Assembly: GCA_964358055.1 (NCBI GenBank)
Contig: CAYHNT010000005.1
Location: 1-50,562, forward strand
DNA: 50,562 nucleotides
Direction: 5' to 3'
DNA from: an uncultured archaeon
GTDB lineage: Archaea; Iainarchaeota; Iainarchaeia; Iainarchaeales; VGJJ01
Made by a program: the position numbers and the translations under genes. Positions 1-50,562 of the stretch are shown in pieces. The notes below the pieces were generated by a model. It worked only from the letters and a program-made list of their open reading frames with translations, did not search any database and was not told where the DNA came from. How positions within the stretch are numbered: position 1 is the first letter of the stretch; every line of letters starts with the position of its first letter.

Positions 1-108
1 AGGAAAGAAAATACTTGGACAATAACTTAGTGAACTTTGCCAGCTCGTTTATAGTTGGATTGTTTTTCGCACTGGTGTTTTAACCCATTACAATTTCAAA
101 TTCAGATA

Positions 109-849
109 TTAGGAAACGTTTTTCCGTTCTCTTTCAAGCTCTTTAATTAGTAGATCAATTTCAGCTTTTTCTTTTGTGGAAAAGAAGTGTTTCCACTTTT
201 GTAGTGATTTTCTATCAATTTTTCGTTGCCCGCGTGTTCCGCCCCATTCGGAAGTATGAGTCGTGTGGTGTGATAACACGGCAGGATTCCACTCCGCTCC
301 AATAAAACGAAGTATCTTTTTTACCTCCTTCTTTGGATTCGTCACAAGCTTTTCATAATGGACAGGCAAAACCGGAAGACTCATTTGTCTAAATTCATGA
401 ATAAAATATTGTTTGACATATGCACAAAGCGCAGCAAGTAAAACCCATCTTTTTTCTTTCTTGAACTGGTTATACTTCTTTCTAAAATACTTTCGAAGCG
501 CTTTCACGTGTACGAGCCTAATTGTTCTACTCAGGTCACGTTCTCCCCATCGTTCTATCCAGGTTTTCTTTCCAAACTTTAGTTTTAGCATGGAGCAAGT
601 AACGCTTTTGATATCACGTTTCAAAAAAATAAACTTTGCACGTGGGAATGTATGATGAAGCCAACGGTACCTTCGCGTCCAAATAGGAATCTTAAAACCT
701 ACAATTTTATTTCCATCCACTTTTCTTTTTTTTATGCGTTTGTATGCTATATCTTCCTCATATACTACAATTTTTGGATGAGAGTCTAAAATTAATCGCG
801 TAAGCGTAGTTCCGCTTCGCTGGCTCCCAACAATAAAAAACAATTTCAC
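109..849 (-). CDS. Sulfotransferase family protein (Sulfotransfer_3-like)
   Basis: 5'-PSB motif FIVGSQRSGTTL, 3'-PB-like FIFLKRD...S and YEKLVTNP. Start moved to the GTG at 849. Confidence 0.88.
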   Translation of the reverse strand: MKLFFIVGSQRSGTTLTRLILDSHPKIVVYEEDIAYKRIKKRKVDGNKIVGFKIPIWTRRYRWLHHTFPRAKFIFLKRDIKSVTCSMLKLKFGKKTWIERWGERDLSRTIRLVHVKALRKYFRKKYNQFKKEKRWVLLAALCAYVKQYFIHEFRQMSLPVLPVHYEKLVTNPKKEVKKILRFIGAEWNPAVLSHHTTHTSEWGGTRGQRKIDRKSLQKWKHFFSTKEKAEIDLLIKELERERKNVS

Positions 850-917
850 GAGGTAGGTAAGAAAAAAGCAGAATAAAAACAAGTAAGATTACTTATCAGA
901 ACCCAACGGGGTGAAAA

Positions 918-1970
918 CTATTTCGCTTCAATCGAAGTATTCGATTCGGCTTTCTGATTGAGACTGGATACGATTCCTTCCCCAATTGATGCACCTGCCC
1001 CAAACAATAACTCTCTGAGCGTGACTTCGCGCTCGAAGAACAATTGAATGGTGGGCGTTCCCTTAATTCCGCCCAACTCAGCGGCCTTTTTGATTGCAAA
1101 CGCACGGGTTCCTGTTTCGTCAATCAATCCAATGGCCTTTGCTTGTCTTCCCGACAAGATTCGCCCATCTAACACATCCTCGAAAAGAGTGGCATTGAGT
1201 TTTCCTTCCCTAAACGTCTTCACGTCATTGACAAATGAGGTAAATGCCTCTTCGATAATCGTCTGTAACACGGATCTTTCTTCTTCCGTGAACTCATTGT
1301 AGGGTGAACCAATGTCTTTCAGTTCCCCTGTTTTGATCGTTTCCATTCGTACGCCAATTTTCTCTAAAAGTTCAGTAAGGTTAGGTTGAATTGAAATCAC
1401 GCCAATGCTTCCCGTGATGGAATCCTCATCGGCCATCACGTAATCGGTTGCGGACGCAATGTAATATCCTCCACTTGCTCCCGCCTCTCCAATCCAACTC
1501 ACTATCGGCTTCTCTACTTCTATTATTTTGGAAACGATTTGCTTACTTGCTACAACGCTTCCACCGGGCGAATCAATGTCGAGAAAAATCACACTAATGG
1601 ATGAGTCGTTATCGGCTGCTTCGAGGGCGTTGATGACATCCTGATACCCGATGGAGCTCGAACTAGTTAGTGAGGATATTTCCCCGTGAATAGGAATTAA
1701 TGCAATGTCCCCTCCACTCAATGAGAAAAAGTTACCGCGGCTCTCTCCGGTTGTGGAGGATGTAGTAGTGAAGCTGGCCACTAAGAATGCAACCACGTAA
1801 AATACAAGCAAAAAAGCAAGACCTAATACTAACCAATCGCGCACGCTTCGTCCGCGTGGGCGTTTAGGGATGGGTTGATCGTGATCTTCTTCACTCCACG
1901 GCGTTACACGTGGGTCGCTTTCCACGGCCTTATTCCAGTTGGCGGGTTTGGCACCCGTGCTTGTAGCCAT
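918..1970 (-). CDS. sppA: Signal peptide peptidase SppA (peptidase S49, 36K type)
   Basis: N-terminal TM anchor; DSPGGS, ASGGYYIA, TGSIGV, KTGELKD and DGRILSG motifs. Confidence 0.95.
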   Translation of the reverse strand: MATSTGAKPANWNKAVESDPRVTPWSEEDHDQPIPKRPRGRSVRDWLVLGLAFLLVFYVVAFLVASFTTTSSTTGESRGNFFSLSGGDIALIPIHGEISSLTSSSSIGYQDVINALEAADNDSSISVIFLDIDSPGGSVVASKQIVSKIIEVEKPIVSWIGEAGASGGYYIASATDYVMADEDSITGSIGVISIQPNLTELLEKIGVRMETIKTGELKDIGSPYNEFTEEERSVLQTIIEEAFTSFVNDVKTFREGKLNATLFEDVLDGRILSGRQAKAIGLIDETGTRAFAIKKAAELGGIKGTPTIQLFFEREVTLRELLFGAGASIGEGIVSSLNQKAESNTSIEAK

Positions 1971-2024
1971 CTAACTCATCATTCACCCATATTCCTTTTA
2001 ATGGGCGTGGCTTTTTCATGAATC

Positions 2025-2537
2025 ATGGATCCACTTTGGATTTACTTATTTTTTACGGCACTACCCTTGTATGTAGCCAATGCATCGGCCGTAGTTTCAG
2101 GTGGAAAAACCCCCCTTGACTTTCATCGCACGCTTGGAGATGGTGAACCTCTTTTTGGAAAAGGTAAAACATGGAAAGGAACATTTGTGGGGATTGCCAG
2201 CGGAACATTCATGGGGTGGATTGCCGCGCAGGCGTTTCCGGACATGGTCATTCTGGTGTCGGATAGCTATTTGGTGTATGCCTTTTTGCTTTCTGTAGGG
2301 GCCATACTGGGGGATATTATTGGGAGCTTCATCAAGAGACGAATGAAAATGAAACGAGGCGCCCCCGCGCATATATTGGACCAGCTTGATTTTGTGATTG
2401 GAGGAGTCCTATTGAGCATTGCCGTATCCAAACCCAATTGGACCGGACTCATTCTATTGGTGATGATTACCCCTTTCATGCATATGGCATTCAACCGCAT
2501 CGCCTATATGTTGCGAATCAAGAACGTGCCGTGGTGA
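2025..2537 (+). CDS. carS: CDP-archaeol synthase
   Basis: YVAN...PLDF, FGKGKTWKG, GDIIGSFIKRR, LDQLDF and C-terminal KNVPW. Confidence 0.93.
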   Translation: MDPLWIYLFFTALPLYVANASAVVSGGKTPLDFHRTLGDGEPLFGKGKTWKGTFVGIASGTFMGWIAAQAFPDMVILVSDSYLVYAFLLSVGAILGDIIGSFIKRRMKMKRGAPAHILDQLDFVIGGVLLSIAVSKPNWTGLILLVMITPFMHMAFNRIAYMLRIKNVPW

Positions 2538-2570
2538 AATGATTAAATACTCGAAATAGAAATGATACTC

Positions 2571-2819
2571 ATGCCGCAAGATAGAAGATGATCCAGTTGG
2601 CGTGGAACTCAGAAAAAAAGCGTGGGCTCAAAGCCGGTTCACGGAAAAAATGTCAGGTCCACCCCAAAGTCTATTGTGGAAAGACAGACCTCTCAAGAAG
2701 CACAGCGAATGGTGAATCATCTACGAACGCTCATACTACAATCAAATCCACACTTAACCCCGGTGATGGTGAACTTAATTATCGCACAGCAACTGGGCCT
2801 AATTAAAAAGAAGAAATAA
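2571..2819 (+). pseudogene. Small basic hypothetical ORF interrupted by an in-frame TGA (2589-2591)
   Basis: ATG 2571 follows a TATA-like TTAAATA (2543-2549) and is in frame with ORF 2622-2819. It reads MPQDRR*SSWRGTQKKSVGSKP... Confidence 0.4.
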
Positions 2820-2830
2820 ACTTGTTGCTC

Positions 2831-3349
2831 ATGTCCTTTTCATTTTGGAAAAAAAAACCTATTCAACGATTCCTTATTTGTTTCATTATCATTTTTGCAT
2901 CAGTAGAAACTCTCCTTTATTTTTTTCCTCCTCTCTTTTACCAAGAATGGCTAGCTGCATGGACCGCACAACAGTTATCCCTTCCATGGAATGGAATTTC
3001 CATTGATGTGAATGGTGTTGCTTTCCTGGTTACGAGTTTTTGCACCGGACTCACCACCTGGGGCCTATGGTTAGGCTTGTTGTGGGGATTTGCTTTTCCA
3101 AAGCGAGATGATAAAATAAGTTATTCCATTCTAGGATTAATTGGAATACTTATTATCAATTCTCTACGTATTTTATTGATCGTGTTCGTGGGAAAACAAT
3201 GGGGCGTTCCCGCAGCGGATGCCTTGCACACCCTCACGTGGTTTGTTCTCAGTGCGATCGTGTTTGGAACGTGGTATTACATCCTTTCTCTTCATGCACG
3301 TTCAATGAATAGGAAAAAGATAGCTGCACTCCTACTGAGTGAAAAGTAA
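2831..3349 (+). CDS. Archaeosortase/exosortase family membrane protein
   Basis: Multi-TM protein with Cys (VTSFCTGL), Arg (INSLRI) and His (ALH) in the order typical of the family. Confidence 0.8.
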   Translation: MSFSFWKKKPIQRFLICFIIIFASVETLLYFFPPLFYQEWLAAWTAQQLSLPWNGISIDVNGVAFLVTSFCTGLTTWGLWLGLLWGFAFPKRDDKISYSILGLIGILIINSLRILLIVFVGKQWGVPAADALHTLTWFVLSAIVFGTWYYILSLHARSMNRKKIAALLLSEK

Positions 3350-3350
3350 A

Positions 3351-5048
3351 TTACTTTGCTTCGTGATGCGTATGCGTCTCGTGCGTCTTAGGTGCGAGTA
3401 CGTGTTTGATGACTTCCTGGAATGCGGGGCGTGAAATCAACACACCCATGAGAATACCTGCAATGGTTGTGAGAGCAAATCCGCTTAATTTTCCTATCCC
3501 ACTACCCAACACTAACAAGGGTAAAATGGCTGCAATTCCTGTAGCAGCAGAGGCGGCCACAATGAAGAATGCACGCTTGGCCTTGGCTAACCATCCTTTC
3601 TCGTCGTATTCCTCTTCCTTTTCTCCTTGTAAAATTTCATCCGTCATAATCACTTCACTATCAACGCCGGTTCCCACTGCAGCCAATATTCCCGCCATGG
3701 ACGCCAAATCCAAATTCCATTTTACTATTGCGGCAAACCCTAAGATCATTAGCACTTCAGACAATCCTACGACCAACAAGGGCACCACCACTTTCCAGTG
3801 ACGATAACGAATGTACACGATTAATGCCACCACTAAGAGAGCGAGTATCCCCATGATCCACACATTCGTGAGGAATTGTTCTCCTAATGCAGGGGAAACG
3901 GTCTGCTTGTTGATGGCCACAATGGGGATGGGCAATGCACCGCTCTTCAATAGTATGCGCAAATCATCCAAGCGTTGTTTGGCAGTCGCCGCATCGGGTG
4001 CGGTTCCTTGAATCACCAAAAACTGCAAGGGCTTTATGTCCTCTACTTTTGCCACGAAGGGATCATTCCCCGTAATCCCAGGAGAGAGTGCAATAATGTC
4101 GCGCAATCCCGACACGGTAACAATCCAAGGAACGTCTGCATCCACACTTGCGTATGCAATGTCTAGCGTGGTGGCATCATCAATAGCTTGAACCGTGCTT
4201 GCGTCTAATGAAGTGGGAACAATCACTGTTTTCGTCCCCGCAGGAGGACTTGTAAGGAGTGCGAGGTCGGCGCTTGTCAAACCGTTCTGGTCTAATGCGA
4301 GAATCTGCAGGTCCGCATTGTCAAGTATGTCGTTGGTGGCAATGGACAATGGAAAATCAAGCGAGGTAGTGTCAAGCTTGGCCTCATCCATGGCTCGCAT
4401 CTCATTTGGATACACTACAATCGTGTTGTGCGGACGGTCAATGAAAAAATAGGTGAAGGCACAGTCCCAGTCCGCCTGGTTTTGAACAAAACCCGTTTGT
4501 TTGCACTGATGGAAGGAGGCTTTGGAGAACGCCTGCGCAGCCGCATCATTCAACAAAAAAGGAAGCGTCCATGCATACTCGTCTCCTATTCCGGTGGGGT
4601 GAGCCCCGTATCCCTGTTGGGCGCTCTCAACGACTTGCACAATCTGACTCCCATCAAACACCAGTTCGCCATTCAAAAAAGACTCGAAACGTCCTTGCTT
4701 GAGCAACAGGCTCTGCAAATTAGACACGGCTTCGGGGTCCGTCTCGGCCACCTGGGCAAGAATAATGGAACTTCCCGTGTTGGAAACCTCTGCACCCTTG
4801 AGTCCAGTTGGGTCGAGCCGCTTTCCCACAATCAATTTGATCTCACTCAACTGCTCCGCGTTGGCGGGCTCGGCTAACTGCAATTGAAACAATGTTCCAC
4901 CGGAAAATTCGCTTCCGAGTTTCAAATTATGATCAATCTTGAATCCATCCGTTGTGTCAATGCGCACAATGGCAAATAGACTGGCGAACATGATGAGTGC
5001 CCATGCGAGAACTTTCCAATTCTTCCACAACTTCTTGGGCTTACTCAT
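3351..5048 (-). CDS. secD: Protein translocase subunit SecD
   Basis: LKLGSEFSGGT, LKSGALP, VSPALGEQF and GTGVD motifs; six-TM layout; directly after secF. Start at MSKPKK (5048). Confidence 0.93.
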   Translation of the reverse strand: MSKPKKLWKNWKVLAWALIMFASLFAIVRIDTTDGFKIDHNLKLGSEFSGGTLFQLQLAEPANAEQLSEIKLIVGKRLDPTGLKGAEVSNTGSSIILAQVAETDPEAVSNLQSLLLKQGRFESFLNGELVFDGSQIVQVVESAQQGYGAHPTGIGDEYAWTLPFLLNDAAAQAFSKASFHQCKQTGFVQNQADWDCAFTYFFIDRPHNTIVVYPNEMRAMDEAKLDTTSLDFPLSIATNDILDNADLQILALDQNGLTSADLALLTSPPAGTKTVIVPTSLDASTVQAIDDATTLDIAYASVDADVPWIVTVSGLRDIIALSPGITGNDPFVAKVEDIKPLQFLVIQGTAPDAATAKQRLDDLRILLKSGALPIPIVAINKQTVSPALGEQFLTNVWIMGILALLVVALIVYIRYRHWKVVVPLLVVGLSEVLMILGFAAIVKWNLDLASMAGILAAVGTGVDSEVIMTDEILQGEKEEEYDEKGWLAKAKRAFFIVAASAATGIAAILPLLVLGSGIGKLSGFALTTIAGILMGVLISRPAFQEVIKHVLAPKTHETHTHHEAK

Positions 5049-5050
5049 AC

Positions 5051-6115
5051 TTATTTTCCCCCATCCGCGGACAAACTGCCGTGCTTCTTTTCCCAATACC
5101 ATAACAAAATGGGTGCATTCGTAAACCACGTAGCCACCACGTCACCTAACATTCCGAATAACACAATAGCGGCAATTTCAAACACAATGGTGATTTGGGC
5201 CAAATAAGAAACCACTAACATCACAATGGAAGCGCCAATCACCGTGGCCGTTACTGTAAGTCCCGTGAGCAATGTGTCGTTCGCTCGCGTCAACACATCC
5301 TTGTCTTTTCGCTTGAGTAATCGCGTGGTAAGCAAAATATCCGTGTCCACGGAGAAACCCACCAGCATCAACAGCGAAGCCACCGTGGAAAGAGTGAAAG
5401 AGAAACCAAACAATGTGGTGAGTGCCACAGCCGTCAGCATGTCAAACAATGCCGCCTCCACGATGGCAAGAGAGGGGACCCATTCTCTAAAGAAAACGAA
5501 AATAACCCCCACAAGCAACACAATGGACACTACCGCGACCTGCAAGGCATTCGCAAGGAATTCTTTTCCCACTGTTGGAGCAACTTCCTCGGTTGTAAAG
5601 GGAGTGTTTGCAGGTAAACTAAATTCCTGAATCAACGCAGTACGCACGCTTGAAGAAATACTCTGGCTTTCTTCATTGATTGCTTGCGCAGCCTGTGTGA
5701 TTAATTCATCCACCGTGTCGAAAGACGGGGTTCCTCCAACTAAACTAATGGCATTCTTCAATTGTGTTTTAGCTAGCTCAGGATTAGTTGTTTTGTTGGT
5801 AAGTGCACTCTCGAGTTCAGTGCGTGCATCCGAAATATTCTTGGGTTCGGCATACTCAATACGCGTACTGCTTCCAAGCGGAGAAACCACACGTGTAACG
5901 CGGACTTCAGGTAATCCTAATTGATTCGTGAGCAAATCTTGCGTCTCTTTTTCGGGCAACGCATCCGTATTCACGACCATGCGGGTGCCCCCTACAAAGT
6001 CCAATCCTAACGTGACCTTGGGGTGGATGAAAATGATGAACAAAAAGATGAAAGTAAGGACGACAGGCACGATCATGAGGCGCTTGTAGTTCGAATCGTA
6101 CAATCGGAAGCCCAT
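5051..6115 (-). CDS. secF: Protein translocase subunit SecF
   Basis: LGLDFVGGT, VAPTVGKEF, GFSVDTDILLTTR and TWFTNAPIL motifs. Confidence 0.94.
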   Translation of the reverse strand: MGFRLYDSNYKRLMIVPVVLTFIFLFIIFIHPKVTLGLDFVGGTRMVVNTDALPEKETQDLLTNQLGLPEVRVTRVVSPLGSSTRIEYAEPKNISDARTELESALTNKTTNPELAKTQLKNAISLVGGTPSFDTVDELITQAAQAINEESQSISSSVRTALIQEFSLPANTPFTTEEVAPTVGKEFLANALQVAVVSIVLLVGVIFVFFREWVPSLAIVEAALFDMLTAVALTTLFGFSFTLSTVASLLMLVGFSVDTDILLTTRLLKRKDKDVLTRANDTLLTGLTVTATVIGASIVMLVVSYLAQITIVFEIAAIVLFGMLGDVVATWFTNAPILLWYWEKKHGSLSADGGK

Positions 6116-6224
6116 AATGTTCGCTCAATAGGGTTTGGACGACAAAACCCTTATAATCAGCGGGCTATTGCCCGTTTTCTCCCTGCACGCCCTTAAAAAC
6201 GCGTCCACGCAGGTCATCTACGTT

Positions 6225-7244
6225 ATGCACTTCTATGCCATTGAGAAGCCCGAAAAGCTCATTGAGAGCGCCTTCACCCATGCCCGTAAACTAGGGCCCA
6301 TGAAAAGGGAACGAATGAGTGCTGTTCAGAATAGAAAGCAAAAAGTGACCCGAAAAATGGAAGGATTCTATGATTATTTAGACAAACAACTTGAACGCGC
6401 GGAAAAATCCGTGCCCCAGTTTGATACCCTTCATCCTTTCTATCAAGAATTGTTACCCGAAACACTGAACGTGGGAAAAATGAAACAAGCGGCTTCTCAC
6501 ATTGTAAGTGTACGAAAATTATTGAAACGACAAATTGTGGAAGGAAAACGATCCATGCACACGCCGGCTACGGATGCCATTGATCACATGCACAAGGCAA
6601 GCGCACGCTACTTCGGACGAAGCGCATCCATTGTAAAAAGTTTGAAACAAAGCATTGAAATGATTCATCATGCCAGTCAACTCGTGAAGGAAGTCCCGGA
6701 TGTCAAAACGGACGTTCCTACGCTCATTCTTGCCGGATTTCCCAACACGGGAAAAACAACCTTGCTTTCACGACTCACAGGAAGCAAAGCCAAGATTGCA
6801 TCGTATCCGTTTACTACGAAATCACTGCAACTCGGATACTTTACCATGCGCTATAGAGAAGTCCAAGTGATTGACACGCCGGGACTATTAGACCGCACGG
6901 ATGAGTTGCGAAACCCGATTGAAAAGAAAGCCATGGCCGCACTCAAGCATTTGGCCACATGTATTGTGTTCGTGGTCGATCCCACCCCTGCGGCAGGATT
7001 CACGCTTGACGAACAAAAATTGTTACTTTCACGCTTACAAAAGCAATTCTCCACCCCTTTTGTTTTAGTCATTAACAAATGTGACCTTGCTACGAAAGAA
7101 CAAATTGAAACGGCCCAAAAGGAATTTGGAATGGACGCCGTGCGCGACGGAGTGGGAATGGAATCCGGACTCAAGGATCATGTGTGGAGAGCGCTTGGGT
7201 TTAGCCGAGGAAAGGAACATTCAGAGGAGAAACCACACATTTAA
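6225..7244 (+). CDS. NOG1-family (OBG class) GTP-binding protein
   Basis: GFPNTGKT (G1), YPFTT (G2), DTPG (G3), NKCD (G4) and a helical N-domain. Start at ATG 6225. Confidence 0.92.
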   Translation: MHFYAIEKPEKLIESAFTHARKLGPMKRERMSAVQNRKQKVTRKMEGFYDYLDKQLERAEKSVPQFDTLHPFYQELLPETLNVGKMKQAASHIVSVRKLLKRQIVEGKRSMHTPATDAIDHMHKASARYFGRSASIVKSLKQSIEMIHHASQLVKEVPDVKTDVPTLILAGFPNTGKTTLLSRLTGSKAKIASYPFTTKSLQLGYFTMRYREVQVIDTPGLLDRTDELRNPIEKKAMAALKHLATCIVFVVDPTPAAGFTLDEQKLLLSRLQKQFSTPFVLVINKCDLATKEQIETAQKEFGMDAVRDGVGMESGLKDHVWRALGFSRGKEHSEEKPHI

Positions 7245-7346
7245 GAGTGGAGAAAACGTGAGTAGGACAGCGCGCTATGATTGCGCGCCATGCCTTGACA
7301 TTGGCGATAATCGGATTGAAAATAAAGTCAATCATAGGGGATTCCT

Positions 7347-7631
7347 ATGCCTAAAAAGAAAGTGGACATCCAAAAAGTAAAAAGCGACATTGAGGCCATT
7401 GCGGAGCTTATGGCAAATGTTACGGAAGACACCAGCGTGCCACGGAACATTCGCTCGGCTTTAGATGAGGCCAAAAAAACCATTTTGTCCGCAGTGGACG
7501 ACGTGGCATTGTCGCGCGCGATTTATTTATTGGATGACGTGAGCAACGACATCAATTTACCCGCTCATGCACGCACGGACTTGTGGACGATTATTTCCGA
7601 ACTCGAGACATTGAAAGAAAAGCTCGGGTAG
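7347..7631 (+). CDS. UPF0147 family protein
   Basis: DTSVPRNIR...LDDVSNDINLPAHARTDLW..ISELE signature. Confidence 0.9.
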   Translation: MPKKKVDIQKVKSDIEAIAELMANVTEDTSVPRNIRSALDEAKKTILSAVDDVALSRAIYLLDDVSNDINLPAHARTDLWTIISELETLKEKLG

Positions 7632-7636
7632 TTATC

Positions 7637-10231
7637 GTGAATACGGAAAACACACTCCAACAAGTTGAAAAAAAAGAAACTCCTGTTGTAGAACAGGCTC
7701 CGCTATCTGTGAACGAAATCGTATTGAATTACGCTCAACAGAAAGGAATGATGCTGAACGCGGATGCATTAGAATTGCTCGCACAAACACCTGATTTTCA
7801 CTCCATCCTCAACGAACTCTCCGCAGAAAACGCATTCATTGTTTCACGCGTACACGTTGAACGAAAAATAAAGAAAGTGCTATCATTATACCCCACTCCT
7901 TCGCTTTCTCAAACACCCGAAAGTGTTCCATCACAACCAAAGCCTCTTGCAACGGAATATTCTTCCCATTATCGTATCCTCAATCACCTCAATTACTCGG
8001 GTGCATCCGAATCGAAAGGAAAAGCACTGGATTTTCTCAAATTGTTCCAAGACAAATACACGTTTTTGTTTAACGAACTCAAAAATCGAGGATACCAACC
8101 CCGTTCTTTATCGAAAATCGACCGACAAGGAAGAGACACAGAATTCGATGTCATTGTAATGGTGTCCGAAAAACAAGTCACGAAGAATGGACACGTATTA
8201 TTGAGCGTGGAAGATTTAGAAGGACAAGGAAAAGCACTCATTCCCGCATCCGATGATGCGCTCATTCAGAAAGCCAAACGTATCACGGACGATGATGTAA
8301 TCGGGATGAAATGTAAGCTCGCACGCACGGGAGAATTAATGATTGTGAAAGAATTCTCATGGCCGGACTTGCCTCAGCGAAAACCTAAGACGAGTGAAGT
8401 GGATTTAGGAATAGTCATTACAAGTGACATTCACATTGGAAGCAAACTATTTTTGCGACCGTGGTGGGAAAAATTTATTTCGTGGATGAATAGGGACGTA
8501 GGAACGGACAAAGAAAAGGAACGCGTGGGGAAACTAAAATATTTAGTGATTGCAGGAGATTGTGTTGCTGAATATGAAGAAATACATACAAAAGATGGTA
8601 TAAAAATTGCTAAAAATGTTAAAGTTGATGATTTAGTTTTATCATATGATTTTGCAAAGAAAAAATATGTTTACAAACCAATTACCAAAGTTTGGGATAA
8701 AGGTATCAAAGATGTTTATCGAGTTCATTTTAGAAATGGGCAATGGATTGACGTAACAGATGAACACAATTTTTTAGTCAGAAGTAGTGAGTCGAACAGC
8801 AAAGGGTATATCGAAAAGAAACTGAAAGAAATAGACTTAACGAATATGTATCGACGGAGGGTTCCGATTGCTAAAAAAGTACCGTATGAAATAATTGATG
8901 TTGATTGGTTAAACGAAGACCTTTGCTTCCTTTTAGGTCATTTTTTAGCTGAAGGTTGGATTGAAGGCAGTCATGTATGCACGAGCGGTTATGATTGCCC
9001 AGAACATATTATCCCATTAATAGAAAAAAACAATATCCCATTTGGTGAAGGCGTTAATGGAAACGGCGTACCCATTATTCGTTTCTTGAAAGGTCCCTTT
9101 AAAGATTTTTTAAAAACGACTAAAAAGAATAGTTTTGATATTCATTTGCCTGAGTTTATTTTTCATTTGCCGCCAACTAAATTACAAAAGATAATCGATG
9201 GCTATTTCCTTGGTGATGGAAATAATGGAAACTTTCCAGATAAACGCGGATACAATAGTGCAAAGGGCGATTGTTACTCCACCTCTAGTGAACAATTCGC
9301 ACGCGACTTTCAACGCATTGGTTTGCAATTAGGTCGATCTTTCCACATCTGGAAACAGAAAAATCATAATGGGGCTGGAAAAAAACCAATTTATCGAATT
9401 ACTTACAATCCTAATAGTCACTTTTTGAAAGAGCGAGGGTATTCTGGAATTGGTGAGGTTAGTATATCTTTTATTGAAAAAATTGGCAAGTATCAAACCT
9501 ATGATTGGGAAGTAAAAGATACTCATAATTTTGTTTTCAAAAATGGAATTATTACCCATAATTGCGTCGACGGAATTGGAGTGTATCCCAATCACATTAA
9601 TGAGTTGGAAGTCAAGGATATTTACGAACAATACAAACAATTCGAAGATTACTTGCTACAATTGCCCGATTATTTGGAAATATTCATTACCCCAGGGAAC
9701 CACGACCCGTGTAGATGGCACGATCCGCAACCGCCTGTGCTAAAAGAAATGGTCCCGCGCTTATACAACCAAAAAAACATTCATTTTCTCCCCTCTCCTG
9801 CGTGGGTGGAAATAGAGGGGCAGAAAACGCTCATCTATCATGGTTCCGGATTGATTGGCGGAATGTTTGCCATGAACATTGCCCCTACAAGCCCGGAGGA
9901 AGTCATCAAGGAACTCTTAATCAAACGCGACCTGATGAGCGTGTACGGAACCAAACACCCGTATGCGCCCGAACCCAAAGCCTACATGCTGGTGCGCGAA
10001 CACCCGGACGTGTACATTGGTGGAGACAATCATCACAATGCGTATGCACAATACCGCGGTACCACCATCATCAACAATGGATGTTGGCAAACCACCTCCG
10101 CGTACGCAGCAAGCAAAGGATTCATCAACACTCCCGGGAGAGTTCCTCAATTCTTTTTACAAAACGCCACGCTACGAGAGAGTCGATTTGACAAGGGAGA
10201 AAAAACAAGCGAAGAGGCGCTGCCCCTATGA
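7637..10231 (+). CDS. polB: DNA polymerase D small (proofreading exonuclease) subunit DP1, intein-containing
   Basis: OB fold (TKNGH..VEDLEG) and calcineurin-like motifs SDIHIGS, AGD^CVDGIGVYP, PGNHD, YHG. Stop overlaps the DP2 start (ATGA). Probable GTG start at 7637. Confidence 0.95.
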   Translation: MNTENTLQQVEKKETPVVEQAPLSVNEIVLNYAQQKGMMLNADALELLAQTPDFHSILNELSAENAFIVSRVHVERKIKKVLSLYPTPSLSQTPESVPSQPKPLATEYSSHYRILNHLNYSGASESKGKALDFLKLFQDKYTFLFNELKNRGYQPRSLSKIDRQGRDTEFDVIVMVSEKQVTKNGHVLLSVEDLEGQGKALIPASDDALIQKAKRITDDDVIGMKCKLARTGELMIVKEFSWPDLPQRKPKTSEVDLGIVITSDIHIGSKLFLRPWWEKFISWMNRDVGTDKEKERVGKLKYLVIAGDCVAEYEEIHTKDGIKIAKNVKVDDLVLSYDFAKKKYVYKPITKVWDKGIKDVYRVHFRNGQWIDVTDEHNFLVRSSESNSKGYIEKKLKEIDLTNMYRRRVPIAKKVPYEIIDVDWLNEDLCFLLGHFLAEGWIEGSHVCTSGYDCPEHIIPLIEKNNIPFGEGVNGNGVPIIRFLKGPFKDFLKTTKKNSFDIHLPEFIFHLPPTKLQKIIDGYFLGDGNNGNFPDKRGYNSAKGDCYSTSSEQFARDFQRIGLQLGRSFHIWKQKNHNGAGKKPIYRITYNPNSHFLKERGYSGIGEVSISFIEKIGKYQTYDWEVKDTHNFVFKNGIITHNCVDGIGVYPNHINELEVKDIYEQYKQFEDYLLQLPDYLEIFITPGNHDPCRWHDPQPPVLKEMVPRLYNQKNIHFLPSPAWVEIEGQKTLIYHGSGLIGGMFAMNIAPTSPEEVIKELLIKRDLMSVYGTKHPYAPEPKAYMLVREHPDVYIGGDNHHNAYAQYRGTTIINNGCWQTTSAYAASKGFINTPGRVPQFFLQNATLRESRFDKGEKTSEEALPL
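8561..9562 (+). mobile_element. Intein (334 aa) with LAGLIDADG homing endonuclease in DP1
   Basis: C1 (CVAEYEEI), block B VTDEHNF, LAGLIDADG blocks LLGHFLAEG and IIDGYFLGDG, C-terminal YDWEVKDTHNF...ITHN/C. Removal restores AGDCVDG. Visibly more AT-rich than the flanks. Confidence 0.95.
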
Positions 10232-13200
10232 ATCCACTCGAAAACATTGTGTGCGACGAAGGAACGCAGCGCTATTTCACCACGCTCGGAAACACTGTGA
10301 TGGATCAATTTACGCTGGCACAAAAAGCACGCGGAACCGGATTCGATGTTTCTCCAAAAGTAGAATGTATTCCCGTGACCGACTTAGCGGACCGCACGGA
10401 GAAGCTTGCCGGACCCATGGGTGTAGCAGAACGCTTTCGTAAGGTATTGGAAGAAAACAAAGGAGACCGAAACAAGGCATTGTTTCAATTATTCAAAGAA
10501 ATTGTGTTAGAAGAAGGTGACTGGTATCATAATTCAGACAAGGAAAAACGAATTGAACAAGGAATCAAGACGTGCCTAGTGATTATGACAGAAGGAGTGG
10601 TTGTCGCACCGCTGGATGGACTCCCTTACGTTAAACTTGCCAACAATTCCGATGGCACCCAATACGTGGACATTTATTTCGCCGGACCCATTCGTGCGGC
10701 GGGAGGAAGTGCGGCGGTTTTACCTTTAATTTTGGGAGACTATGCCCAGAAACTCCTCAACCTAGGACGCTATCATCCTACAGCGGATGAAGTGGAACGT
10801 TACGCGGAAGAGGTTAACATTTACCAAACGGATGTGGTGTCACGACAAATAAAAATGACACTCGATGAGTTACGAGCCATTGCCACAGGGTGCCCGGTTT
10901 GTATTAATGGAATTCCAACCGAAGAATTGGAAGTCACGGCATGGAGAAACCTTCCACGTGTAGCAACGAATCGTATTCGTGGGGGAATGGGATTAGTTGT
11001 CACCGAAGGATTGGGATTGAAGGCCATGAAAGTGATGTCATGGGCCAAACAACTGGGATTAGACTGGAGCTTTTTGGAAAAAATAATCAAAGTAGAAAAG
11101 AAAGCCGACCAAGTGGTGGAATTGAAGCCTAACTGGAAATACTTAGAAGGAGTGGCAGCCGGAAGACCCTTGATTGCTTATCCATCCGAATGGGGCGGCT
11201 TCCGTTTGCGCTATGGGAGAAGCCGCAACACAGGATGTGCAGGAAAGGGAGTGAATCCCGCATTCATGTATTTGATGGATGAATTCATTGCAGTAGGAAC
11301 ACACGTTAGAATTGAGCGACCGGGAAAGGCTGCCCAGTTATTTCCAGTAGATACTATTGAGGGGCCTACTGTTTTACTCAAAGATGGCACCGTCAAACAA
11401 ATCAACAACGCGGCCGAGTCGCTTGTTGTGCGTCCCTTCGTGGACAAAATATTGTTTGTGGGAGACATGCTGGTTACGCTCGGAGACTATCGCAAGTCCG
11501 CACACCCCTTGACCCCGAGTCCCTTCGTCCCCGAATGGTGGGTGCAGTTGGCACAAAAGGAAATAGAGAATGGAAAAAAAACGAAAGTGGATATTGCGTC
11601 CTATTTGGAAAAACCTTACCAACAAATATCCTTTGCGGACGCGTTGAGCGTGTCGGAAGAATTAGGAATTCCTCTTCACCCTAATCATACTGCATTTTAT
11701 CGCGGATGGAGTGTCGAAGAAACACATATCATCATAAACGAAATACGAAAAGCAAATGATGCCGGAATGGGACTCGGACTTTTACGATTTCCTCGTACTC
11801 CTGAACTCAAAAAGCACTTCGAACACGTGGGATTGCCACACCGTGCGGATGCAGAATGGATTTATTTAGATGAAGAAATGTCCGAAGCGCTGCGATTGTT
11901 CACGCGCAACGAATGCGCTGTGTTAGAGGATGGAGACACCACGCTAGCCTTACTTTCTCGCGCTGCAGGAATTGAAATCAAGGACAAAGCAGGATTTTTC
12001 TCCGGCGGACGAATGGGGAGACCTGAAGCGGCTACGCCCCGAACCATGAAAGGAAACCCGCATGTACTTTTCCCTATTGGATTAGCAGGAGGTGCCACGC
12101 GCAGCATCAATCGCGCTGCGGGACTTGTTACGATTAAAGGAAAATCTCACTCTGAAAAAACAGGAAAGACAACTGTAGAGATAGGATTGTTTGCCTGCCC
12201 CACGTGTCGTGAGGTTAATTCACGGAGATTTTGCACGCAATGCCAAATCAAAACCAACCCCTCCTACGTGTGTACGAACAAAGAATGCCTGGCGCTCAAC
12301 ACGCTAACCAAATGCGTCCAATGCGGATTCCCTGCCAAACAAGGAGGAAATGCCACGATCAATTTGCGCAACGAAATTGAATGGGCAGCGAAGAACATGA
12401 CGGAACGGATTCCCGAACCTGTGAAAGGAGTTAAGGGACTTATTTCCGACGAGAAACTCCCAGAGCCATTAGAGAAAGGAATCCTTCGCGCCAAGCACGA
12501 TTTACACGTGTTCCGCGATGGAACGAGCCGATTCGAATTATTGAACGCCCCCATCACACACTTTTATCCCAAAGAAATAGGAATGACACTAGAGAAAGCC
12601 CACGCATTAGGATACACCCAGGATGCGAAAGGAAACCCACTCACAACGACTGACCAATTAGTCGAAATGTTTGTGCAAGACATCATTGTGAACGAAGGAT
12701 GTGGCGATTGGCTGCTGCGCTGCACGCAATATGTGGATGATTTGCTAGTAAAGTTCTACAAATTGCCCGCGTACTATAAAGCGAAGACAAAACATGACAT
12801 TATTGGACAACTGGTGATAGGATTAGCCCCCCACACGAGTGCAGGAATCGTGGCACGGGTAATCGGATACACGCAAACACGTTTGGGGTGGGGACACCCG
12901 TATTTTGTGATGTGTAAACGACGAAATATTGATGGGGACCAGGACTCCGTCATGTTACTCATGGACGCATTGCTCAACTTTTCCCATACTTTCTTGAGTT
13001 CCTCCCGCGGAGGACGAATGGACGCTCCATTAGTGTTCACGGTGGCATTGAATCCTCAAGAAATTGATGACGAAGTGTACGAAATGGAAACATGCAAACT
13101 GTATCCCACCACGTTCTATGACAAAACGATTACCTTTTCCGAACCTAAAGTGGAAGAGGTTCCAGTGGTGAAGAAAAAGCTAGGAAAGAAAGACCAGTAT

Positions 13201-13677
13201 CTCCACTTGGACTTTTCTCATACTACCCAACAGTTTGACTTTGGTCCCACACAAAGTACGTACACTAAACTCAAGAGCATGGAAGAGAAACTCAAGGCAC
13301 AGGCCAAGCTCCACGCTAAACTTGTTCCTTTACAATTCCAGGACTCTCTAGAGCGCGTGATTGTGTCGCACTTGTTCCCGGATATTATTGGAAACACGCG
13401 TGCCTTTTCACGCCAAACATTTCGCTGCACCACATGTAATGCGAAATATCGCAGGATTCCACTCATTGGGACGTGTTACAAGTGCACGAAGGGAAATGTC
13501 ATTCTCACGATTGCACAAGGGAGTGTGCGAAAATACTTGAATATTGCCAAAGAAATGATTCATACGCATAATTTGAGCACGTATTTGAAACAACGCATCG
13601 CACTTGCAGAGACGGAAATTGATGCGGTTTTTCCACCCGAAAAGCAAACGCAAAAGTCTTTATTCGAGTTTGCCTAG
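10228..13677 (+). CDS. polC: DNA polymerase D large subunit DP2
   Basis: GPIRAAGG, GGFRLRYGRSR, GRMGRPE, LAPHTSAG, catalytic KRRNIDGDQD, Zn fingers and C-terminal PIP box QKSLFEF. Confidence 0.97.
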   Translation: MNPLENIVCDEGTQRYFTTLGNTVMDQFTLAQKARGTGFDVSPKVECIPVTDLADRTEKLAGPMGVAERFRKVLEENKGDRNKALFQLFKEIVLEEGDWYHNSDKEKRIEQGIKTCLVIMTEGVVVAPLDGLPYVKLANNSDGTQYVDIYFAGPIRAAGGSAAVLPLILGDYAQKLLNLGRYHPTADEVERYAEEVNIYQTDVVSRQIKMTLDELRAIATGCPVCINGIPTEELEVTAWRNLPRVATNRIRGGMGLVVTEGLGLKAMKVMSWAKQLGLDWSFLEKIIKVEKKADQVVELKPNWKYLEGVAAGRPLIAYPSEWGGFRLRYGRSRNTGCAGKGVNPAFMYLMDEFIAVGTHVRIERPGKAAQLFPVDTIEGPTVLLKDGTVKQINNAAESLVVRPFVDKILFVGDMLVTLGDYRKSAHPLTPSPFVPEWWVQLAQKEIENGKKTKVDIASYLEKPYQQISFADALSVSEELGIPLHPNHTAFYRGWSVEETHIIINEIRKANDAGMGLGLLRFPRTPELKKHFEHVGLPHRADAEWIYLDEEMSEALRLFTRNECAVLEDGDTTLALLSRAAGIEIKDKAGFFSGGRMGRPEAATPRTMKGNPHVLFPIGLAGGATRSINRAAGLVTIKGKSHSEKTGKTTVEIGLFACPTCREVNSRRFCTQCQIKTNPSYVCTNKECLALNTLTKCVQCGFPAKQGGNATINLRNEIEWAAKNMTERIPEPVKGVKGLISDEKLPEPLEKGILRAKHDLHVFRDGTSRFELLNAPITHFYPKEIGMTLEKAHALGYTQDAKGNPLTTTDQLVEMFVQDIIVNEGCGDWLLRCTQYVDDLLVKFYKLPAYYKAKTKHDIIGQLVIGLAPHTSAGIVARVIGYTQTRLGWGHPYFVMCKRRNIDGDQDSVMLLMDALLNFSHTFLSSSRGGRMDAPLVFTVALNPQEIDDEVYEMETCKLYPTTFYDKTITFSEPKVEEVPVVKKKLGKKDQYLHLDFSHTTQQFDFGPTQSTYTKLKSMEEKLKAQAKLHAKLVPLQFQDSLERVIVSHLFPDIIGNTRAFSRQTFRCTTCNAKYRRIPLIGTCYKCTKGNVILTIAQGSVRKYLNIAKEMIHTHNLSTYLKQRIALAETEIDAVFPPEKQTQKSLFEFA

Positions 13678-13687
13678 ATTCGCGCAG

Positions 13688-14308
13688 ATGTCTATCCTCC
13701 AACTCACTCAAGAAAAATGGAAGAATAAAAAAACTCCTGAAAAGGAAGTATTGCAGGCAGGAGTGTCTGATCTTATTCATACTTTTCGCTCGCAAGGAAG
13801 GGGAGACGCATGGCACATCGCTGATTTTATCCACTTGCTTTCGAAGCCGGGTGGAATTGAGAATGTGATTCAATCCAAGAGCATGCTATTTCTATCCATG
13901 CGAAATGATAAAGTAGTGGGAATCGTTGAGTTTCAGCCCACTAAAAATAAACGCATCTACATTCAGTTCATGCTAACTCATCCTGATTTTGAACGACAAA
14001 GGATTGGAAGACAACTTTACTCTGCTGTCTCAGGATACACACGCACCCAAGGATACAAGGGCGTCGATGCAGACTGGCAGTCTCACTCAGGAAGAACGTT
14101 TGCTCCTAATTTGTTAGGAAATTTTCCTCGACCGTATTTTAACAAAGGACAAAAAGTGGTGGGTGAGAGGATGAATGCATATCTCAATAGAGGCGTCATC
14201 CGAATAGAACACCATTTTGGAGCTCCAGTTAAAGCTCCTAAGAACTCTTCGCCATTTCGCAAGTGGTGGAGAAAACTACTCCTATTCAGGCGGGCGCGGG
14301 CCAGGTAA
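13688..14308 (+). CDS. GNAT-family N-acetyltransferase
   Basis: VVGIVEF...IYIQFMLTHPDFERQRIGRQLY (acetyl-CoA binding motif A). Start at ATG 13688. Confidence 0.72.
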   Translation: MSILQLTQEKWKNKKTPEKEVLQAGVSDLIHTFRSQGRGDAWHIADFIHLLSKPGGIENVIQSKSMLFLSMRNDKVVGIVEFQPTKNKRIYIQFMLTHPDFERQRIGRQLYSAVSGYTRTQGYKGVDADWQSHSGRTFAPNLLGNFPRPYFNKGQKVVGERMNAYLNRGVIRIEHHFGAPVKAPKNSSPFRKWWRKLLLFRRARAR

Positions 14309-15059
14309 TGAATCCAATTCCAAACAAAACAAGCGCGATGACGACTAACACGAGGATGGCCATCCACCGGTTAGGATGTTCCTTGCTGGGCTGAAAGAGC
14401 AAAATGATGTCATGCGCGAGACCGGATGCATGCTCCACCCACCCTTGAGGGGATTGCAAATCGGAAAGGGTTTCTTTAGCAAGCTCCGTGGCCGTGCTTC
14501 CTTGATATGGAATTCCACTCTCTTCTCCTTCAAACTCGCCACTCATTCCATTAATGCGGAGTTTGATTTGGTTATCTTCATCTAGGGTTATTTTACACAC
14601 CCAAAAAGGAACGTACACTAAGTGCATACCCGTAATATGAACATTCCCGCGCGCCACCTTTTCCTGCGCTGCAATCTTGATTTGCGCAGCGCCCTTAGCT
14701 TCGTCCAAAGAGAACCGGGGATTTTTTACAAATGCTTTGATTTTAGATGGAACTTCGAAGACGGAAAGCATCACTTCAGGCGAGGCCATCTCAGCAATCA
14801 CCTCATCCAATTCATTCTTCACCGCATTCAAACTGTTAATTCCCTGCGTGCTTTCATCTACGCTTCGAATTTTGGTCCCTTCTTCTTCAGCCTCTGAAAA
14901 TGAATCAAACTGAAAAACGTAATAGGGGATTAATTCAATTTCAGGAATGGGAACGGGTATTTCTCCCCAATTATTGGCATCCAATTCATCCTGAACTAAT
15001 TGGGTGATTTCTTCTAATGAAACTTTGAGAGGCAAACTAGGAAGCTCGAACTTTTCCAT
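14286..15059 (-). CDS. Hypothetical acidic protein with C-terminal membrane anchor
   Basis: Long ORF with two similar segments (LIPYYVF and VYVPFWV) and a C-terminal TM helix. Start at MEKFEL (15059). Confidence 0.75.
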   Translation of the reverse strand: MEKFELPSLPLKVSLEEITQLVQDELDANNWGEIPVPIPEIELIPYYVFQFDSFSEAEEEGTKIRSVDESTQGINSLNAVKNELDEVIAEMASPEVMLSVFEVPSKIKAFVKNPRFSLDEAKGAAQIKIAAQEKVARGNVHITGMHLVYVPFWVCKITLDEDNQIKLRINGMSGEFEGEESGIPYQGSTATELAKETLSDLQSPQGWVEHASGLAHDIILLFQPSKEHPNRWMAILVLVVIALVLFGIGFITWPAPA

Positions 15060-15133
15060 ATGTTTAACGAGGGAAACGGGTTCAAAAAGGTGATGGGAAG
15101 AACCGTTAAATACCCCAGCGAGTTGTTGGACGT

Positions 15134-15508
15134 ATGGAATCCATCCCACGATTCATGAAGCTACAAATTCTGGTCGTATTTCTTGTTCTTTTTCAAATCC
15201 TCGATTTGCAGGGACTGGTGAGCATCCTATTGGTTCCAGGACTAACCACTTCACTCGATCTAAAACAAATGGCACTTCTAGCCTATTACGCGGTGCTCGT
15301 TTTGTCTGTACTGCTTCTTTTGAGCGGAAAATCATTCCCACGATTCGCACTCGCATTGTATGCGGGAGCAGTGTTCATGGCCATTTCAATCGTTCCCCAA
15401 ATCATGGCGAATATGCCCTATGGATTGGGCATTTGGAACGTGCTTGCGCTTTTTACCATTCTGACCCCGCTTGCAGCAGGGTATTTATTGAGTAAAGAAA
15501 TGCATTGA
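15134..15508 (+). CDS. Small four-TM hypothetical membrane protein
   Basis: Four hydrophobic stretches; TTAAATA TATA-like box just upstream. Confidence 0.7.
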   Translation: MESIPRFMKLQILVVFLVLFQILDLQGLVSILLVPGLTTSLDLKQMALLAYYAVLVLSVLLLLSGKSFPRFALALYAGAVFMAISIVPQIMANMPYGLGIWNVLALFTILTPLAAGYLLSKEMH

Positions 15509-15555
15509 GTCAAATTTGGACTACTGATTGTGCTTGAAGAAAAAATAGGTGTTGA

Positions 15556-15572
15556 AGGGGAAAAATTCCCCT
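15556..15572. terminator. Hairpin between convergent genes
   Basis: AGGGGAA-aaa-TTCCCCT 7-bp inverted repeat between the two stop codons. Confidence 0.4.
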
Positions 15573-15587
15573 CCAGAAAGTAAATAC

Positions 15588-15953
15588 TTATTGCTGTGGA
15601 ACTTTTCGCTTCATTATTTTGACGCGAGCAGGGGTGACCAAGAGTCTTCCCTGGGAAATTCCGGCAATGTCTCCATCGATGCGTGAAACCAAGTCCTTGA
15701 TGGAAATAACCATATCGCGCAAACCCTTGGGGTTTCGCTTCTGGGCTTCCTCAATGTTGAGCAAAAGCAGGTTTCCTTCTTTCAATTCGCGTTCAACGAC
15801 TTGCAAATCTTCAGCTCCGCGCAAGGTAACGGGCTTTACGTAAGCATCCGCGTCCTCGTACTGTGCTTCTTCCTCGACATCCATGTTGTTGAGGAAATCC
15901 TCTACGTCTACTTGTTCGGTCTGGCTGGTAAATACTCGGTCTAAGAAGCCCAT
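15588..15953 (-). CDS. sepF: Cell division protein SepF (archaeal type)
   Basis: ELKEGNLLLLNI...IDGDIAGI...LLVTPARVKI; N-terminal amphipathic MGFLDRVF; SD-like TGAGGGGG upstream. Confidence 0.88.
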   Translation of the reverse strand: MGFLDRVFTSQTEQVDVEDFLNNMDVEEEAQYEDADAYVKPVTLRGAEDLQVVERELKEGNLLLLNIEEAQKRNPKGLRDMVISIKDLVSRIDGDIAGISQGRLLVTPARVKIMKRKVPQQ

Positions 15954-16125
15954 GTTATCTCCCCCTCATTTTTTGTTGATCTAAACGGCTTAACTATCGG
16001 CATTTTTGGTTTTCAAAAAGGCCGCGTTGCCTATATTGTCCTTTTGAAGTTCTTAAACGTGTGCTCGAAAAGCAAACTAGGAACCTTAAAATGGGTTCGG
16101 GACATTTCAACCTACTGGGTTGGGT

Positions 16126-17346
16126 ATGAGTTTACAACAAGCATTCGAAGCCGAGTTCACCAAACCAAGCGTTTTCTCTGACCGAAACAAAATAATGCCT
16201 CATTACACGCCCAACGTGTTACCCTTTAGAGAAAAACAAGTCGGGGACATCACACGCATCGTGGCGGCCGCATTGAGAGGGCAGCGACCCGAGAACATCT
16301 TCATCTATGGGAAGCCGGGCACGGGAAAAACATCCACTACACGACACGTGATGGACGAGTTAGGTGTGTTTGCTAAACAAAAAGAACTCAAAATCAGACA
16401 CGTGTACATTAATTGCCGCACGCATAACAAGAAATACAAAGTATTACTCAAATGTCTCCGTGAAATATTTCCTGAACAACCTGACAAAGCATTCCAAGGA
16501 TACTCGGCGGCCTATTTGTACGAGAAACTGGTGTCTTATGTCCGGGACACAGAAACCCACTTGATTTTAGTGTTAGACGAGCTAGACAAAGTGCGCGACT
16601 TAGACGAACTAATTTACTCCACCACACGCTCAAACGACGAGCTGCCCAAAGGGGGCATCTCCGTGATAGGAATCTCCAACAACCTACTTTTCAAAGACGC
16701 ACTCGATCCCCGAACCAAATCCTCGTTGTGCCAACAGGAAATGATTTTTCCCCCCTACAACGCGGAACAGCTCCACACTATTATTGAACAGCGCGTACAG
16801 GAGGCATTTTATCCCGACGCCGTGGATTCAGGGGCCATTTCACTTGCCTCGGCAATTGCAGCCCAAGAAAGTGGAGATGCGCGCACGGCCATCAAGCTCA
16901 TGTTACGCGCAGGGGAACTTGCGGACGAACAAAAGACAGGAAAAGTGATCGATGTCCACGTGAAAGCCGCCCGTTCCTCTGTGGAACAAGAAATTATCCT
17001 CGAACACGTGACGGTCTTACCCGAGCACGAGAAATTAGTGCTCTATACGATCGCTGCATTAACCCTACAACGTCGACCCATTCAAACGCTCAACGGGACG
17101 AAAGCCGAAGGCGTGTTGTATTCAGGAGAAGTGTACGAAGCTTACGAACAAATGGCCAAAAAATTCAAATTCAACGACCCAGTCAGTGCGCGCTGGTATA
17201 GAGAATACATCAATCAATTGGAAATGTACGGAATGATCGTCACCACGCAAAGCGGACCTGGTGTAAAAGGGCAAACGCGATTCATCAAACTTAAAGTGGA
17301 CGCGCAGAAGATTAAGGAAGTATTAGAAAAGGAATTTGCGGGCTAG
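16126..17346 (+). CDS. cdc6: Cdc6/Orc1 replication initiator
   Basis: YTPNVLPFRE, Walker A GKPGTGKT, YINC, Walker B VLDELD, FPPYNAEQL, SGDAR and C-terminal winged helix. Confidence 0.96.
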   Translation: MSLQQAFEAEFTKPSVFSDRNKIMPHYTPNVLPFREKQVGDITRIVAAALRGQRPENIFIYGKPGTGKTSTTRHVMDELGVFAKQKELKIRHVYINCRTHNKKYKVLLKCLREIFPEQPDKAFQGYSAAYLYEKLVSYVRDTETHLILVLDELDKVRDLDELIYSTTRSNDELPKGGISVIGISNNLLFKDALDPRTKSSLCQQEMIFPPYNAEQLHTIIEQRVQEAFYPDAVDSGAISLASAIAAQESGDARTAIKLMLRAGELADEQKTGKVIDVHVKAARSSVEQEIILEHVTVLPEHEKLVLYTIAALTLQRRPIQTLNGTKAEGVLYSGEVYEAYEQMAKKFKFNDPVSARWYREYINQLEMYGMIVTTQSGPGVKGQTRFIKLKVDAQKIKEVLEKEFAG

Positions 17347-18380
17347 CTTTTTCTCAATTCTTCCAGAATTATTCGTCCCTGCTCATTGGGGTCGAGTCCC
17401 TTAATTCTTTCCGCTATTCGTTTGAATTTGGAAACAGTGATTCGATCCAACTGGGGGGCGACCACTTCGTAATTTAGTGCTCTTTGGTTGCGTCTGACGT
17501 ACTCCTCAATTTTCCTTCTCAAAAGTTCGCGCGCAGCAAAACGTGGAATGTCCTGATAGAAGATGGAATTTCCGTACATTTTTCTTTCCTGTGCTTCTCC
17601 CACGATTGAATCAAACGGAAGACTTGATGTCACGCGTTCGTGGCTAATTCCTGCTACAAAGAATATTTTTCCTTTTGGAAATTCGCGTGCGACCTGCATG
17701 AGGGTGTTTTGCATTACCCTATCACGACGCTGCAGATAATAATCAAGAATCCTAAATTGTGCGGTCAGTTTTTGGTGGGCCACGCGCAAATCATTTTCCT
17801 GGAACGGCCTTCTCCAGATTTCTGTCAGAACATTGTTCCACACCCGCTCCGGAAATGAATATTTCTCTGCAACCCGGATAGGGATGTCGCGGTAGATACT
17901 TTCTGCCAGAATTGGAGCCATGAATGCATCAAAAGGAGGAGTGCGCGTCACCATTTCATATGCCCGTTCCCGTTTGGCCTCTTCACTCAATCCTTTTGTT
18001 TCTTCCCTGAATCGCTGGCGTAGTCGGTCGCAGTGTTGAACGTACGATGCTGCACTCTTGGGCGAAGCATCTCCCATTTCCCGAACAATGACCGAAACGT
18101 GTTTCTTTTGAGCCGCTGCGCGCAAATGTTCGGCAACCCATTCTCCTCGCTCGCGACCCTCATGGCCGGCGTACACTGCAATTCCCCGTTGTTTAAATGG
18201 AGGCCAAATATGGGCCACGTTCGCCGCAATCGTAGATGCTAATACCGCGGCCGCTGCATATTGTCCAATTAGTTTTATTCCAATACGGGGCGTAAGGGCT
18301 GCCTTCAGTTTAGATGAGTAAGAAGTCTCTCGAAAATTTCTCCAACGCTGCACCATTCTTTTAACGATTTGACGGGTCAT
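17343..18380 (-). CDS. Hypothetical protein, possible TraB/Tiki/EreA-ChaN-like fold
   Basis: Arg-rich N-terminus plus hydrophobic segment; motif series YAGHE...VIVRE...RRDRVM...FVAGISH. Start at ATG 18380. Confidence 0.6.
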   Translation of the reverse strand: MTRQIVKRMVQRWRNFRETSYSSKLKAALTPRIGIKLIGQYAAAAVLASTIAANVAHIWPPFKQRGIAVYAGHEGRERGEWVAEHLRAAAQKKHVSVIVREMGDASPKSAASYVQHCDRLRQRFREETKGLSEEAKRERAYEMVTRTPPFDAFMAPILAESIYRDIPIRVAEKYSFPERVWNNVLTEIWRRPFQENDLRVAHQKLTAQFRILDYYLQRRDRVMQNTLMQVAREFPKGKIFFVAGISHERVTSSLPFDSIVGEAQERKMYGNSIFYQDIPRFAARELLRRKIEEYVRRNQRALNYEVVAPQLDRITVSKFKRIAERIKGLDPNEQGRIILEELRKS

Positions 18381-18444
18381 GTTCTTGCTGGGTATTTCCA
18401 GGATAAAAAGACACGCTGAAACCAAGTTAGTAATTTCGAAAAGA

Positions 18445-21400
18445 CTAGTCGAACAGCGTCTTCTGTTCCTTGATTTGGGACTCTATTTTCTTCTTTGCGC
18501 CCTTCTCAAACGCTTCTCCTAATTGCTTTTTTACACTCAATGCAGTTGCAACCCCTATCACTTTCGCAAGGTCCTCTGCACGTGTTTTTTTCACATCCGA
18601 GACATTCTTGATTCCCACATTGAACATTTTTCTCGCACGCACACGTCCAATTCCTCGTAATTCGCACAAGAGAATTAATTCCTCTTTGATTCCGCTCGTT
18701 AAGCGCTTGCGCATCTTGGAAATAAGCGGAACATGCTGGGATTTTCCAACTAAAGGAGAAAGTTCTGCTAATGCGTACAACAACCAGTCACCCCTTTGTA
18801 GTTTGTGACGAATCAATCCCGGCGCCACGTTGTATTGTTCCAATAATTCTTGCTCGGGCAACTCATTCATCCATGCTTCAAGGAATTTAGTGGTTTGGAA
18901 CTTCTCCGCAATCTGTCCATCGGCATAAATAGCATCCCGATTGTCTAAAGGAAGCTCTTCCCAACGCGATTGAATCTCCTCCCACACCTCCACTTCCTTT
19001 TTGGCCGAAACATTCACATACGGACGCATTTCCGTAGTATCCGTGAGTGAAAATAACACGGAGAACGTGTTGAGCTTGTCTCGTTTAATTTTTTGAATGA
19101 GTGCATTGGCGGAAAGAGGATCTAAATACAACTCCGCGACACGCTGACCAATTTTAGTAGTACCAAAACGATGTTCTTCTCCATCAATGAACTCTAACTC
19201 GTATAATTCGCGAATTAATGCACGGAGCATCCGCTTCAAGTTGTCCATGTCCTTGTATTGCTGCGCGTAAAGGGTGCGTGAGAAGAAATCATCCATAGTT
19301 TCAATGTCAAACACGTAACGTGAAGCGATAAGTGCGAGCAAATGCATGCGCAGGATGGGCTGAACTCCTAATTTGGAGCTTACTTTCTCCATTTCTCCCA
19401 AAATATAATTGCGCATCACGTCTTCCGCGTCCATTTCGTGCTTGCACAACACAATACTCTCTCCTGCCTTGTCGTATTTGGGTCTTCCAGCGCGCCCCGC
19501 CATCTGTCTATACTCACGTACCGGGATATTTTTCATTCCGGAAAAATCGAAGCGCTGTAGTGATGTAATAATTACACGAAAGGCTGGCATATTTATTCCT
19601 GCTGAATTATGAATTAGAACTCCTTCAGCTGCAAAATAGTGGTCGCTTGAACCGTCTGAAGGCAAGACGACGTCGTAAACGAAAGGATGTTTTTCCGGAC
19701 CTTCAATTGTAATGTTATTGATAAAATCCCAAAAAATGTCCCCTTCAAAGTCACTTTTTCGCCAATTTTCCCTTATCTGTGTCTCTAATTTTTCTCTACA
19801 TATTGGGCACGTTTGCGAAAATAATCCATTTACATCTTGTTTTTCTACTAAAACTTGCTGGAAAACAGTTGTTCCAAGTTGATTGAGCTGCCAAATCTTT
19901 TCATTTCCTTGCCTTATACGACTAACAAGTGCTAAGTGGTGGTCAAGTCGTTTTTCGCCTTTGTATGGAATAAAGCCAAGCACTTTTTGCAGCTCCGCCG
20001 AGCTTGTTGGACCGTTCTTTCCAAGTTCTTCAATTATTTTGAGCTTCTGGGCGCCCCATTTTTTTTGCACATGCGTTCGTCCATCAAAAAGGCTATGATT
20101 CAATTGATAATTGCATGTTGTACATGAAGAATAGTTAATCTCTTTTTGCAGTTTAGTGCAGAGTGCATCGAGTGCTTCTCTTTTACGAGAAAGTCCAAAT
20201 CCAACCTTTTCTCTAAAGTCAATGATGCTTCTTTTTTGTTCAATGACTATTTCATAGCACTTTTTTGTTTGATATGTCCTTTCTCCCATTGTCATTTCAG
20301 ATGGTTCGCGTTCACGCAAGCGTGTGACAATTCCAAAGAATAATAGTGCTTTTTGGATTTGATGAACAAGTTCAACTGAAATATTGCTAAATCCCACTCC
20401 TTTGTTCTTGGTGACATATCCATCGGTGTCGAATACCCCATGAAGCAATGCTTGAATAGACTGAAGGTCGGAGTTTAGCAATTCTTTTGCAATATATTTA
20501 CTTTCGCCTTTTTCGATTCCGCATCGAACCCAGAATTCACGGCACCACTTGTTTTTGCCAAAAAATATGCAAGGGACTCCATATGAATTATTTGATTGTC
20601 GAGTGTGCAACCCGTATTTTTGACAAAACGACAGGATTTTATCGAAAATTTCTGGATCACGACCGACGATGCACGGCTCTGCTTTATAAATAATATTTCC
20701 ATTTCGTGTTTCCGCGCCAGAATATCCGTCTCCTAACATTGCACCGATTACATAGAAATCATCGGTTTGTAAAATGACATCTTTATGAGGTGAAGTGGGA
20801 GAAAAGTCCCCCATTCGAAGAATTTCTCCTTCAGGAGAAGGTAGTTGCCGAACGGTAGCAATCTTGTCTCCAATTTTACACTCTCCGGCGGTTAATGTGA
20901 TTTTTTTTCTGCCTCTTTTGACCAAAAGTTGATGATTTTCAGTAATTGCCAGTTGTCGACCGCTTGTGGAATAGATGGTGACAATATCGCGTTCGTTTGG
21001 AATTTTTATAATATCGTTAGCATTGATATTCACTATTTTATTTCCTTTTAGTGCTAAAAGAGTTCCATTAGCTGCAAAATCTTCTACTTTCACTTCTTCT
21101 TTTCCATTCCAAATTCGAGTTTTAGGGGTAATGCATAATGTAGGGGTTGCGGCGATGGTTTTGATGAGTCCATTTCGAAAATTTTCTTCGACTAGCTCGC
21201 GTTGTCTCGTAACTAACCCCGCGTGATGAAATGCCGCCCCATTTCGCACGAGTCCAGCCAGCTTTTTGCATTGCTCCGTAGGACTTTCGAGTGCGTTTTC
21301 AATCTTTTGAGCCACTTTCTCTAATTGTTTCTTCTCATCTGGGACTAGTTTAGGATTAATGATGATGGCCGACTGCTTGGCCAAACTTTCCGCACGCGGA

Positions 21401-22137
21401 CGCGTGTTGGCAAACACTAACGCTTGCTTTTTTTGGGCGAGCGTATCTTCTAACAACGCTTCTAATGGATCCTCTTTCTTCAATTCCAATTCTTCTTCGC
21501 CTTTGAACACCACTTTCTGGTGAAAATGAACACCTTCTTTCAAGGGAACAGGTCGATAATTGGATTCAATCAATTCGGCTTTCAACCACACACTCAATTC
21601 GTCTGCATTTGGGATAGTGGCGCTCAATGCGACGATTTGAATTTTGGGATTGAGCATGCGCAATTTCGTAATCACCATTTCAAGTGTGGCGCCGCGATCC
21701 GAATCCAACTCGTGTACCTCATCAATAATCAATACGCCTACTTGTTGTAACCATTCGGCACGATGAATAAGCAACGAGTCTAATTTTTCATACGTGGTAA
21801 AAAGAAAATCGTATTGGGAAAGATATTTTGAACTTGAATCCATGTCTCCTGTACTTACGGCCATTTTGATTTGGTGCTTCTCCCCATATTTTTCTTTCAA
21901 ATCCTTGTAGTGTTCCCCGGCGAGCGCACGCAAGGGACACGTGTACATGGCCTTTTTTCCTTTGTTGAGAATAGACTCTAATCCTACAAGTTCGGCGATA
22001 ATGGTTTTTCCACTTGCAGTAGGGGAGGCTATGACCATGTTCTTGTTCTGCCAATCCACCTCCAATACTTTGGACTGCATGGGATTGAACGTGGAAAAAC
22101 CGTTGGCTTCCTTCACTAGCTCAGGGATGGAGGGCAT
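18445..22137 (-). CDS. hel308: Hel308/Hjm Ski2-like DNA helicase, intein-containing
   Basis: SPTASGKT, DEVH, LSAT, AFHHAGL, ATPTL^SAGINMP, QMAGRAGRP, HhH GIGRVRARKMF and PIP-like QKTLFD. Confidence 0.96.
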   Translation of the reverse strand: MPSIPELVKEANGFSTFNPMQSKVLEVDWQNKNMVIASPTASGKTIIAELVGLESILNKGKKAMYTCPLRALAGEHYKDLKEKYGEKHQIKMAVSTGDMDSSSKYLSQYDFLFTTYEKLDSLLIHRAEWLQQVGVLIIDEVHELDSDRGATLEMVITKLRMLNPKIQIVALSATIPNADELSVWLKAELIESNYRPVPLKEGVHFHQKVVFKGEEELELKKEDPLEALLEDTLAQKKQALVFANTRPRAESLAKQSAIIINPKLVPDEKKQLEKVAQKIENALESPTEQCKKLAGLVRNGAAFHHAGLVTRQRELVEENFRNGLIKTIAATPTLCITPKTRIWNGKEEVKVEDFAANGTLLALKGNKIVNINANDIIKIPNERDIVTIYSTSGRQLAITENHQLLVKRGRKKITLTAGECKIGDKIATVRQLPSPEGEILRMGDFSPTSPHKDVILQTDDFYVIGAMLGDGYSGAETRNGNIIYKAEPCIVGRDPEIFDKILSFCQKYGLHTRQSNNSYGVPCIFFGKNKWCREFWVRCGIEKGESKYIAKELLNSDLQSIQALLHGVFDTDGYVTKNKGVGFSNISVELVHQIQKALLFFGIVTRLREREPSEMTMGERTYQTKKCYEIVIEQKRSIIDFREKVGFGLSRKREALDALCTKLQKEINYSSCTTCNYQLNHSLFDGRTHVQKKWGAQKLKIIEELGKNGPTSSAELQKVLGFIPYKGEKRLDHHLALVSRIRQGNEKIWQLNQLGTTVFQQVLVEKQDVNGLFSQTCPICREKLETQIRENWRKSDFEGDIFWDFINNITIEGPEKHPFVYDVVLPSDGSSDHYFAAEGVLIHNSAGINMPAFRVIITSLQRFDFSGMKNIPVREYRQMAGRAGRPKYDKAGESIVLCKHEMDAEDVMRNYILGEMEKVSSKLGVQPILRMHLLALIASRYVFDIETMDDFFSRTLYAQQYKDMDNLKRMLRALIRELYELEFIDGEEHRFGTTKIGQRVAELYLDPLSANALIQKIKRDKLNTFSVLFSLTDTTEMRPYVNVSAKKEVEVWEEIQSRWEELPLDNRDAIYADGQIAEKFQTTKFLEAWMNELPEQELLEQYNVAPGLIRHKLQRGDWLLYALAELSPLVGKSQHVPLISKMRKRLTSGIKEELILLCELRGIGRVRARKMFNVGIKNVSDVKKTRAEDLAKVIGVATALSVKKQLGEAFEKGAKKKIESQIKEQKTLFD
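19606..21135 (-). mobile_element. Intein (510 aa) with LAGLIDADG homing endonuclease in Hel308
   Basis: C1 (CITPKTRI), ITENHQL, VIGAMLGDG and LLHGVFDTDG blocks, VYDV...HYFAAEGVLIHN/S. Removal restores ATPTLSAGIN. Confidence 0.95.
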
Positions 22138-22190
22138 ACTATTCTGATGGGGCCTGTATCATTTTAACGACGCAGGGAGTGGGCCGCCAA

Positions 22191-23612
22191 CTACTCTAGT
22201 TCCTTATCCTGCTTGTATTCTTTTCCGAGCTTCATCGCCGTAATCGCTTTGTGCAACTCGGCCCCCAAATAAAGCGCGTGATCCTGCTTCATTATCATGT
22301 TCGAGTGTGCGAGGAGCGTGAATAATTCCTCCAATGCCTTCTTCTCATCCAAGTGAGTGTTTTCCCAAGAGAACTGGGTCTTTTCTCCAATGGGAGTGAA
22401 ATGCTGAATGGTAATTTTCTTGGTCTCAGGCTTCACCTGAATCACAAAATTCCCACGAGGATCGGGAGCAAAGCGATAAGAGGAGGGAAGATAGTTTTTG
22501 GCCAGTATTTTCTTGGCCTCCTCCCATTTTGTATCGTAAATGTGCGCCGAAGTGGAGAGCACTATGAGTGAACCCAAGGGAATGTTGGTTTCCGTCGAGA
22601 CTTTTTTCTGCAACTCTCTCCATCCGAATAAATTGAGGGGCCATCCCTCAAACATGTCGTGGCTTCGCACCAAACACGTTTGTTGAAGCTTCCCATGCGA
22701 CACGGACCAAATAACCTCGGTTAAACACGGAGGATTTTTGTCCGAAATATCTTTCTCCGTATGCCACGTCACCGCCACTGCGCGACGCGTGTAGGGGGTT
22801 TTCTTCAAGTAATTAATCGCATGCTCCACTTGATTAATTTCAACCGAACCCGGCCACGCATGGAGGCGCGAACCATAGGTGTACACCACGTTTTCGGGTT
22901 TCTCTGCTGTCAATACTTTTCCTTTGTAATCCTCAAAGTCGCGCGCAGTAAAAGGAAGAAATTCAGGAATACCTGCGTCATCGCCTTCAATCACGCACAA
23001 CAAATTGAGTATCTCTTTCTGCTTGTTCCCATACTCCGTGGGCTTTTCTTCCCCAAACTTCATGATCATGTCTAATAACTGGAGCCAGCCACTCGAAATA
23101 GTGGGCGCACGCACCATGAATCCTTGCTTTTCCGATTGAAAGGTTTGAAATGCAGGAGGCTTGGGCTCAGGAAAAGATTGAGAAGGAGCAAATGCGGAAT
23201 GAGAAGGGAGTGAGGGAAGAATAGTGGTCAATTCATCCATGGGCTTTCCCCGCAAATCAGTCAACTTGACATGTTGACGAAGCATTTCGAGTGATTCACG
23301 TGGAATTTCAGACTGAAAACCAAACGTGGTGCCTTTGACTTTACCATTTTCATCCAATCCATGTTCGAAAAAAGCCGTGATGATATCCCCTGAGTGCGTT
23401 AGGTCCGCGCCGAACAACACCATGTTTCGCCAATGCGGATTTTGCCAAATGGCACGGGAAATAGTGTTGAGTCCATCATAGGAATACAAGTTGGCACATA
23501 CAGCGAACTTTTCCTTATCGAGCTTTTGGGCCACGGGTTGTGCAAGAGTCCAAAACGTACAAATGACGGTCGAAGACTTTAGGTTCCCCTCAATGTAGTG
23601 CTCGCTGCTCAT
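22191..23612 (-). CDS. thyA: Archaeal-type thymidylate synthase fused to an N-terminal MtrA-like and a C-terminal DUF4346-like domain
   Basis: YTYGSRL, TRRAVAVTW, catalytic PPC, RSHD...WPLN, SAHIY; N-terminal NLYS..G...NPHWRNMVLFG; C-terminal DPRGNFVI...HALYLGAEL.KA...YKQD. Confidence 0.85.
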   Translation of the reverse strand: MSSEHYIEGNLKSSTVICTFWTLAQPVAQKLDKEKFAVCANLYSYDGLNTISRAIWQNPHWRNMVLFGADLTHSGDIITAFFEHGLDENGKVKGTTFGFQSEIPRESLEMLRQHVKLTDLRGKPMDELTTILPSLPSHSAFAPSQSFPEPKPPAFQTFQSEKQGFMVRAPTISSGWLQLLDMIMKFGEEKPTEYGNKQKEILNLLCVIEGDDAGIPEFLPFTARDFEDYKGKVLTAEKPENVVYTYGSRLHAWPGSVEINQVEHAINYLKKTPYTRRAVAVTWHTEKDISDKNPPCLTEVIWSVSHGKLQQTCLVRSHDMFEGWPLNLFGWRELQKKVSTETNIPLGSLIVLSTSAHIYDTKWEEAKKILAKNYLPSSYRFAPDPRGNFVIQVKPETKKITIQHFTPIGEKTQFSWENTHLDEKKALEELFTLLAHSNMIMKQDHALYLGAELHKAITAMKLGKEYKQDKELE

Positions 23613-23812
23613 TACAATACTCCCAACAAACGGAATACGTCACTGGAGACATTTAAGTGTTCCGAAAAAAGAGGAGCAAAGAGGGTGGCGTGAGTTTCCC
23701 CGCGCCTTACGCCAGTTTGGCGTTTCCCTCGTTGAGTGTGAGAAAGAGATGAATGAGTTGTGGGATAGTTGAACCTGTTCCAACCCCAAATCGCCGTAGG
23801 TTCCGTTGGATT

Positions 23813-24070
23813 TTATCTTCCGCGTTTTCTATTTTTTCGCGTACGAAGCGGGAGAAGTTTTCCCTTGACTTGCTTTGCTACCCTTTTCTCAGAAGCATGA
23901 GGCCGGTTGAGAATACGCCTTTCCTTGATGACCACCAAAGGAGGCTCGCCTTTCGTTTTGCTGTATATTCCAATGAACAATTGTTTTTGCACACTTTCAG
24001 GAAGAGAAAGAAACTCGGCTTCCGTGATAATCATTCTTCGAAAAAGAGGCGTTTTTTCATTAGGCATCAC
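23813..24070 (-). CDS. Small basic hypothetical protein
   Basis: 85-aa Arg/Lys-rich ORF with TTTATA just upstream on its strand. Confidence 0.5.
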   Translation of the reverse strand: MMPNEKTPLFRRMIITEAEFLSLPESVQKQLFIGIYSKTKGEPPLVVIKERRILNRPHASEKRVAKQVKGKLLPLRTRKNRKRGR

Positions 24071-24097
24071 GTTGAGAGTAAGGTGGACTATAAAGGA

Positions 24098-24769
24098 TTA
24101 TTTCTTTTCGCTTTCTTTTCCCCACTTTAACAATTCCTTAAGGGCAAAAATCTGCTTCTGAGTCTCATTTACCTGTTCCTGCGTTTTACCCATTAAACTC
24201 TTTGAAACATCCATCTGCAATTGCTTACGATCATCCGCATGCTTGGCTAATCCTTTATGATTTTTGTACACAATACTCGTTTTCACCGTCTCCGTGAGTT
24301 GTTTACGATACTCTTCATTGTGCACAAACGCATCAATCATGGGACGATACTTTGCATCGGAAATTAATGAGGAATGCAAGTCAATCGTACGTGCATCATT
24401 ACGATATTGTGAATCAGTAATTTTCTTCGACACATGCTTCCAATACAAGGGATCCGTTACTTTCTGCACATGCGCCACGGCATTTTTAGAAGACGCTTTC
24501 AAATGGGTCATTTGCCAATTCCAATTTTTAGTGGACTGATCTTTATGCTTCAATGCTAATTCACCAATTTGATCTTCTAATTTTTCAACACCCGGATACA
24601 CTAATGCGGGCCATTTCGCATTGGGTATTTCCACATCCAACTGAACAATGCCTCTTTTGGAGAAATAATACTCCAATGCTTTCTTTCGATTTTGGTTACT
24701 CTCCAGGAAGGAAGCTCCCTCCAATCGCTTTTTCAGCTTCTCCATGGACTCAAACACTTCAATAGACAT
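24098..24769 (-). CDS. Hypothetical helical/coiled-coil protein
   Basis: Long ORF with host-like codon use, divergent from nac; family not recognised; start uncertain. Confidence 0.75.
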   Translation of the reverse strand: MSIEVFESMEKLKKRLEGASFLESNQNRKKALEYYFSKRGIVQLDVEIPNAKWPALVYPGVEKLEDQIGELALKHKDQSTKNWNWQMTHLKASSKNAVAHVQKVTDPLYWKHVSKKITDSQYRNDARTIDLHSSLISDAKYRPMIDAFVHNEEYRKQLTETVKTSIVYKNHKGLAKHADDRKQLQMDVSKSLMGKTQEQVNETQKQIFALKELLKWGKESEKK

Positions 24770-24830
24770 AGACATAAACACTTGTGACGCGTGCATCTAA
24801 AAGCATTTCCACCCAGAAAACTGACTACCT

Positions 24831-25181
24831 ATGATCCCCGGATTAGGCGGAATGAACCCCGCCCAAATGAAAGCCATGATGAAACAGTTCGGCATCAAGA
24901 GCGACGAGCTCGATGTCAAGAGTGTTATTATTGAAACAAATGATGGAAAAAAAATCATATTCGACTCGCCCCAAGTAACGGCAATAGATATGAAGGGACA
25001 GAAAACCTACACCATTGCTGGAGAATCACGAGAAGAAGGAACAGGAACCACTATTTCCGAAGAAGACATTGAATTGGTGATGGACCAAACAAATTGTTCA
25101 CACGAAGACGCACTTTCAGCATTAGAAGAAAGTAACGGTGATTTAGCTGCGGCGATTTCCTCATTAAAAAATGAAAAATAA
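24831..25181 (+). CDS. nac: Nascent polypeptide-associated complex protein
   Basis: GGMNPAQMKAMMKQFGI...GQKTYTIAG and UBA domain EDIELVMDQT...NGDLAAAI. Confidence 0.95.
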   Translation: MIPGLGGMNPAQMKAMMKQFGIKSDELDVKSVIIETNDGKKIIFDSPQVTAIDMKGQKTYTIAGESREEGTGTTISEEDIELVMDQTNCSHEDALSALEESNGDLAAAISSLKNEK

Positions 25182-25182
25182 G

Positions 25183-25365
25183 TTAACGGCGCGACTTTTT
25201 CTTTTTCGCGCGCGTTGATTTGGTTGTTTTTCGTGTACTGCTTTCAATTGTCGTCATTCCACTCGTCTGATTCGACAAGCGTACCAGAATGAGGATTTGC
25301 AGAATAATGAATAGTGCCTGTGCTACGAAAAGCAAAAACAGCTCAGGCTCCGAACCAAATACCAC
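25183..25365 (-). CDS. Small single-TM protein with basic tail
   Basis: One TM helix followed by a Lys/Arg/Thr-rich tail; fits the gap exactly. Confidence 0.6.
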   Translation of the reverse strand: MVFGSEPELFLLFVAQALFIILQILILVRLSNQTSGMTTIESSTRKTTKSTRAKKKKSRR

Positions 25366-25539
25366 GATTTATCGCCTCGAGCGCGTGGGTTGCTGAGACA
25401 AGCGAAACAAAATCACAATGCTCAACACGATGGACACGGTTTGCCCAAGAAAAATTACTAATTCAGCCATACTCAAAAACGCCATATGAACCGACACTCC
25501 TTAGCATGGCAAAACCGAACCAACTATTTAAATCTGCGT

Positions 25540-26880
25540 TCATTCGGAAGGATTTTCGACTCCATTAACGTAGGCGAGTTCTCCGCGCAACGCAATGGCG
25601 TTCACTAAAATCAACACACTTTGCCCAACAGAATGACCGGGACTCAACGAAACCGAAATCACCGAATTAGGCACAGTAAATGTTTGCGTATTATCATTCG
25701 TTGAAATCGTTTCGGCGGAAACGAATCCATTCTGATACACTTCAACTGAGGCATTGGCATCGAGGCTTGCGAAATAGGACTCGAGCGCAGTTGCAACGGC
25801 ACCATTCACCACGCTCAACGTATTCATATCAATCAAGAACTGATTGATAGGCGCATCGAATACTACTACCGGATTTTGAAACGTAAGCGCGCCAATCTCA
25901 TCCGTGAGAAGGACTTTCGCCTCTGAAGCATTAACTTGGTTTAATCCAACCGAAAAACCACCATTGTAAGGTGTAAACGTAGTGAATGATTCAGCGTGAG
26001 TTTGCACATACGCTTGCAATTCTGCAGTAATGGTATTCGCATCCGCATAATCCACGTTTAACGTGTTGTTTACCGTGGGAAAGAATGGAATCGTAACGCC
26101 TTCCACTCCAGGTAAATCTTCGATGTCGCTAATTAATGATTCCGCAGAGAAACCCGGATAATATTCAACAGTCCCCGCTACACTCAACGAGGGGAGTAAT
26201 TGGACAATCTCGTATTCTTTCGAAAATGAAATAGGAGTAGGGGAAGCCGTGAGATTCTGGCTCTCCAATACATACGCATTCACCATATTGGTTCCTTGAA
26301 ATGCAGCCGCAAGTGTACCCGTAATAACATCCCCCTGTTCGGTTTGTGCAAACACGATGGCAGGAATTTGGGTAATGGGAAGTGTGATGCGTGTGAGTTG
26401 ATTGTCCTCATTCAACACTTCATGATCGGCTTCCACTTGAATGGACCCATCAAAATAAATTTCAGGAATAGAAAAATACTCAAGCATGTTCACGGCATCC
26501 ACAAATACGGCCTTGTCTGCACCGTCTTTCAATTTAACATTCGCAATATACGTACGATCTCCTGCGGTAGTACTGATTTGTGCAAACTGAGAAGAAACAC
26601 TTTCAACGTTTTCAATGTCTTGAATGGCCGCATCAATCACGGTCTTATCCGTTTCAATTACATCCCCAGCGACAATCGCGGAGGAAAAGACTTCCAAAAT
26701 AGTTCCCTGCACTTCTTCGGCAGTATACTGATGAAACTCAGGGGTTGTCGTATCGGTAGGTTCCTGCGTGGCAGACTGACTCCCCACAAATACCGCGACA
26801 CCGGACAACAACATTAAGGCAATAATCAAAATCGCCCCCCACTTTATACTTGAACTCTTAGGGGTTGTTGAAATCGCCAT
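25540..26880 (-). CDS. Exported/membrane-anchored acidic hypothetical protein
   Basis: N-terminal TM/signal (KWGAILIIALMLLSGVAVFV) and an acidic Thr/Val-rich body. Start at ATG 26880. Confidence 0.8.
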   Translation of the reverse strand: MAISTTPKSSSIKWGAILIIALMLLSGVAVFVGSQSATQEPTDTTTPEFHQYTAEEVQGTILEVFSSAIVAGDVIETDKTVIDAAIQDIENVESVSSQFAQISTTAGDRTYIANVKLKDGADKAVFVDAVNMLEYFSIPEIYFDGSIQVEADHEVLNEDNQLTRITLPITQIPAIVFAQTEQGDVITGTLAAAFQGTNMVNAYVLESQNLTASPTPISFSKEYEIVQLLPSLSVAGTVEYYPGFSAESLISDIEDLPGVEGVTIPFFPTVNNTLNVDYADANTITAELQAYVQTHAESFTTFTPYNGGFSVGLNQVNASEAKVLLTDEIGALTFQNPVVVFDAPINQFLIDMNTLSVVNGAVATALESYFASLDANASVEVYQNGFVSAETISTNDNTQTFTVPNSVISVSLSPGHSVGQSVLILVNAIALRGELAYVNGVENPSE

Positions 26881-27006
26881 AGTAGTATCCGTCCTCGCTC
26901 TAAAAACACTGAAAAAGATTAAAAACAAGGGTTTTTGGTCATCCTTTTACCGTATGCCGACTCTTAAAAGGCTTTGTTCGGGGAAAATGAATGAGGGATA
27001 TACTGC

Positions 27007-27759
27007 ATGAACAAAGGAGAAATAGTATCCATTGAGTTTACCGGAAAAGAAGAAGGAACAGGAAAAGTGTTCGACACCACGAACAAACAAACCGCTGAAA
27101 AAGAAGGATTAGACACCAAAGGAAGAGTGTACGGTCCTGTTACCGTTGTTACGGGATCCGGAGAACTATTGCCCGGATTAGACCATGCCCTCATGCAAAT
27201 GAAAGAAGGAGAAAGCAAAGAATTGGAACTCGCTCCCGAGAACGCATTTGGGAACCGAAACGCCCAACTGATCAAAGTATTGCCTCTTAATGAATTCAAG
27301 AAAAACAACATTCCCCCAGTCCCAGGAACCATTGTCAACGCCAACGACATGATGGGACGAGTCCAAAGCGTGAGCGGCGGACGAGTGCGCGTGGATTTCA
27401 ATCCCGAATTAGCAGGAAAAACTGTTCATTACACACTCAAAATTGTGAAACACTTCACGGACGAAAAAGAACAATTGCAGGCATTGACCGATAAAATGTT
27501 CCCCGGAAAAGAAAAGCCTCATGTAGAGCGCACGGGAGAATTGATTACGGTGTCAGGAGCCATTCCACTCATGACAAAGTACCACCGCAACCTTGCGTTG
27601 TTTTCCAAACTCGTATTGGAAACCGTGAAAGGGATTAAGAAAGTCAACCTTAGTTCCATGGTGGAAAAGAAAGACGTGGAAAACACGCACGTTCACGAAG
27701 ACGGAACCATGCACTCAAATGACGACCCTCACGGACACGCGCACGAAGAAGACGAATAG
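27007..27759 (+). CDS. slyD: Long-type FKBP peptidyl-prolyl isomerase (SlyD-like)
   Basis: GKVFDTT, LPGLD.AL, PENAFG.R, GRVRVDFNPELAGK and a His/Asp-rich C-tail. Confidence 0.93.
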   Translation: MNKGEIVSIEFTGKEEGTGKVFDTTNKQTAEKEGLDTKGRVYGPVTVVTGSGELLPGLDHALMQMKEGESKELELAPENAFGNRNAQLIKVLPLNEFKKNNIPPVPGTIVNANDMMGRVQSVSGGRVRVDFNPELAGKTVHYTLKIVKHFTDEKEQLQALTDKMFPGKEKPHVERTGELITVSGAIPLMTKYHRNLALFSKLVLETVKGIKKVNLSSMVEKKDVENTHVHEDGTMHSNDDPHGHAHEEDE

Positions 27760-27825
27760 CGAACTGAATTTTACTCGGAACTCTACTTCTGAAAATAATA
27801 AAAAGGGACAAAATATTCTTATCCA

Positions 27826-28332
27826 ATGCTTCGAGTTATTTTTGACACCAATATTTATGGACGACTAGTGAAAGAAGCCGATGTCGCCTTACTCATCGAG
27901 CGAATAACCGCTGAGAGCGAATTCCTTGTTTATGGATTTGATCTCGTCCGAAGAGAAATTAGAAATATTCCAACCTCTACTCATTCGGCTCGAAAGAGCA
28001 GGATTCTCTTACTAAATATATACGATCGAATTACTCGAAAACACCAATGCTTTCGTGATTCCAAAATCGAAGAGTTGGCCAAAAAGTACCACGCATGCTA
28101 CAAACAACTTGGCGGAACGTATGCTTGGGATACTAATATCCACATTGATTTTGAAATCGTCGCATGCGCCAGTATACATGGGATGGACATTGTATACTCG
28201 GATGACCAAAAGACATTAGCAAGTAAAAAATCAGTGCAGGCTTACAATGAAGTCAACCATCGCGAAAACTTCCGCTCTCCCACTTTGTTCGACTACGAAG
28301 CCTTACTAAAAAAATTTCGAGGCAACTTGTAA
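27826..28332 (+). CDS. PIN-domain (VapC-like) ribonuclease
   Basis: VIFDTNIY, RREI, IDFEIVACA and IVYSDD give the acidic PIN residues. Confidence 0.82.
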   Translation: MLRVIFDTNIYGRLVKEADVALLIERITAESEFLVYGFDLVRREIRNIPTSTHSARKSRILLLNIYDRITRKHQCFRDSKIEELAKKYHACYKQLGGTYAWDTNIHIDFEIVACASIHGMDIVYSDDQKTLASKKSVQAYNEVNHRENFRSPTLFDYEALLKKFRGNL

Positions 28333-28460
28333 ACACTTGTGCTGGCCTTGATAAAGGCGTTAATTTCCTTCTTAAAATTAGGGTCCTTCCGTGCTTCTTC
28401 TAACATCTGCCGAAATGCTTTATCTGACATAATTTTCCTACTGCCATTCTTTTTGGTCAT
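28293..28460 (-). CDS. Small 55-aa protein, candidate antitoxin (not in ORF track)
   Basis: Read by hand: MTKKNGSRKIMSDKAFRQMLEEARKDPNFKKEINAFIKASTSVYKLPRNFFSKAS*. It overlaps the 3' end of the PIN gene convergently. Confidence 0.6.
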   Translation of the reverse strand: MTKKNGSRKIMSDKAFRQMLEEARKDPNFKKEINAFIKASTSVYKLPRNFFSKAS

Positions 28461-28559
28461 ACTAATTACTATCCATCAACCAAAAATAAAAGCCTTCTGA
28501 CCGAATCCCGCCAAAGCAGTGACAAAAGGCTTAATAATCTCGAAAGAATTGGCTCTATC

Positions 28560-29012
28560 ATGACAAAATCACGACCCGGAAATCGAAGAGTGAAACAAAT
28601 AGGAATACCAGGCAATTTCACCAGGGCTTCTAAAGGGTCGGGAATGCACCGCACTTTTGGAGTAAACATCGCCGACTTTAATTCTCTTCAGGGAAAGCGA
28701 AAAATAGTGAATGTTCGCGGAAAGGAAATTCAAGTTGAAGATCTACGAAATGGAAAACCCGATCGACGCGTCAAAGAAGAAGAGCAACGCAAAGGACAAA
28801 GACGAACGGGACAAAAAGGGGCGGTATTGCCTCACCCTGCAGGTGGGAGACTAATAAGAATGACGAGAAAAGATTTTGATGCATTAACTCACGAGCCCCC
28901 AACGCCAAACAAAAGACAAAGTGGGCCCTCGGGGATGATTGATTTTTTCGATCGACGACAAAGCGAGAGACGAAATGGGAAAAAAAGACCGCATCGCAAA
29001 ACGGACAATTAG
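28560..29012 (+). CDS. Arg-rich hypothetical protein with DRR/QRR/ERR motifs
   Basis: 150-aa ORF; TTAATA box about 25 nt upstream of the ATG. Confidence 0.6.
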   Translation: MTKSRPGNRRVKQIGIPGNFTRASKGSGMHRTFGVNIADFNSLQGKRKIVNVRGKEIQVEDLRNGKPDRRVKEEEQRKGQRRTGQKGAVLPHPAGGRLIRMTRKDFDALTHEPPTPNKRQSGPSGMIDFFDRRQSERRNGKKRPHRKTDN

Positions 29013-29107
29013 AGGCGATAGTTTTGATCCAAGGGCTTTCCTTTTTAAAGATTCCACGTCTTAGAGTATATAGTAATTCTAGTTTTGATAACCAGGGTTG
29101 TTGATTC

Positions 29108-29740
29108 ATGAGCGAAATGAACATCCAGAAAACAGGCACCACGACTGTGGGCATACGAACCAAAGACTGCGTCATTCTTGCAGCCGACCAAAAAGCCACC
29201 ATGGGCTATTTCGCAATCGAACTAAACTCACAAAAAGTATACAAATTAACCGACAAAATCGGAATGACCATCGCAGGGGGAAGCGGAGACGCCCAAACCC
29301 TTGTACGATTCTTACGCTCACAAGCAAAATTATTCGAAGTAGAACGAGACAATTCGATTACAACCAAAGCACTTGTAACTTTCATCGCCAACATACTCTC
29401 GGGTAATCGCTATTATCCTTTCATGGTCCAATTCATCATTGGAGGACACACGGGGACACCCCAATTGTTTTCCATGGATGCAGTGGGAGGAATGTCGGAT
29501 GTGGACGATTATACCGTCACCGGAAGCGGAAGCGAATTCGCCATGGGAGTATTAGACACCCAGTATCTGTCCACCATGAAGAAAGACGACGCCATCAAAC
29601 TCGCAATACGTGCCGTTACGGCCGCAAAGAAGCGCGACGTAATGTCCGGCGGACACAGCATTACCATTATGGTCATTGATTCCAATGGAATTCAAGAATT
29701 AAACAAAAAAGACGTAGAAAAATTCATTACAGCCGCATAA
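29108..29740 (+). CDS. psmB: Proteasome subunit beta
   Basis: KTG^TTTVGI, LAADQKAT, GSGS and RDVMSG motifs. Confidence 0.96.
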   Translation: MSEMNIQKTGTTTVGIRTKDCVILAADQKATMGYFAIELNSQKVYKLTDKIGMTIAGGSGDAQTLVRFLRSQAKLFEVERDNSITTKALVTFIANILSGNRYYPFMVQFIIGGHTGTPQLFSMDAVGGMSDVDDYTVTGSGSEFAMGVLDTQYLSTMKKDDAIKLAIRAVTAAKKRDVMSGGHSITIMVIDSNGIQELNKKDVEKFITAA

Positions 29741-29822
29741 ATTCGCGGGAATTTTCTCCTACTTCTTTGGAATCATTACTACCTTCCTAAATCTTAGACT
29801 ATTTTGAACAAAAGTGAAAAAT

Positions 29823-31796
29823 ATGAGAACCAAAGAACCCGAAAAAGCAGCCGCTACACGATTTGACGAGGACGGAAAGCCGATCATCGAAAAGAAAAAA
29901 TACCAAACAATCGAAGAAATTGAAAAGAAAGTGTGGGACAGCTTACCTAAAACATGCCAAGTCACGAACGTTGACTTTGAGGGGCCCGAAATTATTCTCT
30001 ACACCAAAAACCCCAAAGCATTTTTTTCCGGTACTGATAATTACGTTGCTAAAATCGCATTCGAACTGAAGAAAAAAATATCCATACGCGCAGACAAATC
30101 ACTTTTACAGGATCCGAGCAACGCAAAGAAAGAAATCGAAGCACTCATCCCTGCAGAAGCGGGAGTAAAGAACATTACTTTTGTTGAACCCTTCTGCCAA
30201 GTAGTGATTGAAGCAGACAAACCCGGACTTGTAATTGGAAAGGGTGGAGAAACCAGCAAAAACATCATCATGAAAACCGGATGGACACCCAAAATCCTCC
30301 GCGCTCCAACAAGCGATAGCGATTTCTTACAAGGAATACGTTATCATTTGAACAAACACGCACCTGAACGAAAAAAGTTCCTACAGGAAGTCGCACGAAA
30401 AATTTACAGACAAGCATCTGCCAAACACGACTGGGTTCGTTTAACAGGATTGGGTGCATTCAGAGAAATTGGACGATCGTGTATGTTATTAGACACGCCT
30501 ATCTCCAAAGTGTTGATTGATTGTGGAATTAATCCCGCCAACAAAGACGATCCTTATCCGTATTTGGATGCATTAAACTTTCCTTTATCTGAATTAGACG
30601 CGTTGGTTATTTCCCACGCCCACATGGACCACCAGGGATTCGCCCCTTATTTGTACCGAATGGGGTATCGCGGACCATTGTATTGTACGGAACCCACGCG
30701 CGACCTGATGGGATTGTTGCAATTCGATTACGTGGATGTCGCACTCAAGCAAGGAGTAGAACCTCCTTACACGGAAAAAGACGTCAAAGAATTATTGAAA
30801 CACGTCATTGTACGCGACTATCGTGAGACCACGGACATTACCCCGGATATGCGATTGACTTTCTTCAACGCCTCCCACATTTTGGGAAGCGCCTCCGTAC
30901 ACATCAACGTGGGAGACGGGGGGCATAATTTAGTGTACAGTGCGGACATGAAATACGGATTCACTCGTTTGTTCGACCCGCTCGACCTCCATTATCCTCG
31001 CGTGGAGACACTTATTTTGGAATCCACCTACGGAGGAGAGAACGACATTCAACCTTCACGTGAGCAGGATGACCAAAAGATGCTCGACATTATCACCGAA
31101 ACCCACGCCAAGGGAGGAAACGTACTCATTCCCGTGTTTGCCATTGGAAGAGGACAGGAAGTTACCTTAGTTGTAGAGGACTTTTTCAGAAAAGGACTGT
31201 TACCTGGTGCCAAGATCTACGTGGACGGACTCACACGCGAAGCCAGCGCCATTCACACCGCCTACCCTGATTATTTGAAACAAGCCGTGCAGCGAAGAAT
31301 CCTTTCCAACGACTCGCCTTTTACCAGCCCGGCATTCCACATGGCTACTTACAAGGAACGCGATACTATTTTGGAAGAAGGAAAAGCCATAATTTTGGCC
31401 TCCAGCGGAATGCTCAATGGGGGAGCCAGTCTCGATTATTTTTACCGAATGGCAGGAAACGAGAAAAACGCCCTGGTGTTCACCGGGTACCAGGGAGATG
31501 GAAGCTTGGGAAGAAAACTCCAAGCCGGAATCAAAAACATCCCCGTAGCCGATGAAAAAGGAAGAACCAAAGAACTAACCATTAACATGCGCGTAGAAAG
31601 CTTAGAAGGTTATTCAGGGCACTCTGACCGGCTTCAACTTGTCAACTACCTCCGCAACATCAACCCCAAACCCAAACGCGTCGTAGTGGATCATGGAAAC
31701 CGAGTCAAGACGGTCGCTTTTGCCAAATTCATCACCCAAAAATTTGGAATCCCCTCCATGGCCATACGAAACTTAGACACGCTCCGTTTGCGCTAA
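29823..31796 (+). CDS. fttA: beta-CASP ribonuclease aCPSF1 (FttA)
   Basis: KH domains (FEGPEI..Y, KPGLVIGKGG), SHAHMDH, SHILGS, LESTYG, GRGQE and YSGHSD; conserved position after psmB. Confidence 0.95.
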   Translation: MRTKEPEKAAATRFDEDGKPIIEKKKYQTIEEIEKKVWDSLPKTCQVTNVDFEGPEIILYTKNPKAFFSGTDNYVAKIAFELKKKISIRADKSLLQDPSNAKKEIEALIPAEAGVKNITFVEPFCQVVIEADKPGLVIGKGGETSKNIIMKTGWTPKILRAPTSDSDFLQGIRYHLNKHAPERKKFLQEVARKIYRQASAKHDWVRLTGLGAFREIGRSCMLLDTPISKVLIDCGINPANKDDPYPYLDALNFPLSELDALVISHAHMDHQGFAPYLYRMGYRGPLYCTEPTRDLMGLLQFDYVDVALKQGVEPPYTEKDVKELLKHVIVRDYRETTDITPDMRLTFFNASHILGSASVHINVGDGGHNLVYSADMKYGFTRLFDPLDLHYPRVETLILESTYGGENDIQPSREQDDQKMLDIITETHAKGGNVLIPVFAIGRGQEVTLVVEDFFRKGLLPGAKIYVDGLTREASAIHTAYPDYLKQAVQRRILSNDSPFTSPAFHMATYKERDTILEEGKAIILASSGMLNGGASLDYFYRMAGNEKNALVFTGYQGDGSLGRKLQAGIKNIPVADEKGRTKELTINMRVESLEGYSGHSDRLQLVNYLRNINPKPKRVVVDHGNRVKTVAFAKFITQKFGIPSMAIRNLDTLRLR

Positions 31797-31838
31797 AAAA
31801 ATTAACACTACGTATTCTTTTCTTTCATGGTACAAATT

Positions 31839-32051
31839 CGTTATGTTACTCCTTTTTCGCTATGAAACCCCATTACTTCCCCTAATTCCTCTAATCCTGC
31901 CACCAAAAAGGACAAATTACATAACGATGTGTCTTTTCGCCCCAAATAGTGTTGCCTCCAAACAAGGCATAACATAACGTGTTTTTTGACATTTTTTGCA
32001 CTTATGTTGAAGGCCAATACTCTTTTGTCCTGTTTTATGATTCCACATAAG
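31839..32051. repeat. Cluster of ACATAA(C/G) boxes in an AT-rich non-coding region
   Basis: Copies at 31839-31846 (rev), 31919-31926, 31972-31979, 32001-32007 (rev) and 32045-32051. Confidence 0.55.
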
Positions 32052-32141
32052 AAAATAAGGCTAAATTGAGCTTCTTTTACCTTGCTGAGTAGCCAAATAC
32101 CACCTTAATTGAAAAAAAGCTCTAATTCGACTCCTTTTGCC

Positions 32142-32155
32142 GAAAAGTATTTATA
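32142..32155 (+). promoter_or_regulatory. BRE/TATA promoter
   Basis: GAAAAG followed by TATTTATA, upstream of ATG 32191. Confidence 0.55.
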
Positions 32156-32190
32156 CTCGATTCGGTTAGAAAGTGCGCGAGGTTTTTTGG

Positions 32191-32343
32191 ATGGCTTCAC
32201 TCAATCCCCCCTATATGTTTGAACAGGAGATATCCAAAGAGGCGTACACTGAGCGCGTGGACTCCAAAGAATGGATTCGCGTGGAAGACTCGGTCCTCGC
32301 GTGGGCAAAAAAGGTTGGGAGAGGTACACTTCCGAATTCCTGA
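32191..32343 (+). CDS. Small 50-aa hypothetical protein (not in ORF track)
   Basis: MASLNPPYMFEQEISKEAYTERVDSKEWIRVEDSVLAWAKKVGRGTLPNS*, with an upstream BRE/TATA and GAGG and a downstream hairpin plus T-run. Confidence 0.6.
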   Translation: MASLNPPYMFEQEISKEAYTERVDSKEWIRVEDSVLAWAKKVGRGTLPNS

Positions 32344-32407
32344 AATCCCCCTATGTTTCACGAATTCGCACCCTCTCACCCCTTACTCCATCCCCCTTCC
32401 AAAGGTT

Positions 32408-32447
32408 CGCGGTAGGCACCCCCTGCTGCCGCGTACCTATTTTTTTC
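32408..32447 (+). terminator. GC-rich hairpin followed by T tract
   Basis: CGCGGTAGGCA-ccccc-TGCTGCCGCG, then TATTTTTTT. Confidence 0.45.
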
Positions 32448-32490
32448 TTACCGAGCGCAGATTTTTGAACACTAAAATACACCAACTCCT

Positions 32491-33093
32491 ATGCCACTAA
32501 AGCATGTCCTCAAAAAATACATAATTCTTATTTCCGGTGTCCCCGGAACCGGAAAGACCACATTGGCCAAACAACTTGCCTCCAAACTCAACGCGAAGGT
32601 TATCTCAGAAAAAACACTGATTCAAAAAAAAAGAATTGGGACATGGGACAAGTCATTGAAGGAGTATGAGGTGGAGCTCCCGGTCCTACGCAAGGCCCTC
32701 CTTCACGAAATCAAAAACGCTAAACATAGCCTGCTCATTGAGGGGCACTTGAGCTGTGACATTTCCCTCCCCGTGAATGGAATCATCCTCACGCGATGCG
32801 ACCCTTCCGTGTTAGAGCGTCGACTACGAAAAAGAGACTATTCCGAACTCAAAATTATGGAAAATGTGTATTGCGAAGAAACCAACTACAGTGGAAACGC
32901 ACTCCGCAACCACTATCCTCGAACACCGACGCTTAACGTTTTGACCCATCGACCTAAAAAAGGGCGGATCCCTACAATCATGCACTGGTTAAGCACCAAA
33001 ATAAGGGGGACAATTCGTGAACAAGAACATACTCATTCTCATTCTCGTAAGCATCGCACTACTACCCAGCGTAAACGCACTCGTACTGAGTGA
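32491..33093 (+). CDS. Adenylate kinase, AK6/Fap7 type
   Basis: ISGVPGTGKTT, IEGHLS and LERRLRKRDYSELKIMEN motifs. Confidence 0.88.
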   Translation: MPLKHVLKKYIILISGVPGTGKTTLAKQLASKLNAKVISEKTLIQKKRIGTWDKSLKEYEVELPVLRKALLHEIKNAKHSLLIEGHLSCDISLPVNGIILTRCDPSVLERRLRKRDYSELKIMENVYCEETNYSGNALRNHYPRTPTLNVLTHRPKKGRIPTIMHWLSTKIRGTIREQEHTHSHSRKHRTTTQRKRTRTE

Positions 33094-34261
33094 AAAAACA
33101 CTCACAGAACTAGGGTTCACCTCAATCAACATTTCAGGGCCTTCCCAAACGCAATGCGACACGTTCAACTTTGAACCCTTTGACGATTACACGGTTGCAG
33201 GAAACGACACCGTACTCACGCTCAACATTACGACTCTCCCCCAAGGAGACGATGATTCAAACGTAAGCGTATGGGCCAATGACGAGCTTATTCAAACCAT
33301 TCACACAGACGATTTGTTTGATAATGGAAACATCCACGTGCTAATCCCCACCGAAAACCAATCCGCTTCAACCGAAATGCGCATTTGTGCAAGCACCGCA
33401 CCGGAGTCACAACGTATCACCGTGCAAAGCTCCACCAAACTCGGACTGTATCAACAACCGCGATTCGACACACTCGAATCATTCCAAACCATCATCGCGG
33501 GAAGCGAACCCGTGTTGGGAGACGAGATCTCTATCCAAGTCATTGTCAAGAACCACGGAGGAGAAGCCGCAGATGTGGTAATTGATTATCGAAAATACGA
33601 ACTCGACTATGTACCATTATTGAAAGGAGAAACAGGATTCACCGGGATCATTCTCCCCGGAGAAACCAAGACACTCACGTATAGCATCAAGCCCTTACGC
33701 GCAGTATCTATCTTACTCCCTCCTGCCGTGCTCACGTACACCAATATTTTCGGAGAAATCGTCGTCAAAGAATCCACACGACCCTTTTTGCTCGTAGAAG
33801 CCCCCGAGTTTAACGTGCGCGGAGCATTCTTAGTGCCACAAGTACAAGCCAATGTAAACGAACCCTTGCACGTGGAATGGGTGGCTCAGAATGATGGCAT
33901 TGTCCCCGTGTATGATTTGGTTGCCACCTATACTATTTTTCCCAATGGAAGCGTGAATCCTTCCTCAACTCACATTCAGGAGATATCCCCATCAAAGGCA
34001 GTAACGGAATCATTCACGGTTACATTTACAGAACCCGGAATTTACACCTTAGGATGTTACTTATCCCCGCGAGACGATCCCTCACTCACCACGCACTGTC
34101 AAAGCGCTACGATTGAAGTAATAGAACCCAACACCAGCGTCACGTTGCTGTTCTCGTTGTTGTTATTGTTAATCGCCATGGCGGTGTATGCCTACATCTA
34201 CGTCATTCCCCACACCAAAACACCAGAGCCTGCGCCTCCTAAAAAGCGATTCCAATCCTAA
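33017..34261 (+). CDS. Secreted, C-terminally anchored protein with Ig-like (CARDB/BatD-like) domains
   Basis: Signal peptide (SVNA^L), VKNHGG...ILPGETKTLTY..KP...LPPAVLTY, second beta domain, C-terminal TM and basic tail. Confidence 0.8.
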   Translation: MNKNILILILVSIALLPSVNALVLSEKTLTELGFTSINISGPSQTQCDTFNFEPFDDYTVAGNDTVLTLNITTLPQGDDDSNVSVWANDELIQTIHTDDLFDNGNIHVLIPTENQSASTEMRICASTAPESQRITVQSSTKLGLYQQPRFDTLESFQTIIAGSEPVLGDEISIQVIVKNHGGEAADVVIDYRKYELDYVPLLKGETGFTGIILPGETKTLTYSIKPLRAVSILLPPAVLTYTNIFGEIVVKESTRPFLLVEAPEFNVRGAFLVPQVQANVNEPLHVEWVAQNDGIVPVYDLVATYTIFPNGSVNPSSTHIQEISPSKAVTESFTVTFTEPGIYTLGCYLSPRDDPSLTTHCQSATIEVIEPNTSVTLLFSLLLLLIAMAVYAYIYVIPHTKTPEPAPPKKRFQS

Positions 34262-34435
34262 AAAAACCAAAAAAGCAGGTTTTTTAATTCCGACGAACGA
34301 GTATAGTAGTAGCACTTTGACCGTATTTACCATGAAGCAAATTGAATCGTATACCCATTACCCTGTTTCTTCATTACACTTTTCCGAAGTTTTGAGTAAA
34401 ATTTCAATTATAGCCAATCCATTGGAGGAATACCT

Positions 34436-34759
34436 ATGATGAATTCAGACAATTTCAACGCCCGTCCGCGCAGACAATTTGGACCCGTTCCCGTAAAGGA
34501 AGGGGACACCTACGATGTCACGATCGAAGGAATAGGAGAAAAAGGAGACGGGATTGCCAAAATCCAAGGATTCGTCATCGTGGTTCCAAAAACACAGCAG
34601 GGACAACGCGTCAAAATACGTATTACTGCGGTACGCGGAAAAGTATCATTCGGTGAAGTGGTAGGAGAAGCCACCAGCGAAGAGCCCGCAGCAACCGAAG
34701 AAGAAAACACAAGCGAAGAATCGGAAGATATGGAAAGTACATCTGAAGAAGAAAAGTAA
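34436..34759 (+). CDS. Single TRAM-domain RNA-binding protein with acidic tail
   Basis: PVKEGDTYDVTIEGIGEKGDGIAKIQGFVIVVP; GGAGG SD upstream. Confidence 0.93.
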   Translation: MMNSDNFNARPRRQFGPVPVKEGDTYDVTIEGIGEKGDGIAKIQGFVIVVPKTQQGQRVKIRITAVRGKVSFGEVVGEATSEEPAATEEENTSEESEDMESTSEEEK

Positions 34760-34785
34760 TATTTTTTTTCAAAAATAAATTAACT

Positions 34786-34813
34786 CATTCGGGGAAAAAA
34801 TAGTCCCCGAATG
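34786..34813. terminator. Perfect 10-bp hairpin between convergent genes
   Basis: CATTCGGGGA-aaaaatag-TCCCCGAATG. Confidence 0.6.
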
Positions 34814-34827
34814 AAAACCTATTTTTT

Positions 34828-35592
34828 CTATTTTCCTTTTCTCTTTTTCTTCTGAATACCCTTACTACGTGTTCCGTGAACGGTATGCGGATGATGTACG
34901 TGTCCACTTAACACACCACTTTCTTTTACTGTTTCTCCGAACAAAATATACCAGGTCATCCACCACGTGTAACCTGCAGCACCGAAGAACAATGCCGAGA
35001 GGGTGTTGAACTCGGGGATGGAGAAGATAGCCACTAATCCAACTAGTACTACCCCATAGGCCATCATGAGTAACCAAGAGACCCAATAGTGTGCAGTGGA
35101 AACAACCACCCACACTTTGGAAAACTGGAACGCGGAACCAATCTTCTTATCGTGCGCATACAACTGAACCCCTACCGGCACCATCACGGCACCCAAGAAG
35201 GCCAAAAATAATGCCACCGCACCAAACAAAGCACCATTCACTAACAACGCAGTGAAGCTCTGAATGGCTAAAACAGGATTCTGTGCGAGGTTCTGAAAAA
35301 TACTAACCAAGTAAGGAACCGATGTAACCGTACCCGCAACCAAAACCAGGAGTGCGGGGATAAAGTAAATGATTGAAACCACCAACACAATCAGTCCGGA
35401 CAAATACATGTCTATGAAATCAGAAAAATGAGGCATGGTCGAATTATTGGCCTGCGTACGACGAGACGATTCAACGCCTAGGCCATGCAATAATGGTCGT
35501 AGGGGCGCAAAGACCGTAAATAATATCCCCAAAATAATCGTCACCGCGTCTGTTTTCCAGGGACGCTTGACGGCTTCCACAAAATCAATCAT
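34828..35592 (-). CDS. DUF4013-like membrane protein
   Basis: AVKRPW...MPHFSDF...GL...IIYFIP...IGSAFQF pattern; GGAGGAGTGA SD before ATG 35592. Confidence 0.78.
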   Translation of the reverse strand: MIDFVEAVKRPWKTDAVTIILGILFTVFAPLRPLLHGLGVESSRRTQANNSTMPHFSDFIDMYLSGLIVLVVSIIYFIPALLVLVAGTVTSVPYLVSIFQNLAQNPVLAIQSFTALLVNGALFGAVALFLAFLGAVMVPVGVQLYAHDKKIGSAFQFSKVWVVVSTAHYWVSWLLMMAYGVVLVGLVAIFSIPEFNTLSALFFGAAGYTWWMTWYILFGETVKESGVLSGHVHHPHTVHGTRSKGIQKKKRKGK

Positions 35593-35735
35593 GTTCACTC
35601 CTCCAAAGACCACTATTGGTCGAATAACCCAAGCAAAAACTCGCGGTTTATAAAAGCGCTATTTTTTACGCTCAACGTGCAAGGTTTTAGTCCCCAAACG
35701 CAGGCATTAAATCCCTGACATTCCTCCCCAACACT

Positions 35736-36224
35736 ATGCCTCCCTCCACCAAACCCACGGCGAAAAACGCCCCAAAAAAGAAGGACAAGCTTCCTATCGA
35801 AAAAGCATGCGTCGCACTCGTTTATCGTGGGAAAAAATTCTTATTACTCAAAAATACCTACTCGAAAAACTGGACGGCCCCAGGAGGACAAGTAGAGAAA
35901 GGAGAAACGGATGAACAAACGGCACGAAGAGAAGCGTTTGAGGAAACCGGAATAAAAAATTTAGTGTTTGTTCCTCATTTCAAAAAAGTAAACATTTACC
36001 CGATGTATCGTGGAACCAAGAAAGTGGAACGACACGTGTTATACTTTCTCGCGGAAAGCAAAAGCGGGGAAGTAGAACTCTCAGCCGAGCACATTGCCTA
36101 CGAGTGGCTAGACTTCACGAGTGCCATCCACCGAGTAAAGTTTCCCGCACTCAAATCCATTCTATCCGCGGCCGCACAAAAACTCGACCCTTCATTCAAA
36201 TGGAAGCCCAGCGAAAAACCGTAA
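35736..36224 (+). CDS. Nudix hydrolase (Ap4A hydrolase-like)
   Basis: Nudix box GGQVEKGETDEQTARREAFEETG and LSAEHIAYEW. Confidence 0.92.
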   Translation: MPPSTKPTAKNAPKKKDKLPIEKACVALVYRGKKFLLLKNTYSKNWTAPGGQVEKGETDEQTARREAFEETGIKNLVFVPHFKKVNIYPMYRGTKKVERHVLYFLAESKSGEVELSAEHIAYEWLDFTSAIHRVKFPALKSILSAAAQKLDPSFKWKPSEKP

Positions 36225-36268
36225 GGAAAACTCTTGCCTTAAAAACTCAAATGAGGACAATTAACTCC

Positions 36269-38176
36269 ATGAACGCACGCACGATGACCATTGGAATAGT
36301 ATTCATCCTCACACTCCTACTCGGATGTGTGACCCCTTCCTTACCTGGAGACGGAAACATTCCCCCAGGAAATGGTGGCCCCAATGATGCGCCTTCCGCA
36401 GGAAACTGGTATTATTACGCGCCTATTCAAGCACCCACCAATCCATGGCAGGTTAATGATAGTGTGTTTGTCAAAACACCCACCGAACTTGAACGCGCAC
36501 AGGCGTGGCTGTCAAGTTTAGGCATCACATCCGATGCAATTGTGTTTGTTCCTCACGATGAAATTACATGCGACGCATTGAATTGTCCGCGAGGAGATTA
36601 TTTGTTAGTGCACTCAACGAATGCCGCCAGCATTGCATTATTGAACGCACACGGATTCGAATCCATGAGTGAACCGTTTGTGTATGTCGAACATACCGAT
36701 ACGGAGTACACACTTACTTTAGTCAACGCGTCAACCGAAACCATTTATTTCGGAGGATGCAACGCCTACGTGTTGCAAAAACTAACTGCACAAGGAAAAA
36801 TTCCACAACCCGGAAACGTGTGTATTTGGGAAGGAATTCCCTCCACACTTGAAGGAGGAAAAACCGTTTCATTCAAAGGAAACCTCACCACCAATGGAAC
36901 CTATGAAGCGACACTCGTGTATGGAGTGAATTGTACGCCTGGACAACCTCTTTCACAAGCGGGATGTACCACTCTGACTACTCTTGTTTCCAATGCATTT
37001 TCTACTAAAAAAGCAAGCGACGGAAATACCATCTCGATGATTTACTCATTGAAGCAATGCCTCTCGAACCCCTGGCAAAACCCCGAAGTAGCATTCACTC
37101 AGGAACAAGATTTGGCCGCATTTGAAGCATGGGCCGAAATAAATGGAGTGGATGTGTTACACGCATCCGCTATTCCATCGGATCCCAATCAAGCCGTGTG
37201 CTTAGCCTGTAACTGCCATTCGGGAGAGAAATATCGAATCATTATTGAAGCTGCAGACCAAGCCGCTGCACAGAATATTGATTTCACATTGGAAGGAACC
37301 TATCCTTGGCCAATTGAAACACCACAATTTGCCGATGCCGAATGGTTCGTATTCACGCCCAACCAATGCTACAACAATATATGGAACGTCGACAAAGAAG
37401 TAGTGCGAACCATTGAGAAAGACTTTGCATTGATGCAAAAATGGCTGGAAGGAAAAGGAGTGGATGTTTCCTACTTAGCACTCGTGCGCGGAGTGAGCCT
37501 GAGCCAGGAATGCCTCAAACTCTCCACGGATAAATATGGAGTGGGCGTGTTAGATTCGGAAAGCGTTGATATTTTATCCGACATCGGATTTTCTCACGCA
37601 GGTCCGTCACAAATTAAACTATTTACTGAAACAACGGACACACAATCTACTCAATTGCTTTACAAAACAAAATTCTGCGACGCACAACCCTGGGGACAAC
37701 CTGATTTGATTGTGGGAAGCGAAGAAGAAGTATCGGAACGGACCATCGAATGGTTATCGGGAATGGGAATTCCATCGTATGAGAAACCCACTGTCCACAA
37801 AATCAATCCCTCAACAACGGGAAGCTGCGGAACCGATGCAGGATTAGCCATTTTAGTCAGTGTTCCCGCATGGAGCGAAGTACATTTGACTCCGTACGGA
37901 TTCCAAACACTCACCCCATCGTTCATCATTGAAAAGAGCCAAATTTATCCATTACTCTCTCCAACACAATGTCAAACAAACGCCGATTGTGTAATTGCAC
38001 CTATTGGAAATTTCTGCGGAAAAGAATTAGTGGGATGTATGAATGAACAGAGTGTGGAAAACATATTGTATTCAGTTACGGATGACCCTGAACTGTGTGC
38101 AGTAGCAGGGGATACCGCTCCCAATCCCACGGGTTGTGCGTGCAAACAAAACGTGTGCACGCCCAGTTTCGCGTGA
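36269..38176 (+). CDS. Cys-rich lipoprotein with four internal domain repeats
   Basis: Lipobox LLLGC, four roughly 80-aa repeats, an Ig-like domain and a C-terminal CQTNADC...CAC...C module. Start at ATG 36269. Confidence 0.82.
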   Translation: MNARTMTIGIVFILTLLLGCVTPSLPGDGNIPPGNGGPNDAPSAGNWYYYAPIQAPTNPWQVNDSVFVKTPTELERAQAWLSSLGITSDAIVFVPHDEITCDALNCPRGDYLLVHSTNAASIALLNAHGFESMSEPFVYVEHTDTEYTLTLVNASTETIYFGGCNAYVLQKLTAQGKIPQPGNVCIWEGIPSTLEGGKTVSFKGNLTTNGTYEATLVYGVNCTPGQPLSQAGCTTLTTLVSNAFSTKKASDGNTISMIYSLKQCLSNPWQNPEVAFTQEQDLAAFEAWAEINGVDVLHASAIPSDPNQAVCLACNCHSGEKYRIIIEAADQAAAQNIDFTLEGTYPWPIETPQFADAEWFVFTPNQCYNNIWNVDKEVVRTIEKDFALMQKWLEGKGVDVSYLALVRGVSLSQECLKLSTDKYGVGVLDSESVDILSDIGFSHAGPSQIKLFTETTDTQSTQLLYKTKFCDAQPWGQPDLIVGSEEEVSERTIEWLSGMGIPSYEKPTVHKINPSTTGSCGTDAGLAILVSVPAWSEVHLTPYGFQTLTPSFIIEKSQIYPLLSPTQCQTNADCVIAPIGNFCGKELVGCMNEQSVENILYSVTDDPELCAVAGDTAPNPTGCACKQNVCTPSFA

Positions 38177-38207
38177 GCTTACTTTTTTTTCTTACGCGCA
38201 TGAATCT

Positions 38208-38885
38208 TTATCGCTTCAAGTATCCATTTTCGCGCATACTGAAACATTCTTTTTTTGTTACAATCACGTGATCGTATAATTCAATATCCATCCACGCGCT
38301 GCCCTCGATAATTTGCTTGGTTAACAAAATATCTTGAGGACTTGGGCGTGCGTCGGAGGAAGGGTGATTGTGAATCAACACTAATCTTCCCGCTTCTCGC
38401 TGAATCGCCTTATTCAACACTTCTCTCGGATCCACTGATACCTGATATTTGGTCCCTTCTCCAATACGAATAGGTGGACCAATGCATTTGTTTCGCATGT
38501 TCAAACAAATAAGGAAAAAAGACTCCTTGGAGGCATGTCTGATTTGATTCTCCACTTCCATTAATGCCTGCTCCAGTGTAACGGTTTCTCCATTCGTGTG
38601 AGTTAATCGTCCGCCTAATTCAAAAGCAGACAGAAGCGTAATCGCTTGTACTTTTCCTATTCCTTTTCTCATCAATTTTATTCCGTCCCATTGAAACAAC
38701 TCGCTCATGTTTCCCTCGCACGCATGCAATAGGTCATGTGACAATTCAATCGCGTTCTTTCCTTTCTTTCCTGAACGTAAAATGATGGCCATTAATTCTG
38801 CATCCGAAAGAGAAGCCACTCCATTCTTCCATGCACGCTCGCGTGGACGAAGATGTGGAGGGATTTGACTTATTTTCATGGACAT
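38208..38885 (-). CDS. radC: RadC family (JAB/MPN domain) protein
   Basis: RPRE...LSDAELMAIILRSG, GIG.VQA and HNHPS...PSPQD...LYDHVIV. Confidence 0.93.
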   Translation of the reverse strand: MSMKISQIPPHLRPRERAWKNGVASLSDAELMAIILRSGKKGKNAIELSHDLLHACEGNMSELFQWDGIKLMRKGIGKVQAITLLSAFELGGRLTHTNGETVTLEQALMEVENQIRHASKESFFLICLNMRNKCIGPPIRIGEGTKYQVSVDPREVLNKAIQREAGRLVLIHNHPSSDARPSPQDILLTKQIIEGSAWMDIELYDHVIVTKKECFSMRENGYLKR

Positions 38886-38974
38886 GATGTTTAGGGAAGC
38901 ATAGAAAAACAGAGCTTCACTTATACATAAGCATCAGTTGCTGGAATTAAAAACGCCCATTCATTTTTACCTGC

Positions 38975-39739
38975 ATGAAGAACTCTTCCGTACATATCAC
39001 GGCATATTTCGATTTCATGTGCCCGTGGAGCTACTTAGCTCGCACGCGTTTAATGAAAGCACTTTCTCGCGCAAAAGTTTCTGCGCACGTAAAATGGATA
39101 CCTTTCGAACTGTATGCCCACGATTCGAATCACCGCGTGGAACGCGAACATATCCTTGGACGCGAACACCTAGATCAAACGTATCATCATTTGCACGAAT
39201 TAGGAGTAAAAGAAAAATTACTCATCTTTCATCCAAAGTATGAAGGAAGTTCTAAGCGCGCATTGATTGGGTTCCTGTATGCTCAACAAAAAGGGAAAGA
39301 AAAACAATACATGGATGAAGTGTTTGAGGCTATTTTCGAGCACACTCAGGATATTTCTTCTTTCGCCGTATTGCGACGCATTGCACTCAAACTAGGATTT
39401 GATTCTGCAGCATTTCTTTCGTTTATCCAGCACGAACAACACCATCACTCAATTGTGGAACACACGCACAACGCGAAACAAAATGGGGTGCGAGGCGTGC
39501 CCACGTATATCATCAATTATCTCCCTGTTACGGGGGCATTGGAAGTGGAAGACTATGTACACATTCTCCGCACCGCCGCAGGACACACCACTCCAGCATA
39601 CTTAATTACTGAAAAAAGACCCACTTCTAAAGCAAAACCTACTCCTAAGAAAAAATCCGTACCCAAAAAGAGTGCCAAAAAGAAACCCCTTAAGCGAGCA
39701 CATAAAGCACAAACCAAGAAAAAAAAGAAGGGCAGGTAG
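38975..39739 (+). CDS. DsbA/FrnE-family thioredoxin-fold protein with Lys-rich tail
   Basis: YFDFMCPWSY, WIPFEL and GVRGVPTY (cis-Pro loop). Confidence 0.88.
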   Translation: MKNSSVHITAYFDFMCPWSYLARTRLMKALSRAKVSAHVKWIPFELYAHDSNHRVEREHILGREHLDQTYHHLHELGVKEKLLIFHPKYEGSSKRALIGFLYAQQKGKEKQYMDEVFEAIFEHTQDISSFAVLRRIALKLGFDSAAFLSFIQHEQHHHSIVEHTHNAKQNGVRGVPTYIINYLPVTGALEVEDYVHILRTAAGHTTPAYLITEKRPTSKAKPTPKKKSVPKKSAKKKPLKRAHKAQTKKKKKGR

Positions 39740-39801
39740 TACGCAAAAAGGGTTAGTTTCTCCACAGTATCCTTTATGATTCCATCCCCTGAAAATTAGT
39801 T

Positions 39802-41127
39802 ATGACCGTAACGAAAAAGGCCCCTGTCCGAAGCAAAGGAAAAAAGGGAACCACTGCTCCCCGCGCACGACCCGCTCCTAAGGTTCCATTAGCCCAACCT
39901 CATACGGGAGAGGTTCCTGCCATTTCAGAAAAGACGCATGAAGTACATGCGCACGAAGAACATTCTCCTTCTATTGAAGAGAAGAAAGCTCATGCCCAAA
40001 AAGAAACCATCAACGAGTTACGATTTTCCGACATGGGTCTTTCACCCAGCATTATCAAAGGTCTACACGAAGCAGGATACATTCACCCCACTCCCATTCA
40101 AGCAGAAACCATTCCACTAATTCTCGAAAAGAAAAACGTTTTAGGACAAGCTAAAACAGGTACGGGAAAAACCGCTGCGTTTGGAATACCTATTTTCATG
40201 CACGTTCAACAGGGACATCCGGGGCCCCAATCCATCATTGTAGTCCCCACGCGCGAATTGGCATTGCAAGTGCGTGATGAATTAGAAAATATTGGTACGC
40301 ACAACAATGCGCGTGTAGTTGCTATCTTCGGTGGCGCCTCCATGAGTGGACAGGCCAGTGCGTTGCGCGACTCACCTCCCATTGTAGTAGGAACACCTGG
40401 TCGATTAATGGATTTCATGCGCCAGGGATTGTTAGATTTGCGCCACATCAAAATTGCAGTATTAGATGAGGCCGACAAAATGTTGGACATGGGATTCAAG
40501 GACGACATTGAAACGATTTTCTCCCACCTCCCTGCGCAACGACAAATTCTCTTGTTCTCGGCCACCATGCCTCCTGAGATAAAAAAATTGGCCACCAAGT
40601 ATTTGCGCGAATATGCTGAAATTAATTTGAGCGAAGACACACTCACCGTTGAGGGGGTTACCCAATACTATTTGAGCGTGGATCCACGCGAACGCGTCAC
40701 CATGTTATTAGGTTTGATTCAACATTTTAATGTGCAAAAAGGAATTGTTTTTTGCTCAACTAAGCGAACAGTGGATTGGTTAGAACGACAATTAGAGCGA
40801 CAGCGTATTTCAGTGGGAAAAATACACGGAGACATGTCCCAGGGACAACGGCAGCACAACTTGCACGCATTCGAGCAGGGAAAATACTCTTTATTATTGG
40901 CCACCAACATTGCGGCGCGTGGAATCCACATCGAGGACATTTCGCATGTGATTAATTTTGATTTCCCGGAAGAAAACGAGACCTATATTCATCGTATTGG
41001 ACGCACAGCCCGACAGGGAAAGAAAGGAGTGTCCATTACCTTTGTCACCAATATGGCCCAGATTCGCCAATTGCAGGACCTCGAAAGCATGATGAATGCC
41101 AAGATTCATGAGTTAAAGGCCCAGTAG
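39802..41127 (+). CDS. DEAD-box RNA helicase
   Basis: Q motif, AKTGTGKT, PTRELA, TPGR, DEAD, SAT, ARGI and HRIGRTAR. Confidence 0.96.
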   Translation: MTVTKKAPVRSKGKKGTTAPRARPAPKVPLAQPHTGEVPAISEKTHEVHAHEEHSPSIEEKKAHAQKETINELRFSDMGLSPSIIKGLHEAGYIHPTPIQAETIPLILEKKNVLGQAKTGTGKTAAFGIPIFMHVQQGHPGPQSIIVVPTRELALQVRDELENIGTHNNARVVAIFGGASMSGQASALRDSPPIVVGTPGRLMDFMRQGLLDLRHIKIAVLDEADKMLDMGFKDDIETIFSHLPAQRQILLFSATMPPEIKKLATKYLREYAEINLSEDTLTVEGVTQYYLSVDPRERVTMLLGLIQHFNVQKGIVFCSTKRTVDWLERQLERQRISVGKIHGDMSQGQRQHNLHAFEQGKYSLLLATNIAARGIHIEDISHVINFDFPEENETYIHRIGRTARQGKKGVSITFVTNMAQIRQLQDLESMMNAKIHELKAQ

Positions 41128-41195
41128 TACACATAACAGTTTTGGACCCATCCAACCACGCCCTTTAAATCTCTTTTTGAGGCCGATTTTGTCAT

Positions 41196-42458
41196 ATGAA
41201 CGAAGAAAGCACTCCCTCGAACACGCCCAACGGCACGTATGACGTCATTATTGTGGGAGGTGGACCCGGCGGGGCCTCCACGAGTATGTTTTTGGAGAAA
41301 AAAGGATACAAGGTCCTGTTGTTGGAAAAGGCCAAGTATCCCCGAGACAAGATATGCGGGGACGCCGTATCAGGAAAGAGCGTAGGGATGCTCAAGGAGC
41401 TTGGAATTGAGCACGAAATGGAAACATTAGATAACGCCAAAGTATACGGATTGATTTTCTCCTCACCTGAAGGAAAAATGCTCGAGATTCCTTTCCCTGT
41501 GAAAGAAGCATCGGGTGAAACCAAAGCCCGCGGATATGTTTGTCGAAGATTAGTGTTTGACAATTTCTTATTTTCACACGCCAAGAAGAAAGTGGACGTG
41601 AAGGAACAATTCCAAGTAACGGATTTGATTTGGGAAAACGAAACGGTTGTAGGAATCAAAGGAATGGACATGGTGGCCAAGCAACCCATGGAGTTCCGCT
41701 CCAAGTTTGTCATCGGAGCAGACGGTGCAACATCCATTATTGCCAACAAAGTGAATGCAGAAAAAATTCCAGACGATCACTTATGCATGGCCACACGCGT
41801 ATATTACAAAAACGTCGAAGGCATAACACCCAATATTGAGATTCACTTCGTGGATAGCGTCATGCCTGGATACTTTTGGATTTTCCCATTAGAAAATGGA
41901 ATGGCCAATGTTGGACTTGGAATGGTTTCTAAAGATCGACAGGCACGCAACATGAATTTGGTTGCAGAGACCGAAAAAGTGATTGCAGAGCATCCCTTAT
42001 TCAAAGAACGATTCAAGAATGCCGAAAAATTAGGTGACGTCAAAGGATGGACCCTCCCTTTCGGTTCATTCAAACGCACACTACACGGAAAAGGATGGTT
42101 GTTGATTGGAGACGCCGCATGCTTAGTTGATCCTTTCTCCGGAGAAGGAATTGGGAATGCCATGACCAGTGGAAAATACGCCTCCGAGGCCATTGATCGC
42201 GCCTACAAAGCGAATAACTTTACTCCAGAGTTCATGAAATGGTACGACGAAGAGTTGTGGAAGGAAATCGGTCCCGAATTGAAGACGAGCTTGTTACTTC
42301 AAAAGATGGGACGACACAAGTGGCTATTGAACCTTGTAATAGGAAAAGCCTCCAAGAGCAAAGAAGTCCGCGACACGATATCAGGAATGCTGGTCAATGA
42401 GGAAGCGAGAAAGAGCTTCATCTCACCCATGTTCTACGTGAAGCTCTTGTTCGCGTAA
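41196..42458 (+). CDS. Geranylgeranyl reductase family FAD oxidoreductase
   Basis: GGGPGG, PRDKICGD, GADG, PGYFWIFP and GDAA..VDPFSGEGI. Confidence 0.9.
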   Translation: MNEESTPSNTPNGTYDVIIVGGGPGGASTSMFLEKKGYKVLLLEKAKYPRDKICGDAVSGKSVGMLKELGIEHEMETLDNAKVYGLIFSSPEGKMLEIPFPVKEASGETKARGYVCRRLVFDNFLFSHAKKKVDVKEQFQVTDLIWENETVVGIKGMDMVAKQPMEFRSKFVIGADGATSIIANKVNAEKIPDDHLCMATRVYYKNVEGITPNIEIHFVDSVMPGYFWIFPLENGMANVGLGMVSKDRQARNMNLVAETEKVIAEHPLFKERFKNAEKLGDVKGWTLPFGSFKRTLHGKGWLLIGDAACLVDPFSGEGIGNAMTSGKYASEAIDRAYKANNFTPEFMKWYDEELWKEIGPELKTSLLLQKMGRHKWLLNLVIGKASKSKEVRDTISGMLVNEEARKSFISPMFYVKLLFA

Positions 42459-42506
42459 TTCGAAACGCACCACGCGCTTTTTATTTTCACTCCTATTCAT
42501 CAGAGT

Positions 42507-43232
42507 ATGGCTTCTTCTAAACCTGTTGACGTTTCTATTATCGTATGCACGCTTAATGAGGAAAAGAACATTGTAGGGTGCTTGAAGGCCCTGCGCGATC
42601 AGGATTTCAAAGGAAACTATGAGATCATTGTGGCGGATGGAAACTCGGATGATAACACGGTAAAATTAGCTAAACCGTTGGCAGACGAAATCGTAGTAGA
42701 GAAGCAGCGAAGCATTGCATTCGAACGCCAAGCAGGGGCGAAGCTCGCACGGGGAAAAATAATTGCGTTTACAGATGCTGATTCAAAAGCCCCTAATGAT
42801 TGGGTTCGACACATCAAGGAAACATTCGAAAAGAATCCTCATGTCTCGATGATTTATGGTCCCGTATTCTATTCAGACGTATCAAAGCGCGAACAGTGGC
42901 TCTCTACTTTTTTCATGCCCAAGTTTTTACGCATCATGAGCATTTTGCGCATGCACAACCCCATCGGGAGCAACATTGCTATTCGAAAGAAAGTGTTTGA
43001 ACAAATTGGAGGATTCAACACGGATTACATTACGTGTGAGGATTTGGATTTAGGGAAGCGTGCCAAGGAGCATGGAGATTTACATTATGAAAAATACTTA
43101 CACCAATTTGTCTCCGCACGAAGAGTCAAAAAATGGGGATACTTACGCTACGTTGGATTTCACTTGTTCAATGGGGTGCGTTATCACGCAACAGGAAAGG
43201 CCTCTACAAAATACGAAGACATTCGGGAGTAA
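42507..43232 (+). CDS. Glycosyltransferase family 2
   Basis: SIIVCTLNEE, DGNSDD, FTDAD, EDLD and SARR. Confidence 0.93.
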   Translation: MASSKPVDVSIIVCTLNEEKNIVGCLKALRDQDFKGNYEIIVADGNSDDNTVKLAKPLADEIVVEKQRSIAFERQAGAKLARGKIIAFTDADSKAPNDWVRHIKETFEKNPHVSMIYGPVFYSDVSKREQWLSTFFMPKFLRIMSILRMHNPIGSNIAIRKKVFEQIGGFNTDYITCEDLDLGKRAKEHGDLHYEKYLHQFVSARRVKKWGYLRYVGFHLFNGVRYHATGKASTKYEDIRE

Positions 43233-43267
43233 TTGGGGATTAAAAACAATGCCCGGCTCACACCAGT

Positions 43268-44413
43268 ATGCGTATCGCCATTTTCACGGATTCATTTTGG
43301 CCCCAAATTAACGGGGTCACCACCAGTATCCTGAATACGTGCACTGAGCTTGCCTCGCAAGGTCATGAGTTTCTAATTTTAGCACCTAAACCTAAGCGTT
43401 TTCCTGAGAAACCACCCTCTATTCCTAACACGGAAATCATTTGGCTCCCTGCAGAACCTTTGCCCACGTACACGGATTACTTAATGGCCTATTTGGTCCC
43501 TCCTTCCGCTAAAAAAAAGTTCAAAGAGTTTAACGCAGACGTTGTACACGTACATACTCCCTTCTTTGTCGCTCAAAAAGGAATCAAGTATGCGAAGCAG
43601 CAAGGAATCCCGGTCATCGGAACATTTCACACACTCCTTTCAGAGTTTCTGGAATACGTTCCCATTCCCAAGCTCAAGCACAACCCTATCATGAAACAGC
43701 TCACCTGGAAATACACTCAGCATGTGTATCGAAAATGTGATGTGATTACCACTCCCACGAAAGTGTTAGCCGACGAACTTCAAGCCCATGGTTTTTCTCA
43801 CGTGAAAGTGCTCACGAATGCGATTGACTATGATTTATTTTCAAATGGAAAATCTTCAAGCACAAAAAAGAAATCTAATCTTCTCTACTTTGGTCGTGTT
43901 TCGTTCGAAAAACGCATCGATGTGGCATTAGAAGCATTATATATGCTCACCCAAAAGTATCCTTCCCTTGAAATGAGCATCATTGGCTCCGGTCCCGCAG
44001 AAGAAAGTCTGAAGAAACTCACGCGAGAATTGGGAATCGAAAAGAACGTCCGATTTTGGGGTCCATTGCGCGGTGCTCCATTAGCTCATGCAGTGAAACA
44101 ACACTCCATATTAGTGGCTCCCTCTCCCATGGAGACGCAAGGGTTGTACGTGTTGGAAGGAATGGCGGCCGGATTGTGTGTAGTAGGAGCAGATGCGCGT
44201 GCCATTCCCGTTGCATTAGGTAAAAATGAACGGGGATTGTTGTTTACTCCTGGTGATGCCCAGGATTGTGCGGAAAAAATAGAGAAGGTAATGAAAAATT
44301 CAGCATTGCGAAAGAAGCTTGTCACGAGTGCCCAGAAATGGGTCAAACCGTATGGAAAGAAGGCCATTGCGAAGGAATGGTTGGCACTCTACAATGAAGC
44401 CGCTTCCCAGTAG
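43268..44413 (+). CDS. Glycosyltransferase family 4 (diacylglycerol glucosyltransferase-like)
   Basis: MRIAIFTDSFWPQINGV, HVHTPF, TFHT, GRVSFEK and ETQGLYVLEGMA. Confidence 0.93.
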   Translation: MRIAIFTDSFWPQINGVTTSILNTCTELASQGHEFLILAPKPKRFPEKPPSIPNTEIIWLPAEPLPTYTDYLMAYLVPPSAKKKFKEFNADVVHVHTPFFVAQKGIKYAKQQGIPVIGTFHTLLSEFLEYVPIPKLKHNPIMKQLTWKYTQHVYRKCDVITTPTKVLADELQAHGFSHVKVLTNAIDYDLFSNGKSSSTKKKSNLLYFGRVSFEKRIDVALEALYMLTQKYPSLEMSIIGSGPAEESLKKLTRELGIEKNVRFWGPLRGAPLAHAVKQHSILVAPSPMETQGLYVLEGMAAGLCVVGADARAIPVALGKNERGLLFTPGDAQDCAEKIEKVMKNSALRKKLVTSAQKWVKPYGKKAIAKEWLALYNEAASQ

Positions 44414-44443
44414 TATTAAATTGCCCCCAATTTTGTCGATTGC

Positions 44444-46156
44444 ATGGCTGCCATTTCTCACGACATTCTCATCATTGGCGCAGGACTTGCAGGGCAGCGC
44501 GCGGCGATTGAGGCGCGCAAGCAAAACATGGATGTGGGATTGGTTTCCAAAGTCCATCCCGTACGTTCCCATTCCGTTGCAGCGGCAGGCGGAATCAACG
44601 CGGCGCTTTCCAAAGATGATAATTGGAAGCAACATTTCAAGGACACCGTGTATGGGAGCGATTTTCTCGCAGATCAGGATGCGGTCGAGATGTTATGCAA
44701 GGATGCCCCTTCGCGTATCATGGAACTCGAAAGCTGGGGCGTTGTTTTTTCACGCACAAATAAGGGAAACATTGCCCAACGCCCGTTCGGCGGGCAAACG
44801 ACTGCCCGCACATGCTATGCATCGGATCGAACCGGACACATGCTTTTGCACACCATGTACGATCAACTGATGAAAGCCAATCCTACCGTTTACCCCGAAT
44901 ATTACGCACTTGCATTGATGATGGACAACCAACACTGCCGCGGGGCCATTCTATGGGACGTTGAAAAAGGAAAACTGATTGCCGCCCACGCCAAGGCCGT
45001 GTTACTGGCCACCGGGGGATACGGAAGGGCTTTCTCCGTTACGAGCAATGCCCGCATATGCACGGGAGACGGGTTGGCGCTTGCGTTTAATGCAGGCCTT
45101 CCTCTAATGGACATGGAATTTGTACAGTTTCATCCCTCAGGAATGTACGGGAAGGGATTTTTGGTGTCGGAAGCCTCGAGGGGAGAAGGCGCGTACCTGC
45201 TTAATGGAAAAAACGAGCGCTTCATGCAAAAATACGCCCCCCAAAAAATGGAACTCGCCTCACGCGATGTGGTGGCGCGTGCTATCTCGACGGAAATCTC
45301 TCAAGGAAGAGGGGCCGGGAACAAAAAGGACCATGTGTTATTGGATGTTCGTCACTTAGGTGAAAAAATAATCATGGAGCGCATTCCCGAAATACGAAAA
45401 ACGGTGCATGAACAATTAGGAATTGATTGCGTGAAGGAACTGATTCCCATTGTTCCAACTGCCCACTATAGTATGGGTGGAATTCCCGTGGACATTCATG
45501 GACGCGTAACGATTGACGCGCATAACACGCCCATCAAAGGATTGTATGCTGCAGGGGAAGTTTCCTGTGTCTCCGTGCACGGCGCAAATCGTTTAGGTGG
45601 AAACTCCTTGCTCGAAACCATTGTGTTTGGTCGCATTGCGGGACAAAAAATGGCAGAGTATGTACGTACACGCTCAACGAGTCCAAAGCACGACGATTCA
45701 TTGGACATGGAACACGCGCGAAAGCGAATTGCGGGAATTTTAGCTCATACGAGTGGAAATAAATCCCATGTCATTCAGGAAAAGCTCCAAGGCGTAATGA
45801 TGCAGGACTGTGGGGTGTACCGAAGCAAGCAAGGACTCACCAATGCCTTGCACGCGTGGAAAAAACTCTCCCTTGAGTCTCAACAAATACACGTGGATGA
45901 CAAATCGAATACGTTTAACACGGATTTGATTGCCGCATTGGAGTGTCAAAACCTATTAGCGTTCAGCCAAGCCATTCTTGCCAGCGCACTTGCACGAAAT
46001 GAAACACGCGGAAGCCACGCGCGCACGGATTATCCACAGCGAGACGATGCAAAATGGTTGAATCACACTCTTGCAACCAAACACGGGGATAATGTTCGTC
46101 TTTCATACAAGCCTGTTGTCATCAAGGGCTATTCTCCGGAAGCGAGGCACTACTAG
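44444..46156 (+). CDS. sdhA: Succinate dehydrogenase/fumarate reductase flavoprotein subunit
   Basis: GAGLAG, covalent-FAD His in RSHSVAAAGG, QFHP, SEASRGEG, LASRD, HYSMGG, HGANRLGGNSL and ETRGSH. Confidence 0.95.
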   Translation: MAAISHDILIIGAGLAGQRAAIEARKQNMDVGLVSKVHPVRSHSVAAAGGINAALSKDDNWKQHFKDTVYGSDFLADQDAVEMLCKDAPSRIMELESWGVVFSRTNKGNIAQRPFGGQTTARTCYASDRTGHMLLHTMYDQLMKANPTVYPEYYALALMMDNQHCRGAILWDVEKGKLIAAHAKAVLLATGGYGRAFSVTSNARICTGDGLALAFNAGLPLMDMEFVQFHPSGMYGKGFLVSEASRGEGAYLLNGKNERFMQKYAPQKMELASRDVVARAISTEISQGRGAGNKKDHVLLDVRHLGEKIIMERIPEIRKTVHEQLGIDCVKELIPIVPTAHYSMGGIPVDIHGRVTIDAHNTPIKGLYAAGEVSCVSVHGANRLGGNSLLETIVFGRIAGQKMAEYVRTRSTSPKHDDSLDMEHARKRIAGILAHTSGNKSHVIQEKLQGVMMQDCGVYRSKQGLTNALHAWKKLSLESQQIHVDDKSNTFNTDLIAALECQNLLAFSQAILASALARNETRGSHARTDYPQRDDAKWLNHTLATKHGDNVRLSYKPVVIKGYSPEARHY

Positions 46157-46157
46157 T

Positions 46158-46976
46158 ATGGCCAAAAATAAAAAAGTGAAAGCAGTGCGAACGAAAAAGA
46201 AACGCACAACTAAAACAGCGAAAGCACGCATCGTTTCCAAGACAATTCCAGAACCCACTCCTCATTGGAACATCCGCGTGTCACGATTCAATCCCCAAAT
46301 GGATTTTGTTCCGCGCACACACGAATACAAGGCTATTCCCCACGAAGGGGAGAGTGTGTTGGACCTACTCACGCGACTCAAACATACCCAAGATGGAAGT
46401 TTGACATTTAGGGGAAGCTGCGGCTACGGTGGATGCGGTTCATGTGGAGTGACGGTGAATGGAAAACCCGTACTCGGATGCGTCACACAAGTAACGGATG
46501 TGCTGGATGCGAATAACAATTTACGTGTTGATCCGTTGAACAAGGAAAACGTCATCAAGGACCTGGTGTGTGATGAGTCGATATTTTTCAAGGAACTATT
46601 GAAAGTCAAGCCATGGCTGGTCACGAGAAAGGGAGAAGAAAGACGAAACCACAAAATGGGAATCAATGATGTGAGCGCGATGAAAGATGCCCCACAATGT
46701 ATTCTATGCGGAATATGCAACGCCCACACGGAATCGTCTAAATTGGGAGAATTGGGCCCTGCGGCGTTCGTAAAGGCCTACCGTTACACCTTTGACAGCC
46801 GTGATGGGGATTCCTCTCGAATACTCGCGCTTGCATCCTCATTACCCGTACACTATTCCCTCGAAAAGGCCAACCTGTGTCCTAGAAACATATTTCCTGG
46901 GGATAAAATAAGTGAAATGCGCGACATTCAAAAAGCCAAGAAGGCTAAAGAGAACAGTCGGAAACGATCCCCATGA
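46158..46976 (+). CDS. sdhB: Succinate dehydrogenase/fumarate reductase iron-sulfur subunit lacking [3Fe-4S] ligands
   Basis: DGSLTFRGSCGYGGCGSC...LGC, VIKDLV.D, CILCGIC, LGPAAF.KAYRY..DSRD and LCP. Start at ATG 46158. Confidence 0.9.
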   Translation: MAKNKKVKAVRTKKKRTTKTAKARIVSKTIPEPTPHWNIRVSRFNPQMDFVPRTHEYKAIPHEGESVLDLLTRLKHTQDGSLTFRGSCGYGGCGSCGVTVNGKPVLGCVTQVTDVLDANNNLRVDPLNKENVIKDLVCDESIFFKELLKVKPWLVTRKGEERRNHKMGINDVSAMKDAPQCILCGICNAHTESSKLGELGPAAFVKAYRYTFDSRDGDSSRILALASSLPVHYSLEKANLCPRNIFPGDKISEMRDIQKAKKAKENSRKRSP

Positions 46977-48451
46977 AGAAAACACGCTCAACGAGGAAAG
47001 AAATGGATGCACTAGGGAGCAAAACAGTTCCACGCGACGCGTACACGGGAATATTCTATTCTCGTGCGAAAGAGAACTTTTCACTCTCAACACGGAGGTT
47101 TCCTCCCGTATTTTATCACCAACTTGCATTACTCAAATACGTCGCGGCACAAGAACACGTGCACGCGAAACGAATCGAACCCAAAGTAGGAAACGCCATT
47201 GTACGCGCGTCACAGGAAACCATGAATGGAAAGTTCGATTCGCTTTTCGACTTGGACGTATTTGAGGCAGGGGCAGGAACTCCACTTAACATGACGATGA
47301 ATGAAGTGATTACGAATCGTGCGCTTGAAATTTTAGGGGAACGAAAAGGAAAATATGCACGCATTCATCCAAACAACCATGTTAACATGATGCAATCCAC
47401 CAATGATGTGATTCCCACTGCGTTACGTTTAACCTGCCTTGCTCTTTCGGAGAAACTAGAGAAGGAATTAATCCAAACCATTCATGTGGCGGAAGAATTA
47501 TCCAAGAAATACGCCCAACGGACTAAAACGGGAAGAACACACATGCAAACTGCTGTTCCTGTGACGTTTGGACAGGAACTCTACACGTATGCACAGTCCC
47601 TCAGGGAAGGATTGACACGCATTCGAGAAGCCAAAACATCCCTTTACGAACTCCAATTAGGAGGAACTGCGGTTGGAACAGGAATCACTACGGTTCCCGG
47701 ATACGACATAGCCGTTGTGAAGCGCCTAAAGCAGAAAACAAAACTACCTTTCTTCCCAAGCCATCGTAAGATGTTTCATACAAGCCATATGAGTGTGTTT
47801 TCCCATTACTCAAACGCACTCTCTGAATTGGCAAGCGAGCTATTGATTTGGGCTAATGATTGGATCCTCTTAGGATCGGATCCCTATGGAGGGATTGGAG
47901 AGGTTCGTTTGCCTGAAGTGGAACCTGGTAGTAGCATCATGCCTGGAAAAATTAATCCCAGCATTTTAGAGGCACTCAAAATGGTGTGCTTACAGGTGCA
48001 AGGGAACCATGAGACTATTCGTTTGAGTGTAGAATCCACCCAATTGGAACTCAACGTCATGACGCCCGTGATGGGAAGTAATTTGTTCGAGTCCCAACAA
48101 ACACTCACCAATGCATTGAGCATGTTTAGGGAAAAATGCTTACGAAAAATAAAACCCACGAACCAAATGACTGTTTTATTAGAAAAAGGAAACGCAGCCG
48201 CCACCGCACTCAATCCCTATTTGGGATACGATGTAACTGCGTACATGGTGAAGAAAGCAATTTCATCTGGACAACCGCTCACCACTATTCTCACGCGTGG
48301 GGGATTAGTTTTGTCTGAAGAAGTGGAGCAGTTAATGAAACCCGAACACTTGACACGACCTTCTGCGATTAACATTTCTCTTAAACAAAAAATTCAATCA
48401 CGCCCCGCCTATAAACGAGCATTGGCATTGGTGCAAAAATTCTCGCGCTAA
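46973..48451 (+). CDS. aspA: Aspartate ammonia-lyase / class II fumarase family (AspA-like)
   Basis: GAGT..NM..NEVI, HPNNHVN..QSTND, GRTHMQ.AVP, GGTAVGTG and GSSIMPGKINP. GAGT and AVP are closer to AspA than to FumC (GSGT, ATP). Confidence 0.75.
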   Translation: MKKTRSTRKEMDALGSKTVPRDAYTGIFYSRAKENFSLSTRRFPPVFYHQLALLKYVAAQEHVHAKRIEPKVGNAIVRASQETMNGKFDSLFDLDVFEAGAGTPLNMTMNEVITNRALEILGERKGKYARIHPNNHVNMMQSTNDVIPTALRLTCLALSEKLEKELIQTIHVAEELSKKYAQRTKTGRTHMQTAVPVTFGQELYTYAQSLREGLTRIREAKTSLYELQLGGTAVGTGITTVPGYDIAVVKRLKQKTKLPFFPSHRKMFHTSHMSVFSHYSNALSELASELLIWANDWILLGSDPYGGIGEVRLPEVEPGSSIMPGKINPSILEALKMVCLQVQGNHETIRLSVESTQLELNVMTPVMGSNLFESQQTLTNALSMFREKCLRKIKPTNQMTVLLEKGNAAATALNPYLGYDVTAYMVKKAISSGQPLTTILTRGGLVLSEEVEQLMKPEHLTRPSAINISLKQKIQSRPAYKRALALVQKFSR

Positions 48452-48490
48452 GCAAGAACTATTAAAAAGAAAAGATGAACAAGCCTAGGC

Positions 48491-48922
48491 ATGGCTCACC
48501 GGTATTTTACGCTCAACGAGGCGGAGGCACTCCTTCCTAAAGTAAAGAACCACATGACCAAGCTCATGGGGATCCACGACGAGCTCACCGCACTCTCTGG
48601 AGTAAAGGTCCAAGGGGCTGCCGGGTTCGATTGGAACACGCACATGTTAGCAGTCAATATCAACAAGCGCTACCATGAATTATCATTCAAATATTTCGCT
48701 GAACTCGAAGCACTAGGAAGAATGGGATGCTACGTGAAAGATGTTTCACAGGGATTGGTTGATTTTTATTCACGATTGGAAAGCCGAGATATTTTGCTCT
48801 GCTGGCAATACGACGAACCCACCATTCTCTATTTCCACGACGAAAAAACAGGCTTCACGGGAAGAATTCCCATTAATCAGCTCAAAGAAACCTTACTTCA
48901 GCAGCAAAAGGCCCTGCTCTAA
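48491..48922 (+). CDS. DUF2203 family protein
   Basis: RYFTLNEAEALLP...VKD...GLVDF...LCW..DE..I.YFH....GFTGRIPI. Confidence 0.88.
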   Translation: MAHRYFTLNEAEALLPKVKNHMTKLMGIHDELTALSGVKVQGAAGFDWNTHMLAVNINKRYHELSFKYFAELEALGRMGCYVKDVSQGLVDFYSRLESRDILLCWQYDEPTILYFHDEKTGFTGRIPINQLKETLLQQQKALL

Positions 48923-48950
48923 TAAAAGTATCAAGTTCTTTTTTCTTCTC

Positions 48951-49583
48951 ATGGTTTCGTCTCCTTCCCAAAAATACGTGGAACATTACGCACAAGGCGT
49001 TATTCTCCGCGACAACACGCTCAACGAGTACAATACATTTCTTCACAACATGGGAGAAGAAGCCACGCTTCAAAAAATAGCAGCAGGATACGTGAAGCGA
49101 AACGGAAAGTGTCGCGTGTTGGATGTGGGGTGTGGAAACGGGCAAGCATTGCATGAATTGAAACAACACGTAGGGAGTGTGGTGCGCACGCTTGGAATTG
49201 ATCTGCTTCCTTTGCGTGATGAGAAAATGATTGATGAGTTTATTCAAGGGGACGTGCATGAGGTTCCTTTTCCTCATGATTGTCACGTGATTGTTTCGTT
49301 TCGTGCGCTTCACGAAATGGGAGGATTTTCTACGCTCCTTCCAAAGTTCGCCCGCGCACTTACTCCGGGTGGAAGGGCCTATTTGTGGGTCCGTATGCGT
49401 GAGATGGTAGAAAACAAAATCCAATTTGTAGGGGAAATGAATGAACGGGAAGAAAAATACCTGAAAGAGTTGTCCGATATCTCCACGTTAAACGGATGCA
49501 AGGTGTTAGTGGAACCGGCCGTACAAACCTTGCACCATCACGAGTTTACTGCAGGGTATATTATTCTTTTTCTCAAGGAATGA
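48951..49583 (+). CDS. Class I SAM-dependent methyltransferase
   Basis: RVLDVGCGNG, GID, QGD and LTPGG. Start at ATG 48951. Confidence 0.88.
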   Translation: MVSSPSQKYVEHYAQGVILRDNTLNEYNTFLHNMGEEATLQKIAAGYVKRNGKCRVLDVGCGNGQALHELKQHVGSVVRTLGIDLLPLRDEKMIDEFIQGDVHEVPFPHDCHVIVSFRALHEMGGFSTLLPKFARALTPGGRAYLWVRMREMVENKIQFVGEMNEREEKYLKELSDISTLNGCKVLVEPAVQTLHHHEFTAGYIILFLKE

Positions 49584-49643
49584 GTTTCGTTTAAAGCCAT
49601 TTTGGATTGGGTGTTGGGTATTCATAATAGGAGATGATACACC

Positions 49644-50261
49644 ATGTCTGAACCAAAGCCCTTGACCTACAAAGCATTGCAAGGATTGTCCGAGAAACAA
49701 CTCGCCGAGCACCACGATGTGTTATACGTGGGGTATGTGAAGAAAACGGATGAGATAAGAGAAAAACTCAAAACGGTTGATTTAACCAAAGCAAATGGAA
49801 CCCATTCTGATTTGCGCGAACTTAAACTCGAAGAAGGATTCGCTGTGAATGGGGTGCGCTTGCACGAGGGATACTTCGCTGCGTTAGGCGGACAAGGCGG
49901 AAAGCCGAGTGGAAATTTATTGAAAATGATTGAGCAGGATTTTGGCTCCTATGAAAAATGGGAAGCTGAATTCAAAGCCCTTGGGTTATGCGCGCGCGGA
50001 TGGGTTGTGCTCGCGTACGATTGGGAAGACATGAAGCTGCACAATTACATTTGCGATGTGCACAACCACGGAGGAATCTGGGGATGCTCTACGATTCTCA
50101 TTTTGGACGTGTATGAGCATGCGTACTTCCTGGATTATGGCACCAATCGCAAGGCCTATATTGAGGTCTTCATGAAAAACCTGAACTGGAACAATCCTGA
50201 GCAAAAGGTCAACAATATGATGATCTACGAAGCCAAAGAAAGACATGCTGGAAAAATCTAA
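49644..50261 (+). CDS. sod: Fe/Mn superoxide dismutase
   Basis: EHH..LY.GYV, LHEGYF and LDVYEHAYFLDY; AGGAG SD upstream. Confidence 0.94.
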   Translation: MSEPKPLTYKALQGLSEKQLAEHHDVLYVGYVKKTDEIREKLKTVDLTKANGTHSDLRELKLEEGFAVNGVRLHEGYFAALGGQGGKPSGNLLKMIEQDFGSYEKWEAEFKALGLCARGWVVLAYDWEDMKLHNYICDVHNHGGIWGCSTILILDVYEHAYFLDYGTNRKAYIEVFMKNLNWNNPEQKVNNMMIYEAKERHAGKI

Positions 50262-50277
50262 TTAAAGCGGAAAAGAA

Positions 50278-50292
50278 CGGCCTATAAGGCCG
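50278..50292 (+). terminator. Short hairpin after sod
   Basis: CGGCCT-ata-AGGCCG. Confidence 0.3.
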
Positions 50293-50348
50293 CCTATTCC
50301 CCTTCCCACCATGGCGATTTAAGTTCTTTTCCTGAAGCAGTTGATTTT

Positions 50349-50562
50349 ATGTCCTTGGATCCAAACACGCTTTATGATGTCGCCATTGTCGGTGCTGGTC
50401 CCGCAGGGGGAAGCGCTGGAATTCACTGTGCCAAGAAGGGACTCAAGACCATTATCTTGGAAGAGCACGCCACGGTCGGAGACCCCGTACATTGTGGCGA
50501 ATGTCTTTCCGAGATGGCCGAAATTCGCATCAACATGAAGTTTCCAAAGGAAGTCATTGCAC
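50349..50562 (+). CDS. Geranylgeranyl reductase family protein, 5' part (runs off the window)
   Basis: Read by hand: MSLDPNTLYDVAIVGAGPAGGSAGIHCAKKGLKTIILEEHATVGDPVHCGECLS, with GxGxxG and G.PV.CGE typical of archaeal DGGGPL reductases. Confidence 0.85.
   Translation, partial: MSLDPNTLYDVAIVGAGPAGGSAGIHCAKKGLKTIILEEHATVGDPVHCGECLSEMAEIRINMKFPKEVIA

Follow-up and report, generated by a model that had tools for sequence, protein, structure and literature searches.

A probably soluble, quinone-independent form of complex II in one family of Iainarchaeota, with an SdhB that has lost the [3Fe-4S] ligands

Introduction

Complex II enzymes are classified by their membrane anchors, and within the canonical complex II chain the cluster of low potential is [4Fe-4S]. 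In the iron-sulfur subunits of membrane-bound enzymes, SdhB/FrdB (E. coli SQR, 1NEK chain B; QFR, 1KF6 chain B), we found the same two-domain fold and the same [2Fe-2S] and [4Fe-4S] ligands as in the archaeal SdhB described here, and in both E. coli complex II and the archaeal locus sdhB directly follows sdhA. In contrast to E. coli SdhB/FrdB, the archaeal protein lacks the [3Fe-4S] Cys residues, the Pro and Trp residues of the quinone pocket and an encoded anchor, and it carries extra basic tails of approximately 36 and 26 residues.

In the accessible part of a review, a three-cluster wire is listed among the complex II cofactors, and the soluble, quinone-independent SdhA relatives named there (Shewanella flavocytochrome c3, yeast Osm1 and NadB) have no iron-sulfur subunit (PMC10238741). 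The archaeal enzyme differs from such soluble fumarate reductases and L-aspartate oxidase in having both an SdhB-type subunit and the covalent-FAD His. In soluble fumarate reductases and NadB, FAD is bound non-covalently.

In type E SQR of Sulfolobus and Acidianus (SdhABEF), too, the third cluster site of SdhB departs from the canonical one and a classical haem anchor is missing. There, according to the accessible text of one report, an added Cys turns the [3Fe-4S] cluster into a second [4Fe-4S] cluster, and the CCG-domain protein SdhE is used (PMC3578206). In the archaeal SdhB, by contrast, the ligands of the third site are gone, and the genome gave no match to a CCG protein. Among archaea, methanogens have a cytoplasmic fumarate reductase that uses no quinone, the thiol:fumarate reductase TfrAB, whose TfrB subunit has heterodisulfide-reductase-like CCG domains. 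The present system differs from TfrAB as well, since the CCG domain PF02754 had no match in the present genome even at E <= 1.

The Cys pattern of the archaeal SdhB recurs in SdhAB-1 of Syntrophobacter fumaroxidans (Sfum_0172-0174) and in a large bacterial family of ~214-aa proteins. The 2012 S. fumaroxidans genome paper, in its accessible text, calls SdhAB-1 'not a conventional Sdh or Frd', remarks in passing that the [3Fe-4S] motif is missing, and states that the [4Fe-4S] motif is missing as well (PMC3570798). Contrary to the last statement, our alignment showed that the four [4Fe-4S] Cys residues of SdhAB-1 are present. That paper was the sole mention of a missing [3Fe-4S] motif that we found in the literature. 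SdhAB-1 was undetected in S. fumaroxidans proteomes, as described in the accessible part of a later study (PMC5947623).

Results

Ligands of the archaeal SdhB

We analyzed a window of 50,562 nucleotides, positions 1 to 50,562 of contig CAYHNT010000005.1, from a groundwater Iainarchaeota archaeon with a 1-Mb genome that is 95% complete. The source is thus a member of the DPANN, as the initial annotation of the sequence had guessed. The genes considered here are as follows.

41196..44413, + strand: context genes for a geranylgeranyl-reductase-like flavoprotein and for GT2 and GT4 glycosyltransferases, separated by short gaps
44444..46156, + strand: sdhA, 570-aa flavoprotein subunit with intact catalytic motifs (Pfam FAD_binding_2, 2.7e-116; Succ_DH_flav_C, 8.2e-41)
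46158..46976, + strand: sdhB, iron-sulfur subunit that retains only the [2Fe-2S] and [4Fe-4S] ligands (translation, Pfam, AlphaFold2, Foldseek)
46973..48451, + strand: class II fumarase/aspartase-family gene, 492 aa (Lyase_1, 1.5e-71; FumaraseC_C, 5.1e-11)

The sdhB ORF (46158-46976) translates into a 272-aa SdhB/FrdB homologue. Its ATG at 46158 lies 1 nt past the sdhA stop and agrees with the N-termini of homologues; a TTG at 46071 falls inside sdhA. The sdhB TGA shares the sequence ATGA with the fumarase ATG (4-nt overlap), and sdhB is translationally coupled to both sdhA and the class II fumarase gene. The only Pfam match in SdhB was Fer2_3 (7.7e-26), the scan giving no match to the Fer4 families, and the best solved relative was E. 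coli SdhB (1nek_B, E 3.6e-29; residues 40-256 against 6-231). Within the coding sequence we distinguish the following parts.

46158..46265, + strand: Lys/Arg-rich N-terminal tail, residues 1-36, net charge +12, predicted to be disordered (pLDDT 61-63)
46419..46481, + strand: [2Fe-2S] block C88-x4-C93-x2-C96-x11-C108, its four Cys invariant in 36/36 clade proteins
46698..46730, + strand: motif 1, CILCGICNAHT, in which three [4Fe-4S] Cys are retained and Thr191 occupies the position of the first [3Fe-4S] Cys (alignment to 1nek_B)
46842..46883, + strand: rebuilt motif 2, LPVHYSLEKANLCP, with Val231 and Lys237 in place of the other two [3Fe-4S] Cys and Cys241-Pro242 retained (alignment)
46896..46973, + strand: basic C-terminal helix and tail, residues 247-272, net charge +5 (helix 247-269 in the AlphaFold2 model)

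The [2Fe-2S] domain and the [4Fe-4S] ligands of SdhB/FrdB are both present, according to Pfam and the alignment, respectively. The four [2Fe-2S] Cys codons start at 46419 (C88), 46434 (C93), 46443 (C96) and 46479 (C108). In motif 1, C181 (46698), C184 (46707) and C187 (46716) align with E. coli SdhB C149, C152 and C155, and C241 of motif 2 (46878) aligns with C216. Of the three [3Fe-4S] ligands none is kept: T191 (ACG, 46728-46730) stands opposite E. coli C159, and V231 (46848) and K237 (46866) stand opposite C206 and C212. The assignment of Cys residues to clusters is that established by the E. coli 1NEK structure. The initial annotation had placed the ORF and its motifs at the correct coordinates, and the alignment to 1nek_B bears out its claims that the [2Fe-2S] motif is complete, that the fourth Cys of motif 1 has become Thr, that motif 2 retains its last Cys alone, and that the lost residues are exactly the [3Fe-4S] set. 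A random loss of three of the 11 ligand Cys would hit exactly this set with a chance of 1 in 165. The sole further Cys of the protein, C138, is unconserved in the clade.

The quinone site has changed as well. E. coli SdhB Pro160, Trp163 and Trp164 are replaced by Glu, Lys and Leu, and a 3-residue deletion follows directly. In the accessible text of a report on the yeast structure, the equivalent Pro and Trp (Pro190 and Trp194) contact ubiquinone (PMC12508127). Neither this Pro (E. coli Pro160) nor this Trp (E. coli Trp164) of the complex II quinone site is thus present in the archaeal SdhB.

The whole protein has a net charge of +20. Basic tails are a feature of the clade: N-terminal tails of at least 10 aa occur in 33/36 proteins (median 34 aa, K+R 32%, D+E 2%), and the C-terminal tails have a median of 23 aa (K+R 38%). 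The AlphaFold2 model (pLDDT 83.6) has the two-domain SdhB fold, as the best 30 Foldseek matches were all SdhB/FrdB chains (E down to 1.8e-15), the top ones at TM 0.77-0.80 on target length. Because AlphaFold2 models no clusters, we infer from the ligands that SdhB would bind two of them, [2Fe-2S] and [4Fe-4S]. This pattern supports the proposal, made in the initial annotation, that the protein may be a shortened two-cluster electron wire.

Conservation and selection

The clade set comprised 36 SdhB proteins of 36-71% identity. Cys was found at position 191, 231 or 237 in 0/36 of them; position 191 was occupied by A in 21, V in six, T in five, S in three and P in one. The ligands C88, C93, C96, C108, C181, C187 and C241 were invariant, and C184 was present in 35/36. 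The replaced segment was conserved like the core: C241 and P242 occurred in 36/36 proteins and Y233, L235, A238 and N239 in 33-35/36, with a median column entropy of 0.94 bits for residues 228-246 versus 1.07 for the core. We found no alternative ligand set, as just eight Cys are conserved in the clade and His232 is replaced in 8/36.

For sdhB, dN/dS was 0.12-0.21, and the frames were open in the g1 loci used. Saturation affected most of the 153 pairs, 12 fell within 0.05 < dS < 1.5, and some genomes entered the pairs twice (L011=L091, L012=L094, L013=L098, L014=L099, L015=L096); the two unsaturated independent pairs gave 0.156 (L014-L015) and 0.123 (L011-L092). Corresponding values were 0.05-0.19 for sdhA and 0.05-0.11 for the fumarase gene. 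The sdhB gene was also identical in contigs from two studies. Because Cys is absent from these positions in all 36 proteins, the replaced segment is conserved, dN/dS is low and the two-study contigs agree, the loss of the [3Fe-4S] ligands is neither decay nor an assembly error. The initial annotation had argued against random decay and had named purifying selection, the same Cys pattern in related DPANN genomes, other residues ligating a third cluster, and assembly error as the points to check; on each of them its view was upheld, the gene being present in 16/17 other genomes of the family.

sdhA, fumarase and the surrounding genes

SdhB is encoded next to a catalytically intact sdhA, as is usual for SdhB/FrdB. 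The best solved relative of this SdhA is M. smegmatis Sdh2 SdhA (6lum_A, 528 bits), and H43, H230, R274, H341 and R383 are invariant in 7/7 clade SdhA proteins. In the segment RSHSVAAAGG, Ala occupies a position that is Gln in relatives. The covalent-FAD His of RSHS is present and conserved in all seven proteins. Such a His is required by succinate-oxidising enzymes, and its retention counts against regarding a fumarate-reducing direction as settled.

The fumarase gene holds the equivalent position in loci L011-L015, and the upstream gene order is kept in L011, L012, L014 and L015. In a sister genus (L017) the reductase-like gene is followed by sdhA, sdhB, malic enzyme and fumarase, in that order; in the present genome malic enzyme is encoded elsewhere. 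The upstream reductase-like and glycosyltransferase genes are treated here as context. The third gene downstream, at a position conserved in relatives, encodes an Fe/Mn superoxide dismutase, which hints at oxygen exposure. DUF2203, found downstream in both genera, was considered as a third subunit and rejected: it occurs in 31/38 genomes of f15, a family without SdhB, and is therefore untied to SdhAB. The sdhAB-fumarase trio is not obligatory, because three family genomes that retain sdhB (G182, G183, G185) had no fumarase match and in locus L016 sdhB is not followed by a fumarase gene. Some lineages may be able to do without the system.

Distribution and genome context

With the present genome included, 17/18 genomes of family f1 carry sdhB, and the rest of the phylum (197 genomes) gave only three weak matches. 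Within Iainarchaeota, two-cluster sdhB is thus confined to one family. Two genomes of the same phylum (G178, G085) have three-cluster SdhB genes, each directly followed by a hydrophobic ORF.

The absences reported here are from genomes that are 71-96% complete. No Pfam-modelled complex II membrane anchor was found in the family, Sdh_cyt exceeding the cut-off in 0/18 genomes. A weak Sdh_cyt match (16 bits, contig 6) was discarded as an anchor, the protein being a Yip1-domain protein. In the present genome, cytochrome bd, COX1 and NuoH, searched as markers of a terminal oxidase and complex I, had no match, and no PFOR or hydrogenase donor system was found. Across the family, citrate synthase was found in 0/18 genomes, POR_N in only 2/18 and [FeFe] hydrogenase in 0/18.

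The bacterial two-cluster family

The archaeal pattern, namely a full [2Fe-2S] motif, CxxCxxC without the fourth Cys and a single motif-2 Cys-Pro, was present in 104 of the 120 bacterial representatives listed. As in the archaeal SdhAB, eight Cys go together with the lack of a transmembrane gene in the bacterial SdhAB-1 family. The two groups differ in other respects. The ~214-aa bacterial proteins are too short for the basic tails of the archaeal SdhB and lack them; the Ala of the archaeal SdhA clade is Gln in bacterial SdhA; and the bacterial genes lie beside PrpD, AtuA or lyase genes, whereas the archaeal neighbour is fumarase. Seven of eight bacterial loci were scanned, and the genes beside sdhAB were MmgE/PrpD in four, AtuA in two (accompanied in L110 by DUF4387), and an HpcH-type lyase plus CoA-ligase genes in one. 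No ferredoxin was found beside the bacterial operons, where the only match among four small ORFs downstream of sdhB was one to Cu_amine_oxidN1. Archaeal and bacterial two-cluster SdhB fell on one side of a branch with a support of 84 in FastTree and 39 under an IQ-TREE mixture model; in the tree from a second taxon sample the two groups were not together, so that the three trees disagree.

Discussion

We consider it likely that the ORF encodes a subunit of a soluble, anchor-less two-cluster SdhA-SdhB that works with a fumarase/malic-enzyme branch. Loss of the ligands for the cluster that normally passes electrons to membrane quinone makes it probable that complex II is soluble and independent of quinone here. 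A cytoplasmic SdhA-SdhB would interconvert succinate and fumarate without a membrane anchor, and electrons would pass between FAD, [2Fe-2S], [4Fe-4S] and a soluble partner; with the [3Fe-4S] ligands and the quinone-pocket Pro and Trp gone, the path would end at that partner and include no quinone step. Together with the coupled fumarase and malic enzyme, SdhAB may make up an isolated branch of three steps (pyruvate/malate - fumarate - succinate), in a cell that has neither TCA cycle nor respiratory chain.

We infer the solubility, direction and electron partner of SdhAB. A candidate partner is an 88-aa Fer4_15/Fer4_13 ferredoxin with a net charge of -5, whose orthologues (73-91% identity) occur in 15/17 other family genomes; this conserved, acidic, single-cluster protein might dock as the donor on the strongly basic SdhB. 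A dicluster ferredoxin was rejected as the partner, the sole Fer4_7 match lying in a 601-aa ORF. As for physiology, we favour fumarate reduction as an electron sink, at a little better than even.

Succinate oxidation, to which we give a minor share of the probability, is the strongest alternative: the same soluble two-cluster enzyme would run from succinate through fumarate and malate to pyruvate via malic enzyme, with succinate taken from the host or environment and electrons passed to O2 or some soluble acceptor. The conserved covalent-FAD His (7/7), the nearby superoxide dismutase and the lack of a PFOR/hydrogenase-type donor in the searches of the present genome are consistent with this direction, as are the scores of the solved SdhA chains (485-528 bits, versus 414 for E. 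coli FrdA). However, the genome appears to encode no acceptor with a potential of +30 mV or higher, cytochrome bd, COX1 and NuoH having no match, and a terminal [4Fe-4S] cluster suits the entry of electrons from a low-potential donor better than their exit.

A dicarboxylate different from succinate or fumarate is an improbable substrate of the enzyme. The bacterial look-alike operons, with their MmgE/PrpD (4), AtuA (2) and HpcH-type lyase (1) genes, would suggest such a substrate, but the archaeal partner is a class II fumarase joined by the 4-nt overlap, the sister genus adds malic enzyme, and the substrate and catalytic motifs of SdhA match those of solved succinate dehydrogenases.

Very improbable, in our view, is a role of SdhAB as an electron-input module in which succinate oxidation drives the geranylgeranyl-reductase-like, lipid-saturating enzyme. 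The reductase-like gene lies upstream of sdhA on the same strand in both genera, as a direct neighbour in L017 (33-bp gap) and beyond two glycosyltransferase genes here, and reduction of an isolated C=C bond is thermodynamically more favourable than fumarate reduction. Against this, reductase orthologues (44-59% identity, ~350-530 bits) occur in many SdhAB-free families, with matches at E <= 1e-20 in 164/215 phylum genomes; the gene is therefore not co-distributed with SdhAB and was ruled out as its partner.

Finally, that sdhB is decaying, or that non-Cys ligands or another protein bind a third cluster, is hardly credible: three sdhB-bearing genomes gave no fumarase match, and for FrdABEF of S. 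fumaroxidans the accessible text of the genome paper suggests that clusters of FrdE/F make up for the missing [3Fe-4S] cluster (PMC3570798), but the pattern holds in 36/36 proteins down to 36% identity with dN/dS of 0.12-0.21 and open frames in the g1 loci used, His232 is replaced in 8/36, and the genome gave no match to a CCG-domain protein of the FrdE/SdhE type.

Two-cluster, anchor-less SdhAB could, as a tentative wider proposal that we hold at somewhat less than even, be an unrecognised cytoplasmic class of complex II using soluble low-potential carriers such as ferredoxin. It would have arisen by exact excision of the [3Fe-4S] site, once or several times, and would occur widely among syntrophic and fermentative anaerobes as well as in one DPANN family, serving there as a main redox sink without a respiratory chain; its substrates would be fumarate and succinate or related dicarboxylates. 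We found no published description of this SdhB type in DPANN, where supplements of comparative papers may list plain sdhA/sdhB, and we know of no bench study of a soluble, quinone-independent complex II form of such kind. The pattern was found in >100 bacterial sequence clusters, including those of cultured Syntrophobacter and Pelotomaculum species, and the question is therefore now testable at the bench.

An SdhAB ending at [4Fe-4S] would be a natural 'truncated wire', revealing partners that tap the low-potential cluster, and would offer a small soluble model in which the [4Fe-4S] cluster can be studied without a [3Fe-4S] signal. For DPANN biology, it would supply a function for one of a small number of redox enzymes in a 1-Mb genome that has neither a TCA cycle nor a respiratory chain.

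Cysteine pattern of the SdhB-like protein

The sdhB-like gene lies within a closely packed trio, all on the + strand of the window, and the coordinates that the initial annotation gave for it and its motifs proved correct when codon positions were computed. The features considered here are:

44444-46156, + strand: sdhA, flavoprotein subunit gene
46158-46976, + strand: sdhB-like gene, 272 codons, starting 1 base past the sdhA stop
46158-46265: Lys/Arg-rich N-terminal tail of SdhB
46896-46973: Lys/Arg-rich C-terminal tail of SdhB
46973-48451, + strand: class II fumarase-family gene, its ATG overlapping the sdhB TGA
48491-48922: DUF2203 gene, adjoining the sdh-fumarase operon in both genera of the organism's family

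The sole Pfam match of the SdhB product was Fer2_3 (7.7e-26), and the 4Fe-4S ferredoxin families typical of ordinary SdhB gave no match in it. Its best solved relative was E. coli SdhB (1nek_B, E 3.6e-29, residues 40-256). In this alignment, from whose chain coordinates the E. coli residue numbers were counted, all four [2Fe-2S] cysteines are kept (C88, C93, C96, C108). Motif 1 reads CILCGICNAHT, which places C181, C184 and C187 opposite E. coli C149, C152 and C155, and Thr191 opposite C159. Motif 2, LPVHYSLEKANLCP, has Val231 and Lys237 at the positions of C206 and C212, and C241 opposite C216. In the 1NEK structure, C149, C152, C155 and C216 are the [4Fe-4S] ligands, and C159, C206 and C212 the [3Fe-4S] ligands. 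The replacements T191, V231 and K237 thus remove all three [3Fe-4S] ligands and leave those of the other two clusters in place, as initially annotated. Random loss of 3 of the 11 ligand cysteines would strike exactly this triple with a probability of 1/165. C138, the only non-ligand cysteine, is not conserved.

Conservation and selection

Searching 5.8 billion proteins yielded 34 other cluster representatives (46-71% identity), all with Fer2_3 and none with Fer4 families. Together with this SdhB and P0102, a more distant member from a second genus (36% identical), they make up an archaeal clade of 36 proteins, none of which has Cys at 191, 231 or 237. Of the eight ligand cysteines that remain, only C184 varies within the clade, being absent from one sequence; the other seven are invariant. 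The rebuilt motif 2 segment is itself conserved, with Y233, L235, A238 and N239 in 33-35 of the 36 proteins, C241-P242 in all of them, and a median column entropy (0.94 bits) below that of the core (1.07) and of the tails (2.8). Of the 153 sdhB pairs compared, most were saturated, and several loci represented the same genome twice. The two independent unsaturated pairs gave dN/dS values of 0.156 (dS 0.49) and 0.123 (dS 1.19) by the Nei-Gojobori method; for comparison, values were 0.05-0.19 for sdhA and 0.05-0.11 for the fumarase gene.

Assembly error was not borne out as a cause. Independently assembled contigs from four runs in two studies were compared over 46100-47000; those from three runs, representing both studies, reach motif 1 or the rebuilt motif 2 without any difference. 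One of the runs may be the source sample. The earlier preference for a two-cluster protein over random decay stands. On this sequence evidence, the missing [3Fe-4S] ligands are neither decay nor artefact.

Quinone site, tails and membrane anchor

The AlphaFold2 model of SdhB, built on the 36-sequence alignment, had a mean pLDDT of 83.6, with low confidence in the first 36 residues and with a C-terminal helix at 247-269. FrdB/SdhB chains were its top Foldseek matches (E down to 1.8e-15, TM 0.77-0.80 on target length). Clusters are not part of such a model, so the cluster content is deduced from ligands. Adjoining a 3-residue deletion in the 1nek_B alignment, SdhB has Glu, Lys and Leu at E. coli Pro160, Trp163 and Trp164; available text of a yeast cryo-EM study describes Pro190 and Trp194, the equivalents of Pro160 and Trp164, as ubiquinone contacts (PMC12508127). 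The net charge of SdhB is +20, of which +12 lies in the N-terminal and +5 in the C-terminal tail, and such basic tails occur in 33 of the 36 clade proteins. They might serve in docking of an acidic partner, or in membrane or nucleic-acid binding.

The genome (1.03 Mb, 52 contigs, 95% complete) has one Fer2_3 gene, and no CCG domain was found in it. Among the 18 genomes of the family, which are incomplete, none had an Sdh_cyt match above cut-off, a search that covers anchor families with a known profile. The sole sub-threshold match in this genome is a Yip1-domain protein, hence no anchor. Cytochrome bd, haem-copper oxidase subunit I and NuoH likewise had no match in this 95% complete genome. 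Judged from its ligands and from these searches, SdhAB would be a conserved two-cluster, anchor-less enzyme.

In a search of 215 genomes of the phylum, the DPANN lineage Candidatus Iainarchaeum / Diapherotrites, the two-cluster gene was present in 16 of the 17 other family genomes (15/16 of the genus, 1/1 of the sister genus). Outside the family there were matches in only three genomes, all weak. Two of these, in genomes G178 and G085, are ordinary three-cluster SdhB genes, matched by Fer4_8 and with sequences that include CIDCFICYDVC...CNVTRCCTESCP and CIHCYACFDTCP...CIMSGCCSEVCP. Each is directly followed by a hydrophobic, His-rich ORF (331 or 211 aa) of no Pfam family:

L188:4617-5612: hydrophobic ORF of G178
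L189:907-1542: hydrophobic ORF of G085

These ORFs, weakly alike (E 5e-5), may encode a complex II anchor of an undescribed kind. Within the phylum, then, genes with the full set of cysteines have a membrane-protein neighbour, and those with the emptied site have none. Because the two three-cluster genes are only distantly related to the family's gene, the comparison shows a contrast and no line of descent.

Gene surroundings

In four related loci (L011, L012, L014, L015) the order is geranylgeranyl-reductase-like flavoprotein, glycosyltransferases GT2 and GT4, sdhA, sdhB, fumarase, DUF2203, methyltransferase and superoxide dismutase; L013 keeps it from sdhA onwards. The sister genus has the reductase-like flavoprotein, sdhA, sdhB, malic enzyme and fumarase. 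In L016, DUF2203 directly follows sdhA-sdhB, without fumarase between (L016:668-2125). The fumarase C-terminal domain occurs in 14 of the 18 family genomes and had no match in G182, G183 and G185, which belong to the same genus and keep sdhA-sdhB, or in G184, which has neither. Because fumarase is missing from these three sdhB-bearing genomes and from L016, the trio is not obligatory. One family without SdhB also has the DUF2203 gene, in 31 of its 38 genomes.

Elsewhere in the window, two replication/repair genes contain inteins (7583-10228 and 18448-22137): the DNA polymerase D small subunit gene (Intein_splicing) and a Hel308-like helicase gene, whose intein has a LAGLIDADG domain. The gene at 22194-23612 joins a PterinBD-DUF4346 domain to a thymidylate-synthase-like protein; on contig 19 of this genome (L187:1477-2082) the same domain has a single-cluster ferredoxin domain as its fusion partner.

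Bacterial look-alikes

In a profile search of 1.84 billion representatives, three from the clade came out on top (445-305 bits), after which scores fell to 208 bits. Within the top 150, all three cysteines are also missing from P0142, P0153 and P0165. Cluster P0153 contains the 'succinate dehydrogenase subunit B' of Syntrophobacter fumaroxidans (WP_011697048), and as a query it listed 120 representatives of ~214 aa from Syntrophobacteraceae, Desulfomonile, Desulfovirgula, Desulfotomaculum, Pelotomaculum and other Bacillota. By regular expression, 104 of these 120 had the two-cluster cysteine pattern, 12 were unscorable, 2 had an additional Cys upstream, 1 retained the fourth motif 1 Cys and 1 did not fit the [2Fe-2S] expression. 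Unlike the archaeal proteins, those of ~214 aa are too short for basic tails. SdhA differs as well: residues 41-50 (window 44564-44593) read RSHSVAAAGG in 7/7 archaeal clade sequences and RSHSGAAQGG in 6/6 from bacterial two-cluster operons, so that the clade has Ala where these, and solved SdhA chains, have Gln. E. coli FrdA has Glu there, which is linked to catalytic direction.

Seven of eight bacterial metagenome loci were scanned (L106, L110, L113, L114, L118, L121, L124). The two-cluster sdhAB adjoins MmgE/PrpD genes in 4/7, AtuA in 2/7 (with DUF4387 in L110), and HpcH-type lyase and CoA-ligase genes in 1/7; no recurrent redox partner gene was found among them. Such neighbours point to soluble enzymes, dehydrogenases or reductases, acting on substituted dicarboxylates. 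Each family taken alone, archaeal or bacterial, is well supported (98-99). A single branch separates the two together from the remaining sequences in a FastTree tree (support 84) and in an IQ-TREE mixture tree (support 39), a grouping that a second taxon sample does not reproduce.

As far as excerpts of the S. fumaroxidans genome paper go (PMC3570798), frdABEF encodes an FrdB with motifs for only [2Fe-2S] and [4Fe-4S], and SdhAB-1 (Sfum_0172-0174), with no transmembrane gene, is 'not a conventional Sdh or Frd'. SdhB-1 is stated there to be without a [4Fe-4S] motif; the four [4Fe-4S] cysteines are nevertheless present in its cluster representative. SdhAB-1 is given as undetected in sections of a proteome study (PMC5947623). 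The soluble complex II homologues named in parts of a review are flavocytochrome c, Osm1 and L-aspartate oxidase, none with an iron-sulfur subunit (PMC10238741). In passages of DPANN surveys, complex II comes up only in connection with Micrarchaeota and Parvarchaeota (PMC8407392). Our literature search, of main article texts, found no description of the two-cluster SdhB type in DPANN. For the archaeal SdhAB, one bacterial genome paper offers a faint precedent.

Proposed electron transfer and metabolic role

With neither a [3Fe-4S] site nor a quinone pocket nor an anchor, SdhAB is most simply read as a cytoplasmic enzyme. Electrons would travel along a wire of FAD, [2Fe-2S] and [4Fe-4S], the last cluster exchanging them with a soluble carrier. 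In the canonical chain of clusters, [4Fe-4S] is the one of low potential; placed at the terminus, it would be better matched to low-potential donors than to acceptors lying above the fumarate/succinate couple. An 88-aa single-cluster ferredoxin (Fer4_15/Fer4_13) is encoded in the genome, with orthologues (73-91% identity) in 15 of the other 17 genomes in the family; acidic (net charge -5), it is a candidate donor for the basic SdhB. There is no gene for a dicluster ferredoxin, the only Fer4_7 match sitting within a 601-aa ORF.

Citrate synthase and [FeFe] hydrogenase were found in 0/18 family genomes, and POR_N (pyruvate:ferredoxin oxidoreductase) and Ldh_1_N (lactate/malate dehydrogenase) in 2/18 each. 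The malic enzyme gene of this genome is on another contig. From these gene counts, SdhAB, fumarase and malic enzyme would form an isolated pyruvate-succinate branch and not part of a cycle.

It is possible that the enzyme instead oxidizes succinate: the His for covalent flavin is conserved in clade SdhA, the superoxide dismutase gene near the operon counts against fumarate reduction, and no obvious source of reduced ferredoxin was found. Conservation of the ferredoxin, the opposite charges and the low-potential terminal cluster argue for ferredoxin-linked fumarate reduction. We consider it a little likelier than an even chance that this reaction, in this direction and with this partner, would be the redox sink of a fermentative cell.
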